A stretch of DNA of 64,000 nt from a virus. Lineage: Duplodnaviria; Caudoviricetes. The notes under the pieces were generated by a model, which saw nothing but the letters and a program-made list of their open reading frames with translations, searched no databases and had not been told where the DNA came from. This document shows positions 1 through 64,000 of this stretch, piece after piece. Both the position numbers and the translations under genes were made by a program. The stretch spans positions 36,984 through 100,983 of IMG/VR virus record IMGVR_UViG_3300032292_000698; one strand, given 5' to 3'. Numbering within the stretch: the first letter of the stretch is position 1; each line of letters opens with the position of its first letter.

Positions 1-1
1 T

Positions 2-589
2 TCCCATGAAATCGTTGGTGAACTGTATGAGAATGGGTCATACAAACGTATTGACTACATTCAATACAAAACCAATCTTAAGTTGGCAGTTCAAAAAGAT
101 CGTCAATTTAGTAACTTTGGTTACACCGATTTGGACTATGACATTCTAGCATTTCCTCGTAGTAGTGTCAGTAAATACAATCTGGTGTTAGCCAATTGTA
201 TTGGATTGATTGACGCAGATTATCGTGGTGAAGTATTGCTTCGTTTCAAGTATATTTGGCAACCAGAAGATTATAGAATTAGAACTGATAATCTATTGGA
301 AGGACATGTTAACTTTAATAAACTCTATAATAAGGGTGATAAGGTTTGTCAACTCAAGGTTACTAAAGTTGAAAACGTTGAATTTATTTTGGTAGATGAA
401 CTAGATGCTACTAATAGAGGCGACGGTGGTTTTGGAAGCACAGATGTTCCTAAACTATCTTCACAACCACAATCTTCTGGTAAATCAATTGAAGATCTAA
501 TTAAACAAAAGGAAGGCGCATTTCAAGCTACTACTTTAAAGTATTCGGAAATTATCAAAGAAAGAGACAACAAAATTTTTGGAAACTAA
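2..589 (+). CDS. dut: dUTPase (trimeric type), 5'-truncated by window edge
   Basis: Frame is open from nt 2 (SHEIVGELYENG...). Motifs PRSS, GLIDADYRGE, KVCQL and RGDGGFGST are present, followed by a ~45 aa C-terminal extension. Confidence 0.93.
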   Translation, partial: SHEIVGELYENGSYKRIDYIQYKTNLKLAVQKDRQFSNFGYTDLDYDILAFPRSSVSKYNLVLANCIGLIDADYRGEVLLRFKYIWQPEDYRIRTDNLLEGHVNFNKLYNKGDKVCQLKVTKVENVEFILVDELDATNRGDGGFGSTDVPKLSSQPQSSGKSIEDLIKQKEGAFQATTLKYSEIIKERDNKIFGN

Positions 590-590
590 T

Positions 591-1907
591 ATGAATAAAC
601 CGTTATGTGTTATACAAGCTCCCGTGTTCAGTCGTAGTGGATATGGTGATTGGTCGAGAGAAGTAGCTAAGAGTGTTCTTAGATACGGAAAATATGATTT
701 GAAGATTGCTACAACCAAGTGGGGAAACAATCCGATCAAACGTTTTCAAGACGATCTTGATTTCAATGATCCTCTAAATCTTGCTCTTTTTGACAAGATG
801 TTGAAGGAACCACTCAATCGTCAACCCGACCTATTCATTCAAATTTCAATTCCCAATGAGTTCAAACCCATTGGCAAATATAACATTGGTATGACAGCCG
901 GTATTGAAACTACCGCTGCTGCCGGTGAATGGATTGAGGGATTGAACAAAATGGATATGAATGTTGTTACGTCACGGCATTCCAAGAAGGTATTTGATGA
1001 TGCAGACTACACCAAGGAATTTCAAGATGGAAGCGGTCGTAAAGAACAACTTCGCAGTACAAAACCTATGGAGGTATGTTTCTGGGGAGCAAATACCGAT
1101 ATTTACAAGATCACCGATCAAAAGGTTGACTCTGTTGAAAAGGTTATGAGTACCATTCCAGAACAATACGCATTTTTGTTTGTTGGTCAATGGACCCACG
1201 ATCATCCATTCTTTGACAGAAAAGACATAGGCAACCTTATTAAGACGTTCTTGAATGCATTTAAAGATCGTCCTAACAAGCCTTGTTTGATTCTCAAGAC
1301 AAGTGGTACCAACTATTCTAAGATGGATAAAGACGCAATCTTGAAAAAGATTCGTATCGTTGAATCACAAGTTCAAGGCGATCTTCCCAAGATTTATCTG
1401 ATTCACGGAGAACTCAATGACGTTGAAATGAACGCACTATTCAACCATGAAAAGGTCAAGTGTCATATCAGTTTCACCCACGGTGAAGGATTTGGTCATC
1501 CTCTTCTGTTGGCATCACTTAGTGGAAAACCATTGCTTGTATCTGATTGGAGTGGTCATTTGGACTTTTTGTCAACCAACAAAGATTGTTTATTGCCAGG
1601 ACGTGTTGAACCAATTCCTGCTGGATCTGCAAATCAGTGGTTGATCAAAGAATCTGCGTGGTTCAATGTATCATATAGTTTGGCAGAAGAACGTATGAAA
1701 CAGTATTACTTTAGCATGAGTCAACGTATCAAAGACAATGCGGTTACACTTGCTAATCACAACGCTGAACACTTTTCTACACAGTCAATGGATAAAACTT
1801 TGCAAGCAATTTTTGAAAAGTATGTTCCAGAGTTTGCTGTAGAACAAAAGATTGTTATTCCACAACTAAAAATGAATGTTCCGTCAGTTCCTAAAGTTGT
1901 TGTATGA
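591..1907 (+). CDS. GT-B (GT4-like) glycosyltransferase
   Basis: N-terminal SRSGYG loop, FLFVGQW, RKDI and HGEGFGHPLLLASLSGKP (GT4-type E-x7 region). ATG at 591 preferred over the upstream alternative start. Confidence 0.85.
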   Translation: MNKPLCVIQAPVFSRSGYGDWSREVAKSVLRYGKYDLKIATTKWGNNPIKRFQDDLDFNDPLNLALFDKMLKEPLNRQPDLFIQISIPNEFKPIGKYNIGMTAGIETTAAAGEWIEGLNKMDMNVVTSRHSKKVFDDADYTKEFQDGSGRKEQLRSTKPMEVCFWGANTDIYKITDQKVDSVEKVMSTIPEQYAFLFVGQWTHDHPFFDRKDIGNLIKTFLNAFKDRPNKPCLILKTSGTNYSKMDKDAILKKIRIVESQVQGDLPKIYLIHGELNDVEMNALFNHEKVKCHISFTHGEGFGHPLLLASLSGKPLLVSDWSGHLDFLSTNKDCLLPGRVEPIPAGSANQWLIKESAWFNVSYSLAEERMKQYYFSMSQRIKDNAVTLANHNAEHFSTQSMDKTLQAIFEKYVPEFAVEQKIVIPQLKMNVPSVPKVVV

Positions 1908-2554
1908 AACCATTCATTTCATATTTGGTAACATGTCATAATGAGGGTGTGCAATTGCGCACCCTTTTATCTCTTCTTCTGAAGTACTCAGAAGGAAATC
2001 AAATCGTGGTATTGGATGATTATTCTACAGATCCAATTACTTTAGAAGTATTACACGAATATCAATCAGTTGTTGGTGTTAAATTGGTTGCACACCATCT
2101 CAATAAGGACTATGGTACACATAAAACCTATGGCACACAACAGTGTGATGGTGAATATGTGTTTCAAATTGACGCAGATGAATTACCCAGCGAGGTTTTG
2201 CTGGTTAATTTGTATGCATTGTTGCAATCTAATCCATCATGTGAAATGTTTTGGGTTCCACGTGTAAACAACTTCATTGGTGTTACGCCAGAAGATATCA
2301 AAAATTACGGATGGCATACAAATGAAAAGGGCCATATCATGTGGCCCGACTATCAGTCACGCATATACAAGAATTTTCCACAGATCAAATGGGATCGTAA
2401 ACTTCACGAAACCATTGTGGGATTCAAAGAGTATGCTCGTATTCCAGCTATAGAAGAGTTGTCGTTGTATCATACAAAGACTATTGAAAAACAACGTAAC
2501 GACAATACAAGATATATGAAAGAATTCTCCCACGAAGATAATTATCGAAAGTAA
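1904..2554 (+). CDS. GT2 family glycosyltransferase
   Basis: ISYLVTCHNE, LDDYSTD, FQIDADE (DxD), WPDYQSRIY and LHE. Confidence 0.88.
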   Translation: MKPFISYLVTCHNEGVQLRTLLSLLLKYSEGNQIVVLDDYSTDPITLEVLHEYQSVVGVKLVAHHLNKDYGTHKTYGTQQCDGEYVFQIDADELPSEVLLVNLYALLQSNPSCEMFWVPRVNNFIGVTPEDIKNYGWHTNEKGHIMWPDYQSRIYKNFPQIKWDRKLHETIVGFKEYARIPAIEELSLYHTKTIEKQRNDNTRYMKEFSHEDNYRK

Positions 2555-2557
2555 TTT

Positions 2558-3274
2558 ATGGTAAAGACTCCAGTATATTGTTTATATTCTTCTCAGATGA
2601 AGACGATATTTGAGAATCACTTTTATCCATCATTCATGCGGTTCAATAGTGATGACTTTGAATTGACTGTGTTTCATGTTGATGTAGACGGTAATGGAGA
2701 TTTTGATTCAAATGGATATATGAAATGTATGCATCATAAAACCGCCATGATGCTCAAAACCATTAAAGAAAATCTAGGTACACACATTGTTTGGACAGAT
2801 ATTGATATTCGATTTCTATCAAAAATTGATCTGACTTCGTATACCGGTAACTTCACTGTATTAAAAGAACATTATGATGTATCGAATCAATATATTAATC
2901 CGGCATTTTGCAGAATTCAATGTAATGATATTATGGTGGATTTTTTTGAAAAGTTGTTGGACAGTTGTAAGAAGCATGATGTACATGACATGGACATCAT
3001 GAACTATTTCAAAGACACCATTCCTCCAATTCAAATTGATGTATTTGATTTTAGATACATCCAATACACATCGTTACCACACAAAACCACGACGGTTACA
3101 TGTGATATATGTAAAAACAATACAACGTGTTATAACTGTTTACATCAGTTGGTAGACATTGATTGTATAAATAAAGACAATACTATCTTATTTCATGCGA
3201 ATTGTACCGTGGCAAACAATCGTAGTACCAGTATGGGGCTCAAATTAGAACAACTAGATTATCTTGTTAAATGA
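2558..3274 (+). CDS. nucleotide-diphospho-sugar transferase (GT-A, GT77-like)
   Basis: IVWTDIDI DxD motif, INPAF, HDMD and FHANC, in operon context. Confidence 0.7.
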   Translation: MVKTPVYCLYSSQMKTIFENHFYPSFMRFNSDDFELTVFHVDVDGNGDFDSNGYMKCMHHKTAMMLKTIKENLGTHIVWTDIDIRFLSKIDLTSYTGNFTVLKEHYDVSNQYINPAFCRIQCNDIMVDFFEKLLDSCKKHDVHDMDIMNYFKDTIPPIQIDVFDFRYIQYTSLPHKTTTVTCDICKNNTTCYNCLHQLVDIDCINKDNTILFHANCTVANNRSTSMGLKLEQLDYLVK

Positions 3275-4083
3275 TCACAATTACAATAGGAACAAATGGC
3301 AGATTTGGAAATCAAATGTTTCAATATGCATCTTTGATGGGTATCGCAGATAAACAAAACTGTTTGTATGGTATCAATTATAAATTTGGTTCGGGACATA
3401 CATGGAACGAATTTCCAGATGACCGAGAATTGAACCTATACACTTTGGTATTACCCAAAGCATTTCATTTGTCAGCGTTACACTGTGAAGAAAAGTATAA
3501 CGTAATCAATGAATATAGTCACTTTCATTTCAATCCAGAGTTCTTTAATACTGGTGATGATGTTCATCTACACGGTTATTTTCAGACCGAAAAGTATTTC
3601 AAACATATTGAATCCAAAGTTCGATCCGAATTCACTTTCAAAAAAGAAATTGTTGACGCAGCCAAAGATTACTTAAAAGACAAACAGTTTAACGAAACTG
3701 TGGCACTACACGTTCGACGGGGTGACTATCTACAATTAGCACATCATGGAGCGTGTGATTTATCATATTATATCAAAGCACTAGAACATTTTACCGATAA
3801 ACAGTACAATTTTGTTATAATGACAGACGATATTGAATGGGCAAAATCTACATTTGTCGGATCTGATAATTTCTTTATTTCAGAAACACACAACCAGTTT
3901 GTTGATATGTGTATCATGACTCTATGTAATCATAATATCATTGCGAATAGCACATTTAGTTGGTGGGGTGCTTGGTTAAATACGTCACCAAACAAAAAGG
4001 TTATTGCACCTTCACGTTGGTTTGGTCCGGGTGTGCCTTTAAACACAAAAGATTTATACTTGTCCGATTGGATTATTATATGA
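3271..4083 (+). CDS. GT11 alpha-1,2-fucosyltransferase-like
   Basis: GRFGNQMFQYA, GYFQ, HVRRGDY and NSTFSWWGAWL are GT11 signature motifs. Confidence 0.93.
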   Translation: MITITIGTNGRFGNQMFQYASLMGIADKQNCLYGINYKFGSGHTWNEFPDDRELNLYTLVLPKAFHLSALHCEEKYNVINEYSHFHFNPEFFNTGDDVHLHGYFQTEKYFKHIESKVRSEFTFKKEIVDAAKDYLKDKQFNETVALHVRRGDYLQLAHHGACDLSYYIKALEHFTDKQYNFVIMTDDIEWAKSTFVGSDNFFISETHNQFVDMCIMTLCNHNIIANSTFSWWGAWLNTSPNKKVIAPSRWFGPGVPLNTKDLYLSDWIII

Positions 4084-4913
4084 AAATTCCACAAGAGATA
4101 CAATTAATTCGAAAAGCAGAAACCATCACTGATGGTTTGATTCCTTTGCACGATTGTACTTTTATCATTCCTGTACGTATTGAAAGTGAAGATCGCCGTA
4201 AAAACTTCACAATTGTGTATGACTATTTGAGTCGTAACTTTGAAACAAACATTATTATATACGAATGTTCCAAAGAAAAAACTGCAATTGACTTGATTCG
4301 AAATGATGTTACTTACGTCTTTGATAAACAAACAGAAACTTCAACTTTTCATAGAACCAAGTATCTTAACCGAATGTTGAGTCTTGTTAATACTGCGGTT
4401 ACCGTAAATTATGATATTGATGTGGTTCTTCCTATAGAATCATATCTGATGGCATACAAAAAGATTGTACGTCAAGATTATGATTTGGTCTATCCATTTG
4501 CTATTGGAAAATATCAAAAGAAAGTAAATGAATCTGGAAGAAAGAAGTTATTGGATAAGTCATCTGTTGTAGAATTAACTCCCCAAGATTATTCGGATTG
4601 TCAATGTGAATACGGTCATTGTCAGTTCTTCAATACGCAATCATATAAAACCTACGGATGGGAAAACGAACATTTTGTTTCATATGGACCAGAAGACCGT
4701 GAACGATATGAACGGTTCAAAAAACTTGAAAGAAATGTGACACATTTGGAAAAGGGATATGTATATCATATAGAACACAGTCGTGGTACCGACTCAAATG
4801 AGAAAAATCCATTCTTTGAACACAATAACTCTTTGTATAAAAAACTAGGCTCCATGAACAAAGACGAGTTAACAAACTACTATAAAGAAATCGACTACAT
4901 ACAATCTTACTAA
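4080..4913 (+). CDS. GT7-like / GT2 galactosyltransferase-type glycosyltransferase
   Basis: FIIPVR, NYDIDV (DxD), GWENEHFVSYGPEDRER (GT7 C-terminal WGxED-like) and YHIEH. The ATG at 4080 overlaps the upstream stop (ATGA). Confidence 0.78.
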   Translation: MKIPQEIQLIRKAETITDGLIPLHDCTFIIPVRIESEDRRKNFTIVYDYLSRNFETNIIIYECSKEKTAIDLIRNDVTYVFDKQTETSTFHRTKYLNRMLSLVNTAVTVNYDIDVVLPIESYLMAYKKIVRQDYDLVYPFAIGKYQKKVNESGRKKLLDKSSVVELTPQDYSDCQCEYGHCQFFNTQSYKTYGWENEHFVSYGPEDRERYERFKKLERNVTHLEKGYVYHIEHSRGTDSNEKNPFFEHNNSLYKKLGSMNKDELTNYYKEIDYIQSY

Positions 4914-4916
4914 TTT

Positions 4917-5624
4917 ATGAAAATTGCCGTTATATCAATCGCCACAAACAAATATAAAGACTTTTTACGTCCGTTTGTCGAATCAGTTAAAACGCATTTT
5001 ATTCCCAATGTACAAAAAGACTTTTATCTATTCACCGATGAAAGTCTTGATTGGTTTGATTCATCAGTAAAGTGGCATAAAATCGAACATCAACCATGGC
5101 CCTATATCACATTAAAACGGTTTGAGTTTATATCCACATGTCTTGACCAACTCAAAGAATACGATTACGTGTTCTATTTTGACAGCGATATGGAATTTGT
5201 AGACACGTTGACATCATTTGATATCGGCAACAAAAAGTATTATGCGGTTTGTCATCCTTCGGTGGTAAACAATCTTAATTTCTGGCCCGTTGAAACCAAT
5301 TCAGAATCTACTGCATATATCCAAAATCGTAATCGGTGTGTATATGTTCAAGGATGCGTTTGGGGCAGTCGTGGAGCCAATATTGAAACGATGGTCAATA
5401 CCATGAAAAACAATATCAATACAGACTTGTCAAAAAACCTTATTGCAATTTGGCATGATGAATCACACTTGAATAAGTTTATGGTAGATAACGTAAAGGA
5501 CGCTATCATTTTGAGTCCAAGTATGGCATATCCCGAACATTGGAACTTGCCAATTAACAAACTTGTTATTCACAAAGATAAAAACATGGTTGATTATCCA
5601 CGATTCAAAGGAGCTACACCGTAA
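4917..5624 (+). CDS. GT6 alpha-1,3-Gal/GalNAc transferase (ABO-like)
   Basis: IAVISIATNKY, WPYITLKRF, YFDSDM (DxD), YVQGCVWG and WHDESHLNK are GT6 hallmarks. Confidence 0.93.
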   Translation: MKIAVISIATNKYKDFLRPFVESVKTHFIPNVQKDFYLFTDESLDWFDSSVKWHKIEHQPWPYITLKRFEFISTCLDQLKEYDYVFYFDSDMEFVDTLTSFDIGNKKYYAVCHPSVVNNLNFWPVETNSESTAYIQNRNRCVYVQGCVWGSRGANIETMVNTMKNNINTDLSKNLIAIWHDESHLNKFMVDNVKDAIILSPSMAYPEHWNLPINKLVIHKDKNMVDYPRFKGATP

Positions 5625-6586
5625 TGAAAATTGTTATTTGGGGACATCCACTATATTCACATACCCACTCTTATGTTCACTCGTCTTATTACAAGGCTGC
5701 AAAATCAATGGGACACGAAGTTTATTGGTTTCACGATCAAGACTACCCAAAAGACTTTGACTATTCCAACACCACGTTTATTACTGAGGGATTTGCAGAC
5801 GTAAACATTCCATTAAATTCATCCAGCACATACTTTGTGATGTATTGTCCCTCTCCAAAAAAGTATTTGGATGCAGGAGTTAAACGGTATATTGACGTGC
5901 GATGTGTTGCAAAAGATCATCATGATCACATACACTCTTATTCAGTAGACAAAACAACCACTCAAAAAGTTGGACCTTCGTGTTATTTTGTTCCAAAAAC
6001 AAATAACAAAGTTCATGTTAAAAACAATTATATCGATTATACCATAGACGATTTTGATAAATTCTATTTGAGTTGGGCAACCAATCTACTTCCATCAGAA
6101 TTCAACATGGAAGACGTATATCTCAAACGAGAAAACGCAATCTATTTCTGTGGCAGTCTTTCCGGTTCAGGTATTTGTGAGAATCTGAGTAATTGGCTAC
6201 CGTTTATAAACGAATGCAAAAAACATGGTATTGCATTTTATCATAACGATCCGTGGAAAAATCCTTTATCAGATGATAAAGTCAAAGAGTTGGTTCAAAA
6301 ATCAATTTTGGGCATTGATATACGTGGACCAGAACATGCAAAAACCGGCATCATAACGTGTCGAATATTCAAAAATATCAGTTATGGACATCTTGGATTG
6401 ACCAACTCAGAGGAAATTTACAAAGAGATGGATGGAAACTGCATATACAATCCAAATCCTCAAGAACTATTTCGTCTAGGAATGGAAAAACGTACCGATT
6501 ATGAAACTATCAAAAAATCGATGTTATACGTAAAAGAAAATCATACCTATATCAACAGAATCACAAGCATGTTTTCAATTTTATAA
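5624..6586 (+). CDS. GT-B-like glycosyltransferase (CgeB/Glyco_trans_1_2-like)
   Basis: MKIVIWG...HTH start, CRIFKNISYG and C-terminal VKENHTYINRI, in operon context. Confidence 0.65.
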   Translation: MKIVIWGHPLYSHTHSYVHSSYYKAAKSMGHEVYWFHDQDYPKDFDYSNTTFITEGFADVNIPLNSSSTYFVMYCPSPKKYLDAGVKRYIDVRCVAKDHHDHIHSYSVDKTTTQKVGPSCYFVPKTNNKVHVKNNYIDYTIDDFDKFYLSWATNLLPSEFNMEDVYLKRENAIYFCGSLSGSGICENLSNWLPFINECKKHGIAFYHNDPWKNPLSDDKVKELVQKSILGIDIRGPEHAKTGIITCRIFKNISYGHLGLTNSEEIYKEMDGNCIYNPNPQELFRLGMEKRTDYETIKKSMLYVKENHTYINRITSMFSIL

Positions 6587-6589
6587 TTT

Positions 6590-7195
6590 ATGTTTAGATC
6601 AGACGCATATCAAGATCAATTTGTATACAAACTTCTCAACCAAAAACGTCACGGATATTTCGTAGATATTGGAAGTTGTGGTGCAATCAACTCAAACAAC
6701 TCATACTTTTTCGAATCTCTTGGATGGCGAGGAATATGCGTTGAAATTGATAAAGGTTACGCACCAAGTTATTCGGAACGTAGGTGTACGTTTATAAACC
6801 AAAACGCACTTACAGTTGACTACACTAACGTTCTTGAAAATGATAATGCTCCATTGTTTATAGACTATCTCTCGGTTGATATTGATGAACTGAGCATTGA
6901 TGCCATTAAGTTATTGCCACACGATAAATACAAGTTTGGAGTGATTACAATAGAACACGATGGTTATATCTATGGCAATCGTTATAGGCAACCGCAACGT
7001 GAGTTTTTAAAGTCACTTGGTTATCATCTATTGGGTTCAGATGTACGTGTTCCTGATAGACATTTTAGATCTTTAAGCACTCTCAATCATTTGGATAACA
7101 ACGGATTTGAAGATTGGTGGGTTCATCCATCTTTGCAAAAGAATCATTATATGTTTAATCACATCTATCCTGAAGATTTAATTGCGCAACTATGA
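6590..7195 (+). CDS. FkbM-family SAM methyltransferase
   Basis: GYFVDIG, SNNSYFFE..GWRGICVE, IDYLSVDID, ITIEHD and EDWW. Confidence 0.85.
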   Translation: MFRSDAYQDQFVYKLLNQKRHGYFVDIGSCGAINSNNSYFFESLGWRGICVEIDKGYAPSYSERRCTFINQNALTVDYTNVLENDNAPLFIDYLSVDIDELSIDAIKLLPHDKYKFGVITIEHDGYIYGNRYRQPQREFLKSLGYHLLGSDVRVPDRHFRSLSTLNHLDNNGFEDWWVHPSLQKNHYMFNHIYPEDLIAQL

Positions 7196-8130
7196 CAGTC
7201 TTTCTGGTAAATCATAAAGTCAAAAATTGTGGAGTATACCAGTATGGAAAACGTGTTGCGTCTATTCTAACCAAGTCAAAAAACTTGTTGGTTCATTATC
7301 TCGAAATGGACGACAGCAACGATTTTCTAACACAAGTAAACATTCACAATCCATCTGTTATTGTTTACAATCATTTGACAGGAACAATGCCTTGGGTAGA
7401 TACAACTTTTGTTAATCAACTTCGTCAACGAGGAATTAAACAAGGAACTATCGTACACAACGTAGCATACTCCACATTTTTCGATTTTTATTTACATCAG
7501 GATCCAAATTACAACGTTCACCAAAACAATTACAAGTTGTTACGTCCATTGTTTGAATATAACAAACCTATCACAGTATCTCCCCACAAAATAAAGATTG
7601 GATCTTTTGGGTTTGGATTTGCATCAAAACAATATGAACAGTTGTGTGCGTGTGTACGTGATAACTTTTTACGAACAGACGTTCCCGTTGAATTGAGACT
7701 ACATCTGACGCATTCACATTTTTGTGAAAATTCAAGAGACATTGAAAGTATAAAATACAACGCATCAAGAATACTTAACAATCCAAATATCAACTTGGTA
7801 ATCACAACCGATTTTATCAGTGATGAAGACCTGTTGGATTTTCTGGCAGGCAATGATCTCAATATCTTCTTTTATCAAAAGTATAGTGGGTATAACGGTA
7901 TATCATCATCAATCGATTATGCGTTGTCGGTTAAACGTCCTATCGCAATATGTAGAAGCAATATGTTTTCACACATTTGGAATACAACACCGTCAATTTG
8001 TGTTGAAGATGTATCATTAAATGAAATCATCAATGTGGGGATTAGACCGTTGGAACAATATTACAATAGTTGGTCCCACGACAAATTTATTGAACTATTT
8101 GAAAATAACATTAAAGACGTTACAAAATGA
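7192..8130 (+). CDS. putative GT-B glycosyltransferase
   Basis: CGVYQYG, IGSFGFG..K, DLNIFFY and ISSSIDYALSVKRPIA. Confidence 0.65.
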   Translation: MTVFLVNHKVKNCGVYQYGKRVASILTKSKNLLVHYLEMDDSNDFLTQVNIHNPSVIVYNHLTGTMPWVDTTFVNQLRQRGIKQGTIVHNVAYSTFFDFYLHQDPNYNVHQNNYKLLRPLFEYNKPITVSPHKIKIGSFGFGFASKQYEQLCACVRDNFLRTDVPVELRLHLTHSHFCENSRDIESIKYNASRILNNPNINLVITTDFISDEDLLDFLAGNDLNIFFYQKYSGYNGISSSIDYALSVKRPIAICRSNMFSHIWNTTPSICVEDVSLNEIINVGIRPLEQYYNSWSHDKFIELFENNIKDVTK

Positions 8131-8876
8131 ACAAGCTCGGAGTATTGGTTACATGTTACAATGAAGTTTCAGCAGTAGAATATTCGTTAAGTATATTTAG
8201 ACAAATTTATCCAGATGTCAAAATCTATCTTACAACTGAAAGTCAAGCGGATTACAGTAGACTATTGAAACTAAACAATATCAGCATCAATCATGTTGCT
8301 GATACAATGTATTTTATACGTCACATCACTGATCAAAACTTCAGAGAACCACACTTTCAAAACAAAATGATCGTGGCTACCAATGCGTTCTTAAACAGAG
8401 TTGTACATGCTATTGAATATTGTCAAAGTGAATACTTGTTATTGATGGATCCAGATACATTGGTAAGAGGTCCACTTACCATTCCAGATGGTGTTAAATT
8501 GTTGGGTACACGTATCAATCAAGGATTGCCAACGGAGTTGAGAAACATTTTATCACAAATTCCGGGTGCTATTGATATTGATTGTTGGGGAGCAACACCT
8601 GCAATTATTCATAATCAAACGTTTTTGAAATCCTACAAATATGTAACAGAACAAGATCCTATGTTTTTGTCAAGAATAGCACAAACATTTTATGCTATTT
8701 TTGCACACGACGTGATTCTTCCAGTATTATTTGCGTTACAAGGAGAAAAGGAAACGTTTAATCCAGATATAATAGAGTGTCATCGGCAATGGTATTGGCA
8801 TATGACACAACATCCATTGGTGCATCAATTTAAATATTTATATGACAACAATCGTAACAGCCTTATACAACATTAA
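8127..8876 (+). CDS. GT2-like glycosyltransferase
   Basis: VLVTCYNE and YLLLMDPD (DxD), in operon context. Confidence 0.65.
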   Translation: MNKLGVLVTCYNEVSAVEYSLSIFRQIYPDVKIYLTTESQADYSRLLKLNNISINHVADTMYFIRHITDQNFREPHFQNKMIVATNAFLNRVVHAIEYCQSEYLLLMDPDTLVRGPLTIPDGVKLLGTRINQGLPTELRNILSQIPGAIDIDCWGATPAIIHNQTFLKSYKYVTEQDPMFLSRIAQTFYAIFAHDVILPVLFALQGEKETFNPDIIECHRQWYWHMTQHPLVHQFKYLYDNNRNSLIQH

Positions 8877-9591
8877 CCGGGAACGAGAAGGCGACGGAAG
8901 ACCTTTTCATGATTATTTGAAGTGGTTACCCGAAACTTTATCTTTATCATGCAACTATGTTATTTACACAGAAAGTGGCGTTGTTCCATACGTTCCAAAT
9001 CAACCAAACATTAAAGTAGTTGTAACTCCCCCTGAAGAAATACCATTATATCACAAACGAGGACACATTCAAAGCATTCTGAGTGACAGAACATATCTTT
9101 CACAGATTAAACATCCAACCAGAGTGGAATGTGTACTTCCAATGTATACCGTCATTCAGTATTCAAAATTTGAGTGGTTGAAACGTACCATCAAAGAAAA
9201 TCCATTTGGATCATCATACTTTTTCTGGATGGACGCTGGTTGTAGTAGATTCTTTGATGGACTATCTAAGTCATTTCCGAATCACAATAACCTTCCTCCA
9301 AAGTTTCTAATTCAGGGAAACGTGAATACCAACCGTATTCCTATAGATGAAAATTATAAGTGGATGTCAGATTGTGTTCTTGTAGGTACATTTTTTGGCG
9401 GACCAACTGAGTATGTAACAAAAGTGTCAGATTTGACTCTAAAGTTCTTACAAGAAGAAATGTTGGATAAGAACATGATCAATAATGAACAGATTGCACT
9501 TGCGTTTATATGTAAACGTGAACCGTCGTTATTCAATATTTATATAAAGTTGAACGGACAACATCTTCCGGTTTTAAAGATATTAGAATAA
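8842..9591 (+). CDS. HtrL/YibB (WlaTC)-family glycosyltransferase
   Basis: TTIVTALYNI, SKF, ENPFGSSYFFWMDAG, GTFFGG and NNEQ. Confidence 0.82.
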   Translation: MTTIVTALYNINREREGDGRPFHDYLKWLPETLSLSCNYVIYTESGVVPYVPNQPNIKVVVTPPEEIPLYHKRGHIQSILSDRTYLSQIKHPTRVECVLPMYTVIQYSKFEWLKRTIKENPFGSSYFFWMDAGCSRFFDGLSKSFPNHNNLPPKFLIQGNVNTNRIPIDENYKWMSDCVLVGTFFGGPTEYVTKVSDLTLKFLQEEMLDKNMINNEQIALAFICKREPSLFNIYIKLNGQHLPVLKILE

Positions 9592-9592
9592 T

Positions 9593-10222
9593 ATGAACAC
9601 CTCTTATTTTGGCGATCAAAACATTGACGAAACTATCAGAAATAGATATTTTCCAGACTTTTCATACAAAGGAACCATTGTAGAAGTGGGAGGTGCAACC
9701 CCAGAGTATCTTTCGATGTCTCGTCATTTCAAGTTGAACGGATGGAGAGCTATTGTGATTGAACCAAATCCTACGTTTTGTGAAGAACACCGTAAAATCG
9801 GCAATGAAATATATGAACTAGCGTGTTCAGACAAAGATGAAGATAACGTAGATTTTGTCGTTGTTCATGCTAATTCGGGAAAGGTTACAGATCATTCATT
9901 TTCTTCATTGAAAGTTAAAGATTCATATCGTCAAATTGCAAACAACTGGGTAGACAGGTTAAAACATACAATGATCAAGGTCAATGTTAGAAAACTTGAT
10001 ACTATAATAAAAGATTACCAAATTGAAAACATAGATATATTGTCAGTGGATGTCGAAGGTTGGGAGTTGGAAGTCATGAAAGGATTGTCTCTAATTAATC
10101 CCAAAGTCGTCATCTTGGAAAATCTATTTAAAGAAGAATCATATCGTCAATACATGATCGAACGCGGTTATAAATTTATCGAAAAGATCTGGGATAACGA
10201 TATCTACGAAAAAGAGTTATGA
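9593..10222 (+). CDS. FkbM-family SAM methyltransferase
   Basis: VEVGG, GWRAIVIEPNP, IDILSVDVEGWELEVMKG and PKVVILE. Confidence 0.88.
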   Translation: MNTSYFGDQNIDETIRNRYFPDFSYKGTIVEVGGATPEYLSMSRHFKLNGWRAIVIEPNPTFCEEHRKIGNEIYELACSDKDEDNVDFVVVHANSGKVTDHSFSSLKVKDSYRQIANNWVDRLKHTMIKVNVRKLDTIIKDYQIENIDILSVDVEGWELEVMKGLSLINPKVVILENLFKEESYRQYMIERGYKFIEKIWDNDIYEKEL

Positions 10223-11169
10223 AAATTTCAATCATCGGACCAGGCATCATGCCAATTCCACCCAAAGGTTGGGGTGCTGTAGAATCTCTCATTTGGGACT
10301 ATAACATCGAACTCAAGAATTTAGGCCACGATGTACAAATCGTCAATACACAGAACCAACAAGAAATTGTCAATCAAGTCAATTCTTTTAACCCCGATTT
10401 TGTTCATCTACAATATGATGATTTGTACAATGTGATGCCTTATATTAACTGTAAACACAAGGCTGCAACAACACATTACGGTTATCTTGAACAACCACAT
10501 CGTTATGGCGGATACGGTAGAGTGTTTTCAGCATTCCTTCAAGGCGATTTCAACATCATTTGTTTATCAGAAGGAATCAAAAAAGTATATAAGCACTACG
10601 GCGTCAATGAAAATAGACTATATGTGGTTGGCAATGGTGCAAGAAAAGATCTGTTTAGATACACTGATGCTGCCCCAACCAAACAGGACAAAAGCGTATA
10701 TCTAGCAAAAATCACTGACAGAAAACGTCAATGGTTGTATCAAAATATCAATGATATCGATTTCGTTGGCAACAAAGATGACATTAGATTCAATTTTAAT
10801 CGAAGTAACTATCTTGGTGAGTGGGATAAAGACACGTTGTATCACAACCTCACAGATTATGCCAATTTGGTTTTGTTGAGTGATGGTGAAGCAGATCCAC
10901 TTGTTACCAAAGAAGCTCTTATTGCGGGTCTTGGTGTTGTTGTTTCAGAGTGTTCTACTGCAAACTTGGATTTATCCAAGCCGTTTATTAACGTGATACC
11001 CGAAGACAAAATCTATGATTTGAACTTTGTTCGTGGAGTTATCGAAACAAACAAACAAGAATCGTTGAAACGTCGTAATGAGATTAGAGAGTACGGAATT
11101 CAAAACTTTGCATGGGAAAACGTAGTGCAAAAATACATGAATGTTGTAAATCAAATTATTTCAAAATAA
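10219..11169 (+). CDS. GT4 glycosyltransferase
   Basis: IPPKGWGAVE, RKRQ and SDGEADPLVTKEALIAG (E-x7-E). Confidence 0.85.
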   Translation: MKISIIGPGIMPIPPKGWGAVESLIWDYNIELKNLGHDVQIVNTQNQQEIVNQVNSFNPDFVHLQYDDLYNVMPYINCKHKAATTHYGYLEQPHRYGGYGRVFSAFLQGDFNIICLSEGIKKVYKHYGVNENRLYVVGNGARKDLFRYTDAAPTKQDKSVYLAKITDRKRQWLYQNINDIDFVGNKDDIRFNFNRSNYLGEWDKDTLYHNLTDYANLVLLSDGEADPLVTKEALIAGLGVVVSECSTANLDLSKPFINVIPEDKIYDLNFVRGVIETNKQESLKRRNEIREYGIQNFAWENVVQKYMNVVNQIISK

Positions 11170-11172
11170 GTT

Positions 11173-12261
11173 ATGTACGATTATGTTATTGTTGGCAGCG
11201 GCATGTTTGGATCAGTTTGTGCACACGAACTAACTAAAAAAGGAAACAAATGTTTGGTTTTGGAAAAACGTAACCATATTGGTGGCAATTGTTATACTGA
11301 AAATAAAGATGGTATCAACATTCACAAATATGGTGCTCATATTTTCCACACATCCAATAAAGAAATTTGGGATTACATTAATCAGTTCGCCCAATTCAAC
11401 AACTACGTTAACAGAGTTAAGGTAAACTACAAAGATGTCTTATACTCATTTCCTATTAACTTGTTTACACTACATCAACTTTATGGTGTAACTACTCCTG
11501 AACAAGCTAAACAAAAGTTGGAAGAAGTACGTGTAAAGAATGACAATCCAAACAATTTGGAAGAGTGGATAATTTCACAGGTTGGTGTAGACATTTATGT
11601 CAAATTCATCAAAGGATACACCACCAAACAATGGGGACGACATCCTATGGATCTACCCGCATCCATAATTAAACGTCTTCCAATTCGATTCAATCACGAC
11701 GATAACTACTACAACGATCCCTATCAAGGCATTCCTATCGGTGGATATACCCAGATATTTGAAAAAATGTTGAATGGTATTGAAGTCAAACTCAACACCG
11801 ACTATTTGGCAAATCGAAATGAATTTAATAAACTGGCGACAAAAAAAGTTATTTACACTGGTCCAATTGATGCTTTTTACAATTACGCATATGGTCAGTT
11901 AAACTATCGAAGTCTGAAATTCGAAACCGAACGTGTAGAAGTTCCAGATTATCAAGGAAACGCAGTAATCAATTATACTGAAACGTATATTCCCTACACT
12001 CGTATTTTGGAACACAAACATTTTGACTACGTTGATACTCCATATACCTACATTACAAAAGAATATCCAAGAGAATATGGAGAAGGTATGGAATCATATT
12101 ATCCAATTAACGATAAAGTAAACACTCCTACCTACGACAAATATAAAGCATTGACAGACTCAGAGACCAAATATATCTTTGGCGGTAGATTGGCTGAATA
12201 TCGTTATTACGACATGCATCAAGTCATCGGATCTGCTCTTCACACCTGTAAAAAACTATGA
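11173..12261 (+). CDS. glf: UDP-galactopyranose mutase
   Basis: VGSGMFG FAD loop, HIGGNCY, HKYGAHIFHT, YQGIP, RILEHKHF and GRLAEYRYYDM. Confidence 0.97.
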   Translation: MYDYVIVGSGMFGSVCAHELTKKGNKCLVLEKRNHIGGNCYTENKDGINIHKYGAHIFHTSNKEIWDYINQFAQFNNYVNRVKVNYKDVLYSFPINLFTLHQLYGVTTPEQAKQKLEEVRVKNDNPNNLEEWIISQVGVDIYVKFIKGYTTKQWGRHPMDLPASIIKRLPIRFNHDDNYYNDPYQGIPIGGYTQIFEKMLNGIEVKLNTDYLANRNEFNKLATKKVIYTGPIDAFYNYAYGQLNYRSLKFETERVEVPDYQGNAVINYTETYIPYTRILEHKHFDYVDTPYTYITKEYPREYGEGMESYYPINDKVNTPTYDKYKALTDSETKYIFGGRLAEYRYYDMHQVIGSALHTCKKL

Positions 12262-13163
12262 AAGTACAAATTGTTACACATCTGTTGCCTCATGAACTTG
12301 ACGAATTTGAACGTCAATTGACTGTATTGAGTCAAGAAATCATCGGAGAAACTGAAGTCACTTTGGATGTAACATTAAACCTCAATACGGTTGACTGGGA
12401 TAAAACTCAGATTCCAAAAAACTTCTTCGTGGATAAGTTTGAGGCATTAACTCAGTACGTCACTAAAACATCATGGGCAAGAAACCATATTTTTGACGTT
12501 GATGATCATGGAACGTGTCGAGGAATCAACGACAAACGTCGTAACAGCATTAGAAAGTATGCAGATCAAGTGGACGCATTCATTTACCTTGATTCTGATT
12601 TGGTGTTTCCGTCTGGCATTTTAGCATATTCAATTCATTGTGCACAACAAATCAAGAATGACTATTATATTGTTTCTCCTCAGATAACCAAAATCTGGGA
12701 TCAAACGTGGGATCATTTGGTCAACCATCAATTTGTCAACAACAAATACGGCAGTGAAAAGATAATCAATCCGTATTTTGAAGTCAACCGTAAATCATAC
12801 GTCGATAGTGTTAATCTAATCAAATGTAATCCTATCAAGTTTGGTGGTGGTTGGTTCAATATGATCAGTTCTAATCTTCTTAAGTTCACCGACATTCCTG
12901 ATGTACTCGGACCATATGGTGTTGACGACACCTTCGTCATGTTTGCTGCTCAAATAATGAAACTTAATGGCGTAAAACTAGAACAATATTTGATGGAGAA
13001 CATCATCGTCGCTGAAAACTATTCTTTGAGACACAATCCGTACAAAAACTATGTGACTTACTTTGAAGATCGAAACAACTTCAAGAGTAAGGCCGAGGCA
13101 GCGTTGGGCGATTGCCTAAGAGACTTTGTTAACAAAAACCAATACTCATTCAAACAACTATGA
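12258..13163 (+). CDS. GT-A/GT2-like glycosyltransferase
   Basis: FIYLDSD (DxD), KFGGGWF and YGVDDTF. Confidence 0.65.
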   Translation: MKVQIVTHLLPHELDEFERQLTVLSQEIIGETEVTLDVTLNLNTVDWDKTQIPKNFFVDKFEALTQYVTKTSWARNHIFDVDDHGTCRGINDKRRNSIRKYADQVDAFIYLDSDLVFPSGILAYSIHCAQQIKNDYYIVSPQITKIWDQTWDHLVNHQFVNNKYGSEKIINPYFEVNRKSYVDSVNLIKCNPIKFGGGWFNMISSNLLKFTDIPDVLGPYGVDDTFVMFAAQIMKLNGVKLEQYLMENIIVAENYSLRHNPYKNYVTYFEDRNNFKSKAEAALGDCLRDFVNKNQYSFKQL

Positions 13164-13504
13164 TAGACCTTTTAAACACGATTTGCGCAGGAGTCATCAT
13201 GTTGATTGTATGGTTTCATACTGAAGCATTTATTGAATACAGCAAGTTGTTTGGACTTGCCAGATTATTCAAAATTGATGAATTTGAAAAGGCATACGAC
13301 AACGACTTTACACTAGAGTATTTGTTGTGGATAAAATCGACACATCCAAACTTTTTTACACGACTGATAAACTGTCCATGGTGTATTGGTTTTTGGCTTA
13401 CAGTATTAAATTGTTTATTTTTCTCTACAATTTATCTATTTCCAGTAATTTACGTGTTGACAATTGTTATATATCTAATAATCGTTAACAAATTTTTGAA
13501 GTAA
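13160..13504 (+). CDS. small membrane protein with CPWC motif (DUF1360-like)
   Basis: Hydrophobic N- and C-terminal segments, with LINCPWCIGFW. Confidence 0.6.
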   Translation: MIDLLNTICAGVIMLIVWFHTEAFIEYSKLFGLARLFKIDEFEKAYDNDFTLEYLLWIKSTHPNFFTRLINCPWCIGFWLTVLNCLFFSTIYLFPVIYVLTIVIYLIIVNKFLK

Positions 13505-13507
13505 ATT

Positions 13508-13804
13508 ATGACCTTGGTCCAGAATTTCAGTGAGTTTTACAACATACTCAAAACGCATGCAAATATTCCCAACAGTGTTCCTGCATTAAGAGAATATGTG
13601 TTGTTGGTAGAATCTTTCAAATCCACATGCAGTTGTAACCGAGGTGGTGAAAAACAAAGACTAAAAAACGAATGTGAAAACCGTTATCGACTACTTGTAA
13701 CAAACGAAGTTGCTAACAACATCAATTTGTTTCATAGTTCGTTGGGTGCCAATCACATTCGTTTTGTTTATAACAACGCTCTTATCAAAGAATTTAGTCT
13801 CTAA
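13508..13804 (+). CDS. hypothetical protein
   Basis: 98 aa ORF tightly packed at the end of the operon, with a CSC motif. Its stop overlaps the convergent gene. Confidence 0.65.
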
Positions 13805-15128
13805 ACACGTAACCATCACGTGTTAGTATAATTCTTGGATCTTCTCTCAAAGCATTTCTATAAGGGGTAAACGATATTTGTCGTCCCCAATTCAAATAAT
13901 CCAAAATGTCCCGTTTGGAAACATAGTGCTTTTCTTTGATGTAATTCACAATATCGGTATAAGCCTTACTGCGTTTTACTGTTTCATATTCATCCAGAAT
14001 ATTCCAATTGTTAAACCACGAATTAACAGTGTTTGCCCACTTCAAATTGTTCGTGATCTTCTTCATTAGTGCCAAATTGTCAGTCTTAAAGGACTTGTTA
14101 TCCAAAGCAGCTTCCAACTTGTTCAAAAACTCAGCCTCATTTTCATAAAACAATGGATAATCATGTCCAACCATTTCAGGATAACACAACTTATTGGGAA
14201 GTAAATATGGCAACCCACGACTCAATCCATCGGTAACTGAAATAGACCAAGCAGAATAGGTCTGGAAGTATCCTACACCCACATGCATCTGTTTAATGAA
14301 GTCATAATAACGATCACGATCCAGTTCAACTTTCTTGATATATGGACGACACTCTTCTGCCAAAGTAACGTAGACAGTAAAGTCCTGACGCTTCTCATAC
14401 AGTTTGTCCATAACCTTTAGAAATTCATTCCAACCAGTATATTCGTTGGGACGATGATTGAAGAAAATAGACTTGTTGATCAATCCAATACCTTCAAAAT
14501 CAGTATCAGTTCCCAAATAATGAGGTTGAATGATTTGATTGAGCTTCTTGACCACCGAGATATTGAAATGTTCAGCAGCACGTTCCAATACCAGAGTCTT
14601 TAGCCACTGTGAATTGACTCCACATTGTTCCATTTCAAGCGTACCAAGAACGTTCATATCAAACACATTCTTAGCGTATCCGGTATTTTCTTTCACCTCA
14701 TACCAATGACAATATCCAACAATCTTTGGCTTGATACCAGCATTGTTGAAAATGTAGTTAGATAGTTGAAGAGTTTGTTCTGGTAGATGTGAGTAGATTA
14801 CATCATAATCTTTGTTATATAGATCAAGTATATTTGCAACTTTATCCACATCAAAATGAACTCGCATTGAATTCGGATAAGTAGGGAACTGATAGTGTAA
14901 CTGTTCTGTATTTTCATACTGTAGACTTTTTACGTGGCGTGGTGTAACAATAGACCAAAAAATATCATCACGTACTTCATTTAAACTACGAATGATATTG
15001 GCAAGAACCACCACATAAGAGTCCTTTTCAAGGTTATCCGAGTAAGTAATGTTTGGCCAAACTAAAACTTTGTGTTTATATTCCTTGTATTGATTTTCCC
15101 AAACCGGTTCGAAAAATTTATTTATCAT
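13794..15128 (-). CDS. GT-B glycosyltransferase with putative C-terminal winged-helix domain
   Basis: [16 protein letters not shown] and [16 protein letters not shown] (GT4-like C-domain). The extra ~60 aa tail [28 protein letters not shown]...GYVF is HTH/wing-like. Confidence 0.75.
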
Positions 15129-16084
15129 AGATAACTAACTATAGTGTCATTGAGAGCATCAGTAAAGTTATAATATTTGATCTTACCAAACTTTTGTTCG
15201 TAATCAAACGTTTCAATAGAATATCTGAAATCATGCCCTTTTCTGTCATCAACATGTTCAAACCATTCCCAATCAAGTCTCTGATTCGTAATGTTTTCGT
15301 ATGTAGCCGCAATAAGATACATCAACTGTATGTTTGATATTTCATTATTTCCGCCAATCAAATATTGATTACCTATATCACCACGTTCCAATACATCCCA
15401 AACGCAGTTAACGTGATCCTTTACATAAATCCAATCACGAACATTTTCTCCATTTCCATAGATCGGAATTGGTTCTTTATTCTTCAACTTACGAATGCAA
15501 GTTGGAATGAACTTCTCAACATGTTGTCGAGGACCAAAGTTATTGCTACAATTAGTGACAATTGCAGGTAGTTTGTAGGTCTTGAAGTAGCTACGGACCA
15601 ACAGGTCACTTGCAGCCTTTGTGGCTGCATATGGACTGTTTGGCTTGTAAGGCGTATCAATGTTGAACGATGTTTCCTTTGCATTCAATGAACCATACAC
15701 TTCATCGGTTGAAATGTGAATAAACTTTTCAACCTTACCATAATCGTAGATAGCTTTAATCAAATTATAGGTACCCATAATGTTGGTCATAACAAACGGA
15801 TCTGGACTATAAATTGAATTGTCTACGTGAGTTTCTGCTGCAAAATTAACAACGTGGGTGATTTCAAACTTGTTCAATGTTTGCCACAATATGACACCAT
15901 CATTGATATCAGCGACATAATGCTTATACCTTGGATCCGTATTGAATCGTAGATCCTTGTTAGCCGCATATGTCAACTTATCAACATTAATGATGACTTT
16001 AACATCGGGATCACTGAGCAACTTTTCTATAAAGTGTGAACCAATAAATCCACAACCACCTGTAACCATTATATTTTTACTCAT
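15125..16084 (-). CDS. rmlB: dTDP-glucose 4,6-dehydratase
   Basis: [41 protein letters not shown] and DRKGHDFRY. Confidence 0.97.
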
Positions 16085-17340
16085 ACAATTTCAAATTTTG
16101 GACACGGAACAATAAAATGACCACCCGCCATCAAATATGGTGCTTCACGACGTTTGAATTCATCAATAAAATGCCAAGGCAAAATCAAAAGATAATCAGG
16201 ATTGGCCTTTCTCATTTCAGCTTCAGAATAAATTGGAATGTCGGTTCCAACAGTCCTCAATCCAAACTTATATGGACTACGTTCTGCTGCACCATCAATC
16301 AAAGATTTGTCCAGTCCAAAATACTGCAATAGAGTATTACCCTTGGTAGAAGCACCATATACCCAAATCTTCTTACCACGTTCCTTCTCTTGTTTAATGA
16401 AACTATAAGTCTTCAACTTCAACTCTTGAAGTTTGTGATAGAACTCCATGTAAAACTCAATAGTGTTTGCACCAATCTTGTTTTCATACTCCAAGATAGA
16501 GTTTACACGATATTGAGCAACATCACGATATGGTGCAGTGGCGAAAGAAGTGACCTTTGCGATATCTTTCTGTAGATAGACTCTGAATGATCCGCCATTG
16601 ACATCGTTCAACTCACAATCAACAATCTTGAACTTTGCCTTTTCAGCAACGTGCTTGAAGGAATGTAGAGAATAGTACATCAAGTGTTCATGACAAATGT
16701 TGTCGAATGCCATCTGTTGAATCATCAATGGAGTGTAACTCATTTGAACCACAAACATTCCTTCATCGTTCAATACTTGATACACTTCATTCAAGAACGC
16801 AACGGGGTCAGGCAGGTCATAGAACATCGCAATACACGTAATTACGTCACACTTACGTCCCTTGAAAATACTACGGTCAAATGCGTCCTTTGAGAAGTAG
16901 TCCTGAATCACTTGATCAGCGAACTTGACACTCTCCTTGGTGTATGAATCATCAGCAGGATCAATTCCCAACCTAGCATATGGTGTAGGAACATAACTCA
17001 ACAACGTTCCATCATTACATGCGATATCAAGCCACAGAGGTGTGTCAGACGGTGTATGTACATTTACACAACTATCCACCACGTTCTTCAGTTGGTTACG
17101 CATAGTTTGATTGGTACCGGAACGATACCAATATTGACCGTACATTTTGCTTGGGTCAGCACCTTGTTCCAATTGAACCAACTTTGATGTGGGTGAATAC
17201 ATCAACTTCATTTCAGACTTGTAGTCATTAGAAGGTTGCTTTTTGACAAAATTTGAAATAAACAAATTACCCAAGGTGAATAGTGGCACCAAAGGATCAT
17301 TTGCTACCCGACAAACAGAAACTTTTTCAGTATATTTCAT
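16081..17340 (-). CDS. NDP-hexose C-methyltransferase
   Basis: LDIACNDGTLL, FDNICHEHLMYY, NGGSFRV, YGASTKGNTLL and PDYLLILPWHF (TylC3/TcaB9-type C3-methyltransferase). Start taken at the ATG overlapping the upstream stop. Confidence 0.9.
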   Translation of the reverse strand: MKYTEKVSVCRVANDPLVPLFTLGNLFISNFVKKQPSNDYKSEMKLMYSPTSKLVQLEQGADPSKMYGQYWYRSGTNQTMRNQLKNVVDSCVNVHTPSDTPLWLDIACNDGTLLSYVPTPYARLGIDPADDSYTKESVKFADQVIQDYFSKDAFDRSIFKGRKCDVITCIAMFYDLPDPVAFLNEVYQVLNDEGMFVVQMSYTPLMIQQMAFDNICHEHLMYYSLHSFKHVAEKAKFKIVDCELNDVNGGSFRVYLQKDIAKVTSFATAPYRDVAQYRVNSILEYENKIGANTIEFYMEFYHKLQELKLKTYSFIKQEKERGKKIWVYGASTKGNTLLQYFGLDKSLIDGAAERSPYKFGLRTVGTDIPIYSEAEMRKANPDYLLILPWHFIDEFKRREAPYLMAGGHFIVPCPKFEIV

Positions 17341-18206
17341 TGTGATTTCCAATTATTTAAACAGTAATCCAGAGCTTCATCCACAGTTCTCATTTTGATT
17401 CCGGTTGACAACAATCGTTGATTGCTCATAACACAGTTAGAACGTGGAGTTTTTGCGGCTGTGGTATAAAACGATTCTTCGTTATCAAAAAATTCAAAGA
17501 TCTTATCTTTAGCGATAGTCTTTTGCATCATTTCAATAACTTGTTTTGTGGTTACAAAACCAGTATTAGTAACATTGTAAATACCATATGGTACTTGACG
17601 AGTAATAGTTTCAATACAAGCACTAACAAACTCTTGTTTATTAGATATAGAATTTTCTGCATCCAATAGTTTTTTATAATTCAACATTTTGGACAGATAA
17701 TTTCTAGGATTATCTACATCTTCAAATGGTATTCTCAATCTCCAGATATAGTGTTCAGGAGCATTTTTGATGATAATGTTCTCAGCCATAGCTTTAGTTC
17801 CACTGTAAAAGCTACAGTTGTTTTGTTCAAAACTAAAGTTAGGCGGATCCAATTCGGTAAACGGAGAACCATCACTACGTCGTCCTGTATAAATACATCC
17901 ACTGGATACATGTGCAAACGTAATGTTATTGTTTCCACAAAACTGTGACACCATTTGTGGTAATACCACGTTTCCATAAATGGTATTATGTTTGTCAAAT
18001 TCACACGCATCCACGTTTGGCTTACCTGTATACCCAGCACAATTGACAATGGTGGTCAACTTTAACGTTTTGTGCAATAGTTCCAACTGTGAATATGTAA
18101 TTTCCTTGGAAGGAACAAGACATGGACGCACGACATGTCCTTTTTGGAATAGTTGTTTGTAAAACTCTTTACCGATATAACCGGTAGAACCTAATAGTAA
18201 AATCAT
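17337..18206 (-). CDS. NDP-4-keto-6-deoxyhexose reductase / epimerase-reductase (RmlD / NRS-ER type SDR)
   Basis: LLGSTGYIG, NCAGYTGKPNVDACE, SSGCIY, FYSGTK (YxxxK) and WRLRIP. Confidence 0.88.
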   Translation of the reverse strand: MILLLGSTGYIGKEFYKQLFQKGHVVRPCLVPSKEITYSQLELLHKTLKLTTIVNCAGYTGKPNVDACEFDKHNTIYGNVVLPQMVSQFCGNNNITFAHVSSGCIYTGRRSDGSPFTELDPPNFSFEQNNCSFYSGTKAMAENIIIKNAPEHYIWRLRIPFEDVDNPRNYLSKMLNYKKLLDAENSISNKQEFVSACIETITRQVPYGIYNVTNTGFVTTKQVIEMMQKTIAKDKIFEFFDNEESFYTTAAKTPRSNCVMSNQRLLSTGIKMRTVDEALDYCLNNWKSQ

Positions 18207-18212
18207 AACCGA

Positions 18213-19064
18213 TCATATATATGATTGGATAGACTCCAAATAATTTCTATATTCCGACTTTGGTGTCTTTTCCATTAATTTAATAAACTGTTTTTTATCA
18301 ATAAACCCCTGATTTAAACAGTCTTCTTCAATACATGCAATCTTACATCCTTGACGTTCCTGAACGGTTTGTATGTAATTACTTGCCTGAGATAAAGTTG
18401 TTGGTGATCCCGCATCTAACCACACAGTTCCTTTTGGCATTTTTATCACATTCAAATTACCCTCTTCCATATATCTACGGTTGATATCTGTGATTTCATA
18501 TTCACCACGCTTGGAAGGTTTCAATACTCTAGCATATTCAATCACGTTCTTGTCGTAGAAATATAGGCCAGGAATCGCATATTTGCTTTTAGGCATCGTT
18601 GGCTTCTCTTCAATAGACAACGCCTTACCGTTGGAATCAAAATCAACTACACCATATTCTTGAGGGTTGTTGACTTTGTAAGCAAAAACAACTGCACCAG
18701 TGAAATCAACCTTCATACGGTTGAATCCGTGAAACACGTTGTCACCTAAAATCAAACAAACACTATCATTGCCGATAAAGTCTTCAGCGATCAAAAAAGA
18801 TTGTGCAATACCATCTGGTTTGGGTTGTACTTTATAGGTAAAATTCAACCCCAAACGTTCACCATCACCAAATAACTTTTGATACAACGGAAGAAAATCA
18901 TATGATGATATGATGCAAATGTCTTTGATTCCGCAAGAAATCAATGTTGATAGTGGATAATAAATCATCGGCTTATCAAATATTGGCAACAATTGTTTGT
19001 TAACAACTGTTGTCAACGGATATAACCTAGATCCAGTTCCACCAGATAAAATGATTCCTTTCAT
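18213..19064 (-). CDS. rmlA: glucose-1-phosphate thymidylyltransferase
   Basis: GGTGSRLYPLT, KQLLPIFDKPMIYYP, LGDN, EEKP, RGEYEITD and WLDAG. Confidence 0.97.
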   Translation of the reverse strand: MKGIILSGGTGSRLYPLTTVVNKQLLPIFDKPMIYYPLSTLISCGIKDICIISSYDFLPLYQKLFGDGERLGLNFTYKVQPKPDGIAQSFLIAEDFIGNDSVCLILGDNVFHGFNRMKVDFTGAVVFAYKVNNPQEYGVVDFDSNGKALSIEEKPTMPKSKYAIPGLYFYDKNVIEYARVLKPSKRGEYEITDINRRYMEEGNLNVIKMPKGTVWLDAGSPTTLSQASNYIQTVQERQGCKIACIEEDCLNQGFIDKKQFIKLMEKTPKSEYRNYLESIQSYI

Positions 19065-19720
19065 AGGTTTGCACGTTTGTAAATTTCTCTTACTGCGTCA
19101 TTCAAATACTCTTCTTTGAGAATTTCTTCGTAAGTTTTACCTTCGGTGCTAACGTGTTTCCATTCCAAACAATAATCAGCAGCAGCCTTCACCTTGGGGT
19201 CATTCCACCGTTCATGATCGTTTGCTGGTTCGATATAGACTTTGACGTTCTTGTCGTATTCTGGCCGTACTCTGCGTTCATGTGGAGGAAATCCATACGT
19301 GTACTTGGAAACGTGAATCAAGGAGCCATTCAATTCGTTCTGAATCCAGTGTACTTCATCCTTGGGATAGAAGTTATATCGGATATCAGTGATGAAGATG
19401 ATGTCAGAATCATCCGATTCCATCTGACGTTGTAACTTTTCAGTCCAATATCTTCCTTCGGTTTGTTTGCGTTTTACGTCACCATACCACACAAGCATAT
19501 CTCGAAAGACTTTCTTGTCTTCTGAGTTTTCAGTGAACACATCCAGTCCCAACTTATCTTGAATGAATTCTTTACAGTCATTCTTGAGATTGTAAGCCAA
19601 AGCGTATGAACTACACTTGTAGCCATATTCTTCAGTCAAAATCTTTTTTGAAATGTCACAAAATAAGTTCTTTCCAGATCGTGCAACTCCAGAGATACCA
19701 ATATAACGTTTAGTTTTCAT
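19061..19720 (-). CDS. deoxynucleoside monophosphate kinase (T4 gp1-like)
   Basis: IGISGVARSGKN P-loop, R...YGD..R, YW and ITDIRY..E. Confidence 0.8.
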   Translation of the reverse strand: MKTKRYIGISGVARSGKNLFCDISKKILTEEYGYKCSSYALAYNLKNDCKEFIQDKLGLDVFTENSEDKKVFRDMLVWYGDVKRKQTEGRYWTEKLQRQMESDDSDIIFITDIRYNFYPKDEVHWIQNELNGSLIHVSKYTYGFPPHERRVRPEYDKNVKVYIEPANDHERWNDPKVKAAADYCLEWKHVSTEGKTYEEILKEEYLNDAVREIYKRANL

Positions 19721-20228
19721 TATCCATTAACTTTTCTACTTCTTTTTCTGTCAAACCGTATGCCTTGCATATATTGATCATCTCATTCAAACCAGCGTCT
19801 GTCTGAATTAAAATTTCAGCATATTCTTCAGCTTCAGATGACGAACATTCAAACCATCGTGCCAGTAGTTGATAAAATTCATCTGGAAATCTATTCTTAC
19901 CAGCTTTGATGTATTTGTTAAACTGATTGGTTTTAGGAATCGCTGATATGAGCAACGTATAAAAGTTCTTGGATGGTATAGTATCCTGATACTTTGAGAT
20001 ATACGACAATGTATCTAGGTTGGCTCTATCCATTGATAGAAACTTCAATATCATTACATGAGCAAAACTCTTTTTGTCAGCTTCGCTTAACGTATCAAAG
20101 TATTTTGGATTTTGTACACCTTTGATTTGATTCACATGATCGAACAATCCAACTGCTTTTACAGCAGGTTCATTCGATTCTTCTGAGACCTTTTTTGACT
20201 TCTTGGGAGATGATTTTTTTGTCGCCAT
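19710..20228 (-). CDS. clamp loader small subunit (T4 gp62-like)
   Basis: LFDHVNQI, MILKFLSM, FYTLL...IPK..F.KYIK and EAEEY pattern typical of gp62 homologues. Confidence 0.7.
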   Translation of the reverse strand: MATKKSSPKKSKKVSEESNEPAVKAVGLFDHVNQIKGVQNPKYFDTLSEADKKSFAHVMILKFLSMDRANLDTLSYISKYQDTIPSKNFYTLLISAIPKTNQFNKYIKAGKNRFPDEFYQLLARWFECSSSEAEEYAEILIQTDAGLNEMINICKAYGLTEKEVEKLMDNEN

Positions 20229-20481
20229 GATTTTTGTCTACCACCATTTTTAGTGATTTGATATCAGACGATAACACCTTCTGGTTGGTTAGTAAAGTTG
20301 TTATAGTCCGATTCATGTCGGTGGTATTTTCATCAACTATTTGTTTGTTATTGAGTAATGCCTTGTGAACCAGATATAAGTAAAATACCACTAGGACCAA
20401 TCCCAGTGGTATCGTAATCGGAAACTTATAGGTTAACAAAGACAATACTACCATTATGGCTAGTAGAATCTTGTGTATCAT
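20170..20481 (-). CDS. membrane protein with two N-terminal TM segments and a coiled tail
   Basis: Two hydrophobic N-terminal stretches. ATG is directly after the upstream stop. Confidence 0.6.
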   Translation of the reverse strand: MIHKILLAIMVVLSLLTYKFPITIPLGLVLVVFYLYLVHKALLNNKQIVDENTTDMNRTITTLLTNQKVLSSDIKSLKMVVDKNHGDKKIISQEVKKGLRRIE

Positions 20482-20483
20482 AA

Positions 20484-20621
20484 TTACTCTTCTTCATTCA
20501 TCTCTTGCAACTTGTTCTTGTTGAACTTTGAAGGTTTACTCTTTCCTTCAAGCCTATTAAGCTTATTGTTACGCTTAGGACGCTTGAAGTTGTCATCGTT
20601 ACGCCTATAAGTCTTACCCAT
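20484..20621 (-). CDS. small basic protein (45 aa), below the ORF-track cutoff
   Basis: MGKTYRRNDDNFKRPKRNNKLNRLEGKSKPSKFNKNKLQEMNEEE fills the gap exactly. Its TAA lies 2 nt before the next ATG. Confidence 0.65.
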   Translation of the reverse strand: MGKTYRRNDDNFKRPKRNNKLNRLEGKSKPSKFNKNKLQEMNEEE

Positions 20622-20645
20622 ACTCTATTGTCTTGTTAGTTGTTT

Positions 20646-20876
20646 TTACTTAGTACGACGAGAACGAGTACCAGCGAGGGTACGGCTCTTGTCAAGAACC
20701 TCACGAAGGGCACGAATCTGACGACCGTTGAGATCCAATCGGGTCTTACCGACTTGGACAGTCAAACGGGTCGCACGATGAGCACCGTTGGTTGGTCCCG
20801 CAATATAAGTATTGATTGCGGAGGTCTTGCGTTGAACAAAATACGTCTTGCGACGTGAATCATTGATGATCTTCAT
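20646..20876 (-). CDS. small Arg-rich basic protein
   Basis: 76 aa with an A-rich leader and its own promoter-like element. Confidence 0.7.
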   Translation of the reverse strand: MKIINDSRRKTYFVQRKTSAINTYIAGPTNGAHRATRLTVQVGKTRLDLNGRQIRALREVLDKSRTLAGTRSRRTK

Positions 20877-20927
20877 AACTTATTTTTATTTCTTTGTTTC
20901 TGTTAGTTTTTTTACTAACGTGATATA

Positions 20928-20955
20928 ATCATATCATACTTACTCTGTTTGTAAA
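20928..20955 (-). promoter_or_regulatory. sigma70-like promoter
   Basis: TTTACA-16 nt-TATGAT with TGn extended -10. Confidence 0.55.
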
Positions 20956-20968
20956 CCGAATTCTTTTT

Positions 20969-21895
20969 TTATTTGAACTCGTTTTGAAATTTTTCGATTG
21001 CGTAATCTTTGGCTTTAAACTCCATTTCCAGATCCAACGAACCATCGTAGTTACGATACTCAGCCGGAAACTCACGAACATAACCGCCATGTGACCGAGG
21101 ATTCTTTTCGTTGGGGTCATTGTCACTAAAGTGAAACAGTGGCACAAAATTTGACCATGTACTAACAGCCATTTTCAAAGCTTCCTCAGCTGTTTGACGA
21201 CCGGGATTGCAACGAAAATGAAGATTGTCATAGGTGATAGGAATTCCAGTCTGTTGATACACGTGTTCATACAACTGTTCAACATTCCAACTGTTAGGCT
21301 TGTCTTCATTCTCCAAGACCAGTCTACTCTTCACCGAGTCATCAAGATCGTTGTATACGTCAATAAAGCGTTTTGCAATATCCTTTAGATCAGCACCCTT
21401 GAAACAGTTCATGTGAATGTTGATGGGAGCTTCATACGAACGTGGAAGTTGAAGATAATCCATCATTTTGCCGTGAGCATGAAGTTCGATGATCGACTTA
21501 GCCACAGTTTGAACGTTTGCACTAGCAGGTACAACAAATTGATCAGGGTGAGTGCTACAACGAATGTTGTTTTTCCGAATCACTTCAGCAGCAATATCAA
21601 ACTCTTGTTTGATCAAATTGAAGTTGTAGGTGTTTTCAATAACCAGATTAGCTTCTGGAAGAGTTTCCAACGGCATCATACCGCTGCTGACACGATAGTT
21701 CCACTTACGAGATGCACAAAACTCAAGAGTCTTACGAGTTACAACCACGTTGTTGAGAGTACGATCAGCAACAATTCGTTCAGCATTGCTACGCTCCAAC
21801 TGAAGAAACCGAGTTTTGGTCATGGTTGACGCTTGAATTCCTTGTTCTTGAAGTTGAAGAGAGATACAACACAGACTGTAACGATGTTTACGCAT
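20969..21895 (-). CDS. uvsE: UV-damage endonuclease
   Basis: YRVSSGMMP, STHPDQF, INIH, RLVLENED, ITYDNLH and H..Y..E...MEFKAKD. Start placed at MRKHR because the upstream extension runs through the promoter. Confidence 0.92.
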   Translation of the reverse strand: MRKHRYSLCCISLQLQEQGIQASTMTKTRFLQLERSNAERIVADRTLNNVVVTRKTLEFCASRKWNYRVSSGMMPLETLPEANLVIENTYNFNLIKQEFDIAAEVIRKNNIRCSTHPDQFVVPASANVQTVAKSIIELHAHGKMMDYLQLPRSYEAPINIHMNCFKGADLKDIAKRFIDVYNDLDDSVKSRLVLENEDKPNSWNVEQLYEHVYQQTGIPITYDNLHFRCNPGRQTAEEALKMAVSTWSNFVPLFHFSDNDPNEKNPRSHGGYVREFPAEYRNYDGSLDLEMEFKAKDYAIEKFQNEFK

Positions 21896-21900
21896 AAAAA

Positions 21901-21930
21901 GACTGTACCATGTGGGTACAGTCATGTAAA
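21901..21930 (-). promoter_or_regulatory. sigma70-like promoter (leaderless) overlapped by a 9-bp inverted repeat
   Basis: TTTACA-17-TACAGT, 6 nt before the uvsE ATG. The palindrome GACTGTACC-N5-GGTACAGTC spans 21901-21923. Confidence 0.65.
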
Positions 21931-21938
21931 GACTTTTT

Positions 21939-22130
21939 TTAAGAAAATTTGGTCAACTCGCCACGTTTCCAACGATCACCATCGTACACATAAATGTAAT
22001 TCTCACAAATGATAATCTGTCCAACAATTCCTGAAGTTATTGGTGTTGGTTCACACGCAACAGAATTATCTACAATCAATGTAGTAACTGTTGCTGTGCC
22101 TGCTATAGCTTCATCGTAAGTGGTTGGCAT
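21939..22130 (-). CDS. small virion/fibre-like domain protein
   Basis: G.IVGQIIICENYIYVYDGDRWKR motif. Paralogous to the C-terminus of the upstream gene. Confidence 0.65.
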   Translation of the reverse strand: MPTTYDEAIAGTATVTTLIVDNSVACEPTPITSGIVGQIIICENYIYVYDGDRWKRGELTKFS

Positions 22131-22132
22131 AA

Positions 22133-22756
22133 TCAGTAATATACAGAAAGTTCAGAACGTTTCCATTCAACTCCGTCGTAAATGTAAAGATAATTATCAC
22201 ACACTAACACTTGTCCAAAAGTACCTGCGCCCGTAGGAGGACATGGAGTTTCACTGTCAACAATTAGGGTTGTAACGGTTAACGTGCCAACTATAATGTC
22301 TCCCAAGTCGTATGGCGTTGGCGTTGGAGTTGGTGTTACATACGGAGTTGGAGTAGGAAAAATATATGTTACTATCGGAGTATTACATGGCAAAGCCGGT
22401 GTAATTTCACAAATTGTACAAATTTCACTTTGTAAACCTCTGTTTTGCCACTTTGTACCGGGACTTTCGTCCATTTTAACCCAAGTAACATTTTTATTGA
22501 TACCGCCACTCAAAGCTGGATTTGAACACAATCTTTGAATGCTGTTATTTACATAGTTGATTGTGGTAAATGAAGATTCATTCGGATATTTGTATGAAAA
22601 TATATTACCACGTTTTTGTAAAATGGTTCCCACCGGTCCAGTAAACAGGCTATTTGGGGAATTATCTACATACGTTGACGAACTGTACAATTTCTGTACA
22701 GTTATCAATCGATCAATAAATGTAGTAAAGCGGTTATATGAAATAAAGTCTAGCAC
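22133..22756 (-). CDS. putative virion decoration/fibre protein with PT-rich linker
   Basis: FPTPTPYVTPTPTPTPY linker and C-terminal GTFGQVLVCDNYLYIYDGVEWKR. TATTTATA motif upstream. Confidence 0.6.
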   Translation of the reverse strand: MLDFISYNRFTTFIDRLITVQKLYSSSTYVDNSPNSLFTGPVGTILQKRGNIFSYKYPNESSFTTINYVNNSIQRLCSNPALSGGINKNVTWVKMDESPGTKWQNRGLQSEICTICEITPALPCNTPIVTYIFPTPTPYVTPTPTPTPYDLGDIIVGTLTVTTLIVDSETPCPPTGAGTFGQVLVCDNYLYIYDGVEWKRSELSVYY

Positions 22757-22792
22757 AAATAGTCCTATTTATCGTGCTATATAAATATGATG

Positions 22793-23974
22793 TCACCGTC
22801 CAACTTCTTTAAAAAAGTGTTCTTTCGCCGTGACATACGACATATCAATCATGCTATTGTAGTACAAAACATCGTTTTTCAAATTGTTTTCACTCTTCAA
22901 CTTCAAATATCTATCCTTGGCTTTGGGTCTCCACCAGTCTAAAATAGCCTTGGTATCGTCCTTAAACAATGGTTTCATCACCAATTTATCCTCAGAAATC
23001 TTGTTTTGCAAGAATTCCTTGGTATTTTCATAAAAACAACTGTAATAAACACCCCGTTCATACCCATGAACGTATTCTTGAGTCTTTAATTTCAATTCTT
23101 GAAAGATCATACTAATAACTCTTTGTTTTGCACCAGTAACAGGACCAGAAATATTGTCCTTTTGAGTCATTTTCTTGTCGTATTCTCCCTTTTTGTGTTC
23201 CTTAATCCAGTCATGCCATGCTTCATACACAATATCGTCTGGCTTAATAGGAATCTTACCAGCACTGGTTCCACACTTATGCCACCACTTCAAACTGTTA
23301 TACATACTGTAACTACCATAAAGACTTGTAGTAGTCATTCCTACCAAGGTTTGATCATACAGTTTCTTCCAAACATCACGTACTACTGATGATGTCACCA
23401 AACAAGCAACCAATTTTCCACCCAAAAAGTTAAATCCAAAGGGTTGCGTACTCATAATACAACTTCCGATTGCACTATGTACCAACTTACGATCATCCAA
23501 CTTATTCTCAGCAGTCCATCCTACGTACTTGTCTCGGTCATTGATCGTAATCACGTCACTTGATACAGAAACCGCTCCTAGGTACCGTGGGCGTTCTTCA
23601 TTGCCATCTGTAATCAGAAACTTCAAAAACCTTCCCGGTGTCTGACTAAATTCCATGGTATGGCAAAACAACCGCAACATCAACCAATCCAATTCTTGTT
23701 GTTCGGTAGTTACATGAACCATGGTAGGATTCATTTCATCCAACTGTTTCAATGTAAGAGCTTCATCATTAATATCCTTGGGTTTCCAAATTTTGCATTT
23801 TACGTCATCTGATCTACTAGCGTAGCTCTGATATTGTTTGACTTCTTCCCACTTTTTATAGAATGTAGCTTCTTCCACACTCATGGACTTTAACGCATTC
23901 ATGTTATCTATGAACTTCTTTTTTTCAAGTTCATAGTTAAACTCAATGCCTTCCATATCAAAAAAATTAGTCAT
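22793..23974 (-). CDS. DUF4338 / DruA-like protein
   Basis: TPGR.LKFL, RDKYVGW, QPFGFNFLGGKLVA, TTTSLYG.YSMYN and HGYERGVY resemble DUF4338 (DruA) family motifs. Confidence 0.7.
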   Translation of the reverse strand: MTNFFDMEGIEFNYELEKKKFIDNMNALKSMSVEEATFYKKWEEVKQYQSYASRSDDVKCKIWKPKDINDEALTLKQLDEMNPTMVHVTTEQQELDWLMLRLFCHTMEFSQTPGRFLKFLITDGNEERPRYLGAVSVSSDVITINDRDKYVGWTAENKLDDRKLVHSAIGSCIMSTQPFGFNFLGGKLVACLVTSSVVRDVWKKLYDQTLVGMTTTSLYGSYSMYNSLKWWHKCGTSAGKIPIKPDDIVYEAWHDWIKEHKKGEYDKKMTQKDNISGPVTGAKQRVISMIFQELKLKTQEYVHGYERGVYYSCFYENTKEFLQNKISEDKLVMKPLFKDDTKAILDWWRPKAKDRYLKLKSENNLKNDVLYYNSMIDMSYVTAKEHFFKEVGR

Positions 23975-24240
23975 TCTGTTTTAGGTTTATTTCTCTCTAA
24001 GAAATCTACAGTACGAATACGCTTAAAGTCAAACTTAATCGAATCAGACCTTATATCTATATTCTTTATTTCACAGTAAGTCAAAATACAATCCTTTGGC
24101 AGTTTTGTTACTGCTAACTTAACTTCTCGTTCTTCACCAATAGAAAGAGGAGAGTCTAATTCTTTTAGACTCTCCCCATCGTACAAAAAGTACGCGTCAC
24201 CCTTCGCCAATTGAAAATAATAATAGTGCTTTCTCTTCAT
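23971..24240 (-). CDS. hypothetical protein
   Basis: 89 aa ORF with an ATGA overlap with the next gene. Confidence 0.6.
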   Translation of the reverse strand: MKRKHYYYFQLAKGDAYFLYDGESLKELDSPLSIGEEREVKLAVTKLPKDCILTYCEIKNIDIRSDSIKFDFKRIRTVDFLERNKPKTE

Positions 24241-24294
24241 AGTATTGAGTTATTCACTCATATACATAGAACAGAAAACACTATCTTGGTTATT

Positions 24295-24711
24295 TTAAAC
24301 AGTCTCAGGAACCTGTCCCTCAACCTTGGCAATCACCGGCTCTGACACTACAGACTCTTCAGTTTCAACCGTATTGGCTGCCACACTCACAACATTAACC
24401 ATGTTGGGAATATTCTCATCAACAATAACTCCAGCATTACGAGCTGCCTCAACGGTGGCTTGTGAAACAGGAGCATTGGCAAACACCAACTTGGGACGGC
24501 CCTTAACACCCTTGAGAGTACCCAACTTCACCACTTGCTTCTCTTCGATAGCGTTGGTAAGACGCACACGAAGCGTAATCAAAATAAAGTGTTGGTTGTG
24601 ATCCCACAGACTGGGAATGTTAGGATGGGACTCACAGGTCTCCATCGTGTAAAAACCAGTAGGCCAGTAAACGGTCAATCCGGTCTTGTTCTGTCGATTA
24701 GTCTTTTTCAT
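24295..24711 (-). CDS. putative winged-helix DNA-binding protein
   Basis: ITLRVRLTNAIEEKQVVKLGTLKGVKGRPKLVF resembles a recognition helix plus a GRP wing. Confidence 0.5.
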   Translation of the reverse strand: MKKTNRQNKTGLTVYWPTGFYTMETCESHPNIPSLWDHNQHFILITLRVRLTNAIEEKQVVKLGTLKGVKGRPKLVFANAPVSQATVEAARNAGVIVDENIPNMVNVVSVAANTVETEESVVSEPVIAKVEGQVPETV

Positions 24712-24737
24712 ATTTTATATTATCCTTTCTTATTTGT

Positions 24738-26786
24738 TTAGATTTTACTTGTACTGCTCAAAAACATATCATTCAAAGTCTTAGCCACACTCACAATGTT
24801 GGTCACATCAATATAACGAGCATCTTGACCATACATCGTTTTGAAATGTGGCTGTGACTGTGCATTTTCGTTTCGGTTTCCAATGTAATACGATAGAACG
24901 GTATATCCCTTCTTTCGGATTTCATTAACCTGTTTACGGGTATGATTCGCTCCATTCTGGTAACTGTAGTGAATGTATGCACCGTTCTTATGATAACTGT
25001 AGCAAGGTTCACCATCAGAAAAGTTCACAAAGTAACAATCCTCGTTTTCTTCCTTATCACGCAACATATCCATGATAGCTTCAAAACACAATCCCTCAGG
25101 AGTGCTTCCATTAGCAACCAAATACGGAAACATATTACGAACCTTGGCAAATGAGTCTTTCGTAGAATCATACACCATAGCAATATACGGAAGTGAATTA
25201 CCCCTACTAGTAGCACGAATACTCACACTCACTTTCAGATTGTTAATCATTGAAGCAGCCTTACAAATGGCGGTTGCAGCAGTAATAGTCTTTCGCCACT
25301 TATCACCAACCATACTAGAACTAGCATCAATACTGAGATGAAGATAAGCATGCTTGTATTGATCAACCTCGTTACGATAAAACACGTTCTCATTAGAGAT
25401 ACCAAGTTCAGCCAATACACGTCGATCAATCTTACCCATTGACTTTCTCATGTACTTAGTAACATTCACTTCACTACGAACACTCAGACGTTTACCCAAC
25501 AGATTGCCAAGTTGAATACCACGATTCACTGCGGCAAGAGTATCAGGATCAGGATTTCCGGCCAAATCAAAACGTGAACACGGAAACTGATCAGACATAA
25601 GAAGTTCCTTGGTAAGGTTCTTCACAACCACACACTCAACACCAGAAGTGATCGGAGAACTGTCGTCCATCTTGGTTCCAACATTGACAATCGTCACTCC
25701 AGCCTTTTCAAGATCACCCAAAATCTTGGCTTCACGAGCAGTAACCTTACGTTTCTTGATTTGACCAAGAATAAACGCCTTTTGTTTGTTCAAAGCCTTA
25801 TCAATCAAATTACGTTTGGATTTAGAAACGCCAGACTCTTCGTTTTTCTTTTTGGTAGTCTCTTCATTTGACTGTGCAGCACTAGAATTGCTACAGGTAG
25901 ATTCAACACCACCGAAAACGTTACTTGCACTGGAACCAGACACATCAGAACCACTATCAGAACCACTATCAGTGCCATCAACTATCACAATGATACTTGA
26001 ACCAGATTGTTCTGAACCAGCATTTTCTTCTTTCTGTTGATCTTGTGTGTCAACATTGGCATAAATGATCTTACACACTTCTACTGCCACGTCAAAACGA
26101 TCTTTGGTAGTGGTAAGACGACCAATATTCTTGAGATCAAGAACATTAGCAATATCACGAAAACCAGGCAAAGCATCCAGATCGGTGTTACGATTGACGA
26201 TATTGATCAAACGAGCATCATAAGATTGAATAGTCTTACTACGATACAGTTCGGACTTCAACATCGAATCAACGTGTTTACTGTGGAAATACTTTTCATA
26301 CAGAGCCAGATAATATCCACGATAACCGGGAGCGGTTTGATAAACATAGTTATCAATAAACCGATCCTCGACAACGTTGTGAACATTCTTCAAGAATTCC
26401 ACCACTTCCATCTTGGAAAATCCCTTGGGTCCAGCGATATCGTACAACTCACGGGGAACATTCTGCCAAATATCTGTGACAACACGGAAATCAGTCAAGG
26501 CAACATGTGATCCCTCATGGAGGGCCAGACCCACCATCGTATCAAAATCTTCAGGATTCTCAATGTCAGCGGACAAATAGACCGTTTTACCATCGGTCAT
26601 ATTTGCATCAGCGTCGTTGTAAATAACAGGAATAGACTTTCCAGTAAGGATGTTAACAAAATTGGAAATAGCTCTCCGGGTCATATTCATACGAATAAGA
26701 CGAGCAGTATCATCCTGACTTTCAAACTCTTCAAAGTCGAAGTCATCCATCCAAAAATCAGAATGTATTGTAGAGTTGTTCTTCAT
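24738..26786 (-). CDS. VWA-domain protein with N-terminal HExxH metallopeptidase-like domain (CobT/NorD-like)
   Basis: LALHEGSH and NVVEDRFI, a Ser/Asp-rich linker, MIDAS IDASSSM, GSTPEG and FSDGEP. Confidence 0.88.
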   Translation of the reverse strand: MKNNSTIHSDFWMDDFDFEEFESQDDTARLIRMNMTRRAISNFVNILTGKSIPVIYNDADANMTDGKTVYLSADIENPEDFDTMVGLALHEGSHVALTDFRVVTDIWQNVPRELYDIAGPKGFSKMEVVEFLKNVHNVVEDRFIDNYVYQTAPGYRGYYLALYEKYFHSKHVDSMLKSELYRSKTIQSYDARLINIVNRNTDLDALPGFRDIANVLDLKNIGRLTTTKDRFDVAVEVCKIIYANVDTQDQQKEENAGSEQSGSSIIVIVDGTDSGSDSGSDVSGSSASNVFGGVESTCSNSSAAQSNEETTKKKNEESGVSKSKRNLIDKALNKQKAFILGQIKKRKVTAREAKILGDLEKAGVTIVNVGTKMDDSSPITSGVECVVVKNLTKELLMSDQFPCSRFDLAGNPDPDTLAAVNRGIQLGNLLGKRLSVRSEVNVTKYMRKSMGKIDRRVLAELGISNENVFYRNEVDQYKHAYLHLSIDASSSMVGDKWRKTITAATAICKAASMINNLKVSVSIRATSRGNSLPYIAMVYDSTKDSFAKVRNMFPYLVANGSTPEGLCFEAIMDMLRDKEENEDCYFVNFSDGEPCYSYHKNGAYIHYSYQNGANHTRKQVNEIRKKGYTVLSYYIGNRNENAQSQPHFKTMYGQDARYIDVTNIVSVAKTLNDMFLSSTSKI

Positions 26787-26795
26787 AGTGTTAAC

Positions 26796-26824
26796 ATCCT
26801 ACTGGATTGTTATAACTTTGTCAA
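26796..26824 (-). promoter_or_regulatory. sigma70-like promoter (near-leaderless)
   Basis: TTGACA-17-TAGGAT, 9 nt before the ATG. Confidence 0.75.
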
Positions 26825-26833
26825 CCACTTTTT

Positions 26834-27775
26834 TTAGAAAGGCGGCTGAGTCTTCACAAACGGATCGTTCATCAACGGATCTTCAGTGGCTTCACTCGGA
26901 ATATACTTTTGAACAACCTGCTTAACGTAGGTACGTTCACTCTCAATGCCACCGTCGTTTGAAAACTCAGGATAAATGGCAGCTTCAGCAATCTCACGAA
27001 GACTGAATCCATCTTTGGACAGTTCAACCATTTCACACACAGCACGGGTTGAAACAAAGTTGGTAATACGACCATCCTCTTGGCGATACTGATCACGTGT
27101 ATGAGACGCAATATCACAAATAGAAGAAATGGTGTTGAACAACTGAGTATCAGACGTGTCAATTTTGAAACGTTTGACCATCAAATTGAGTTCAGACTGC
27201 TTGTCCAGAAAATCCATCTCAATCTTGACAGAGAATCGATCCATCAAAGCACGGTCCATAACACGGGTGGCAGTATACTGATTACCGATATTGGCAGTAC
27301 CAATGAAACACACACCTTCTGCCACTTTAACCACAGCACTATCCTTACGTTCATCCAATCGAAGATAACGTTGAAGAGAGTCGAGAACCGTCATCATGAT
27401 GTTTGCAGCATCATGGTGAGCACGACTGATTTCATCCAGAAGAATGACAGCGCCAGGAGTCTGAATGGCACGAATAAAAGTGGATTCAGCGAAAATGGTA
27501 CCGGTGTCCTTCTCAAAATGAGTGTTACCAATAAGAGCACTACGAGCATCCTGAGTGGATCCCATGTTGAAGTAGAAGAACGGACGGTCAAGAACCTTCG
27601 CCACAGTTTGGGCAGCGAGAGTCTTACCGCAACCGGTGGGTCCAATCATCAGAACGTTCTTTCCGTAGAGGGCAGAACGTACCAAGTACTTCCACTTGGT
27701 GTCCGAGATGATCACATCATCCGGACGCTTAGAAACTGCGGTGGCGAGGATTTGATTGACGGGAGCGTTGTTCAT
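26834..27775 (-). CDS. MoxR/CbbQ-like AAA+ ATPase
   Basis: GPTGCGKT Walker A, ILLDEISR Walker B, GTAN sensor, MDRALMDRF and STR. Confidence 0.92.
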   Translation of the reverse strand: MNNAPVNQILATAVSKRPDDVIISDTKWKYLVRSALYGKNVLMIGPTGCGKTLAAQTVAKVLDRPFFYFNMGSTQDARSALIGNTHFEKDTGTIFAESTFIRAIQTPGAVILLDEISRAHHDAANIMMTVLDSLQRYLRLDERKDSAVVKVAEGVCFIGTANIGNQYTATRVMDRALMDRFSVKIEMDFLDKQSELNLMVKRFKIDTSDTQLFNTISSICDIASHTRDQYRQEDGRITNFVSTRAVCEMVELSKDGFSLREIAEAAIYPEFSNDGGIESERTYVKQVVQKYIPSEATEDPLMNDPFVKTQPPF

Positions 27776-27796
27776 AACTTAGATTTGATTTTCTTT

Positions 27797-27824
27797 ATCC
27801 TACACCCCCGCTAAAAAAAGTCAA
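27797..27824 (-). promoter_or_regulatory. sigma70-like promoter
   Basis: TTGACT-16-TAGGAT, immediately after a terminator. Confidence 0.6.
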
Positions 27825-27825
27825 C

Positions 27826-27854
27826 AAAAAAGCCGCTATTATTTTAGCGGCTTT
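27826..27854 (-). terminator. intrinsic terminator
   Basis: AAAGCCGCTA-aaataa-TAGCGGCTTT followed by a U-run on the minus strand. Confidence 0.8.
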
Positions 27855-27883
27855 CGTGAACTGTATGTGGCAACTAAATTTGG

Positions 27884-28180
27884 TTACCTGTGTACATGAT
27901 GATGTCTATGTCCACCCACCCAAACAACTGGCTGAGGACAATAGGTGACCACAGGAGCAGCATAAACAACTGGTTGTGGAACATATACGACTGTCGGTTG
28001 CACGTAAACCACGGGTTGTGGTGCTACGTAAACAACTTGTGGCTGTGGAACGTATACTGGCTGTGTGTAAACGACCGGATGTCCGAAGCCAATTGAAACT
28101 CCCCAACTGAATCCTCCAGCATTAACAGAGGCAATTGAAAGCAGTCCAACGACAATTGATGTGATTAGTGTTCTTTTCAT
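27884..28180 (-). CDS. secreted PXPV-repeat-like protein
   Basis: Signal peptide (MKRTLITSIVVGLLSIASVNA), repeated (Q)PVVY(V) units and a His-rich tail. Confidence 0.75.
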   Translation of the reverse strand: MKRTLITSIVVGLLSIASVNAGGFSWGVSIGFGHPVVYTQPVYVPQPQVVYVAPQPVVYVQPTVVYVPQPVVYAAPVVTYCPQPVVWVGGHRHHHVHR

Positions 28181-28234
28181 AGGTTTTATCCAACAGTGAC
28201 TTGACTGTTACGGATAATCCCGAATTCAATCAAT

Positions 28235-28918
28235 TCACTTAAATTTGATGGTCAACTCGTCATCCTTTTGCTTAGGATACTTGTACTTGGCCTTTTCGCC
28301 CTTCAAAGAATGATCAGATTGTTTTTCAACCTTCTTTAAATTGACATCTTGCATTGGTTGATCGGGCAAATCTTCTTCCTTTTCAACTGCATCCACTACC
28401 TTTTCATCGGTTTCTTGTGGTTTGTCACCTTGATTCTTCTTCTTTTCCTTATCAACGCTGTTTTCTGCGGCTTTGTTGTAAGCAGCATCAAGATAATTTG
28501 GTTTATCGCTGGTCAAATAGTCCTTGATGAAGTCTTTGACTTCATCATATGTCAAACCAATCTTCTTGGTACGATCCGTCTTGTCTTTGTATGCCAATAC
28601 TTCAAAACTGTTGTTCCAACGAGGACGAACGTGAATATGATATGGTTCACAACCACACAATTCAAAGTTACCTGCGTCATTTTTGGTTACGCTGTAACTC
28701 TTGTTGATCTTTTTTGCTTCTTTATTGAGTTCTTCTTCAATTTCAGTACAAGTCTTTTCGAATTCAGTGGACTTTTCCTCAATCACTTCAGCGATAAGTC
28801 CCTTGAGAAGGGTAGCAAACTTAGTGTTTTCATCTAACCGCTTCTTTTGTTCTTTACGTTCAGCAATTACTTCCTTAATTGATTCGGAAACGAGTTGGCG
28901 CAATTGATCAATTTTCAT
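28235..28918 (-). CDS. hypothetical charged protein (candidate virion-internal protein)
   Basis: Start MKIDQLRQLVSESIKEVIAE lies just after the TATTTATA motif. The longer ORF-track start crosses a terminator. Confidence 0.75.
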   Translation of the reverse strand: MKIDQLRQLVSESIKEVIAERKEQKKRLDENTKFATLLKGLIAEVIEEKSTEFEKTCTEIEEELNKEAKKINKSYSVTKNDAGNFELCGCEPYHIHVRPRWNNSFEVLAYKDKTDRTKKIGLTYDEVKDFIKDYLTSDKPNYLDAAYNKAAENSVDKEKKKNQGDKPQETDEKVVDAVEKEEDLPDQPMQDVNLKKVEKQSDHSLKGEKAKYKYPKQKDDELTIKFK

Positions 28919-28956
28919 ATTATGTCTATAAATATAGGTAGTTAACATATAACAAC

Positions 28957-28987
28957 AAAAAAAGAACACCCTTTTGGAGTGTTCTTT
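28957..28987 (-). terminator. intrinsic terminator
   Basis: AAAGAACAC-loop-GTGTTCTTT hairpin plus U-run, downstream of nrdB and the small peptide gene. Confidence 0.75.
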
Positions 28988-29006
28988 GACTGTTCGATCT
29001 ATCGAA

Positions 29007-29162
29007 TTAACGACGTTGTGATCCAGATGATCCCGAGGATCCTGAAGATCCAGACTTGCCACCAGAACTTGTTGGCTTGGTAGCAGGCTTAGAACCACTT
29101 GATCCATTAGCACCGGCTGAAGCGGTTGGCTTTGGAGTTGGTGTTGGTGTTGGCTTTGGCAT
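29007..29162 (-). CDS. 51-aa Pro/Thr/Ser/Gly low-complexity peptide
   Basis: MPKPTPTPTPKPTASAGANGSSGSKPATKPTSSGGKSGSSGSSGSSGSQRR, preceded by an AAGGA SD and followed by a terminator. Confidence 0.7.
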   Translation of the reverse strand: MPKPTPTPTPKPTASAGANGSSGSKPATKPTSSGGKSGSSGSSGSSGSQRR

Positions 29163-29190
29163 ATGTTTTCCTTTTGTTATAACTTGATGA

Positions 29191-30249
29191 TTAGAGTTTG
29201 AATCCATCAAACGCATCATCATTGATTGTATTGTCCACTCCCTTGACATAACTACTCAGTTCTGTCTCTTGAGGGGCAACTTGCAGTTTCTTACTGTCAT
29301 AATAACTATCCAACCATCCAGACAAAGGATTAGTTTTAGCGTTATTATAAATTTTCTTGTAACCGAGACTGGATAGTCTGTTATTTGCCAACCACTCAAC
29401 ATAGTGTTTAAGACTTTCTGAAGTCAATCCCACCAAATTGCCCTTGCTGAACAAATAATCAGCCCAATCTTTTTCTGCGTTCACTGCCATTTCATAAGCA
29501 GCATAGATTTTCTCTTCGTTATTCTTGACGATATCTTGAAATCCTTCATCAGGATTGTTAATCCAATTCTTCATGATGTTCTGAGTGATAGCAACGTGAA
29601 GATTTTCATCACGACTGATAAACTTGATGATCTTTGAGTTTCCTTCCATCTTTCCACGATAGCCAAAGTAGAAACTACAAGCAAAACTCACATAGAAAAT
29701 CAATCCTTCAGTGATCTGCGTAGCAAGAACAGCATCAAACAATTGTTGACGTTCATCCTTACCACCCGTCAAAAGTTCATCATACTTCTTGGAAATTGCC
29801 GTAGCACGTTTAACGATCTCAGGATCTTCCAAAATGCTGTTGAAGAACTTGGTAGCATCAGGATACACATTGTTCAAAATATATGTGTAACTGTTGCTGT
29901 GAATAGTTTCAAAAAATGACCAAGTATTCATACAAATCTCTAGTTCTGGATTTGTACAATGCTTCATCAATTCATGAATACTACGACTCAACATACTATC
30001 AGTCATGGTTTGAAACTTGAGATTGCTATCAAACACAAATCGTTCCTCATCTGACAACACCTTGTAGTCACTAATGTCCTTCACAAGGTTCACTTCTTGA
30101 GGACGCCAAAAGAAGTTGAGTTGTTGATCATAAAGATCATAGAACTTTTGATATTTGATTTTATCATATCTCTGAAGAGATAGATCTTCACCGAAAAACA
30201 TTGGGTTTCTCAGTTGGTCGATATTCGTTTTATTCAATACAGTTTTCAT
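29191..30249 (-). CDS. nrdB: ribonucleotide reductase class Ia beta subunit
   Basis: FFWRPQEV, FQTMTDS, ETIHSNSY, EGLIFY, RDENLH and VAPQETE. Confidence 0.97.
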   Translation of the reverse strand: MKTVLNKTNIDQLRNPMFFGEDLSLQRYDKIKYQKFYDLYDQQLNFFWRPQEVNLVKDISDYKVLSDEERFVFDSNLKFQTMTDSMLSRSIHELMKHCTNPELEICMNTWSFFETIHSNSYTYILNNVYPDATKFFNSILEDPEIVKRATAISKKYDELLTGGKDERQQLFDAVLATQITEGLIFYVSFACSFYFGYRGKMEGNSKIIKFISRDENLHVAITQNIMKNWINNPDEGFQDIVKNNEEKIYAAYEMAVNAEKDWADYLFSKGNLVGLTSESLKHYVEWLANNRLSSLGYKKIYNNAKTNPLSGWLDSYYDSKKLQVAPQETELSSYVKGVDNTINDDAFDGFKL

Positions 30250-30255
30250 ATTCTT

Positions 30256-32553
30256 TTACATAGCACAAGCTCCACTAGCGCATCCAGTGGACTCTTCGAT
30301 TTTTGGTTCAATAACCTTAACGTTTTGTTTATTGTCTTCCATTGCAGTCTGCTTGTCACCATCATCTGTATTAGCGTAATAAAGATTCTTGATGCCATAC
30401 TTGTATGCCAACAAAATATCCTTAATCACCTCTTGAACAGGAACTTTATTTTGAGCGTATCGTGACGGAACATAGTAAGTATTGGTGCTGATACTCATAT
30501 CAGTAAACTTCTGAATGGCAGCTGCCACCTTAAGATATCCACTATTATCCGGCATGTCAAACGCAAACGTATAGTTTTCACTATACTTGTCAATGCCAGG
30601 TACAACCACCGGCAAAATGTTAGCCTTACTACCCTTGTAGCTAATCAAACTACGAGGAGGTTCAATTCCGTTGGTACTGCTCTGAATCACACTACTAGAT
30701 TCAACTGGCATACAAGCAGTCAACGTACTGTGACGCATTCCATGTTGTTTAATCTTGGCACGCAATTCTTCCCAATCCATGTGCAACGGTTCAGTGATAA
30801 ACTCGTCCACATCCTTCTTGTAAGTATCGATTGGCAAAATACCCTGACTAAACTTGGTACGTGCAAACTTCTCACATACACCACGTTCCTTAGCCATTTC
30901 AGCACTTGCATCAATCAAGTAGTAACTCATCTTCTCCATCCACTTGGCAACAAAGTTTGGAGCATCCTTATCCCAATACTTCAAACCCTCTCTAGCAAGT
31001 AGAGCAGCCAAGTTACTCACTCCAACACCAAGACTACGACGCTTTTTAGCGAAATTCTCGGCAGCAGGAACAAAATAGTTTTGATGTTCAATCAAAGAAT
31101 CCAACATACGAACGATAACGTCACAGACGCTCTTCATTTCTTCGTCATCCTTGATCTCCAACCAGTTGACGGCGGCCAAAATACACACGCCGATTTCTCC
31201 GTTTGGATCATTGACATCAGTGATTGGAATTAATGGATGATTCACCTCAAGACAAAGATTACTCGTATCAACTTGATCCAACCAACTACCATGTTCATTA
31301 GCATGATCAACGAACATCGTGTAAATACGACCGGTTTCAAGACGTTCCTTAGCAAGAAGACCCATCAATTCACGAGCTTTGATCTTCTTCTTGAACTTGA
31401 TGTTCTTGTTGGCTTCAGCCTTTTCGTATTTTTCCTTGAATTCAGGATATCCGAACGTGTTCCAGAGACTTTCACATTCATGATAACTGAACAATGTTAC
31501 GTCCTTGTTCTCCAAGAAACGTTCAAAGATCAACTTATCAAGACCAATACAGTAATCCAACTTACGAACCCGGTTATCATCAGTTCCAGCGTTGTTCTTC
31601 AATACCAAAATGTCCATGATGTCGTAGTGGAACCATGCAAAATTGACTGTTGCACTACCGCCACGAATACCATTCTGGTGACAGCACTTCACAGTAGACT
31701 CAAAAGCCTTGGCAAAAGGAATTGGTCCGGTATGAATCACTTCACCATTACGAATTGGAGCGTTTGTAGCACGCAAACGACTCAAATTGAGTCCGATTCC
31801 GTAACGACTAGCGGTTGCAAATCCAACAGCACTGTTGTTACTGAAGATACTCTTGAGGGTATCATCCACGGTAAACAAACTACATGAAGCATAACTCTTC
31901 ATGACTGATCGAACACCTGCCATAATCGGAGTTGGAAGGTTGATCTTGTGTTTGCTGAAGTAGTTATAGGCCTTCTTGACGTACTCAATACGGTTATCAC
32001 CATAGTCCTTGAAGAAAGTCATTGCAATTAGCATATAAGCGAATTGCGGGGTCTCATAGATCTCCTTGGTACTACGATTCTGAATCAAATACTTGTCACA
32101 CAACTGTTTGATTCCAGCGTAAGTGAATTCAAAATCACGATCATGCTTCAAGTATTCATCCAACTTGTCAAAATCCTTCTTGGAATACCATTCCAAAATG
32201 GCGTCGTCGTACACCAACTTGTCAATGTTGGTTTTTACAAGATCGTGCAACTTGGGAGGATTCTTTCCACCCCACACCTTCTTACGAAGTTGGTAGTTCA
32301 ACAACCTTGATGCCACAAATTGATAGTTTGGCTTTTCAATTGTAATCAAATTTGATGCAGCTTCAATCAACATTGCGTGAATAGCACCAGATGACATTCC
32401 TTCAAAGAACGACAAATGTGCGTTCATTGCAACTTCTTCAAACGAAACATTTTTGATGCCCTCAGTTGCCCATTGCAAAACCTTGTTGATTTTATCAGCA
32501 CTGAATTTCTCTGATGTTCCGCTTCTTTTTTTAATAAAGATTTCTTTGTTCAT
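30256..32553 (-). CDS. nrdA: ribonucleotide reductase class Ia alpha subunit with ATP cone
   Basis: IKKRSG ATP cone, PTPIMAG, SCS, QNGIRGG, SNLCLE, TNGIEP, LYY and C-terminal CASGAC. Confidence 0.97.
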   Translation of the reverse strand: MNKEIFIKKRSGTSEKFSADKINKVLQWATEGIKNVSFEEVAMNAHLSFFEGMSSGAIHAMLIEAASNLITIEKPNYQFVASRLLNYQLRKKVWGGKNPPKLHDLVKTNIDKLVYDDAILEWYSKKDFDKLDEYLKHDRDFEFTYAGIKQLCDKYLIQNRSTKEIYETPQFAYMLIAMTFFKDYGDNRIEYVKKAYNYFSKHKINLPTPIMAGVRSVMKSYASCSLFTVDDTLKSIFSNNSAVGFATASRYGIGLNLSRLRATNAPIRNGEVIHTGPIPFAKAFESTVKCCHQNGIRGGSATVNFAWFHYDIMDILVLKNNAGTDDNRVRKLDYCIGLDKLIFERFLENKDVTLFSYHECESLWNTFGYPEFKEKYEKAEANKNIKFKKKIKARELMGLLAKERLETGRIYTMFVDHANEHGSWLDQVDTSNLCLEVNHPLIPITDVNDPNGEIGVCILAAVNWLEIKDDEEMKSVCDVIVRMLDSLIEHQNYFVPAAENFAKKRRSLGVGVSNLAALLAREGLKYWDKDAPNFVAKWMEKMSYYLIDASAEMAKERGVCEKFARTKFSQGILPIDTYKKDVDEFITEPLHMDWEELRAKIKQHGMRHSTLTACMPVESSSVIQSSTNGIEPPRSLISYKGSKANILPVVVPGIDKYSENYTFAFDMPDNSGYLKVAAAIQKFTDMSISTNTYYVPSRYAQNKVPVQEVIKDILLAYKYGIKNLYYANTDDGDKQTAMEDNKQNVKVIEPKIEESTGCASGACAM

Positions 32554-32651
32554 ATAGACAAAAAATAACTATGGTAGTTATCTTCTAAATTTTAGACCTT
32601 AGTGTTCATTTTTGATAATTTTTTTCGACGCTTTTTGGTTGGTACATACTA

Positions 32652-34034
32652 TCATTCTTCGTCATCGCTGATATGAGCATTCCACTTATTTGATAGAGCC
32701 TTCTTAACCAAATTCTCACTGTCACCCATTTCGTTAATGATAGACATACCATCCTTGGAATTCTCAGCAAAGATCTGAATATCGCCACAACCAGCATTCA
32801 TACGACTTGGAAACGTCAATCCATCCGGACCAAAACGATTCTTGATGATATGAAACCGAGCAGTATTAGCAACTTTATCGGTAACTTTACGGCTGACACT
32901 CATAACGAAGTCAGCAGTCATGATCTTTCGATAACTGTCAGCGATACTGTTGGCCTGAATAATGTCTTCTTCCATAGCAGCACGATTACTCTGTGAAGCA
33001 GTCCAAATAGGAATTTGAAGTTCACCAGCAATACTACGAAGTTCTTCATAAATACCACCAGCCTCACTATAACTGTTGCTATTACGTTCACTTTGATATG
33101 GACGAAGAATGTCAGCATAATCAACAACGATCATGTCAACCTTGGTTCCCAACATCATAACACGTTCAGTGTGCATCTTCAAATGATGAGCACTAACAGT
33201 CTTGATCGGAAAATACTTGATGAACAACTTGCCAGGCACCTTTTCAATCTTCTGACGAACAATATCCACGTTGTTACGAATGTTCTGAAAGTCGATTCCT
33301 GTGAAACAACTGTCATAACGAAGACCCACGTAGTTTTCATTCAACTCAAGCGTGATATGTACCACGTTCTTTCCTTGCTTCATCGCTTCAGCACCCAACT
33401 TAGCAAGAACCCAACTCTTACCAGCACCAGCACAAGCAGTGACGATACCCAATTCACCGGCAGCAAGTCCACCATCCATAATGGTGTCAATTTCAGTCCA
33501 GTTGGTTTTGATCGTATTTCGTGCCATAACACTCATACGCTTCTCAACATCAACCATATACTCATGACCAATATTGCGTTCCATTCCCGCCTTCATTGCG
33601 TTGTCAACCAACGTCTTAACCTGCTCATAATTTCCCGTCTTGAGATGATCAACGCTCTCAAGAATAGCCGACTTAAGTTTCTGACTCTTACAAAATTCAA
33701 GATACTGTTCCTTCACAAACTTCAAATCACTGTCCGTGATCTTTTGATACACGTTGCGAAGTTGTGTGATAACACTTTCCTTTAGAATTCCGTTTTCGAT
33801 TGCTTCCACCTTGATTTTAAATACATTCAAAGTTGGCAAATCCTTGTATTGCATAAAGTATGCAACTGTTTGTTTTACGATCCACTGATGTGCATCAGAT
33901 TCAAATGATGTTGGATCAATGATATCTGATAGTCTTTCCAGAAAAGTCTTATCTCCCAAAATTCCGGAGATGCATTTGATCTGGAATTCAGGTCCATACT
34001 TTTTCAAATTGTCGATTACATGGTTGTCATTCAT
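32652..34034 (-). CDS. replicative helicase (DnaB/T4 gp41-like)
   Basis: AGAGKS Walker A, ITLEL, IVVDYAD, WTASQSNR and KNRFGPDG. Confidence 0.93.
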   Translation of the reverse strand: MNDNHVIDNLKKYGPEFQIKCISGILGDKTFLERLSDIIDPTSFESDAHQWIVKQTVAYFMQYKDLPTLNVFKIKVEAIENGILKESVITQLRNVYQKITDSDLKFVKEQYLEFCKSQKLKSAILESVDHLKTGNYEQVKTLVDNAMKAGMERNIGHEYMVDVEKRMSVMARNTIKTNWTEIDTIMDGGLAAGELGIVTACAGAGKSWVLAKLGAEAMKQGKNVVHITLELNENYVGLRYDSCFTGIDFQNIRNNVDIVRQKIEKVPGKLFIKYFPIKTVSAHHLKMHTERVMMLGTKVDMIVVDYADILRPYQSERNSNSYSEAGGIYEELRSIAGELQIPIWTASQSNRAAMEEDIIQANSIADSYRKIMTADFVMSVSRKVTDKVANTARFHIIKNRFGPDGLTFPSRMNAGCGDIQIFAENSKDGMSIINEMGDSENLVKKALSNKWNAHISDDEE

Positions 34035-34104
34035 AATAGTATTCTTCTACGTAATCCAGTATAGGTTACGTACCCTTCAATGTATATTTATTTTAACCGG
34101 TTTA

Positions 34105-35169
34105 TTACCTTACCAACGTGGTCAACTTACCGAAGCATTCATTGAGCCAAATTTGGTAGTTTGGCAGGTTGTTCCACATTTTATCTTCGGTGACCAACTT
34201 GGAAAAACCAACTCTATCAAGCTTCTTTGTTGGCTCATCCAAGATTTCATTTATGCGGAGTTGTGAGAAGCTTTGAATCTCAGTCTCCTTTAGTTGCATC
34301 AACGTATAGTTACGTTCAACGATATCCTTATTTTCAAGGATTGTACGATAGAGCTTGTATTTGCTCTGATTGTTTTCACAATATGTGTAGATTTCTTGCA
34401 AATCCACAGTTCGACTTTCGGCAAAGAACGGAAAACACTTGATGATTGTCTTCAGACCAGCTCCGGTTATGCCGTCAATGTTATCAGAAACATCACCTTC
34501 AAGAACTCTATACCAGATATAATTCTGGCAACTCACTCCATATTCATTCAAAATTTCAGCACAACCATACAGTTTCTTCTTGGTTGGACTCCAAACTTTG
34601 ATTTTGTCACTTGCCAATTGTAGAAAATCTTTGTCTGCACTCATGATATGCACATTGTTATTCTTATAATACTGTTGTGCAATATATGCAATGGTGTCAT
34701 CTGCTTCAATATGATCAATAGCCATAGTTGAAATGGGCAGACAGTCCAAATAATGAACAGATCTTAATAGTTGAGCCTTCATGTTCTTCTCTTCCAAATC
34801 AGAAGTGGACATTTCTGAATATGCTCTATTAAGACGGATCTTTGTATGACGTTTGTCTTTGTATGGCGGATAAATCTTACGACGTTTCATACTTCCACCA
34901 TTACCGTCAAAAATAATAACACAACGTGTAGGATTCAGCAACTTAATTGCATATCCGACACTTTTGAGAAAACCGGCGATGCCGCCCGTGTGAAGTCCAT
35001 CTTCATTCATGGACGGCATCACCGAATATGCGCGAATAAATGTATTGAGCGCATCAACCAAGAGAATATCCGAATTTTCAGTTCGGTTAGAAAGTGTATT
35101 CTTTTCTTCTTGTGAAACATTCTCAAAAAGTGAGAACAACCTTTTCTTTTCGTCTTGATTAAAACTCAT
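34105..35169 (-). CDS. 5'-3' exonuclease / flap endonuclease (T4 RNase H, PolI N-terminal-like)
   Basis: LLVDALN, IIFDG, YK..R, EADD, SADKDFLQL and GDVSDNIDGITGAG. Confidence 0.93.
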   Translation of the reverse strand: MSFNQDEKKRLFSLFENVSQEEKNTLSNRTENSDILLVDALNTFIRAYSVMPSMNEDGLHTGGIAGFLKSVGYAIKLLNPTRCVIIFDGNGGSMKRRKIYPPYKDKRHTKIRLNRAYSEMSTSDLEEKNMKAQLLRSVHYLDCLPISTMAIDHIEADDTIAYIAQQYYKNNNVHIMSADKDFLQLASDKIKVWSPTKKKLYGCAEILNEYGVSCQNYIWYRVLEGDVSDNIDGITGAGLKTIIKCFPFFAESRTVDLQEIYTYCENNQSKYKLYRTILENKDIVERNYTLMQLKETEIQSFSQLRINEILDEPTKKLDRVGFSKLVTEDKMWNNLPNYQIWLNECFGKLTTLVR

Positions 35170-35172
35170 ATA

Positions 35173-36363
35173 TTATTCGTCTCCACCAACTTCTTCTGCG
35201 TCTTCAGAAGAGTCTACCTCGACATCTTCTCGGATTTCACTATCAGGTGACTTATACTTCATAATCGTCATCTCGGCAATCTTCTGATACAACTCCTCAC
35301 GAAGTTCAGCATCATTCTTCATGTCCTTGGCAAACGACTTGACATCAATCTTTACAACTTCACCATTATTCTTGGTGTAATTGTAAGGTGACTTTGCACC
35401 TGTGATGATTGAGTGCTTCTTGAGCACTTCAATCCAGTTACCATAATTATCAATACCACTATCATAAAAAATACTAAAGTCAGCATATTTCATGGGTGGT
35501 CCCATACGATTCTTGACAACTACCGCACGGGTCTTAACACCAATATGAACTGGCTCACCATTCTGTGTAACCTTCAATGCTCCCATACCCTTCAAACGAA
35601 GGCGTAGACTAGCATGATATTGAATGGCTTTACCACCACTGGTGATATACTTGTCTCCAAACATTGCTGCCTGAAGATTGACACGTAGTTGATTGGTAAA
35701 CACCAACGCAATACGTTGCTTACCGATCATATCGTTGATCTTTCTCATTGCCTTGGAAATGATAATAGCTTTTCCAGTCGCATAACCATCCTTACCATGA
35801 TCAGATTCCAATTCTGCCTTTGTCGAAGCACCAGCAACGCTATCAACAACGATTGTAACTAACTTATCTCGGTTTGATTTACGAGCCTGTGCAATCAGCA
35901 ATTCGATCTTTTCAAAAATGTCTTCAACAGTGTGCGCTGTAACATACAACATTTTAGGAACGTCAACACCAATTGCAGTGAGAAAATCATGAGAAACGGA
36001 CTGTTCAGTATCCATAAATACAGCAAGTCCACCTTTCTTTTGAGTTTCAGCAAGCAAATGAGCAGCCAACAAACTTTTACCAGACGCTTCAAGTCCAGTA
36101 ACTTCGGTAATACGTCCAACCGGAATACCTGCATGTGGACGATTTGAAATTGCGAGATCCAAGATATCACAACCTGTACTAACCCAATCCGTAATTGTGG
36201 ACGGATCTTCTTTTTGATCCAAGAAAAACGCACACTTACCTGCATCTTTATTGGCTTTGTTTAACGCATCAGCGATAGATTCAACTAGTTCATCTCTTTG
36301 TGATGTACTTTCATGAGTAACATGTGTTGATCCTTTTTTCTTTTTTGGTGTTTCTTCAGCCAT
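35173..36363 (-). CDS. recA: RecA/UvsX recombinase
   Basis: GRITEVTGLEASGKS, MDTE, VVDSVA, FTNQLR, TSGGKA and VKNRMGPP. Confidence 0.93.
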   Translation of the reverse strand: MAEETPKKKKGSTHVTHESTSQRDELVESIADALNKANKDAGKCAFFLDQKEDPSTITDWVSTGCDILDLAISNRPHAGIPVGRITEVTGLEASGKSLLAAHLLAETQKKGGLAVFMDTEQSVSHDFLTAIGVDVPKMLYVTAHTVEDIFEKIELLIAQARKSNRDKLVTIVVDSVAGASTKAELESDHGKDGYATGKAIIISKAMRKINDMIGKQRIALVFTNQLRVNLQAAMFGDKYITSGGKAIQYHASLRLRLKGMGALKVTQNGEPVHIGVKTRAVVVKNRMGPPMKYADFSIFYDSGIDNYGNWIEVLKKHSIITGAKSPYNYTKNNGEVVKIDVKSFAKDMKNDAELREELYQKIAEMTIMKYKSPDSEIREDVEVDSSEDAEEVGGDE

Positions 36364-36379
36364 AACTTATATTGAAATG

Positions 36380-36416
36380 AAAAAGGAGAGACGGCATTTT
36401 TACTACCGTCTCTCCT
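36380..36416 (-). terminator. intrinsic terminator between ssb and recA
   Basis: AGGAGAGACGG-loop-CCGTCTCTCCT hairpin followed by a U-run on the minus strand. Confidence 0.75.
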
Positions 36417-36427
36417 AGTATTATTGA

Positions 36428-37270
36428 TTAACTGTTGAACAGATTATCAAACGCCTTGGTGAGGTCGTCAGTATTAGACTTAGCAGTAGTTGCCGTAGGA
36501 GACTTACTAGAAGTCTTCGTAGTAGCAAACGGAGCAGAGTCAGCAGCCGCAACAACAGGTTGGGTAGATTCCTCATCAACCACAGCGTTAGAAACGGTCT
36601 CAGCAGGACCATTCTCTGGATTAAGCCAGGCGGTCATAACCTCCTTGAGTTCCTCGTACTTGGGTTCGGGGAACAAATCAAGAATATCAACCTGATTCTT
36701 GATTGAGTCGATCATACGAGCATCCTTCGGATCAACCGCCGGAGTGCTGTTTGGCTTCACACGGATTGAAGTCTCTGGGAAGTTCTTACCACTTTCGTCA
36801 GCGGTACGAAACTCCACAACGATATCACGTCCGGAAGAAAGGTCGGTAATATCACCGTAATCAGGGTCAGCCATGACCGATAGAATCTCCTGATAAACCT
36901 GCTTTCCGAATCCCCAAAACTTGACACCTTCATGCTCTTCACCACGAACGATGACAGGAGCAAAAGTACGCATCTTGGGTTCCATCTTACGGCCAGTCTG
37001 CCAGTCCTCCTTGGAACCAGTCTTCTTGAGTCGATTGCTGAATTCAACGATTGGATCTGGACGATTGAAACTATCCGGAGAAAGATAAGTCTTGTTATTG
37101 ATACCGTAATGGAACTTGAGTTCAATAAACGGAGTATCAGGTTGATACTTATACGGAACAATACGGATCGTCTGCTTACCCGGCTTGGGCTTCCAAATGA
37201 GGTTGGACTTTTGGTTTGTGTTTGAAAGGGAGTTCAAACGGCTCTTGATCTTTGACAAGTCGATTGCCAT
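36428..37270 (-). CDS. single-stranded DNA-binding protein (gp32-like)
   Basis: WKPKPG.QTIRIVP, FHY, VIVRGEE.EGVKFWGFG, DITD..GRD and acidic tail DDLTKAFDNLF. Start at MAIDL. Confidence 0.85.
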   Translation of the reverse strand: MAIDLSKIKSRLNSLSNTNQKSNLIWKPKPGKQTIRIVPYKYQPDTPFIELKFHYGINNKTYLSPDSFNRPDPIVEFSNRLKKTGSKEDWQTGRKMEPKMRTFAPVIVRGEEHEGVKFWGFGKQVYQEILSVMADPDYGDITDLSSGRDIVVEFRTADESGKNFPETSIRVKPNSTPAVDPKDARMIDSIKNQVDILDLFPEPKYEELKEVMTAWLNPENGPAETVSNAVVDEESTQPVVAAADSAPFATTKTSSKSPTATTAKSNTDDLTKAFDNLFNS

Positions 37271-37358
37271 AATTATTAATTTATTAATTGTTAAGTAGTA
37301 ATTAGCTAATCCATTTAGTTCCACTCGAAACTAAACAATCATAACTAATTCTGGTATA

Positions 37359-37386
37359 ACTATAGATCAAATCCCGAAAAAATCAA
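37359..37386 (-). promoter_or_regulatory. sigma70-like promoter for ssb
   Basis: TTGATT-16-TATAGT. Confidence 0.5.
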
Positions 37387-37775
37387 CTTATAATATCGAA
37401 AATTTTCAAGGGAATAATTTTAACAGAAACCTCGTTAGTTATAATTAAAGAGTTCTTATAAAACTCCCAATTCAACTGGAAAGTTTTATCAAAAACGCCA
37501 TTGTTTTCTTCAGTGATTAACTTGTTCATGGCGTTAAGTGTATACAAAGTATTGGTTTGTTTCTTACGATGTATACTAATGGTATTAGGCAGCTTTTTAG
37601 AAGCTGCCTCGGTGTAAACGATATTATAAGTGAGATACAACTCATTGTTGTTTTTTTCATTATTAAACACAAAAATTTTGTTGTTTGATAATGTGTAGAA
37701 TGACTTTACGTGTGCCACCAAAATTTGATACTCTGATGGCAATGTAAACGTACAAAGAAGTTGAGTGTCTTTCAT
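37383..37775 (-). CDS. conserved phage hypothetical protein
   Basis: LLCTF, TYNI and ISIHRKKQTNTLYTLNAMN, packed upstream of ssb. Confidence 0.7.
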   Translation of the reverse strand: MKDTQLLCTFTLPSEYQILVAHVKSFYTLSNNKIFVFNNEKNNNELYLTYNIVYTEAASKKLPNTISIHRKKQTNTLYTLNAMNKLITEENNGVFDKTFQLNWEFYKNSLIITNEVSVKIIPLKIFDIIS

Positions 37776-38464
37776 CTTGCAGACAATATTGTTGTTTTGT
37801 GGCTATCCACATTGTACCACTCGTAACCTACCAAAACGCCATCAGAGTTATACCAACGGCTTTTGTTTCTAATCCAATTGTTTTGTTTTGCTTCTTCCAA
37901 AGAAAACTCAGTGGTTAGGATTTTTTCGACTTCTTTGGCGTCTTTTTCTTTTTGATCTCCACTTCTGGTTTCAAGATCGGTGGTGTCAACTCCTGACTGA
38001 CCTTGGGTTGTTCCAACACTGGCTGGTCCTTGGTCTTGTTGAATAGGTTGAGGTTGATTATCTTGTTGAGCACCTGGCTCAATTTGAATAGGTTTTTCAT
38101 TTGGTGATGTTGGTTCTTGTACTGGCTGTGCAGGCGTAGCAAAATCCAAATTGGTCTGACCCTTGGTTGGATCTTCTTCAAAATGAGTTCCACGACGTAT
38201 TGCACGTTGTTTATATTCCGCATTTGGGAACGTAACCAAAATACCCTTAGCATTGTATGCTTGTCTTTCTGGGTATTTACCCTCAATAACCTTATTTGCT
38301 AATTCAACAACTTCACTTTTTGGAATTCCCATTTCTACAAGTTTTTCTCGTAGAACTTCCATGTGGTCATTATTGAATATATCAAATATACCATCCTCAA
38401 CTCTGTTGTCTAAACAAAGTTCGGAAAGCAAAAAATCTGAAATGTTTTTGTAAGTCTTTTTCAT
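37772..38464 (-). CDS. hypothetical protein with Q/P-rich linker
   Basis: ATG 1 nt after the upstream stop. N-terminal LLSE...VEDG segment. Confidence 0.7.
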   Translation of the reverse strand: MKKTYKNISDFLLSELCLDNRVEDGIFDIFNNDHMEVLREKLVEMGIPKSEVVELANKVIEGKYPERQAYNAKGILVTFPNAEYKQRAIRRGTHFEEDPTKGQTNLDFATPAQPVQEPTSPNEKPIQIEPGAQQDNQPQPIQQDQGPASVGTTQGQSGVDTTDLETRSGDQKEKDAKEVEKILTTEFSLEEAKQNNWIRNKSRWYNSDGVLVGYEWYNVDSHKTTILSAR

Positions 38465-38465
38465 T

Positions 38466-40079
38466 TTAACTTGCAAGGTTCGATGCTTTTGGTGCAATCT
38501 TGGCTGCTGGAATGATTACTATTCTGGCTCTCATGAACATGTATCCATCGCCATTGTAATCCGTAGTAAACTGTTCGTTTGTTCCACTTCTAAAATACAT
38601 TACCGGTTTATACTTTTGAAACGGATCTTGAGCATTTTTTGGCAAAGGAAGATTTGGATTGAACAATACGTGTCCATTTTCATCAGTTTTAATCAACAAC
38701 TGTACATTCTTCTTTGACTTAGTAGGAATCCGTGACATGATCAACGGAGTTCGTGATTGCATCAAAACACTACAATTTTGACGACTGAATGGCTTACTCT
38801 TGTCCAAAGTAAAATCAGTGCCATAAATTGACTTTCCTGCAATTTCCTTAGTCTTTGGCGATCCATCTAAGAAATCCAAATAACCGTCAAAGTTATTCAT
38901 CATGTAAAGATATTTGCGTTTTGTAGTAGTATCAGTAACAAACCGATAAAATCCCTTCTTAAACGCACCAATCAATAGATTGTACATTTCACGATTGCCT
39001 TGTAATGCTTCTATAGCAGGAACACCATTGAAGTTAACGAGATTTCCTTTTTCATCAAAAGTAGTAGTCTTAGAATTAACCTCAATTCGATTTGGGTAAT
39101 TTTTGACAATACCAGAAATCATCTTTGATTTAACACTCAACCAAACTTTATCTGTCTTATAAATGGCATCTAATCCAACAAATCCACCATATTGTGGAAA
39201 ATCAACATTCGCCAATTCACTAGCACTCATTCCTTCCTTGAAATCCCCACCCTTGAAAGAAATCCAAAATACTTCACGACCACGTTCCAACATGGCAATA
39301 TCTGCTTTTTCTCCGGTGCCTAATTGTAAATGTACAGCAGAATCGACTTTTACACCTGTATTAACGTGTTCTCCTTTATCCCAAACATGAAGATCGAATA
39401 CTACTTTCTCTGGATTATTTTCTTTAAACCACTCGTTAAGTTGATCAGCTTTAATCCGTTCTTGTTCAATACCACTTGCCTTAACCGTCTTTGACTTCAA
39501 TAAATCGCCAAGTGAACGGTACAACTGTAAATATAACAACGCCGATCTCCAACCGGGAGTGCCGATTTTCAATCCTTGTGGCACATTAATCATTGATACC
39601 AACTTAGGACCAAACTTGAGTCTCAACTTTGTGTTTGAATTTGTAAAACTTAGATCAACGTTTTCAGGAATACCATACTCTTTACGTTTTTCTGGATTTG
39701 CCACCAATTCAACCATTTCGTCGTATGTCAAACCATTGGGTACGTGAACGTCGCCAGGGAAACGTTCTGATGGTTTATTGTAAGATAAACTTAGATCAAC
39801 TTGCTTTAAATCGTCATCATTAAAATCGCCAGCACGTCTCAAAGGTCCAACCATGGTGTTGAACGATTTGATTTCATCATCTGTTAAATACTTGGAAGAA
39901 CCAATTTTTGCGTCGGCTTCAACAATTTGTTGAACAGTTGTTGGTGAAAAATACTCACTATATCCACAGTTTTCAATAGCGGTTAATAACTTGTCAGTAT
40001 CAACTTTGGAGATTCCACCATCCTCTACTAAGAGAGAATATTCAAGAAGGATATCATTTATGATCTTGGCTTTATTCAT
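38466..40079 (-). CDS. hypothetical protein, possible PD-(D/E)xK nuclease fold
   Basis: E-helix (IEQE) followed by KADIAML...WISFK and QYGG, a restriction-endonuclease-like core. Confidence 0.5.
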   Translation of the reverse strand: MNKAKIINDILLEYSLLVEDGGISKVDTDKLLTAIENCGYSEYFSPTTVQQIVEADAKIGSSKYLTDDEIKSFNTMVGPLRRAGDFNDDDLKQVDLSLSYNKPSERFPGDVHVPNGLTYDEMVELVANPEKRKEYGIPENVDLSFTNSNTKLRLKFGPKLVSMINVPQGLKIGTPGWRSALLYLQLYRSLGDLLKSKTVKASGIEQERIKADQLNEWFKENNPEKVVFDLHVWDKGEHVNTGVKVDSAVHLQLGTGEKADIAMLERGREVFWISFKGGDFKEGMSASELANVDFPQYGGFVGLDAIYKTDKVWLSVKSKMISGIVKNYPNRIEVNSKTTTFDEKGNLVNFNGVPAIEALQGNREMYNLLIGAFKKGFYRFVTDTTTKRKYLYMMNNFDGYLDFLDGSPKTKEIAGKSIYGTDFTLDKSKPFSRQNCSVLMQSRTPLIMSRIPTKSKKNVQLLIKTDENGHVLFNPNLPLPKNAQDPFQKYKPVMYFRSGTNEQFTTDYNGDGYMFMRARIVIIPAAKIAPKASNLAS

Positions 40080-40130
40080 ATCGACACAATAACTAATAAA
40101 TATTGTGTCTATATTCCAAAAACAGTCTTT

Positions 40131-41468
40131 TTAAGAACTTACCGATTTCATCTCATGATAATTGGTTCCAAAATAACACTTCGTAGGAAATCCCTGATTT
40201 TCCATCAATTCTGTGATGGTCTTTATTATCTCTTTTCCTTCAGGCTTATACACATCATACAACACCGAATCATAAGTATACAATATCGGTTTGGTTTGTT
40301 TGTCCGTCAAATGCCGATTAACATCCATCAAACTCTTGATCGAATATTCAGTTTCAGACGCTTGAAGAATGTAATTGAACAACTTGTTTGGCGTTGCATC
40401 CTTCAAATGATTCGACGTAATCGGACGTTTGAAAATCGGTGTCTCAATGTAGTTGAAATCGTTGAAGAATTCCCACCTATGATTGATGTATTCCAAGATC
40501 TTCGTAAAATACGGAATTTTTACGTATTCTGGAGAAATTGTACCGTATAACTGCTGGAATGTCAGGGTCTTTGACCGTTTTACCTGATCTTCAGATGGAT
40601 CTTCAGTTTTGAAGTAATATCGTGCCAAATACTCGTAAATATTGACCCCCTCCGGAAAGTTATATTTGATCAACTTACCAATAATGTGCGGATGATACGC
40701 ACTATAATCCAACATCACCAACAACCCATCACTGCCAAACCTAGACACAAAACTCTTACGACATTCGTTTTCCTTGTTCAATGCAGAATAGTTGATTCCA
40801 CCAAAACGATTGCTGGGTCTTCCAGTTGAAGTAAAAATGTTGTATTCAGTATAAACCTTGTTGTTTACCACCAAATGTTTCTTGTCTGGAAAGTGTTTTT
40901 TAAACTCTTCCATGTTAACCTGTAACCCATTAACTTCAATCTGTTGAAGAGTTTCAATGATTGACCCGTTCAGTTCAAAATACGAATCCTCATACGTTTT
41001 CTTGATATGTGGTTCCATATCCTCACACATATCATCAAATCTGGATATGTGATTGTTGCTTGGAATGATTTTGTTGCTCTCAATATGAGTGGTGTATTTG
41101 TTTTTGAAGAACGAATGAGCCGCTGTGTCATATTCATCTTGTTCGATGATCTCACCCGTTTCCATGAACATAACCAAACACAGATCATACAATTTATTGA
41201 CGTTCAATTGATGAAGAACCTTGCGTTTAGAAAAACAAAAGATACGGTTCTTGAGTTTGTTTAAAAACTTGCTTACCATCGATTTTGTATAAAACACAGA
41301 CGAATCATAAGTGTCAATATGAATTGTACACACACGATCCACACCAACAGCTTTGATCATCACCAAACACGGTTCAACTGAAGCAGGATGATGACTATCG
41401 GACAACGGCACCACATCAAGAATGATGTCTTTTAGGCCAATAACGTGTTTGATTTCATCCAAGGTCAT
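40131..41468 (-). CDS. divergent family-A DNA polymerase (polymerase domain)
   Basis: TSTGRPS, motif A LDYSAYHP, motif B SKTLTFQQLYG, NYILQASE and motif C YTYDS. Confidence 0.85.
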   Translation of the reverse strand: MTLDEIKHVIGLKDIILDVVPLSDSHHPASVEPCLVMIKAVGVDRVCTIHIDTYDSSVFYTKSMVSKFLNKLKNRIFCFSKRKVLHQLNVNKLYDLCLVMFMETGEIIEQDEYDTAAHSFFKNKYTTHIESNKIIPSNNHISRFDDMCEDMEPHIKKTYEDSYFELNGSIIETLQQIEVNGLQVNMEEFKKHFPDKKHLVVNNKVYTEYNIFTSTGRPSNRFGGINYSALNKENECRKSFVSRFGSDGLLVMLDYSAYHPHIIGKLIKYNFPEGVNIYEYLARYYFKTEDPSEDQVKRSKTLTFQQLYGTISPEYVKIPYFTKILEYINHRWEFFNDFNYIETPIFKRPITSNHLKDATPNKLFNYILQASETEYSIKSLMDVNRHLTDKQTKPILYTYDSVLYDVYKPEGKEIIKTITELMENQGFPTKCYFGTNYHEMKSVSS

Positions 41469-41477
41469 TTGGATGTA

Positions 41478-41506
41478 ACTATAGACTGTGACCTCCTATA
41501 AGTCAA
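41478..41506 (-). promoter_or_regulatory. sigma70-like promoter (near-leaderless)
   Basis: TTGACT-17-TATAGT, 9 nt before the ATG. Confidence 0.75.
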
Positions 41507-41507
41507 A

Positions 41508-41888
41508 TTATGATTGCCTAAACCCCAATAAATAATTTCCACCGATCTTCTGGGTCAATCCTGGCATATCTTTCTCAGCCAACTTGATTTGTTTTTGATT
41601 GTACTCAAAAGCACCTTCCTGAACCACTCTTCCGTTTTTGACCTGATTTCTTTCAAATCCAGAAACTTGCCAACTAACACTGACTTTTTGGTAGATGTTT
41701 CCGGGTAGGTTTTTGAAGTTGTCACCTTCCACTTCCAAGACATCGTTGTCGTTGATCTTCTTTGCAAAAAATCGACGGGTGTAAGGAATAGAATAATCTA
41801 CGTCTTTGTTAGAAAACAAATACGCACGTGGAAATACTGGAGGTATGTTGTCTCCTGCTAAACTGATATACTTGTCAAGATTAATCAT
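41508..41888 (-). CDS. hypothetical protein (tail module)
   Basis: RRFFAKKIND..VLEV and W...G. ATGA-coupled to the upstream baseplate gene. Confidence 0.65.
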   Translation of the reverse strand: MINLDKYISLAGDNIPPVFPRAYLFSNKDVDYSIPYTRRFFAKKINDNDVLEVEGDNFKNLPGNIYQKVSVSWQVSGFERNQVKNGRVVQEGAFEYNQKQIKLAEKDMPGLTQKIGGNYLLGFRQS

Positions 41889-44341
41889 GTTGAGATATTC
41901 AATCCTTTAGTTGGACGCATTCCAGCAGTAATTGTGGTTGTCCACATACCAGTGTTTTGTAGACTATGTTTTACGTCTTCTACCTGAAACAGAATGTCTT
42001 TATTATATGGTTCAGGTAAATTGTCAATACCAAACACTTGAAATGTCTTCATTCCTGCAATACCCGTCAATGTAATTTCGGCTTTAATTCCCGGTTGTGG
42101 AAATGAATTGATAGAAGAATTTTGCGGATCTTTGTCATTAACCAACAAAGTAAATAAATCTTTTTGCGTCAATACCAATTTTCGAATATATGTCTTTTCA
42201 GCGCCACCCTCTTTCTTCACCACACCCACAATAAATGCTCCTGACTTAACGTCACGTTCTTTTTGTATAGTCTCTTGACGTTTCTTATCTTCTCTCTGAC
42301 GTTCCAATTCGGTATTTTGTTTTGCTTTTAATACCGCCTCTTTGTCTTTTGGTGTCAAATAAGACGCATCATTTGTAAGTTTGAAAAATCTATCTCTGGT
42401 AACAAACCCAAACGGATTCTTCATCGGAACCGATGTTTGATTGTCCTTTGGTGAATTATACAAAACCGTTGTAGCAACTTTATCACTTAGTTTGACACTG
42501 AAGTTTAAAGATTGTATGTTGTTTCTGCTTGCTCGATTTTTGAAAGAGTAAATATATGGACGGTTATTAGAGTTTAACTCTTGAAGACGTTTCAAGCTAA
42601 AAGACTCAGTATCAATGATGGACAACAATGAATTAGAAGGTCCATATTGAATCAAACTAAACTTCCACATTCCATTTACGGCTTCTGATAATTTATTCAG
42701 AACAAAATTCAAAATGTCAGTCACAGTTTCAGACTTTTCAACTGCTTTGATAATCACATCCTTGTGAATATACAAGTTTTCCAACTTACCCAAATTATAG
42801 TCATATTGTTTTGCTGGAAATTCTACATCACCCGGATCTTTTCCAGAATATCTGATTCTGAAGTAATTAACAATCTCATTAAGATCCTGACGTGTTGTTG
42901 AATTAAACACTGATTGCAATGTTTTATCCGCTTCACTAATTGCCGCTGGATCTTTGCCATCTTTTTGCGTATCTGGAGTTGTATAGTTGGTAGACTTTCC
43001 ACGATCTTCAACTGATGGAGAAATGTTTGGTGCTTGTGAATTTGGTATCAACAATATTTTTCCGTCGGTACTAATCAAATTTTTATGTCCACCAATCCAC
43101 GATGATGAAATATCAATTTGGTTGAATGTTGCACCAACCTTTGTTGCTTCGGCTGCGCAAAACTTGTTGATAATATCAACGAACAATCCCATCGTGATCC
43201 AAAAATCATCTGTGGCTCCAGAGTCAAAACTATACTTGGTCACATTATCAACTTTGGTGCGTGGATCATTTGAGGTATCAAGATTACGAGGAATGAATAC
43301 TCTTGTTTCTGGCCCTGGCCATCCGGGTATTGGAAACAGTGAATCGTTGGAATTAAGTCCGGTCAACACTGTTTTTGGCAACGATTTAAAATCATTGGCA
43401 ATATACTCTTTTAGAGGTTTGACTGGTTCTGGTTTTTTATTACCTTTGTTGTCGGCTGGCGATGCTGACGCAATAGCATTGCTTCGTGTTTGTACGCCAC
43501 TGTAAATAAAGCTGTTGCTCTTGATTTCCGTTGTACAATCATACGATCCATCTGCCTGTAATGAATAGTCAAATGACGTAACAATACCGCATGTCAATTC
43601 ATAAGTACCTTTACCTTTTTCCACCAACAACTGTTGTTGAAGAGGATCGGTATAAATACCTAACAATCCAGTTCCTTCTGTTTTACGTGGATCGTTTGGA
43701 TCGCCACTTGGACCGGGAGTTTTATCATCAGCAGAATCTTTCATTTTTGCTGGTTGTCCAATATCGTTAAGATCCAACAAACACTCGGGGTTATAGTGAT
43801 TCCATCCCCATTCAATAAACATTGAAACGCCCGGAGACATAAAATATGGAGTCATGTAATTCAAATGATCCTTTGAAAAACATTTCCACTTGATTGTCAC
43901 CTGTCTATACATCGACTTTTGCATCACCGCATCAATGCTGATAATGCCTGGCGGAGGAACGTGTTTGTTAATGGCGTTACTATCTATTGTGTACTCATTG
44001 TCAATCTGGTGAGGTTGTCCAGCGGGTGTATAACCAATTACGGTTTGAGTCTTTGAATAGTCTTTTGGATTGACACCGTAGTCTCTGTAAAACCCAGTTG
44101 CACCAGCCATTATAAATCCGGATTTGGATCCATATCTTTCTTCACCAATTCCATTGGAACAAACACGAACCCAACAGCGCATTGGTCCTTTGTAAGTGTT
44201 CCAGTTACCATCTTCATCCCAACTAGCGATAGTGTTGGAAATGAAATTAACACCAACATCACGTTCACGTCGTTCTAACTCTTCACGAACATATTTGGGT
44301 ATTGGCTGAATTTCAAATGGAGCTACAAATCTGGTTGCCAT
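41885..44341 (-). CDS. putative baseplate hub protein
   Basis: 818 aa, following the LysM/gp53-like gene. Motifs PPGIISI, PGVSMFIEWGW and C-terminal LTGIAG...LPEPY..FQV.DVKHSL...WTT. Confidence 0.55.
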   Translation of the reverse strand: MATRFVAPFEIQPIPKYVREELERRERDVGVNFISNTIASWDEDGNWNTYKGPMRCWVRVCSNGIGEERYGSKSGFIMAGATGFYRDYGVNPKDYSKTQTVIGYTPAGQPHQIDNEYTIDSNAINKHVPPPGIISIDAVMQKSMYRQVTIKWKCFSKDHLNYMTPYFMSPGVSMFIEWGWNHYNPECLLDLNDIGQPAKMKDSADDKTPGPSGDPNDPRKTEGTGLLGIYTDPLQQQLLVEKGKGTYELTCGIVTSFDYSLQADGSYDCTTEIKSNSFIYSGVQTRSNAIASASPADNKGNKKPEPVKPLKEYIANDFKSLPKTVLTGLNSNDSLFPIPGWPGPETRVFIPRNLDTSNDPRTKVDNVTKYSFDSGATDDFWITMGLFVDIINKFCAAEATKVGATFNQIDISSSWIGGHKNLISTDGKILLIPNSQAPNISPSVEDRGKSTNYTTPDTQKDGKDPAAISEADKTLQSVFNSTTRQDLNEIVNYFRIRYSGKDPGDVEFPAKQYDYNLGKLENLYIHKDVIIKAVEKSETVTDILNFVLNKLSEAVNGMWKFSLIQYGPSNSLLSIIDTESFSLKRLQELNSNNRPYIYSFKNRASRNNIQSLNFSVKLSDKVATTVLYNSPKDNQTSVPMKNPFGFVTRDRFFKLTNDASYLTPKDKEAVLKAKQNTELERQREDKKRQETIQKERDVKSGAFIVGVVKKEGGAEKTYIRKLVLTQKDLFTLLVNDKDPQNSSINSFPQPGIKAEITLTGIAGMKTFQVFGIDNLPEPYNKDILFQVEDVKHSLQNTGMWTTTITAGMRPTKGLNIST

Positions 44342-44346
44342 AACGG

Positions 44347-44643
44347 TTATGAATTGAGAGACTTATAATTGTTAAGTATGGTGCTCAAATTGGTTGGAAC
44401 ACGTAATTGTATTCCTGCCGGCACTGATAGTTTTCCTTTACCAATGTTATTTGCTTGAGCTAATACCCACCACAACGATGGATTCTTGTAATACTTAAAC
44501 GCAAGATTATCCAAAGTATCAGTTTCGTTTGTCACTACATAAACGTCGGTAGGATCAACAGGAATAATTGGATACAATCGTGTTCCAAAATATCTCTTTC
44601 CATCCCATCTCTTTTTTATGTTGACGGTTGTTTCGTATCTCAT
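44347..44643 (-). CDS. LysM-like baseplate wedge protein (gp53-like)
   Basis: DTLDNLAFKYY.NPSLWWVLAQAN...GIQLRVP. Confidence 0.8.
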   Translation of the reverse strand: MRYETTVNIKKRWDGKRYFGTRLYPIIPVDPTDVYVVTNETDTLDNLAFKYYKNPSLWWVLAQANNIGKGKLSVPAGIQLRVPTNLSTILNNYKSLNS

Positions 44644-44652
44644 ATCAAATAA

Positions 44653-47622
44653 TTATTGCTCTCTTTCGACATTTCGTGAACTAACAATCAATCCCTGAGA
44701 AAATTTATTGTTTGTACCAGCAATAAGTTCTGAGTTGGTTATGTCTCTTGGAGCATGTCCAAAGTTTGCCATACCAGTAACAGGACGTTCCTTGAACAAT
44801 GGTGTCAAGTCAACTGATAGTTCAACCTCTCTTGGAAATTGTGCAACCTTACCCTTGGATCCAGTCCAAGTAATAATGTTGTTCAAATATGACCAATCTT
44901 GTTCAGCATTTTCATGAACCGTTTCCCATGCTGCCGACTCAGGAATAGACAATCCAACACGGTTGATTAGTATTGGCTGTTCTTTATACATATCACCCAA
45001 TGTCAAAAGAACCAATGGAGGAACCGCAAACTGACTGGTGCTATCGTCACTATCACTAGGAACAGATGTATAATTTGCAGGCATTGTCAATCCACACAAA
45101 TAGTTGATTCGTTTCCACATTGGCAACAATTCTTTTACACTGTTGGCAATAACTTTGAAACTGAAACTCAATTGACGTGTAATACCATCATATGTGTACA
45201 ACTTATCAGCACGACCAATATACTTGTAACTTGGCCATTCTGCTTGGAAACTATCATTTATTCCAGTCACAGATGCTCTAAATGGAATGTGTTTTTCATT
45301 TACAATGTCATAGAAATAAAACGCAATCAAATCATCATTGTATGGTTCATATGTATTCCATCCGGATATATCGGTTTCGTCCTCAATGCTTCTGTCTTTG
45401 TTTAATATCGTTAACCGATTCAACCCATCACCTTTGTTTGAACCGGCCATCTTTTTACTACTACGTCTGTCATGTGTTAATCCGTCCAACAATTGTATGT
45501 TGTCTTTGTAATTGTCTGTCAATTTTTTGTTGTCAACATTAACTTTTTTAAGTTTATTGAGACCAAACAAAGTCGTATCAGGACTTGTAAATACACGAGT
45601 GTCAGCATCAGCAAAAACAACCGAATAACCAGTGTTTTTGATTTTTTCTACCAATTTGTTCAGACTCTCCACACGACGTGAATTGATTGGATCTTCTTTT
45701 TTGTTCTGAAGAGTTGCACTAATACGTTCATCAGGAGATCCTGCCAAATCAGTGGTTTCAGTGGCTAGGTTTTTTGATTTGCCGTCTTCTACCTTGGTCA
45801 AGATTTCAGCAAGAACTCCATTTGCGTTGTCGTTCAAAATAAAATTTTGACGATTCTTTGAATAAGTACCATCGACGGTGTACGCAGGTCTCGTTGGATC
45901 TGATCCACGTTCTGGAATTTGATCAATTGTCTTTAACTTAGCTGTATCCGGTGTATCAGTTAATCCAAGATTGGTGTAGATTTTCTTCTTGTTGTCAGTA
46001 ATATCCTTGACAATAGGATCATCTTGCTTTTGTTGAAGAGTTGCGTTGATTGGTTCTCCAATATCATTGACCGATGATGGTACATTTAAGAATTTACCGT
46101 CTTGAAGGTTCTTCTTGAACTCAGACAACACACCGTTTCCACCTTCGTCTTTTCTATTCTTGGAATAGGTACCATCAACGTTGTATGCCGCACGTTTTTC
46201 GTCACCAGATCCTTGACGGGTTGGTATAGATGTAAATGGCTTGACTTCAAATACAGTGGGAACAGATTCAAATCCATACTTTTTGTAAAATGCTTCTTGT
46301 GGTCTTAGAATAATTGGATCATCTGCGTTGGTCAAATCAACCGGTGCAACATCCATCTTAGTCTGAAACGTACTTGTCTTGTCGAGGAACTTTTTATAGT
46401 TCATCAACATGATAGAATGTTTGAAATTGCTAGCAGAATCTTTACGATATGCTTCAATACCAACAGATTTTCCGTATTTTTCAACGTTATCTACGTCTTT
46501 CTGTAGAGCAAATCCGGTAGATCCACCATTGATTGATGGTCCAGACACATCGGTGCCAGAAATCTTCTGTTCACTTCCATCAATAAACTTGATTTTTCTG
46601 TTTTGTGGTGCTTCATTTCCGTTTTTACGGATGTTTTTAGGTCCACCGTCAGAACTTCCAGCAATCCACAACTGTGTTAGTTGGATTTCGGCACCAGTGA
46701 TGACATGATTTTTGGCAAACTTACCCTTAAGATCCGAAATCATCATTCCGTATGCACCTTCATCACCACGATAACCAGTTTTGTCTGGTTGTTTTGATGA
46801 AATCAGTGACGGAAACACTGATGCTGCCATTGACTTGAGAAAACTATTCTTGTTTGCATTACCACCCCAACGAGATGCAAGCGAAGTGTATCCAGAAGAT
46901 GCAGTTTTTCCTCTGATCAAACCCTTACCACCACCCACAGCTTGTTTTGATAGTGGTGAATTATCAGCAGTATCATTGATTCCAGCTCCTACAGTACCCT
47001 TAGGCGATGATTTGCCGTTGTTTACACTGAATCCTACCACACTTGCAAGAGCACCCAAAAGACCACCTGATAAATCAATGTATCTAGTTGTTCTTGGCAA
47101 TAGACCCAGAGTGGTTGGTCTAACAGCACTCAATATAGGCATTGCAGGATTATACAATGTCGTTTCATTGAATGGTTGTAGGTTCTGTAATATTACTTGT
47201 TTGAACAAAAATGCTATACCGTTTCCAGACACGGTAAACTTGGATACTCTGATTACGTCTTGTAATGCAGATCCAAGCGGAAAAAATCGACTATCATACT
47301 TTTTGACAGCGTTCAATCCACTGTTTCCTTCGTTTGGATTGTACCACAAAAATGGCTGTCTAGGACCAAATCTCAAAAGACTATTAGCGTAGTCCGTTTT
47401 TGCAGACAAACGTGTCAAAATCTTTTGATTGTTTGCATCATAAAGTTTTTCAATCTTGTTGGGCGCAGGACCAAGAGGATAATCGGAAGGTACCGTATTG
47501 ATCGGTGGTACCATTCTACGACTATCTTTTGGATCACTACCCGGCGTTGGTGCACTAGACGCGTTATTATATCGTGTTTCTAGTGGAAACGCTATTGAGT
47601 TTCTTTGAATTTGATCTGCCAT
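44653..47622 (-). CDS. baseplate / tail-tube initiator-like protein with internal duplication
   Basis: C-terminal FRASVTGINDSF.AEW..YIGR..YTY....RQLSFSF...PPLVLLTLG tube-like domain. Sits between the tape measure and LysM genes. Confidence 0.6.
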   Translation of the reverse strand: MADQIQRNSIAFPLETRYNNASSAPTPGSDPKDSRRMVPPINTVPSDYPLGPAPNKIEKLYDANNQKILTRLSAKTDYANSLLRFGPRQPFLWYNPNEGNSGLNAVKKYDSRFFPLGSALQDVIRVSKFTVSGNGIAFLFKQVILQNLQPFNETTLYNPAMPILSAVRPTTLGLLPRTTRYIDLSGGLLGALASVVGFSVNNGKSSPKGTVGAGINDTADNSPLSKQAVGGGKGLIRGKTASSGYTSLASRWGGNANKNSFLKSMAASVFPSLISSKQPDKTGYRGDEGAYGMMISDLKGKFAKNHVITGAEIQLTQLWIAGSSDGGPKNIRKNGNEAPQNRKIKFIDGSEQKISGTDVSGPSINGGSTGFALQKDVDNVEKYGKSVGIEAYRKDSASNFKHSIMLMNYKKFLDKTSTFQTKMDVAPVDLTNADDPIILRPQEAFYKKYGFESVPTVFEVKPFTSIPTRQGSGDEKRAAYNVDGTYSKNRKDEGGNGVLSEFKKNLQDGKFLNVPSSVNDIGEPINATLQQKQDDPIVKDITDNKKKIYTNLGLTDTPDTAKLKTIDQIPERGSDPTRPAYTVDGTYSKNRQNFILNDNANGVLAEILTKVEDGKSKNLATETTDLAGSPDERISATLQNKKEDPINSRRVESLNKLVEKIKNTGYSVVFADADTRVFTSPDTTLFGLNKLKKVNVDNKKLTDNYKDNIQLLDGLTHDRRSSKKMAGSNKGDGLNRLTILNKDRSIEDETDISGWNTYEPYNDDLIAFYFYDIVNEKHIPFRASVTGINDSFQAEWPSYKYIGRADKLYTYDGITRQLSFSFKVIANSVKELLPMWKRINYLCGLTMPANYTSVPSDSDDSTSQFAVPPLVLLTLGDMYKEQPILINRVGLSIPESAAWETVHENAEQDWSYLNNIITWTGSKGKVAQFPREVELSVDLTPLFKERPVTGMANFGHAPRDITNSELIAGTNNKFSQGLIVSSRNVEREQ
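45686..46325 (-). repeat. two ~105-aa tandem protein repeats
   Basis: AYNVDGTYSKNR...NGVL...DGK...INATLQ..DDPI versus AYTVDGTYSKNR...NGVL...DGK...ISATLQ..EDPI. Confidence 0.85.
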
Positions 47623-47631
47623 ATTTTATAA

Positions 47632-50600
47632 TTATGAACTTGCAATAGCAAGTTGTTCACTTACTTTTCTGCCATCAAGATTTACTGCGATACCACCGTT
47701 CATCATCAACGAAATTAACGTATCCAACTTTTGATTGGTTTGTTCAATTGCACTAATTACATCACTTGATCCCTCAGCATTGCTAGTAGTAGCTGCTTCA
47801 TCAATTCCTCCGGTATCAACTCCAATTAGTTTGCCAACGATTTTAAATGGAGCAGACAACACTGTCTGAATAAGCGAACCAATTGATGTAAATCCTTTGA
47901 TGACCAAATCAAAGATCGACTGAAATGGATCCATGAAGATTTTCAAAATCATGCCAGCGACACCAAGCAGACCTTCAATGATTCCATTTCCAACCTTTGA
48001 TGAACCACCTCCACTAAACAATCCAGATACAAAGTTCCACAAACTGACCCAAGGTTGAATCAATAAATCATACATTAAAGATCCAAGACCTTTGAGTGCA
48101 CTCATAATGATTGGTCCAATTCCATCAAAAGATTGTATGATAAACATTGGTATAGAGAATATACCAGACAATACGGATTTTAGATTTTCGATGGTGAACA
48201 ACGATTTTAATTTATCAATCACATTTGGGAACATTGCCATTAGAGCCTTGAGTAAAATCATAGGCACCAAATACATTCTCTTTCCAATGTTCAAAAGGTT
48301 TTGACCAATATCTTTTCCAGAAAAAAGTTCTTTGATGCTCTCCCAACCTTTTTGAAAATACCCAAATACGTCAGTAATTGCTGTCTTGATATATGGGAAG
48401 ATTTTTGACACTTGTTGGAACACAACTCCAATCACTGGAATTTTTCCTAGTAGTTCAAACAACATTTCAAATGGTCCAATAAACACATCGTACAACGTTT
48501 CACCGAGTGCTTGAAACACGTTCATTCCACCCATTATTCGTGAAAAGAATCCCCACACAGCTTGAATGATTGTTAATACTTGGCCAACAAATGGTATAGC
48601 TTTGCCGGCTACTGTGAGAATACTAACGATTTTTCCTATTCTTGCAAATCCACTAGCAAATTTACCTACAGTTCCAGCAGCACTTCCAAATAAAGAAGTT
48701 ATGCCTGATATAGGTCCAAGAAGTCCTGTTGCAAAACTACTGATTCGTGAAAATACTGATGCAGTTGTAGTAAAAATAACTTCAATAGTACCAAGTCTGG
48801 TTATTAAAGATACAACTGCTGTTCCGATTCTGGATATAAATGAAAGAACCGAACTAACAGGTCTTACAATTAATCCAAAAATACCACCAATAGAAGATAG
48901 TCTTGATCCCAAAGATCCAACCAAATTAAACACCATTGAAAACGGTTTTAGCAGACCCAATGTGATCGCAGTACTGATTCGGATAAGAATCACTCCCAAA
49001 TCAGTTGCTCCCTGTACAATCGTTTCCACGTAAGAGTTGGCACCATCCAACGCATCATTCAATTTCTGAACGATAGGTTCGATTGGTTCCCACATCTTGT
49101 ACAACGCATTGGCAAGTATTTTGACCGGTATCAACATGAAATTGAACAATACCAATGCCAATTTCAAAACTGGGATCAACAATTTGACCGCTACATTTAC
49201 AACCGGAGTCAAAATGTCAGCCATAATTTGTTTAAATGTTTGGAACGTATTGCTCAACTGAGCCATTGCGCTCTGCATTTGAGTTCTCATCAATAACTGT
49301 TTTCCAGTTTCTTCGTTTTGTTCTTTGAGAGCCTCTTGTGCTTTTTCCAATGACTGTCTTTCTTTGTCACTTAGTTTTGCAAGTTTTTCTTCATTTGCCA
49401 ACATCTTAGTAAGATCAGCAACACTATATCCGGTGGCTTTAGCAAGTGCTTCTTGTTGGAATACATTCATCTTATTCAAGTCACCCATCTGACGAACTTG
49501 ATTTAAGATCTCCTTTTGTGCACCAGCAACATCACCAGCAAATGAAAGTTGACGAGCAGCATTCAAATTCAAATTCTTGCCCAACAACACACTTGCTTCC
49601 ATTTCATCACTGACACTCTGTGTGAAGTTCAACAATCCCTTAGCGGATGCTGCTGATTTATCCAGACTTACACCCATCATTCGGGCTTGTACTGCTGCCA
49701 ACGTCATTTGTTTGACGTTACCTCTCATTAATGTAAGAGTTTCATCTGATGCATTAGCAACATCTCCCATCACTTCGTCAATATTGACCCCCGCAGCATT
49801 TGCAAGGTTAGCGGTAAATCCAGCCATTGCACTGGCCTGTTTATCCGTCATTCCTCCGATTGCATTCATCTTTTGTAGGAATCCGGCTGCATTGGTTTCA
49901 CTTACACCATAATTTGCGGCAAGCAATGTGGTAGTTGTTGCCAATTCTTTATTAACCAACAACGATGTACCAAGAGTTTTACCAATAGCTGTTAATGCCT
50001 TGTAGGCGTTATCAATTGTAACTCCTAAAGTTGCAAATTGTTGATTCAACTGCAATGCGGTTTGTTCCAACGATCTTGCGTTGTCACGTCCCAATCCCAA
50101 TTCTTTTCTGAATGAAGCTGCTGCTTTATCCAACTGAACAAAACGATCAAATCCGTCCTTGAATACCGCAATAAATTCTTTTGCGGTTTTTGCCATCATC
50201 TGTAACTTGGCAAGATTCTCTTCTTGTACTTTCTTTTGTGCTAATAGATCATCACGTTTTTTCTTATTGTTTGCAGCATCTTCAGGTCCAATCTTCTTGG
50301 CTTCATCCAACTTATCTTTTTCCAATTTAATTTGGTCCTCAAGATTTTTTATTGCATCTTCAGAACACTGAGATTTCTTCTTACACAAATCCTTTTCCTT
50401 TGACATTCGGTCTTCAAGGTTTTTGATAACATCATTACCTTTTTGGAGCTGGTCATCATAACCCAACGGAATCTTAGACAGATCTTCTTCAAGTTGTTTG
50501 ACTTTATCACTCGCTGCTTTAATAGGAGAATCAAACATCAAACCAGCCAATGCACCAAACGTTTGTAGCAAATGATCACCACTTTCAACACCGGTATCCA

Positions 50601-50829
50601 TCAATCTTTCAAATGCGTTTATTGGAGCATCAAACGCATCACTGACCAATTTCATTGTGCCTTCCAAGTCGGTTGCCGTCTTGGTCATTGTTATACTAGC
50701 ATTGTTGAACTGCTTTGTGACCTCTTTGACTTTATCAGCATACGTGTCAAACCCTTTGCCACCGCTTTTAAGCATTTTCTGCAAGTCTTCCAAAGACTTT
50801 TTCATTTGGTCTACAGTATCTTGATCCAT
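47632..50829 (-). CDS. tape measure protein
   Basis: 1065 aa with a helical coiled N-half and a hydrophobic G/F/I-rich periodic C-half ending in VNLDGRKV. Lies downstream of the tail chaperone. Confidence 0.85.
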   Translation of the reverse strand: MDQDTVDQMKKSLEDLQKMLKSGGKGFDTYADKVKEVTKQFNNASITMTKTATDLEGTMKLVSDAFDAPINAFERLMDTGVESGDHLLQTFGALAGLMFDSPIKAASDKVKQLEEDLSKIPLGYDDQLQKGNDVIKNLEDRMSKEKDLCKKKSQCSEDAIKNLEDQIKLEKDKLDEAKKIGPEDAANNKKKRDDLLAQKKVQEENLAKLQMMAKTAKEFIAVFKDGFDRFVQLDKAAASFRKELGLGRDNARSLEQTALQLNQQFATLGVTIDNAYKALTAIGKTLGTSLLVNKELATTTTLLAANYGVSETNAAGFLQKMNAIGGMTDKQASAMAGFTANLANAAGVNIDEVMGDVANASDETLTLMRGNVKQMTLAAVQARMMGVSLDKSAASAKGLLNFTQSVSDEMEASVLLGKNLNLNAARQLSFAGDVAGAQKEILNQVRQMGDLNKMNVFQQEALAKATGYSVADLTKMLANEEKLAKLSDKERQSLEKAQEALKEQNEETGKQLLMRTQMQSAMAQLSNTFQTFKQIMADILTPVVNVAVKLLIPVLKLALVLFNFMLIPVKILANALYKMWEPIEPIVQKLNDALDGANSYVETIVQGATDLGVILIRISTAITLGLLKPFSMVFNLVGSLGSRLSSIGGIFGLIVRPVSSVLSFISRIGTAVVSLITRLGTIEVIFTTTASVFSRISSFATGLLGPISGITSLFGSAAGTVGKFASGFARIGKIVSILTVAGKAIPFVGQVLTIIQAVWGFFSRIMGGMNVFQALGETLYDVFIGPFEMLFELLGKIPVIGVVFQQVSKIFPYIKTAITDVFGYFQKGWESIKELFSGKDIGQNLLNIGKRMYLVPMILLKALMAMFPNVIDKLKSLFTIENLKSVLSGIFSIPMFIIQSFDGIGPIIMSALKGLGSLMYDLLIQPWVSLWNFVSGLFSGGGSSKVGNGIIEGLLGVAGMILKIFMDPFQSIFDLVIKGFTSIGSLIQTVLSAPFKIVGKLIGVDTGGIDEAATTSNAEGSSDVISAIEQTNQKLDTLISLMMNGGIAVNLDGRKVSEQLAIASS

Positions 50830-50889
50830 AAAAATCTAATGTACCCTATAAATATAAAATCTATTGGGTTATTGTTCGATTTTTAACGG

Positions 50890-51093
50890 TTATTTACCTT
50901 TAGACTTGGATGCCTTTTCCATTTCTTCGTTTTCTCGTTTTCGAACTTCTGCCAACTTACGAAGATAAAAGATGCGCAAGTGCGTAGGTAAATTGTACGC
51001 AATCTCTTGAGTAAAGGCACCCTCTGAATAATAAGCCAAATCGAAAATCTGGCTATGAATAGCTATCTTGTCTTCAGGACTCAGGCCAAAAAA
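50890..51093 (-). CDS. tail assembly chaperone extension (gp51/GT-like), probably reached by frameshift
   Basis: Frame FFGLSPEDKIAIHSQIFDLAYYSEGAFTQEIAYNLPTHLRIFYLRKL...KGK* opens at a T7 run in the upstream gene and has no ATG/GTG near its start. Confidence 0.72.
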   Translation of the reverse strand, partial: FFGLSPEDKIAIHSQIFDLAYYSEGAFTQEIAYNLPTHLRIFYLRKLAEVRKRENEEMEKASKSKGK

Positions 51094-51946
51094 ACTGGGC
51101 CGTTAGCGGCACCGACATCCTTTCTTCGTGAGAACATTCATCACATGAAAAATCAAATGTCATATCCAAATCAGGCGTGTTTTCCTTAACATATGCCCTA
51201 AATGCCAAACTATCACGTGATGGCATTTCCTGATTGACAAATTTGTTAATTACACCACGATCACCATTACCGTCAACTGCAATAATCATTGCACGTAGAC
51301 GAGTAGTAACTTCACTACTTGAATTCTTGTTGACCTTGGACAATCCCTTGATTTCAGAGTCAATTAGAGTTTCATCCTTATGAGTCAACAACTTGTAGGT
51401 AATAACCCGTTGTGTGTACGGAAGAGTGAATTCAAACTGATTTTGACCCTTTGGATGTTTGGTCACATCGATCTCCTTAGACTTCATCAACGAAAGGTCA
51501 ATCTTTCGTTCACATTCGGTCTGACACTTAGGACAAGTCACTTTGACTGGTCCATACGTATCACCGTATGCCAAACGTCGGGCAGCGAAGAATGCGGCGT
51601 TTTTATCACCCACTAGAATGTCATCTATCTTGATCGGAGTCACAATCAGTGATTCCAACAACTTGTCAAGAACAATTCCCTTCTTGATCAAATTTTGATT
51701 GGTCAAAATATCTTCTTCTCGAGCAGTCATCATCTTTAGTTCTAAACGCCCAGCAGAAAGAGGATGTCCTTCGGGATAAAAATGACCTTCACTAGGAAGA
51801 TCAATAGTCTCAGTAGGAAAGTTATTTTGGGGTTTTACAGGAACTCCAGATGGAGTTGCGGGTTGAGACATTGATGGCTGTCTTGCGATTTGTGGACCGC
51901 CAACGATAGTGGATGGTCTCGTAATAGAAATAGATTCTTCGCTCAT
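51074..51946 (-). CDS. baseplate hub assembly protein / tail chaperone (gp26-like)
   Basis: LPSEG.FY, MTAREEDIL, GDKNA...AR..AYG, CPKC and CDEC, ending FFWP. Confidence 0.8.
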   Translation of the reverse strand: MSEESISITRPSTIVGGPQIARQPSMSQPATPSGVPVKPQNNFPTETIDLPSEGHFYPEGHPLSAGRLELKMMTAREEDILTNQNLIKKGIVLDKLLESLIVTPIKIDDILVGDKNAAFFAARRLAYGDTYGPVKVTCPKCQTECERKIDLSLMKSKEIDVTKHPKGQNQFEFTLPYTQRVITYKLLTHKDETLIDSEIKGLSKVNKNSSSEVTTRLRAMIIAVDGNGDRGVINKFVNQEMPSRDSLAFRAYVKENTPDLDMTFDFSCDECSHEERMSVPLTAQFFWPES

Positions 51947-52004
51947 AGTAACTTATTTGTCGTAACAATATATAGTAACGTTTTAAAACTTTTGGTTATT
52001 TTAA

Positions 52005-52352
52005 TTAACTTGGAGCACCACCGCCTTGTGCAACTTTCAAAGCATTTTTTGCTGCAGTTTCACCGTCTCTAGCCTTTTTAGTATTTTCTTTGGCAGTATT
52101 TAAAGATTCGGTTTCTTTTGATACGTCTTCTCCACGATTTTCTGCAGCATCAAGTGCGTCTGATGCTGTTTGTTCACGTTCTAGTGCCTGTGCCACAGTT
52201 ACTTTAGCAATATCAACGCCCACTTTTGCAGATTGTACCTTGAATCCTTGTTGTTTTTTTCTCAACGTCTCCAACGCATTTTGAAACTTATCAGTCTCTT
52301 CTTCTAGTACTTCGGTAATTAATGAAATCAAATCTGCCTTGGTAATCTTCAT
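52005..52352 (-). CDS. hypothetical helical protein (candidate virion-internal protein)
   Basis: Start MKITKADLISLITEVLEEE lies just after the TATTTATA motif. Confidence 0.7.
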   Translation of the reverse strand: MKITKADLISLITEVLEEETDKFQNALETLRKKQQGFKVQSAKVGVDIAKVTVAQALEREQTASDALDAAENRGEDVSKETESLNTAKENTKKARDGETAAKNALKVAQGGGAPS

Positions 52353-52376
52353 ATGGTATAAATAGGTATATACAAT

Positions 52377-52407
52377 AAAAAACCCCACACTTTCGTATGG
52401 GGCTTTT
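52377..52407 (-). terminator. intrinsic terminator after tail tube
   Basis: GCCCCAT-loop-GTGGGGT hairpin plus U-run on the minus strand. Confidence 0.7.
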
Positions 52408-52431
52408 AAGACCTTACTTTTCCTAAAATGA

Positions 52432-52923
52432 TTAGTATTGGAGAATTGCGTAGTCGTATGCCAAGTTCAAGGTGAGTTCAACTGGGTCACCCATGTTTGT
52501 CCAGTCAAGGTTACCGAACTCTGCACTAACAATTTGTGCACCCTTGAGAACCCACTCTTCTACCTTGTCACCCACTGGTCCCAAACAGTTGATGGTGCAA
52601 TCTTTCTTATAAAAGTCAAGATAACCGTCACGTCCTGTTACTGATTCGTGGTGTAGACGGACCCATTCCATCACAGCTTGTGCACCAGATGGAGCGATTG
52701 GGTCATAAAGACTGATACTGATATCGTTCCAAACGCTCTTACCTTTGTAATAACGTTGTACGTTGATATAGTCAATCGTCTTCTTTTCTTGATTTAGTTT
52801 TGGACGATCTGTCTTTTTGATGATAAAAGCGGGAATACCATCAATGCTGAAAATGAATCTGTTTTGAACTTTTGGCTCAAATACAGTATAGAACATTTCG
52901 TTTGGATTAAGTAGGTCTGCCAT
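52432..52923 (-). CDS. tail tube protein (gp19-like)
   Basis: EPK..NRF, W.DISISLYDPI, AVMEW, YKKD, VEEWVLKGA and L.YDYA. Confidence 0.9.
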   Translation of the reverse strand: MADLLNPNEMFYTVFEPKVQNRFIFSIDGIPAFIIKKTDRPKLNQEKKTIDYINVQRYYKGKSVWNDISISLYDPIAPSGAQAVMEWVRLHHESVTGRDGYLDFYKKDCTINCLGPVGDKVEEWVLKGAQIVSAEFGNLDWTNMGDPVELTLNLAYDYAILQY

Positions 52924-52984
52924 ATTTTTTCCTTATTAGGTCTTGTATATAAATAGTGTGTCGTTTCGATTTTTTCTAAAAATC

Positions 52985-53671
52985 TTATGATTCTTTTAAC
53001 GAATGTTGAGCATCGTATACTTTGTTAACAGCATCTTTCAATTTATCAATATGACCACGTGTTCTTAATAGTTTGAAAACAATATTTTCTGTGCTGAATT
53101 CTCCACCTTTGCTCAAACCCGATTCACGCATGTCATATACAGATCGCAGTACACGTTTCAAATCATTAAAGTTGTTTGATCTGATAGAATTGGATATTTG
53201 TACAACCATGTCAGAATACTTTTTCTGAATCATGTTTTTATCCAATGTCAAATTGAGTTTTTGTGGAACTTTTATCCACTTGTTATTCAAAACACTATAT
53301 ACACCCAATGCTCTATTGGTTTCTTTAATATCTTGAATATACAATTCCACTCGGTGTCCCTTGATTGTCACGTTGTGGTTTTTGTTCCAGTTGGCTTTGA
53401 TGCTGTCAACCATCTTTTTAACCAAATCATGATCGGGGGAAATCTTGTTGAAATCAATCAACACATGCAAGTCTACATCACTACTTGGTCCCCAATTGTA
53501 ATTTGCAGCACTACCAAGAATGTATACATCTTCAATAGGAGCTGGTAATTCAGACTCAATATAGAAATCTTGCGCAATTTTCAACAACGCATCTCGGATT
53601 TCTGGCTTGATTGATTTGTCAGCGTTCCAGATGTTTGGATTCAAACTATCGTTATAAATTCTGGCTTTCAT
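52985..53671 (-). CDS. Pol-beta superfamily nucleotidyltransferase
   Basis: ILGSAANYNW..SDVDLH (GS + DxD), VELYIQD and RESGL...GEFSTENIVFK. Confidence 0.8.
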   Translation of the reverse strand: MKARIYNDSLNPNIWNADKSIKPEIRDALLKIAQDFYIESELPAPIEDVYILGSAANYNWGPSSDVDLHVLIDFNKISPDHDLVKKMVDSIKANWNKNHNVTIKGHRVELYIQDIKETNRALGVYSVLNNKWIKVPQKLNLTLDKNMIQKKYSDMVVQISNSIRSNNFNDLKRVLRSVYDMRESGLSKGGEFSTENIVFKLLRTRGHIDKLKDAVNKVYDAQHSLKES

Positions 53672-53672
53672 A

Positions 53673-54299
53673 TTATATGTTGGACCAACTGTATCCGTAA
53701 CTTTCTTGGGTAATTCCTAAAATCTTTTTCAACTGATTAATCGTATCAGTTGTGTTTTTGTGTTCAATTGCAGTACCACCTTTTGATCTCCATTGTGCAA
53801 TGTTTGATGGTAAATCATCAATCAATATATGATTTGGTCCCAACGCATATTGTTGTTTTGCTTCGGAACTATCCACCAAGATGACGTTTTCATCGGGTGG
53901 AACTGGGACTAAGTTTGTTGACAACCATCTACGTTTACCAATTTCAGCGTTATTGGTTTTTGATTTTTTACTGGATGTACTGCTCAAAATCTTGACGGGA
54001 AACTTTAGGCTGTTTATAAACCTCCACAACGTATCTCCGTCCGGAAGTTTTGGCAATGTTGCCCACCATGTTATACCATTGTCTGGTGGATTGGTAAAAA
54101 TCAGTTTCCATATTTCAGGACTTCTTCCAGTTGCATCAAATTGTTCAGCTGATATACCACCTGAGATTTTCTTGAATCCTTCATCAAAATCAACCAATAC
54201 ACCATCCATATCACAATAAATAACGGTAGAGTTTTCGTCACCAATCTCTAACAGATTGTGATCAAAAACTTCTGGGATGGCCATTTTCAAAGGTATCAT
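53673..54299 (-). CDS. HAD-family 5'(3')-deoxyribonucleotidase-like phosphatase
   Basis: YCDMDGVLVDF, ILSS, K..W, ILIDD and W...GG. Confidence 0.85.
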   Translation of the reverse strand: MIPLKMAIPEVFDHNLLEIGDENSTVIYCDMDGVLVDFDEGFKKISGGISAEQFDATGRSPEIWKLIFTNPPDNGITWWATLPKLPDGDTLWRFINSLKFPVKILSSTSSKKSKTNNAEIGKRRWLSTNLVPVPPDENVILVDSSEAKQQYALGPNHILIDDLPSNIAQWRSKGGTAIEHKNTTDTINQLKKILGITQESYGYSWSNI

Positions 54300-54398
54300 A
54301 TCAGTATAAATATCCAAAAAATTCTATAATAGCTTGACAAACTCGCTTTTTATCTATAAGCATTGCAAGCGCAACAAGCAAAACAACAAGCACCTAAC

Positions 54399-54602
54399 TT
54401 AATTGAAATGATAACAATAAAGTACTTCAATTAACTTAAATTGATTGCTTAAAGCGCTTAAGCAGTAATTTTTGTATTGTTTTGAGTTTTGTAAGTTCCA
54501 TGCCAGTTCAGTGTCTCCAACTTGTCCATAATCAGGCGCATAAAGCATATGACTTAACTTGTTGTCGTCATAAACTTCAAATTTACAGTTGTTTTCGTTC
54601 AC
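54399..54602 (-). CDS. small hypothetical protein
   Basis: GTG start right after a TATTTATT motif variant. The 3' end runs into a structured AT-rich region. Confidence 0.4.
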   Translation of the reverse strand: MNENNCKFEVYDDNKLSHMLYAPDYGQVGDTELAWNLQNSKQYKNYCLSALSNQFKLIEVLYCYHFN

Positions 54603-54634
54603 ACAAATAAATATAAAACTATTGTGTATAAACG

Positions 54635-54663
54635 AAAAAACCCCGCTTTTTAGGGCGGGGTTT
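54635..54663 (-). terminator. intrinsic terminator after tail sheath
   Basis: AAACCCCGC-loop-GCGGGGTTTTTT. Confidence 0.85.
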
Positions 54664-54682
54664 GTTATTATTTACCAATCAA

Positions 54683-57600
54683 TTAGGCGCCTGGGAACTC
54701 AGCACCAGTTGGCAAGATGTTGAAATCAAGCACGATGAATTCAGCCGTCTTGGTTGGTTGTAGATAGATTTGTCCGTAAAGAATATTACGATCAATCAAG
54801 TCAGGAGTGTTGTTGGTTTCGTCCATCTTCACTTGGAAGGCGTACAAACCACTACGTTGTTGAACCTGTTCAAGGTAAGGATTGACAATACTCAAGAAAC
54901 GGTTACGAGTGTTTGCCACGTTTTGTTCGAATACCAAGAAACGTGAGCTTGAAGCAATAAACTTCTTCAAGTTGATCATCAAGCGACGAACGTTGATACG
55001 ATCCAATGCACTTGGTGCGATCTGAAGAGTCTTTTGACCCCACACGCAAATACCCTGTCCGGGGAATGCGGCGATTGGGTTAACACGACCCTCATAGAGA
55101 GTGTCACGTTCACCGTGTGTCAAACGATCCAATACTTGGACAGCTTGTGTGATTCCACCACGGTTCAAACCAGCAGGAGCAAACCATTCAGCCGAAGCCT
55201 TATCGTTTGAAGCGTAGATTGCTGGAAGAACAACTGAAGGAGGAACACTCACAATCTTGTTCAAGTTGGTATCAAGAATCTTGACCCATGGATAGTATGT
55301 AGCAACGTAACTTGAATCGATGTTGGCAGCTACGTTCACTGCTGCATCAATCAAGCCTGTGCTTTGATTGCTCTTAGGGAACACCACGTTATCCATGATG
55401 TAGAAACAATCACCACGTGCTTCACACATATCAATTGTCAACTGTGCCACATAACTGTGGTGTTGATAGAAGATACCCGGAGTCACGATCAAGTTAATGT
55501 CGAATTCATCAGCATTACCAAGAGCACCAATACATTGACGATAAGCAATGCTACCGGCAGTAGTAATACTGGTACAATTCAAACCTTGAGTATTGCCTGG
55601 AATAATGTCAGATCCAACATTGATTGGAACCGCTGGTGATTGACCATCAAATCCGCCTTGGAATCCAAGAACGAATTTACGCATCTTCACACGGGTTGAT
55701 TCAAATGCAGCATCATAAGTTGATGGAACACCACCGCTGTCGTTTTGTACATCTGGTTGTTTTGAACCAGTTGGACTATATGCATCACCTTCTTCAAGGT
55801 CAAACACTACGTTATTGCCAATTGAAGTGAATCCTTCATAAGCAGGTAGCGGAGCGAAGTATTGAAGGTTGTCGTTGTGTACACTGTACACACCCACACT
55901 TGATGTTGGATATAGTGCCAACAAATCATCAGCAGCACCCACTGGAGGTTCACCAAACACAATACCCGATGGATATTTGCCTGGAGCAGTTGAGTAGGTT
56001 GATGCGCGAGTGAATTGTACTGGTGGCAAGAATCCACCAAGAGTACCACCAACAGGTGTAGCAAGAGCATCAAATCCGTAAGGAATTGATGATGTTGGAT
56101 ACACGTTTTCGGTCATCTCAATACGAACGTACTTACTCAAGTTGGAGTAGGTACCGAACTCAATAATCTTACCAGAGTAAGAAATATAGTTGTAACGATC
56201 ACCGATACGACGAGCGATGAAGTTACTGCTATCTGGATCAAGATTCAAGTTTTGGAAACGTTCCAAATACTTAGGACTCTTGTCGGTGTCACTGAACTTA
56301 CGTACTGCCAACGTGAATGAACCCCAATCACTTCCTGCGACTGTACCAGCGAGTTTTACATCACTAATTTCAATCTTATAAGAAGTGTTCATGTTCGTAC
56401 CATCAGCGAGTGTATGAATACGGAACAATGGGAAACGTTGTGGTTGAGCAGTAACATCAGCTGTACCAGTGAATGGAGCAACTTGTTGTGAATTGATCCA
56501 AGGTGTTGTTGCCCACTTCAAACTGAAGTCACTATCACCGGTTGTTGGTGTGTAACCATAGTTATCAGTGAACTTCATTGGATTACCGGTCAATACAAGT
56601 TTGTTCTCACCACCAGTTGGTGTGTAAGGAGCTTCACTGCCTACAATCATCCAACCATCAGACGGATCGGTTGATTCCTCAACAATACGAGCGATGGTAT
56701 CCTTGAAGATATTGTACAAATAAGCAGCTTCAATCTTTTGACCAGCCACTTGCTTAGCAGGATCACCTGCGGTAGCATCTGATCCAAATACATTGGTGAT
56801 GTAGTTAGAACTTGCTGGATCCAATGAGAATTCATAGGTTCCATAACTTCCACTTGAACCACCGATGTTGTAACGCAAATCAAGAACATAGTCTTGTGCG
56901 GTTGGATCTGCACTACCACTGTACAAACCAGAGGTTGCAATCTTCTTACTGAATACAGAACCCTCGAAACCATAAACAACCTGTGCCAACTTGTTGTTTG
57001 CATCAGACTGAATTGTTGCGTTTTGAGTGTTTGCCAAAACAGCAAGAACCACTGATTCACGGGTTGCACCCGGATTACATGGATCACCACCAGAAACTAC
57101 ATTTTCAGTGAAAGCAGTGAACTTACCAAAACTACCGGTAATGTTACAGGTCAACTGAATTTGAACACCGCAACTATTTGTTGGACGATACTTGGCAAAA
57201 TTGATACTGTTAATGATAACAGAAGATGCAGCACCAGATACTGGGAAGTCATCGCTCAACTTAACCAAACTGCTTGTGGTTGCCAAACTACCAGACAAAC
57301 GTCCAGTTTGTTCAGCAAGAGCACGCAACAACTTGGCTTCAGCGCTGATTGTCAAGTCACCTTGATAACTGGAGCTGATTTCAAATGAAGCGGCATTAAA
57401 CGTAAGATTCACATCACCGATATAACGAGTGGTGTAAGTCTTGTTACCAGTTGTGCCTGGAGGATTGTATGTTGCAAATGAGCTGGTCTCAAAGTTTGCA
57501 TACAAACTACCAGTAATGGTCAATGTTTCAGTTGCACTTGAACTGACGTACTGTACGTTTACAGTAATATCGTCTGGGTCCAAAGCAATGTACGATGAAT

Positions 57601-57991
57601 CGGCCGTACCCAAAGATGTGAACGATCCACTCTCCGTATTACGTGTATAATAACCCGGAATTGCGTAAATCACAAACGGATTATCTTGTTTGTATCCCGT
57701 CAATGCACCTACACGACAAACGGTCACTAGACCTTGTTCTTGTAGGTATTGTTTGGCAGTGTAAGGACCGTAGTATACTCCGTCCGCTACACCGAATTTT
57801 TCCTCTAGCTCAGATACGCTGGTGACAACGGTTGGAGCAAAGCCTGGTCCCTTGGGGAAGGGAGCGACAATAGCTCCACCAATATCAGCCACGCCTTGAG
57901 CAAGGCCTGACAAGTCGTTTTCACGACTGAAAACGCCAGGACTTACTATTCTGTCGTGTGGAGTAAATGTACCCCCTTCTGTAATTGGCAT
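54683..57991 (-). CDS. tail sheath protein (gp18-like)
   Basis: SPGVFSRENDLS, PKGP, YYPW, WFAPAGLNRG, WGQKTLQ, DRINVRRL and PTKTAEFI. Confidence 0.97.
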   Translation of the reverse strand: MPITEGGTFTPHDRIVSPGVFSRENDLSGLAQGVADIGGAIVAPFPKGPGFAPTVVTSVSELEEKFGVADGVYYGPYTAKQYLQEQGLVTVCRVGALTGYKQDNPFVIYAIPGYYTRNTESGSFTSLGTADSSYIALDPDDITVNVQYVSSSATETLTITGSLYANFETSSFATYNPPGTTGNKTYTTRYIGDVNLTFNAASFEISSSYQGDLTISAEAKLLRALAEQTGRLSGSLATTSSLVKLSDDFPVSGAASSVIINSINFAKYRPTNSCGVQIQLTCNITGSFGKFTAFTENVVSGGDPCNPGATRESVVLAVLANTQNATIQSDANNKLAQVVYGFEGSVFSKKIATSGLYSGSADPTAQDYVLDLRYNIGGSSGSYGTYEFSLDPASSNYITNVFGSDATAGDPAKQVAGQKIEAAYLYNIFKDTIARIVEESTDPSDGWMIVGSEAPYTPTGGENKLVLTGNPMKFTDNYGYTPTTGDSDFSLKWATTPWINSQQVAPFTGTADVTAQPQRFPLFRIHTLADGTNMNTSYKIEISDVKLAGTVAGSDWGSFTLAVRKFSDTDKSPKYLERFQNLNLDPDSSNFIARRIGDRYNYISYSGKIIEFGTYSNLSKYVRIEMTENVYPTSSIPYGFDALATPVGGTLGGFLPPVQFTRASTYSTAPGKYPSGIVFGEPPVGAADDLLALYPTSSVGVYSVHNDNLQYFAPLPAYEGFTSIGNNVVFDLEEGDAYSPTGSKQPDVQNDSGGVPSTYDAAFESTRVKMRKFVLGFQGGFDGQSPAVPINVGSDIIPGNTQGLNCTSITTAGSIAYRQCIGALGNADEFDINLIVTPGIFYQHHSYVAQLTIDMCEARGDCFYIMDNVVFPKSNQSTGLIDAAVNVAANIDSSYVATYYPWVKILDTNLNKIVSVPPSVVLPAIYASNDKASAEWFAPAGLNRGGITQAVQVLDRLTHGERDTLYEGRVNPIAAFPGQGICVWGQKTLQIAPSALDRINVRRLMINLKKFIASSSRFLVFEQNVANTRNRFLSIVNPYLEQVQQRSGLYAFQVKMDETNNTPDLIDRNILYGQIYLQPTKTAEFIVLDFNILPTGAEFPGA

Positions 57992-58052
57992 ATGCTAAAT
58001 TTCCTTTCGATTGGTTGAAGTTTTGTATGAGACGCATACAAAAAACTCTAAA

Positions 58053-58060
58053 TATAAATA
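58053..58060 (-). promoter_or_regulatory. TATTTATA putative phage late-promoter motif (also at 22780, 28927, 50847, 52357, 52948, 54305; variants at 40095, 54606)
   Basis: Recurs 3-61 nt upstream of minus-strand genes, mostly structural ones. Confidence 0.65.
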
Positions 58061-58087
58061 TTTCTGAAAATTTGAAAGTCTAAATAT

Positions 58088-58921
58088 TTATATTTTAAGG
58101 CTACTTTTAAGGTCAATTATTGTTTTTACTGATTTTATTATTTGATTGGGTTCAATACTATACGTACATTCATGTTGTCGATATGTGTTTTTATGACGTG
58201 GACACCAAATATCTTCCCACACTATTTCTAAAGAATTGTCATTATAACATCCCCGACACATACCCTCGGCAGGACCAATACGAACACAATTGTCAGAAAA
58301 CTCAAAATACGAATGTGTGTGACCACTCAACATAATCACAGGCACTCCTAGGCACCACGCTAACCAAGCCAAACCAGAACTTACACCAATGTACACACTT
58401 GAACTATAAATGAGGTTGCAAACGGTTTTTAAATCATGCCCGGTGCAGTTTTTTATATTTGACAATGTACTAACTTCTTTTGATACTGAGATTGGAGTAT
58501 ATCCAATAGAGTTAATGTACTTTATTACCTTTACCCACCCAATAGGATTGGTCCACGATTTGGCATAATTACTACCAAATTCAGAAAATGTCATCGTATT
58601 ACCCTCAGTGTTAATCAACTTTGATACATTAAACCGAGGTCTGATTTCAACATACTCAAGACCCAAAGCATGTGCTCCAGACCACTGCAATGGTTTTTCT
58701 CTATCTGCAACATCGATAGTAATTAATTTGTCATACGAACTGGGTTGATAATAATTCAAATCAGAATACACATCTCCAAATAACTCTTTGTAGTAAAAGT
58801 TAGTGTAAACTTCCCAATTATACTTCTGTCTAGCTAAATCGATATAGGGCAACCAAGCAATGTTGTCACCCAATTGATTGCTTTCAAGATGTACGTATAC
58901 CTTCTGTCTTGATAAGTTCAT
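58088..58921 (-). CDS. Aah/TibC-like (BAHT) heptosyltransferase, stand-alone catalytic domain
   Basis: QLGDNIAWLPY, GVSSGLAWLAW and iron-finger CRGC...WCP...HEC. Confidence 0.78.
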   Translation of the reverse strand: MNLSRQKVYVHLESNQLGDNIAWLPYIDLARQKYNWEVYTNFYYKELFGDVYSDLNYYQPSSYDKLITIDVADREKPLQWSGAHALGLEYVEIRPRFNVSKLINTEGNTMTFSEFGSNYAKSWTNPIGWVKVIKYINSIGYTPISVSKEVSTLSNIKNCTGHDLKTVCNLIYSSSVYIGVSSGLAWLAWCLGVPVIMLSGHTHSYFEFSDNCVRIGPAEGMCRGCYNDNSLEIVWEDIWCPRHKNTYRQHECTYSIEPNQIIKSVKTIIDLKSSLKI

Positions 58922-60977
58922 TGATCGAATCAATTACCATTTGTGAACTGATTTGTTTAGAACACTCAAATTCTCTAGCGGTACCCTTTTGACGAGGACA
59001 CCACATCCAATCACCTTTATCAAATTCATGTTCATTCCAACATCCATTACAAACATTGGTATTGATCACTCTGTAGGGAGTATAAAACTCACTGCGTGGT
59101 AAACTAAATCCACTCACCAACACCGTAGGTTTGTTTAATGCCCATGACAACCATGACAATCCTGATCCAATACCCACAAAGAATTCACTGTTGTGCAACA
59201 AATTCATGGTTTCTTGAATCTCCTTTGGACCCGACTTGTTGATGATATTTTTCAAATCATCACGTGGTTCAGCCTGAATTAACACCGGTTTCAAACCAAT
59301 GCTGTTCAAATAATCACACATCTCCTGCCAACCAGTTGGATTATTCCAGAATTTGGCCTGAGCTGTTGAATGAGTGGCAAAACAAACATACTTCTGTTCA
59401 ATCTTTCGAGTGGTGTCATTAACTTTCAAGATCGGACGAATTTCTTTGTGGTTGATACCCAAGATCGAAGACGAAATACGTTGAAGTCCTACATCCTTAT
59501 AATTGAATACAGATCTAGCATTGTCAGGAAAACATCCAATCATGTAAATTGCGTAAAAGTTTCCGCTCCATTCTAATCCGCAGAACTTTATGTTAGAATA
59601 TGTTTCTTTAAACAAAGACGCCCAATTGGTAGCACACGTAACATTGCATTGATGTTTCTTTCTAAACTCTTCAATATATGGAAACCACGCCAAACAATCT
59701 CCCAACGACTTGGTATCAAGACAGATCAAAACTTCTTTTCCTCTCAAATCAATACGATGATCCAATACCAATTGTGAATTAGCATGAACTTTGATACGAT
59801 ATGGAATATACCGTTTGATAAAACATTTGGCCCACTCATTTGTCTTCATCGTTCCACCATACAACGACTCTTCAGAATCTTCATCAATGAACTCAAAATC
59901 ATATTTGACAGATGGATCTCCACCGTTGATAGAAAGATAAGCACCATCAACATAATTGATTTCAATCTTGGCACTCTGAACTTGTTGTGGCCTATTCACG
60001 GTCAAATCATACACACTATTCAATTCGTTTTTCATACGATATTCATCCAGTTTACAATAAACATCAATCAAGTCTTTTGCTACATTGTTCCAATCATTGG
60101 CTATAGCATATTTACGAGCATCCCGCCGAAAATTAACCCAGTTATTCATTGCTGTTGCAATGCCGTTATATACAGAATCAACATTACGTTCCACCTTTAC
60201 CATTCCGGGTAATACTTCACTATCAAATGTCGATACAACCGGCAATGAACATCCCATAGCTTCCAACAACGTCAAATTTGGATGACCAGCTTCAACTGAA
60301 GATGGATGCAAAAAGATTGTATGAGACTGATATGTCTTGACCAATTCCTGTTCCGTTAAATCATACAAAAATGTAAGTTTGTCGTAAGGTTTGTAATCAG
60401 CATTCTTTTCAAAAAATTCACGGTTAATAGATGGACCCGCAATCGTAATTGGTAAGTTGTGTCTACGAGCAGCTTCAATCGCATATACAAATCCTTTTCG
60501 ATCAAACGAAATATCTTCACACAATCCATTTCTACCAACACACAATAGTGAATGTTTAGATGGCTGATCACCATAAGTAAACATTGTAGAATTAACACCG
60601 TGACGAAGATACTGAACACGTTTGCTCTCAAAGAAAGACACCAAATGTTTTGCAGGTACTAACGATACAATTGATTTTTCAATAGCTTCACGGTTCTGTT
60701 TGTACAAAAGAGAATGAACACCATACACTTCAGTATGATGATCGTGCATTGTAAAAACATATGGAATGCCACGTTCATGGGCAATTAACGCTAGATTTGC
60801 TACATGTATGTGAACAACATCATAGTCTGATTTGTTCACCTCATCCAAATATTTGATATCACATGTGTGACCAGCACGTTCAAACGCCTGTTTGTATTCC
60901 CAAATAATTTTTTCGATTGCACCCCACCCGTTTGGTGGAATTGAAATAAGGCCCGGGGTAACTTGACAAATTTTCAT
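58884..60977 (-). CDS. GT4 + Aah/TibC-like autotransporter O-heptosyltransferase fusion
   Basis: N-terminal IPPNGWGAIE...EAGHPNLTLLEA (GT4). C-terminal SLGDCLAWFPY, STAQAKFWNN, GIGSGLSWLSW, SGFS and CNGC...WCP...FEC. Confidence 0.88.
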   Translation of the reverse strand: MKICQVTPGLISIPPNGWGAIEKIIWEYKQAFERAGHTCDIKYLDEVNKSDYDVVHIHVANLALIAHERGIPYVFTMHDHHTEVYGVHSLLYKQNREAIEKSIVSLVPAKHLVSFFESKRVQYLRHGVNSTMFTYGDQPSKHSLLCVGRNGLCEDISFDRKGFVYAIEAARRHNLPITIAGPSINREFFEKNADYKPYDKLTFLYDLTEQELVKTYQSHTIFLHPSSVEAGHPNLTLLEAMGCSLPVVSTFDSEVLPGMVKVERNVDSVYNGIATAMNNWVNFRRDARKYAIANDWNNVAKDLIDVYCKLDEYRMKNELNSVYDLTVNRPQQVQSAKIEINYVDGAYLSINGGDPSVKYDFEFIDEDSEESLYGGTMKTNEWAKCFIKRYIPYRIKVHANSQLVLDHRIDLRGKEVLICLDTKSLGDCLAWFPYIEEFRKKHQCNVTCATNWASLFKETYSNIKFCGLEWSGNFYAIYMIGCFPDNARSVFNYKDVGLQRISSSILGINHKEIRPILKVNDTTRKIEQKYVCFATHSTAQAKFWNNPTGWQEMCDYLNSIGLKPVLIQAEPRDDLKNIINKSGPKEIQETMNLLHNSEFFVGIGSGLSWLSWALNKPTVLVSGFSLPRSEFYTPYRVINTNVCNGCWNEHEFDKGDWMWCPRQKGTAREFECSKQISSQMVIDSINELIKTEGIRTS

Positions 60978-60982
60978 AACAA

Positions 60983-63415
60983 TTATTGAATCACTGACTG
61001 CCTAGAAAACGTTTTCATATAACTAGTCAATTGACCATAAGATTGAATTGTTTTAAATAGATCCACAAACTGATTGTTAATAACATAACCATTAACACCA
61101 GAACGTTTGGTGGAATAATAAAAATCATCAGATCCAATGCAATCAGTTTCACCGTGTACCAATGACACGGTAGGAATGTTCTTTTTGACAGCATAATCAT
61201 GTGCAAACCTAACCTTCTGAATAAACGCATCTGGTGAAACTGCAAGATCACCATCAGTCACAACCACATTTATATGAGATGGAAAGTTATACAACTGTTG
61301 AACCACTTCCAATTCAGTAGATTCCAAATAATCACGATACACAACTCCCAACGCAGTCAAAGAAGGTATAGACGAATCTTTATCATTGGAATCAATGTGA
61401 TGTATATTAATTGTAGAATCAATACTCAAAGGACCATGCGGATAACGCACAAACGATCCATTATCAGAAATTTCATTGACATCAACAAATTGAATTAGTT
61501 TATTGTTAATACGTTCATAGTTTGAATTGAACTCTTCCAAGGTAATACCATACGAACGTCCCGACACAATTTTAACAGGATGATACACTCGGTTATCATT
61601 CAATTGACAATATCCCAACCTCAAAATCAAACTCTTATTCTCATACACCCTGATAACCACATTTTTGTTATCAATTATGTTGCTGGAACTCTTCCAAATG
61701 TAAAAACAATCTTTTGTATCGTTAGGAACCACAGAAAAATACTCAACGCACGAAAATGAATTCAAATCACTGTTGGGAAACAAATCTTCTTCGGATTTAT
61801 CAACAATTGTCAAATCCTTCAACTTGTTTTTCATAGAATAATACACATAATTCTCCAAACTGTTGCTAGGACATCCATTTTTACGAATACTTTCATTGTA
61901 TTGTTCCTCATTTACTACAATATCAAAGTTGTTTAGAAAATAATCGTTATCAATAACGAAAAACACAGTCTTTAATGTATCTCCTTCACCCAAAACTTCA
62001 TGCATGAAGAATCCTTTTGACGAATTGTGTTCCAATTTATCAACAATATCGTTCACCACCTTCAAATCTTGATCGTTTAACACAATATCATAGTTCAAAC
62101 ACACACTGTATTTGAATCCTTGATCTTTAGCCTTACGAATACCATTCTGATAGTTGGTCCAAACAGCCAATCCATGATAATTGTTGTTGTCGTTGGCTTT
62201 CAAATTCAAATCACAACGAAACGACGAATCCTGATACCAATATTTTGAATAAAAAGAATGCTTAATAATAGGATTTACAGGATCATATACCACTGTATCA
62301 GCAATAGTCTCATAATCTTTGTAACTGTTGTGATGGGTAACCAGAATTTTGTGAGAGTTTGTCAGATTACGCAAACATTTAATCGTGGTTTTTGTAGCAA
62401 TATCCGTAGATGGATATGTCGAAACCACATATGCATAGTTTATGGGTTTACTTTTTTTTTGAACAAAAGACCGAATCATGTCCACATTCTTCTTTGCATT
62501 GTTATTCAAATAGGTAATGTTGGAAAACCGGTCATACATGTTCAAATATACCGGTAAGTTGTATATCAACGAGGGTATACGATAACTGATAGCCTCTCTT
62601 ATAACAATAGGACTGGTTTCTTTATCGTGTTCATTGCCACGACTAGTAAACAAAAACATGTCCATACAACTATAAAAGGTATCTACATCTTTACGTTCAC
62701 CCCAGACCTTACAATTGGATGGCAAATTCGCCAATATTGGCCCCCAGTAATCTTGAAAATTACCAGCCGTATTTCCCACAAAATGAAACTGAACAGGTAC
62801 ATCACTCAATTGACGAGCGTATTCAACAATTTCACCCTGATTCTTACGTGAAGACCACAATCCCACATTAACTACATGAAACAATTCGGGATCCAAACCC
62901 AAGTTCTTCAGCGCACCATCTCTATCACTAACTCTCTCTTTATACAAAATGGGATATTCAATAACCTTAGAATCAATATTGAGCGCGGTCATGTTACGCT
63001 TCTGATACTCACTGACAAATACAAACTGATCAGGAAAGAACTTCTTGTTGGCTACATCAAAACTACTATCATGCGACGTTTCTACAATATGATAACGACG
63101 GGTATTGGAATATACCTTCACCGCAACATCATGATCCATGTAATACTCGGGCATTTCTTCCAAATGAATGATATCAGGATCAATCTTGTCAATAATAGAC
63201 AACAGTTCATGTTTGTTGTCTTTCAAAGCAAAATGTTTGCTTCCCAACATCTCCTTAACTTGGTTTTTTTGTACAACAAACCATTCTCCATAGTCATTAT
63301 ACTCAACACAATAAACGTCGTGGGTGTCTTTCAATATGCTCATCTTCTTGAGCAAATACTGAGGACACCCACCGGTCGATAAATGCGGCGTGATATACAG
63401 AATCTTATAACTCAT
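60983..63415 (-). CDS. multidomain glycosyltransferase (GT4 + GT-A-like)
   Basis: ITPHLSTGGCPQY, RKNQ and ETSPIVIREA, then a second domain with YVVSTY and CLNYD. Confidence 0.8.
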   Translation of the reverse strand: MSYKILYITPHLSTGGCPQYLLKKMSILKDTHDVYCVEYNDYGEWFVVQKNQVKEMLGSKHFALKDNKHELLSIIDKIDPDIIHLEEMPEYYMDHDVAVKVYSNTRRYHIVETSHDSSFDVANKKFFPDQFVFVSEYQKRNMTALNIDSKVIEYPILYKERVSDRDGALKNLGLDPELFHVVNVGLWSSRKNQGEIVEYARQLSDVPVQFHFVGNTAGNFQDYWGPILANLPSNCKVWGERKDVDTFYSCMDMFLFTSRGNEHDKETSPIVIREAISYRIPSLIYNLPVYLNMYDRFSNITYLNNNAKKNVDMIRSFVQKKSKPINYAYVVSTYPSTDIATKTTIKCLRNLTNSHKILVTHHNSYKDYETIADTVVYDPVNPIIKHSFYSKYWYQDSSFRCDLNLKANDNNNYHGLAVWTNYQNGIRKAKDQGFKYSVCLNYDIVLNDQDLKVVNDIVDKLEHNSSKGFFMHEVLGEGDTLKTVFFVIDNDYFLNNFDIVVNEEQYNESIRKNGCPSNSLENYVYYSMKNKLKDLTIVDKSEEDLFPNSDLNSFSCVEYFSVVPNDTKDCFYIWKSSSNIIDNKNVVIRVYENKSLILRLGYCQLNDNRVYHPVKIVSGRSYGITLEEFNSNYERINNKLIQFVDVNEISDNGSFVRYPHGPLSIDSTINIHHIDSNDKDSSIPSLTALGVVYRDYLESTELEVVQQLYNFPSHINVVVTDGDLAVSPDAFIQKVRFAHDYAVKKNIPTVSLVHGETDCIGSDDFYYSTKRSGVNGYVINNQFVDLFKTIQSYGQLTSYMKTFSRQSVIQ

Positions 63416-63448
63416 TTATTAAAACTATTTTCTAACCACCCCTGACGT

Positions 63449-64000
63449 TTATTTTATTTTCTCCATCAACAATTTTACTTGTTTTTCAAGAATTTCAACT
63501 CGGGTTGCCATTTCTTTAAACGCATTGATCGTTACCCACTGCAATTTATCCGAATTGACCCAATAGTATCTTTGTGGACCACTATCACTTGGATGTGCTT
63601 TTTGTTCGAATGTTGTTACCAGTTCAGGAAAGTCATTCATTACGTCCTGAGCAATAATACCATACGAAACAACTTCATCCGACTTTTTATCATTGCCAAG
63701 ATTGTTGTACTCAAATGACACAGGATTGAGTTTCAACAAATCAGTCAACCCCTTGTTCAACGGACGAATGTTCTTCTTCAAACGACGGTCAGATGTGGCA
63801 CCAGACGCACCTTGAGCTCCTTGAGCGCCTTTTACACCTGATGTACCTGCAGCACCTTGTGCGCCTGTGGCACCTCCACCGCCTTGTGCACCTTGAGCGC
63901 CTTGAAGACCTGTTCCACCTTGACCGCCTTGTGCACCCTGAGCGCCACTTGTTCCACTTGAACCTGCAGCACCTTGAGCGCCTTGTGCGCCCTGAGCACC
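63449..64000 (-). CDS. collagen-like tail fibre C-terminus with S74 intramolecular chaperone (5'-truncated)
   Basis: Frame is open to the window edge: (GAQ)n/GSSGTS Gly-X-Y repeats, then SDRRLKKNI...LNPVSF...GIIAQ..PELV and a coiled coil. Confidence 0.9.
   Translation of the reverse strand, partial: GAQGAQGAQGAAGSSGTSGAQGAQGGQGGTGLQGAQGAQGGGGATGAQGAAGTSGVKGAQGAQGASGATSDRRLKKNIRPLNKGLTDLLKLNPVSFEYNNLGNDKKSDEVVSYGIIAQDVMNDFPELVTTFEQKAHPSDSGPQRYYWVNSDKLQWVTINAFKEMATRVEILEKQVKLLMEKIK
63794..64000 (-). repeat. proline-free Gly-X-Y collagen-like repeat
   Basis: GAQGAQGAQGAAGSSGTSGAQGAQGGQGGTGLQGAQGAQGGGGATGAQGAAGTSGVKGAQGAQGASGAT. Confidence 0.9.

Follow-up and report, generated by a model that had tools for sequence, protein, structure and literature searches.

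What does a phage glycosyltransferase modify, and with which sugar, when its gene closes a run that ties DNA replication to sugar-nucleotide synthesis? In the 64,000-nucleotide stretch of viral DNA that we analysed (the window), genes for a clamp-loader small subunit, a dNMP kinase, RmlA, an NRS/ER-like epimerase/reductase, a sugar 3-C-methyltransferase, RmlB and a 444-aa protein, here called GT-wH, form an overlap-chained series on the minus strand, with overlaps of 4-16 bases or a 6-base gap between neighbours. All seven genes of the tight run reported by the first-pass annotation were found at their positions (Table 1), and its placing of the glycosyltransferase in the replication operon agrees with the replication and nucleotide module seen here. 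The run indeed converges on, and is separate from, a plus-strand glycosyltransferase operon, with an 11-base overlap between the end of the GT-wH gene (13794) and that of the convergent gene (13804). Together with the dNMP kinase, a dUTPase-like gene in the window provides the combination of a dNMP kinase and a dUTPase/dCTPase-type enzyme known from T4-type DNA glycosylation. The same gene order over 12000-20396 recurs on a DNA contig of an independent freshwater study, and at least eight studies have lake metagenomes with a near-identical copy of the stretch that holds GT-wH. A scan for promoters and terminators gave nothing above shuffled expectation. Contigs from RNA libraries of three studies cover pieces of the GT-wH, methyltransferase and DruA genes; such contigs are no proof of transcription and their gaps are meaningless.

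Table 1. Positions in the window of the features discussed, with the evidence for each.
Feature	Coordinates	Strand	Evidence or remark
dUTPase-like gene	2-589		
Convergent glycan island, soluble transferases	579..13804	+	GT2, GT11, GT7C-like, GT6, HtrL, FkbM, GT4, UDP-galactopyranose mutase
GT-wH, 444-aa glycosyltransferase with winged helix	13794..15128	-	AF2 fold, pLDDT 88; core gene of phage lineage
C-terminal basic winged-helix domain	13797..13976	-	residues about 385-444; folded alone, pLDDT 88.9
GT-B core, GT4-like	13980..15080	-	residues about 16/17-383
RmlB, dTDP-glucose 4,6-dehydratase	15125..16084	-	PF16363 E 2.5e-68; TIGR01181 357 bits, just under cut-off 365
NDP-hexose 3-C-methyltransferase (TylC3/TcaB9 type)	16081..17352	-	PF08484 E 4e-44
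NRS/ER-like bifunctional 3,5-epimerase/4-reductase (RmlD-type SDR)	17337..18206	-	PF04321 E 6e-22
RmlA, glucose-1-phosphate thymidylyltransferase	18213..19064	-	TIGR01207 388.6 bits, above cut-off 360.65
dNMP kinase (T4 gp1-like)	19061..19720	-	phrog_139 E 4e-12
Clamp-loader small subunit (gp62-like)	19710..20228	-	phrog_225 E 4e-11
DruA/DUF4338-domain protein, 393 aa	22793..23974	-	PF14236 E 2.4e-23

Structure prediction identifies the product of 13794-15128 as a GT-B glycosyltransferase, GT4-like but divergent, that continues into a basic winged helix. By sequence, GT-wH had zero family matches in Pfam, PHROG and NCBIfam, with no Pfam GT family at E 0.01 or better and PF00534 (Glycos_transf_1) staying below its threshold; this domain is carried only by distant relatives (P0249 and 68% of the members of one Atlas cluster), and a profile search of PDB sequences returned no glycosyltransferase, only chance hits. 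The predicted fold, by contrast with these family searches, superposed on the GT-B enzyme 7qsg at a VIA Z of 28.1 (rmsd 3.3 over 338 residues), followed by BshA (Z about 26) and MshA (Z 25.5), and matched PimA at a Foldseek E of 3e-11. The DNA arabinosyltransferase of phage HY126 (9ir0) aligned at Z 21.3, below the generic GT4 enzymes atop the list, and the T4 glucosyltransferases AGT and BGT were not among the matches listed (best 50 rows, Foldseek or VIA). Full-length structural look-alikes came from viral Atlas clusters only. A 442-aa GT1-like protein at 579-1907 was compared as a candidate paralogue and rejected.

The first-pass annotation had read an extra basic segment of ~60 aa at the C terminus as a winged helix and had asked whether a structure prediction would contain one. 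It does: modelled in isolation, the tail folds into three helices (H9-21, H26-32, H42-50) followed by a beta-hairpin wing (E54-56, E61-63), and its pI of 9.75 contrasts with 5.63 for the body. The best 50 VIA rows were all winged-helix domains (Z 6.5-7.6; top match 7bzh, Z 7.6, rmsd 1.9 over 57 residues), including TFIIE-beta, MarR, ArsR and Z-alpha, with weak Foldseek E values of 0.05 or poorer; sub-threshold TFIIE_beta Pfam matches occur in 6 of 23 family members. Across the family the tail carries a mean net charge of +6.6, and Y423, R424, N425 and R428 on its third helix are invariant or nearly so. Searches with the tail gave chance hits only when its profile was run against PDB sequences, and uninformative scores of 0.80 or lower in the Atlas feature search. 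Phi29 p16.7 appeared as a weak match (E 0.007, below the cut-off), and protein-binding winged helices (cullin WHB, ScpB, ESCRT-II) were also listed. Winged helices mediate protein contacts as well; in GT-wH the domain would bring the enzyme to nucleic acid, probably phage DNA fresh from replication or a protein bound to DNA.

In an uncultured lineage of aquatic T4-like myophages, GT-wH belongs to the core genes and is strongly conserved. Metagenomes yielded more than 518 relatives with lengths of about 445 aa, and 469 IMG/VR contigs carry the gene; among 185,579 genomes of prokaryote species it is all but missing, turning up on just two short MAG contigs, and no homologue occurs among 50,697 phage records, where megablast of the region and tblastn of GT-wH found no match and the remote homologues P0249 and P0171 retrieved nothing either. 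The gene is missing from the nearest record (G001, 29.8 kb), and a literature search for glycosyltransferases with a winged helix acting on DNA returned no description of the family. Its flanks other than DruA are rearranged, with baseplate, PolB or glycan-island genes as neighbours; in the largest clade, baseplate or PolB genes follow GT-wH and no glycan island adjoins it, and in distant relatives genes for Mom, a DNA N6/N4 methylase, DruA, GT-wH, PolB, dUTPase and the clamp loader stand in a row. Full-length remote homologues with 26-27% identity occur in a bacterial defence island with DUF499, a DUF1156 methylase, an SNF2 helicase and a CHAT protease, and next to an ADP-ribosylglycohydrolase. 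A 394-aa neighbour of the bacterial homologue P0175 was considered as DruA-like and rejected. The GT-wH family, present in hundreds of viral contigs, has gone unannotated, with no Pfam, PHROG or NCBIfam model.

The sugar cassette upstream of GT-wH has a different distribution. RmlC and RmlD of the full RmlABCD set are replaced by a single NRS/ER-like enzyme, whose best solved relatives are the Arabidopsis 3,5-epimerase/4-reductase 4qqr (E 9e-30) and the UDP-L-rhamnose synthase 7jid and whose bifunctionality accounts for the missing RmlC. The 3-C-methyltransferase, which likely starts at the ATG at 17340, is closest among solved structures to the D-mycarose 3-C-methyltransferase 4rv9 (E 7e-38) and TcaB9. 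We infer that the cassette would make dTDP-L-rhamnose or, in phages that also have the methyltransferase, its 3-C-methyl derivative. The cassette is confined to the closest clade (L004 and L006-L012, with a GT identity of at least 71%) and is absent in 75 of 83 relatives; in L006 and L009, two members of this clade, the C-methyltransferase is missing, a 254-aa DruA-like gene takes the place of the cassette in the 60% clade, which keeps the dNMP kinase upstream of GT-wH, and the clades beyond it have no cassette at the GT-wH locus. Three large records of relatives, among them one that is 79% complete, have no RmlA. The cassette is thus a clade-specific insertion. The 108 near-invariant positions of GT-wH are shared by cassette-bearing and cassette-free relatives, with T130A and N131G, both in the N-terminal domain, as the only fixed differences. 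Because the donor-side domain is unchanged in phages without the cassette, GT-wH would use a donor available in every host, such as a UDP-hexose, and the earlier proposal that it transfers the cassette's C-methyl 6-deoxyhexose finds no support. A functional link between cassette and GT-wH is possible, and their shared expression is likely, since they are co-directional and overlap-coupled. The probable consumer of the cassette sugar is the glycan island, which borders GT-wH in two clades and differs in gene content between close relatives: the cassette would supply this hypervariable opposite-strand island of about a dozen soluble transferases, which most likely assembles a glycan on an acceptor in the cytoplasm, for instance a virion protein. 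Decoupling the enzyme from the rhamnose cassette averts a wrong assignment as a "C-methyl-rhamnosyl DNA base" and makes a virion or protein glycan island the likely destination of the sugar.

The only consistent neighbour of GT-wH across relatives is a DruA/DUF4338 gene. The DruA-like protein of the window matched PF14236 at 83.2 bits (gathering cut-off 27) over profile positions 46-296 of 297; its Atlas neighbours, at scores of 0.98-0.99, all carry PF14236, and the family has a mean per-column identity of 60%. A profile search of PDB sequences with DruA gave chance hits only. The gene lies upstream of GT-wH on the same strand in 42 of the 51 loci with enough flank, abutting it in 19; it occupies position -1 in 25 loci, -2 in 15 and -3 in 6, and is always co-directional. 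In the window, ~7.7 kb of other genes are inserted between the two. This adjacency may partly reflect inherited gene order, because the phages behind all 83 loci are related; in cultured Kyanoviridae, DruA-like genes occur with no GT-wH. The Druantia type I companions DruB-E, including the DruE helicase, are found beside the DruA-like gene neither in the window nor in relatives, and they are missing in the cultured Kyanoviridae as well. GT-wH and the DruA-like protein would act in one pathway.

Does this pathway end on DNA? The first-pass annotation saw no hydroxymethylase or TET gene in the window, and this holds: none of the 42 Pfam-scanned ORFs (about two thirds of the 65 called) encodes a hydroxymethylase, 5hoC synthase, TET or JBP. 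The wider search for a base-hydroxylating enzyme that it had proposed, run on the relatives, revealed no hydroxymethylase-type TS homologue or 5hoC synthase; a TET_JBP search there was empty, with its control also silent. In relatives, the TS homologue retains Cys146 and Asn177 and has E. coli ThyA as its best match; each relative has ThyA or ThyX, never both, and these look like ordinary thymidylate synthases. The classical route through 5-hydroxymethyl- or 5-hydroxy-pyrimidines is not supported. DNA glycosylation by GT-wH is possible, and if the enzyme does act on DNA, the modification route would not start from a thymidylate-synthase-like hydroxylase and the enigmatic DruA domain would gain a testable biochemical partner. 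We know of no momylation pathway that includes a glycosyltransferase. The DUF4338 domain has been described as a GNAT domain (PMC10853773), and the phage Mu protein Mom (PF25680) is a Gly-tRNA-dependent GNAT that modifies N6 of adenine in double-stranded DNA (PMC13219725). By analogy with Mom, the DruA-like enzyme might add an acyl or aminoacyl handle to a base that GT-wH then glycosylates, a two-step post-replicative hypermodification without a hydroxymethyl- or hydroxy-pyrimidine; we regard this scheme as improbable, and if true it would mean that abundant phages of fresh and marine waters carry a glycosylated DNA base of a new class.

Overall, we lean towards GT-wH being a core, nucleic-acid-directed glycosyltransferase that uses a host-common donor and shares a pathway with the DruA-like protein, with the clade-specific cassette making dTDP-L-rhamnose or its 3-C-methyl derivative for the glycan island. 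That GT-wH instead glycosylates a protein of the phage replisome, the virion or the host, the winged helix being a protein-docking or regulatory module rather than a clamp on a DNA substrate, seems to us rather unlikely. The closest solved folds do act on small molecules, lipids or glycans and not on DNA, the winged-helix matches include protein-binding types, and a large soluble-transferase island borders the gene in two clades. Yet the largest clade has baseplate or PolB genes in place of that island, the third helix of the strongly basic tail has invariant Y, R, N and R residues, and the conserved company consists of DruA, Mom, DNA methylase and replication genes.

Defence-related contexts suggest another target, namely a nucleotide-derived signal or a host defence component glycosylated by GT-wH as a counter-defence enzyme in place of phage DNA; the bacterial defence island, the adjoining ADP-ribosylglycohydrolase and the domain that the partner shares with DruA of Druantia type I would fit. 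We consider this very unlikely, as it is based on three remote contexts only and leaves the winged helix and the very high conservation unexplained. Least probable of all is the first-pass model of a new hypermodification in which GT-wH moves the cassette's 3-C-methyl-6-deoxyhexose from dTDP onto phage DNA. Its attraction lies in the overlap-coupled genes on one strand beside a dNMP kinase, in a winged helix that is real and basic, and in a known parallel, phages that encode the synthesis of a nucleotide sugar for DNA glycosylation, as with UDP-arabinose and 5hoC in RB69, DLP3 and HY126 (PMC13326640). Against this stand the 75 cassette-free relatives, whose GT-wH differs by two fixed residues, the dispensability of the C-methyltransferase within the clade, and the lack of a base-hydroxylating enzyme among the scanned window ORFs and the relatives.

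Compared with known systems, the cassette resembles the dTDP-L-rhamnose pathway in RmlA and RmlB and the rhamnose synthases of plants and giant viruses in using one enzyme for 3,5-epimerisation and 4-reduction. Its sugar 3-C-methyltransferase is of the TylC3/TcaB9 kind, but lacks the four-Cys zinc site of these enzymes (one Cys remains in the N-terminal segment), and the cassette as a whole differs from known rhamnose and 3-C-methyl sugar systems in having no RmlC, RmlD or 2-deoxygenation genes. The DruA-like partner is reminiscent of Mom in its GNAT-type domain, and Mom-family genes, of which the window has none, occur in four of five large relative records and in distant relatives are found alongside DruA and GT-wH; however, an hhalign profile comparison found no similarity between the DruA-like family and the relatives' Mom proteins. 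GT-wH shares the two-Rossmann GT-B fold (Z 24-28) with the retaining GT4 enzymes PimA, MshA, BshA and the methylmannose-polysaccharide mannosyltransferase 7qsg, but in our reading of alignment A1 their EX7E signature is reduced to S292-x7-D300, and unlike them it has no Pfam GT match, bears an extra winged helix and is restricted to viruses. To our knowledge, the known phage DNA glycosyltransferases lack a winged helix and rely on a hydroxylase homologous to TS, of which we found no counterpart here. Like the T4 alpha- and beta-glucosyltransferases and the 5hoC arabinosyltransferases of HY126 and RB69 (9ir0; PMC13326640), GT-wH is nevertheless a soluble GT-B enzyme encoded among early and nucleotide-metabolism genes with a dNMP kinase.

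Structure prediction gave the 444-residue enzyme at the end of the minus-strand run (GT-wH) a GT-B body followed by a predicted winged helix, and the first-pass annotation, which had read it as a GT-B glycosyltransferase with a basic, winged-helix-like C-terminus, holds on all these points. The AlphaFold2 model, with a 20-sequence alignment as input (pLDDT 88, pTM 0.85), superposed over residues 16-383 on retaining GT4 enzymes by VIA and Foldseek, with VIA Z scores of 28.1 for 7qsg, ~26 for BshA, 25.5 for MshA and 24.5 for PimA, and a Foldseek E value of 3e-11 for the body. The DNA arabinosyltransferase of phage HY126 (9ir0; PMC13326640) scored Z 21.3, below the generic GT4 enzymes heading the list, and T4 AGT and BGT were not among the structural matches listed. 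The last 65 residues were folded separately (pLDDT 88.9) and searched against 48,161 chains without Foldseek. The best match was 7bzh, a DNA-binding protein of Sulfolobus (Z 7.6, with 57 residues aligned at rmsd 1.9), and others were TFIIE-beta, MarR, ArsR, MecI, Z-alpha and FoxP, as well as cullin WHB and ScpB. Despite Z scores that are middling, as expected at 60 residues, the model points to a winged helix because the best 50 matches are uniformly of this fold. TFIIE_beta Pfam matches, all below threshold, occurred in 6 of 23 family tails; the tail carries a mean net charge of +6.6 over the family, has a pI of 9.75 against 5.63 for the body in the window's enzyme, and keeps Y423, R424, N425 and R428 of helix 3 invariant or near-invariant. 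Two BFVD models of Arthrobacter phage glycosyltransferases of ~490-500 residues (A0A649VWF8, BeatusComedenti; A0A140G6R4, Kitkat) matched the model of the whole protein (TM 0.75-0.78 by query) and may likewise combine GT-B with a C-terminal domain.

The gene run from clamp loader to GT-wH was likewise confirmed by ORF calling and family scans, with neighboring genes overlapping or almost touching, and the ends of GT-wH and of the convergent operon share 11 bases. The remaining window is that of a T4-like myophage, with RNR, DnaB-type helicase, UvsX, gp32, a baseplate hub and a tail sheath of 1102 aa. Its tail/structural module also holds a 697-aa protein (58884-60977) with a glycosyltransferase-like N-terminal segment (phrog_33732, phrog_2170).

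Features of the minus-strand run and its surroundings (window coordinates)
Feature	Position	Strand	Family or content
Convergent glycan operon	579-13804	+	GT2, GT11, GT7C-like, GT6, HtrL, FkbM, GT4, UDP-galactopyranose mutase
GT-wH, 444 aa	13794-15128	-	no family match (Pfam, PHROG, NCBIfam)
RmlB	15125-16084	-	family scan
Sugar C-methyltransferase	16081-17352	-	PF08484
RmlD-type SDR (reductase)	17337-18206	-	family scan
RmlA	18213-19064	-	TIGR01207, 388.6 bits
dNMP kinase	19061-19720	-	phrog_139
Clamp-loader small subunit	19710-20228	-	phrog_225
DruA-like protein	22793-23974	-	PF14236, E 2.4e-23

With its predicted nucleic-acid-type targeting domain, GT-wH represents a new variant of GT4-like enzymes that is restricted to viruses, and a DruA-like gene is linked to it. 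Proteins of ~445 aa at >50% identity to it number more than 518, 380 cluster representatives reach down to 23-30% identity with the tail still covered, and the enzyme lies on 469 IMG/VR contigs. Among 185,579 species genomes it occurred on just two short MAG contigs, it was absent from 50,697 phage records, and structural look-alikes over its full length were viral Atlas clusters only. Window 13794-17800 recurs near-identically in runs of at least eight freshwater studies, not counting the possible source, and pieces of GT-wH, the C-methyltransferase and the DruA-like gene appear in RNA-library contigs from three studies, a presence that is not proof of transcription. Positions 22313-22342, inside a 207-aa ORF (22133-22756), vary in length: a DNA contig from another freshwater study lacks 24 bases there through five small deletions. 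Remote homologues lie in a bacterial defense island and beside an ADP-ribosylglycohydrolase; one bacterial homologue (L100:7001-8473, 26% identity) has a CHAT protease and metallophosphatase on one side and a defense cassette of DUF499, DUF1156-methylase and SNF2-helicase genes on the other.

The proposal that GT-wH places the C-methylated 6-deoxyhexose of the sugar cassette (RmlA to RmlB) on phage DNA was not supported by a comparison of 83 loci. The cassette was confined to the closest clade (GT identity of at least 71%), inside which two loci (L006 and L009) lack the C-methyltransferase. The 60% clade has a DruA-domain gene of 254 aa between dNMP kinase and GT-wH, where the cassette would be; this gene and the cassette are both missing from more distant clades. 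RmlA was not found in three of the large relative records (one is 79% complete) and lay 27 kb distant in a further one. The 83 enzymes share 108 near-invariant positions, including every motif residue of the C-terminal (donor-side) domain, and only T130A and N131G are fixed differences in cassette-bearing phages. As the donor site stays constant through cassette gain and loss, sequence conservation makes dependence of GT-wH on the cassette product unlikely, and transfer of a C-methyl-deoxyhexose to DNA by this enzyme seems highly improbable. The cassette is an accessory that most likely serves the adjacent glycan island: its gain and loss fits a diversifying island, whose gene content also varies among close relatives. 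The reductase best matches an Arabidopsis bifunctional 3,5-epimerase/4-reductase and UDP-L-rhamnose synthase 7jid, a resemblance that explains why the cassette has no RmlC; the C-methyltransferase best matches D-mycarose 3-C-methyltransferase and TcaB9, with a single cysteine at the expected zinc-site location. The products would be dTDP-L-rhamnose or its 3-C-methyl derivative. The original interpretation is supported in part, in joining a glycosyltransferase to a nucleic-acid-type domain, and is unsupported in assigning the cassette's sugar to DNA.

DNA as the acceptor of GT-wH is plausible, if tentatively so. In distant relatives, the pair of DruA-like gene and GT-wH is flanked by a Mom-family gene (E 1.6e-42) together with one for a DNA methylase, and Mom genes often lie a few genes from this pair in distant clades. 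They occur in four of five large relative records, with as many as three each, and Mom-family (PF25680) genes are common and at times multi-copy in the lineage (L083:2677-3480; three each in locus L028 and record G008); none was found in the window. Mom is a GNAT enzyme that modifies adenine in dsDNA in a Gly-tRNA-dependent reaction (PMC13219725), and the DUF4338 domain has been described as a GNAT domain (PMC10853773); profile comparison gave no similarity between the DruA-like protein and Mom. The classical substrate of DNA glycosylation is unsupported, because the relatives' thymidylate synthase homologue is ThyA-like and complementary to ThyX, and a TET/JBP search in relatives gave no match, as did its control. 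This ~394-aa homologue, best matching E. coli ThyA, retains both the catalytic Cys and Asn177, the residue that specifies dUMP, and carries two insertions (~100 and ~40 residues) relative to it (L087:1498-2682, minus strand; G002-G005, G007, G011); records without it (G006, G008) have ThyX, a pattern to be expected, from gene content, of an ordinary thymidylate synthase.

The sole gene accompanying GT-wH in every clade encodes the strongly conserved DruA/DUF4338-domain protein of ~395 aa. It lies co-directional and upstream in 42 of the 51 loci with enough flank, directly adjoining GT-wH in 19 loci, with variable genes between them elsewhere, and 7.6-8.9 kb upstream in the window's clade. The surroundings of the pair are otherwise rearranged: the largest clade has baseplate genes there, another clade has PolB, dUTPase and clamp loader, and two more have glycan islands. 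In the marine clade, variable 500-690-aa genes without a Pfam family (for example L024:7912-9864; ~15 loci) often lie between the two. An FF[DE]-type peptide within the first 14 residues occurs in only 2 of the 65 window ORFs, GT-wH (MINKFFEP, 15101-15128) and the DruA-like protein (MTNFFDME, 23948-23974), and is kept in 30/38 DruA-like, 7/8 short DruA-like and only 19/74 GT-wH proteins; N-x-FF-[DE] may be a docking peptide shared by the two proteins. Cultured pelagiphages and cyanophages carry DruA-like genes while lacking GT-wH, so the DruA-like enzyme can function on its own. Within the window, genes for a 682-aa protein and a MoxR/CobS-like AAA protein adjoin it (24738-27775), resembling the block of DUF4338, peptidase and CobS/AAA genes in pelagiphages Mosig and HTVC008M.

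Follow-up and report, generated by a model that had tools for sequence, protein, structure and literature searches.

The window (the whole 64,000-nt stretch of DNA analysed here, positions 36,984 to 100,983 of IMG/VR record IMGVR_UViG_3300032292_000698) derives from a giant, widespread lake-water phage and ends in a run of genes coding, in order, for a collagen-like/S74 fibre, an 810-aa glycosyltransferase (GT810), a 697-aa fusion of a GT4 and a TibC-like (BAHT) domain, a 277-281-aa TibC-like paralogue without the beta-barrel, and the tail sheath. All of these genes lie on the minus strand, and the three glycosyltransferase (GT) genes follow the fibre gene with gaps of 33 nt and 5 nt and then a 38-nt overlap, where the short paralogue overlaps the fusion-gene stop. 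The match E-values of the locus genes are far outside chance, and the arrangement of fibre, GT, two BAHT genes and sheath that had been proposed from the letters alone is borne out by ORF order and by Pfam/TIGR matches. The features are as follows:

63794..64000, minus strand: collagen-like Gly-X-Y region of the fibre gene (Pfam Collagen, E 3.6e-07)
63614..63793, minus strand: S74-type intramolecular chaperone at the fibre C-terminus (Pfam Peptidase_S74, E 2e-15, residues 70-129 of the visible fragment)
60983-63415, minus strand: GT810 ORF, 810 aa (Pfam Glycos_transf_1)
62447..63415, minus strand: GT810 domain 1, GT4-type GT-B, residues 1-323 (Pfam Glycos_transf_1, E 2.7e-06, and AF2)
61751..62443, minus strand: GT810 domain 2, GT-A-like, residues about 325-555 (AF2 sub-model and structure alignment)
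61016..61744, minus strand: GT810 domains 3 and 4, beta-sandwich (about 558-643) and second alpha/beta domain (about 653-800), from model secondary structure
58884-60977, minus strand: GT4::BAHT fusion ORF, 697 aa (Pfam and TIGR04414)
60048..60977, minus strand: N-terminal GT4 domain of the fusion, residues about 1-310 (Pfam Glycos_transf_1, E 4.3e-10, Glyco_trans_1_4 and Glyco_transf_4)
58908..59996, minus strand: full-length TibC-like domain of the fusion, residues 328-690, with beta-barrel, GT-B core and four-Cys finger (TIGR04414 and 4rap_A)
58088..58921, minus strand: barrel-less TibC-like paralogue, 277 aa from the ATG (TIGR04414, 145 bits)
54683..57991, minus strand: tail sheath gene, 1102 aa (Pfam Phage_sheath_1 and Phage_sheath_1C)

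A putative late-promoter-like motif (TATAAATA) lies on the minus strand at 58085-58092. The visible part of the fibre (63449-64000, stop codon at 63449-63451) is its C-terminal part, the gene continuing past the window end, and consists of a Gly-X-Y region with a predicted collagen-like fold followed by the Peptidase_S74 domain, the two elements that the original prediction had recognized. GAQ predominates in the visible Gly-X-Y region; the GSS, GTS and GAT triplets reported earlier are present, as is GAS. The matching collagen-like region is visible over 157 aa on a near-identical metagenome contig (L088), where it is built from repeat units of about 14 triplets that each hold one GSS-GTS island. 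In the part of the fibre visible in the window and in L088 Ser/Thr is sparse, the sequence being mostly Gly-Ala-Gln with periodic GSS-GTS islands; both contigs end before the remainder of the gene.

The fusion scores 337.4 bits (E 9.5e-101) against the hepto_Aah_TibC model (TIGR04414, an equivalog model with a curated cut-off of 200 bits) over fusion residues 334-687 and model positions 8-373 of 374, and aligns to TibC (4rap_A, chain residues 14-388) at E 1.9e-69. The heptosyltransferase I model reaches 27 bits against these 337 bits, which rules out a WaaC/WaaF-type identity for the TibC-like enzymes. The Pfam GT4/GT1 match covers fusion residues 45-288, and many relatives encode this GT4 domain on its own, in a gene of about 316 aa that immediately precedes the BAHT gene. 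In the barrel, 94 residues align to TibC positions 1-97. Asp110 in the LGD loop of TibC is the catalytic base, and Thr226, Lys230 and Trp305 contact the beta-phosphate and heptose O4/O5 (PMC4358343); the corresponding fusion residues are D427, T538, K542 and W609, and cysteines C643, C646, C660 and C672 align with TibC Cys339, 342, 358 and 370. All of these TibC positions are conserved in 156 of the 164 family members examined. The signature on which the family had first been called (LGD loop, GxxSGLxWLxW, CxxC...C...C) is present in both proteins, and the comparison with TibC/Aah upholds that call, with the iron-finger cysteines kept.

The window copies differ from TibC at two places. Arg286 of TibC contacts adenine N1 and underlies ADP-sugar specificity, with R286A abolishing or greatly reducing activity, and a beta-hairpin thumb (around Phe265/Val266) links dimers into a dodecameric ring (PMC4358343). 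The Arg286 position is T590 in the fusion, and the thumb region (TibC 256-279), which has 24 residues in the E. coli enzymes, has 16 in the fusion and 14 in the short paralogue, a GFVWNHIPWG stretch being missing from both, so that a dodecamer ring is doubtful. Arg286 occurs in only 25 of 125 aligned family members, all 25 with a thumb region of at least 20 residues. There are 39 bacterial BAHT copies within two genes of an AIDA-like ORF, and every one of them has both Arg286 and the long thumb, suggesting that these features travel with the classical function. The loss of both suggests that either the donor or the assembly differs from that of TibC. Judged by their sequences, the window copies are true TibC/Aah homologues that form a divergent viral subfamily.

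The short paralogue (58088-58933, 281 aa) is open from a TTG at 58933, with a probable ATG at 58921. Its 145 bits against TIGR04414 fall below the cut-off and span model positions 76-374 only; it begins at the strand preceding LGD, and 10 of its residues align to TibC barrel positions 1-97. The catalytic Asp, the Lys, the Trp and the four Cys are kept, with T226 replaced by Ser and R286 by Val. Orthologues are found in four related contigs (L007, L009, L010 and L093) and more distant ones in L012 and L013, with none in L008. TibC without its N-terminal 80 or 95 residues loses activity (PMC4358343), and by analogy the barrel-less paralogue on its own may have no activity.

GT810 is modelled as a GT-B fold followed by a GT-A fold, a beta-sandwich and a second alpha/beta domain. 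Domain 1 (AF2 pLDDT 83) carries the Glycos_transf_1 match at residues 171-321, and residues 1-323 align to 6eji_A (VIA-align Z 23.4, rmsd 2.9, 290 aligned) and to PimA, BshA and WaaG (Z 22-23; Foldseek E 6.7e-11 for BshA). The GT4-type GT-B fold with a C-terminal Glycos_transf_1 domain occurs both here and in the N-terminus of the fusion. Domain 2 has no Pfam match, and its sub-model (pLDDT 86.8, pTM 0.85) aligns to B4GALNT1 (Z 14.1, rmsd 2.9, 164 aligned) and to many GT-A enzymes at Z 12-13; an Atlas pointer to WavE at 0.92 is a lead only. The top Foldseek rows for residues 325-810 are COLGALT1 (E 5e-07) and LH3, at TM 0.25-0.29 (0.27-0.29 for COLGALT1) and an rmsd of about 18 A. COLGALT1 (GT25) and LH3/PLOD3 do have a tandem GT-A layout like that of the GT810 C-terminal part, but other tandem GT-A enzymes score alike (whole-length Z 12.6 for CHSY3-CHPF, 11.7 for K4CP and 11.6 for LARGE1, rmsd 16-19), and both collagen enzymes act on hydroxylysine, with no hydroxylase seen beside GT810. 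A C-terminal Pfam GT25 match is found in 4 of 18 GT810 homologues (best E 8.8e-05) and is absent from the window's copy, and an Atlas pointer at 0.81 is within noise. The likeness is one of layout, with membership not established. By Pfam and fold comparison the GT-type domains of the module number five or six in total, which is enough for the assembly of an oligosaccharide. Membrane-type hydrophobic segments are absent from all three proteins, and the Pfam scan shows no flippase or polyprenyl-phosphate transferase in the module.

Relatives are encoded on at least 561 IMG/VR contigs. Across 66 non-redundant loci, collagen-like ORFs account for 28 of the 215 genes that lie no more than two genes from the GT/BAHT module and for 10 of the 443 more distant ones (odds ratio 6.5, Fisher p 1.1e-07). 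The fibre is found in at least three arrangements (upstream of GT810-GT4-BAHT, directly downstream of BAHT, or convergent on the other strand), so the pairing is not explained by shared synteny alone. The BAHT-fibre linkage anticipated in the original prediction accordingly holds across many diverged viral contigs and several gene orders and, together with the TIGR04414 score and the kept iron finger, leaves that prediction standing at the points where sequence comparison could have overturned it. In the linked fibres, which are nearly proline-free, 70-100% of triplets contain Ser/Thr, mostly as GTS or GSS; the fibre of L008, the closest large relative, counts 504 GTS triplets among its 2170 aa. 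The linkage recurs in a cultured phage, Mel-JY01 of Microcystis, where a structural protein gene lies between a GSS/GTS ORF of 1016 aa or more and a GT4...TibC_1st+GT9 fusion, and the few bacterial/MAG homologues away from AIDA-type autotransporters adjoin GTS/GSS collagen-like ORFs. Gene linkage by itself does not identify the acceptor.

Taken together, our data suggests, with a probability of roughly 60%, that the three genes encode a cytoplasmic O-glycosylation system for the virion, expressed late, whose target is the fibre. The proteins would constitute a soluble module co-transcribed with the late structural genes, in which the TibC-like domain of the fusion, through the Asp of its LGD loop, would put the first sugar onto Ser/Thr hydroxyls of the proline-free collagen-like fibre, the periodic GSS-GTS islands being the likely sites in the window's lineage. 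Extension of this sugar to a short oligosaccharide could then fall to the GT4 domain of the fusion together with three domains of GT810 (GT4, GT-A and the second alpha/beta domain), and the barrel-less paralogue might modify a second class of sites or pair with the full-length enzyme. Host ADP-heptose is a possible donor, and the fibre may gain stiffening or stabilisation, shielding from proteases or immunity, or adhesion; acceptor, order of addition, donor and benefit are all inferred from the genes. This reading is weakened by the Ser/Thr-poor visible fibre, the lost Arg286, a 20-kb glycan island elsewhere in the window and a sheath gene directly downstream in 29 of 72 loci.

That island, of about 20 kb, includes more than 10 further GTs, Glf, an FkbM methyltransferase and an RmlA/RmlB-type pathway, with a deoxy/C-methyl-hexose pathway predicted at 15-19 kb of the window, and its presence tells against the earlier description of 58088-64000 as a self-contained glycosylation system. 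The statement that the window has no heptose biosynthesis genes stands, since Pfam scans of every window ORF of at least 120 aa found no GmhA, HldE or GmhB-type gene. Classical heptosylation, with ADP-heptose from the host, a TibC-like oligomer, a new acceptor and neutral changes at Arg286 and the thumb, is a possibility that we regard as less likely than not. It fits the conserved T226, K230 and W305 contacts, the collagen-like neighbour of 14 of 39 viral copies that have Arg286 and a long thumb, and the gmhA-like gene (202 bits) or small rfaE-domain-II-like genes on a few module-bearing viral contigs. Against it, Arg286 has become Thr and Val at the position where R286A cripples TibC, the AIDA-adjacent bacterial copies without exception keep Arg286 and the long thumb, and neither gmhA nor an hldE kinase domain turned up in the window, in the three relatives closest to it or in Mel-JY01, whose genome is complete. 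With Arg286 and most of the thumb gone from both copies and no heptose pathway seen in the window or its relatives, heptosylation is not established for these enzymes. A more speculative scheme, which we consider doubtful, is that a non-dodecameric and possibly heteromeric enzyme, in which the paralogue borrows the barrel of the full-length protein, has exchanged ADP-heptose for a different nucleotide sugar, perhaps the phage's own deoxy/C-methyl-hexose product, and primes the Ser/Thr of the GSS-GTS islands with O-glycans that hold the proline-free triple helix together. If true, this would make the fibre a glycan-stabilised collagen type common in aquatic phages.

That the acceptor is instead the tail sheath, with sugars decorating the enlarged outer domains of the 1102-aa protein, seems quite improbable. 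The enzyme gene would then precede its substrate gene as in aah-aidA and tibC-tibA. The sheath gene does begin 96 nt beyond the short BAHT gene, and its product exceeds the sheaths of many relatives by about 400-500 aa and contains 28-35% Ser/Thr across residues about 121-210; among loci with enough downstream DNA, those 29 of 72 have a sheath homologue within 1.5 kb. However, this adjacency is confined to loci of the same sheath-tube synteny (tube identity about 55-60%, the sheath conserved in its core alone) and so probably reflects one lineage, conservation does not extend to the inserted sheath region in relatives that carry the module, and in other lineages the module lies away from the sheath gene yet adjoins a GTS/GSS fibre gene. 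Remodelling of host LPS, capsule or surface proteins together with the glycan island, for superinfection exclusion or receptor masking, is likewise improbable: although the GT9 clan includes LPS heptosyltransferases (Pfam Glyco_transf_9 matches the fusion at E 1.6e-08), the island's GTs and sugar pathway would suit such a role and GT clusters in aquatic myophages are interpreted as LPS-related in PMC7029224, the family scores favour TIGR04414 over LPS heptosyltransferase I by 337 to 27 bits, the protein-binding iron finger and barrel are retained, the module shows none of the membrane segments, flippases or polyprenyl-phosphate transferases sought, and its genes sit within a structural block, with a linkage to fibre genes that spans lineages.

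We found no paper describing a phage TibC-like fibre glycosylation module. The closest known systems to the proposed fibre glycosylation are TibC-TibA and Aah-AIDA-I of E. coli (TIGR04414; PDB 4RAP/4RB4; PMC4358343), which share the barrel, GT-B core and four-Cys insertion at about 36-40% identity and likewise place the gene of a cytoplasmic protein O-glycosyltransferase beside that of a long, repetitive, Ser/Thr-bearing surface fibre. The phage module differs in being phage-encoded, in its replaced Arg286 and thumb of 14-16 rather than 24 residues, in its added GT4 fusion, barrel-less paralogue and multidomain GT, and in its neighbour, a collagen-like Gly-X-Y fibre instead of a beta-helical autotransporter; the window's ORFs include no AIDA/TibA-type autotransporter, the module being flanked by the fibre and the sheath. 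Mycobacteriophage GTs modify their own virion proteins, the acceptors being C-terminal extensions of capsid and tail-tube subunits (Freeman et al., 2023, Cell Host Microbe, cited in PMC12619734). These enzymes are cytoplasmic and adjoin structural genes, as the genes suggest for our phage, but they are not TibC-like and their activity was shown by experiment, whereas here a BAHT homologue is paired with a predicted collagen-like fibre acceptor.

Collagens carrying O-linked sugars on Thr/Ser-rich triple-helix repeats, where they stabilise fibres or form surfaces, are known from several sources. The collagen of Mimivirus is glucosylated by L230, and that of Riftia carries galactosyl-Thr. In Bacillus anthracis, according to PMC6222408 and PMC10050317, the GXT collagen-like region of BclA bears Thr-linked rhamnose-anthrose oligosaccharides. 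The enzymes concerned belong to unrelated or uncharacterised families, none of them known to be TibC-type. The phage fibres share with BclA the nature of a microbial surface filament but differ from all three collagens in being almost proline-free arrays of GTS/GSS or, in the window, of GAQ.

The genes of the module region all lie on the minus strand, and the window begins, in the direction of transcription, inside the fibre gene.

Genes of the module region, in the direction of transcription
63449-64000, minus strand: C-terminal part of the fibre gene, last 183 residues visible
60983-63415, minus strand: GT810, 810 aa, starting 33 nt past the fibre gene
58884-60977, minus strand: GT4::BAHT fusion, 697 aa, starting 5 nt past GT810
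58088-58921/58933, minus strand: short BAHT paralogue, 277-281 aa, with a 38-nt overlap with the fusion stop
54683-57991, minus strand: tail sheath, 1102 aa, starting 96 nt past the short paralogue

At the visible fibre end, about 22 Gly-X-Y triplets (Pfam Collagen, E 3.6e-07) lead into an S74 intramolecular chaperone domain (Peptidase_S74, E 2e-15). A hydrophobicity check found no membrane-type hydrophobic segment in any of the three module enzymes, the sole hydrophobic peak, in the short paralogue, being a conserved core strand-helix that is also present in TibC. Elsewhere the window has the gene content of a distant T4-like genome (baseplate protein, gp32, UvsX/RecA, ribonucleotide reductase, helicase), and since its closest relatives are contigs of 109-172 kb with an estimated completeness of only 35-49%, the phage probably belongs among the jumbo phages. 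The window has 13 copies of the T4 late-promoter-like octamer TATAAATA against 3.8 expected, a number reached in 0 of 100 shuffles; one site (58085-58092, minus) is on the coding strand about 95 nt upstream of the sheath start, and none is directly upstream of the three glycosyltransferase genes, as would be expected if they are co-transcribed with the fibre gene.

The C-terminal 360 residues of the fusion score 337.4 bits (cut-off 200) against TIGR04414, the NCBIfam equivalog for the Aah/TibC bacterial autotransporter heptosyltransferases (BAHT), whereas the LPS heptosyltransferase I model gives only 26.8 bits, and the fusion aligns to the TibC crystal sequence (4rap_A, chain residues 14-388) at E 1.9e-69. 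Its N-terminal 310 residues form a GT4-type domain. The short paralogue reaches 145 bits against TIGR04414, with coverage from model position 76 onward only. Mapped onto the sites defined in the TibC structure paper (PMC4358343), both copies keep the catalytic base Asp110, the beta-phosphate ligands Thr226 and Lys230 (226 being Ser in the short paralogue), the heptose-O4 ligand Trp305 and all four iron-finger Cys positions. The original observation of two BAHT genes, one of them fused to a GT4 domain, is thus borne out. Its reading also survives comparison with the LPS enzymes WaaC/WaaF: the proteins are not nearer to these, and the iron-finger cysteines are present.

The window's two copies do, however, lack features that TibC possesses. 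Arg286 of TibC hydrogen-bonds to adenine N1 and is said to account for ADP specificity, and the R286A mutant loses all or most activity (PMC4358343); the fusion has Thr590 at this site, the short paralogue a Val. The beta-hairpin thumb, which links TibC dimers into a dodecameric ring (PMC4358343), is 24 residues long in the E. coli enzymes (positions 256-279) vs 16 in the fusion and 14 in the short paralogue, and the GFVWNHIPWG stretch of the E. coli thumb is absent from both in the alignment. Among 125 aligned family members, 25 carry Arg286, and every one of these also has a thumb region of at least 20 residues; 62 have no Arg286 and a 20-residue loop, and 38, the window's proteins among them, have neither Arg286 nor a long loop. 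All 39 bacterial copies located within two genes of an AIDA-like autotransporter carry Arg286 and the long thumb. We considered Arg286 as a marker of acceptor type and rejected it, as Arg286-bearing viral copies also adjoin collagen-like fibres. Because Arg286, the thumb and, in the short copy, the barrel are missing, the window's proteins are, judged from their residues, a divergent viral branch of the TibC fold and should not be called "autotransporter heptosyltransferases". The altered residue at the donor site is, moreover, a natural experiment on how the BAHT fold sets its nucleotide-sugar specificity.

The short paralogue is without the N-terminal beta-barrel (10 of 97 barrel positions aligned), the deletion of which abolishes activity in TibC (PMC4358343). 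It is confined to the window's immediate clade (contigs L007, L009, L010 and L093) and the more distant L012 and L013, and is absent from the close relative L008. With 29% identity to the full-length copy, it is distant from it in the tree and forms a separate, well-supported clade; a search from it alone recovers only its own lineage, and a four-sequence profile adds one contig (L093) before merging into the full-length BAHTs. Its catalytic residues are invariant among orthologues that are 30-70% identical, which argues for selection on it as an enzyme or enzyme partner. TibC protomers pair back to back, with the barrel of one packed on the iron finger of the other (PMC4358343), and by analogy it is a reasonable idea that the short copy would pair with the full-length one. 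Tandem pairs of full-length BAHT genes occur in L166, L170, L175, L176, L182, L192 and L193, and also in L198, L200, L204, L214 and L241; these contigs are from bacterial genomes, mostly Negativicutes, with the pair frequently just ahead of an AIDA-like autotransporter. BAHT paralogues thus come in pairs in bacteria as well as in phages, and the bacterial pairs may point to hetero-oligomeric enzymes.

The third glycosyltransferase, predicted from the outset to be multidomain, has four domains in an AlphaFold model built from 18 homologues of related loci (pLDDT 83); residues 325-810 were also modelled separately (pLDDT 86.8, pTM 0.85).

Domains of GT810
Residues 1-323: GT4-type GT-B domain, Z 23.4 to 6eji_A; PimA, BshA and WaaG at Z 22-23; Foldseek E 6.7e-11
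Residues ~325-555: GT-A fold, Z 14.1 to B4GALNT1 (rmsd 2.9, 164 aligned); many GT-A transferases at Z 12-13
After the GT-A domain: beta-sandwich, from the model
C-terminal, last: second alpha/beta domain, from the model

Searches with residues 325-550, 555-645 and 645-810 gave nothing usable in Pfam at E up to 10. Over their whole length, residues 325-810 match tandem GT-A enzymes in structure; the top Foldseek rows are human COLGALT1, a collagen galactosyltransferase, and LH3 (E 5e-07), yet with a TM of only 0.25-0.29 and an rmsd of about 18 A. Pfam GT25 is matched in the C-terminal part of 4 of the 18 homologues and not in the window's GT810, and the Atlas results (WavE 0.92; GT25/GT_PLOD 0.81) are leads only, as is the modelled likeness of GT810 to collagen enzymes. 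Altogether the module comprises five or six GT-type domains.

Linkage of these enzymes to collagen-like fibres was examined by calling ORFs in the best 80 viral loci and labelling them by similarity to the window's proteins. A frequent gene order was a giant collagen-like ORF, a GT810-like gene, GT4, BAHT, an ORF of about 83 aa, sheath and tube; elsewhere the collagen-like ORF directly follows the BAHT fusion (e.g., L018, L033, L039, L041, L052, L066 and L069) or faces it on the opposite strand (L016, L060, L071, L076 and L085). Once the loci had been collapsed into 66 clusters (90% BAHT identity), 28 of the 215 genes lying no more than two genes from the module were collagen-like ORFs, vs 10 of 443 further out (odds ratio 6.5, Fisher p 1.1e-07). 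The same linkage is seen in the cultured Microcystis phage Mel-JY01 (PP395634.1), in which a frame packed with GSS and GTS and open for at least 1016 aa runs into the record start (2-3052, plus). It shares its strand with the enzyme gene, and next come a 'structural protein' and then a 1226-aa protein (4750-8430, plus) that matches GT4, TibC_1st and GT9 and is labelled 'methyltransferase FkbM' in the record. The deposited annotation of 2-3052 gives two minus-strand hypothetical proteins and a short plus-strand CDS, and so seems to miss a collagen-like gene. The expected conservation of BAHT-fibre linkage therefore holds, and its several differing arrangements cannot be explained by shared ancestry of gene order alone.

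The linked fibres form a distinct class, typically with Ser/Thr in 70-100% of triplets, GTS and GSS dominant and proline nearly absent. The closest large relative (L008, fusion 73% identical) encodes a 2170-aa fibre with 504 GTS triplets, and the few bacterial or MAG copies located away from autotransporters also adjoin GTS/GSS ORFs (L165, L190, L197 and L199). The visible fibre of the window is not GTS-rich. In 157 residues of a near-identical contig (L088) we found a repeat unit of about 14 triplets (GAQ, GGQ, GLQ, GAA) with one GSS-GTS (or GSS-GIS) island each, and these islands are the likely sites if the enzymes act on this fibre. An exact 40-mer search of viral and metagenome contigs recovered two contigs (IMG/VR 3300014836_000307 and JACCDP010245048.1), both ending inside collagen repeats, so that the N-terminal bulk of the gene lies beyond the ends of the window and of both.

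Our main explanation, to which we assign a probability of roughly 60%, is that the module is a virion O-glycosylation system acting on the fibre. The TibC-fold O-glycosyltransferase would, on this evidence, rather probably have been retargeted in phages to collagen-like fibres, with the fibre as the putative acceptor. The original interpretation is partly supported: fibre-linked protein O-glycosylation stands as likely, with heptose a candidate sugar and the fibre a candidate acceptor. The sheath is an alternative acceptor, its gene lying within 1.5 kb downstream in 29 of 72 loci and the window's own sheath carrying a Ser/Thr-rich insertion; but all 29 have the same sheath-tube synteny, their sheaths are alike in the core only, and loci without that synteny still keep the fibre linkage. 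As sheath adjacency thus tracks one syntenic lineage, we consider the sheath an improbable acceptor and rank it well below the fibre.

Full-text searches of the literature recovered the papers on bacterial BAHTs and the work on mycobacteriophage virions, but none that describes a TibC-like enzyme from a phage or a collagen-like phage fibre that is glycosylated. In what PMC12619734 cites on the subject, virion glycosylation has so far been demonstrated by experiment in mycobacteriophages, and papers on aquatic myophages interpret such glycosyltransferase clusters as LPS- or DNA-related (PMC7029224 for LPS). Were the fibre glycosylated, protein O-glycosylation of the TibC type would no longer be special to enterobacterial adhesins but a strategy widespread among phages, and virion glycosylation would extend from mycobacteriophages to environmental myoviruses. 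It would also explain how stable fibres are made from proline-free Gly-Thr-Ser arrays of up to thousands of residues, and glycans would need weighing in the host recognition, stickiness and decay of aquatic phage particles. Mel-JY01, being cultured, makes the question directly testable.

A Pfam scan of all ORFs of at least 120 aa found no heptose pathway genes in the window, as first reported, and gmhA and the hldE kinase domain are absent from three close relatives and from the complete Mel-JY01 genome. Our survey of gmhA and rfaE domains I/II covered 26 larger module-bearing records, most of them fragments (the three relatives, Mel-JY01 and 22 further). A gmhA-like sedoheptulose-7-phosphate isomerase was found in two (202 bits, just below the cut-off of 209), in contigs of 217 and 256 kb (L078, G023:C1:77932-78390; L082, G025:C1:175631-176089), and a small rfaE-domain-II-like cytidylyltransferase in 6 of the 26; the heptose-gene matches are scattered and sub-threshold. 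Some BAHT-bearing phages may, from the gmhA-like genes, make their own heptose precursor. Given the lost Arg286 and this survey of mostly fragments, ADP-heptose is a doubtful donor, one candidate and not the default. The window's RmlA/RmlB-type C-methyl-deoxyhexose genes could supply the donor, though nothing ties them to the module. A glycan-synthesis island of about 20 kb (579-20228) carries on the plus strand a run of GT1-like, GT2, GT11, GT7C-like, GT6, HtrL/YibB, FkbM methyltransferase, GT4 and UDP-galactopyranose mutase genes, and on the minus strand a nucleotidyltransferase, an RmlD-like reductase, a sugar C-methyltransferase and a 4,6-dehydratase; the island could contribute to the glycan made by the fibre module.

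None of 50,697 deposited phage records matched 54683-64000 by megablast, and only four of them contain BAHT relatives, namely Mel-JY01 and three huge metagenomic phages. At least 561 confirmed relatives come from IMG/VR contigs, at least 581 prokaryote species genomes encode one, and the protein database yields 2668 at E <= 1e-10. Fusions of an FkbM-type methyltransferase (PF05050) to BAHT, of 600-637 aa, are common among environmental homologues (e.g., proteins P0007, P0008, P0010, P0016, P0023, P0039, P0062, P0067 and P0118), which suggests methylated sugars in some BAHT systems. The module itself (58088-63415, 5.3 kb) is present almost unaltered, with 92-93% of its sampled 31-mers, in 18 runs of lake-water metagenomes, belonging to 18 studies (2018-2024), a count that leaves out two runs as the possible source of its record; no RNA runs are among those listed as containing it. 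The window's phage is a persistent, widespread and stable freshwater-lake phage.

Two further features lie away from the module. A Druantia DruA domain (PF14236, E 2.4e-23) is encoded in a phage protein at 22793-23974 (minus), amid replication and repair genes. The ORF at 28235-29113, whose 292-aa product has no Pfam match, contains near its N-terminus a Gly-Ser-Ser tract (GKS GSS GSS GSS GSQ; 29016-29060, minus), a further candidate for an acceptor-like motif, at a distance from the module.
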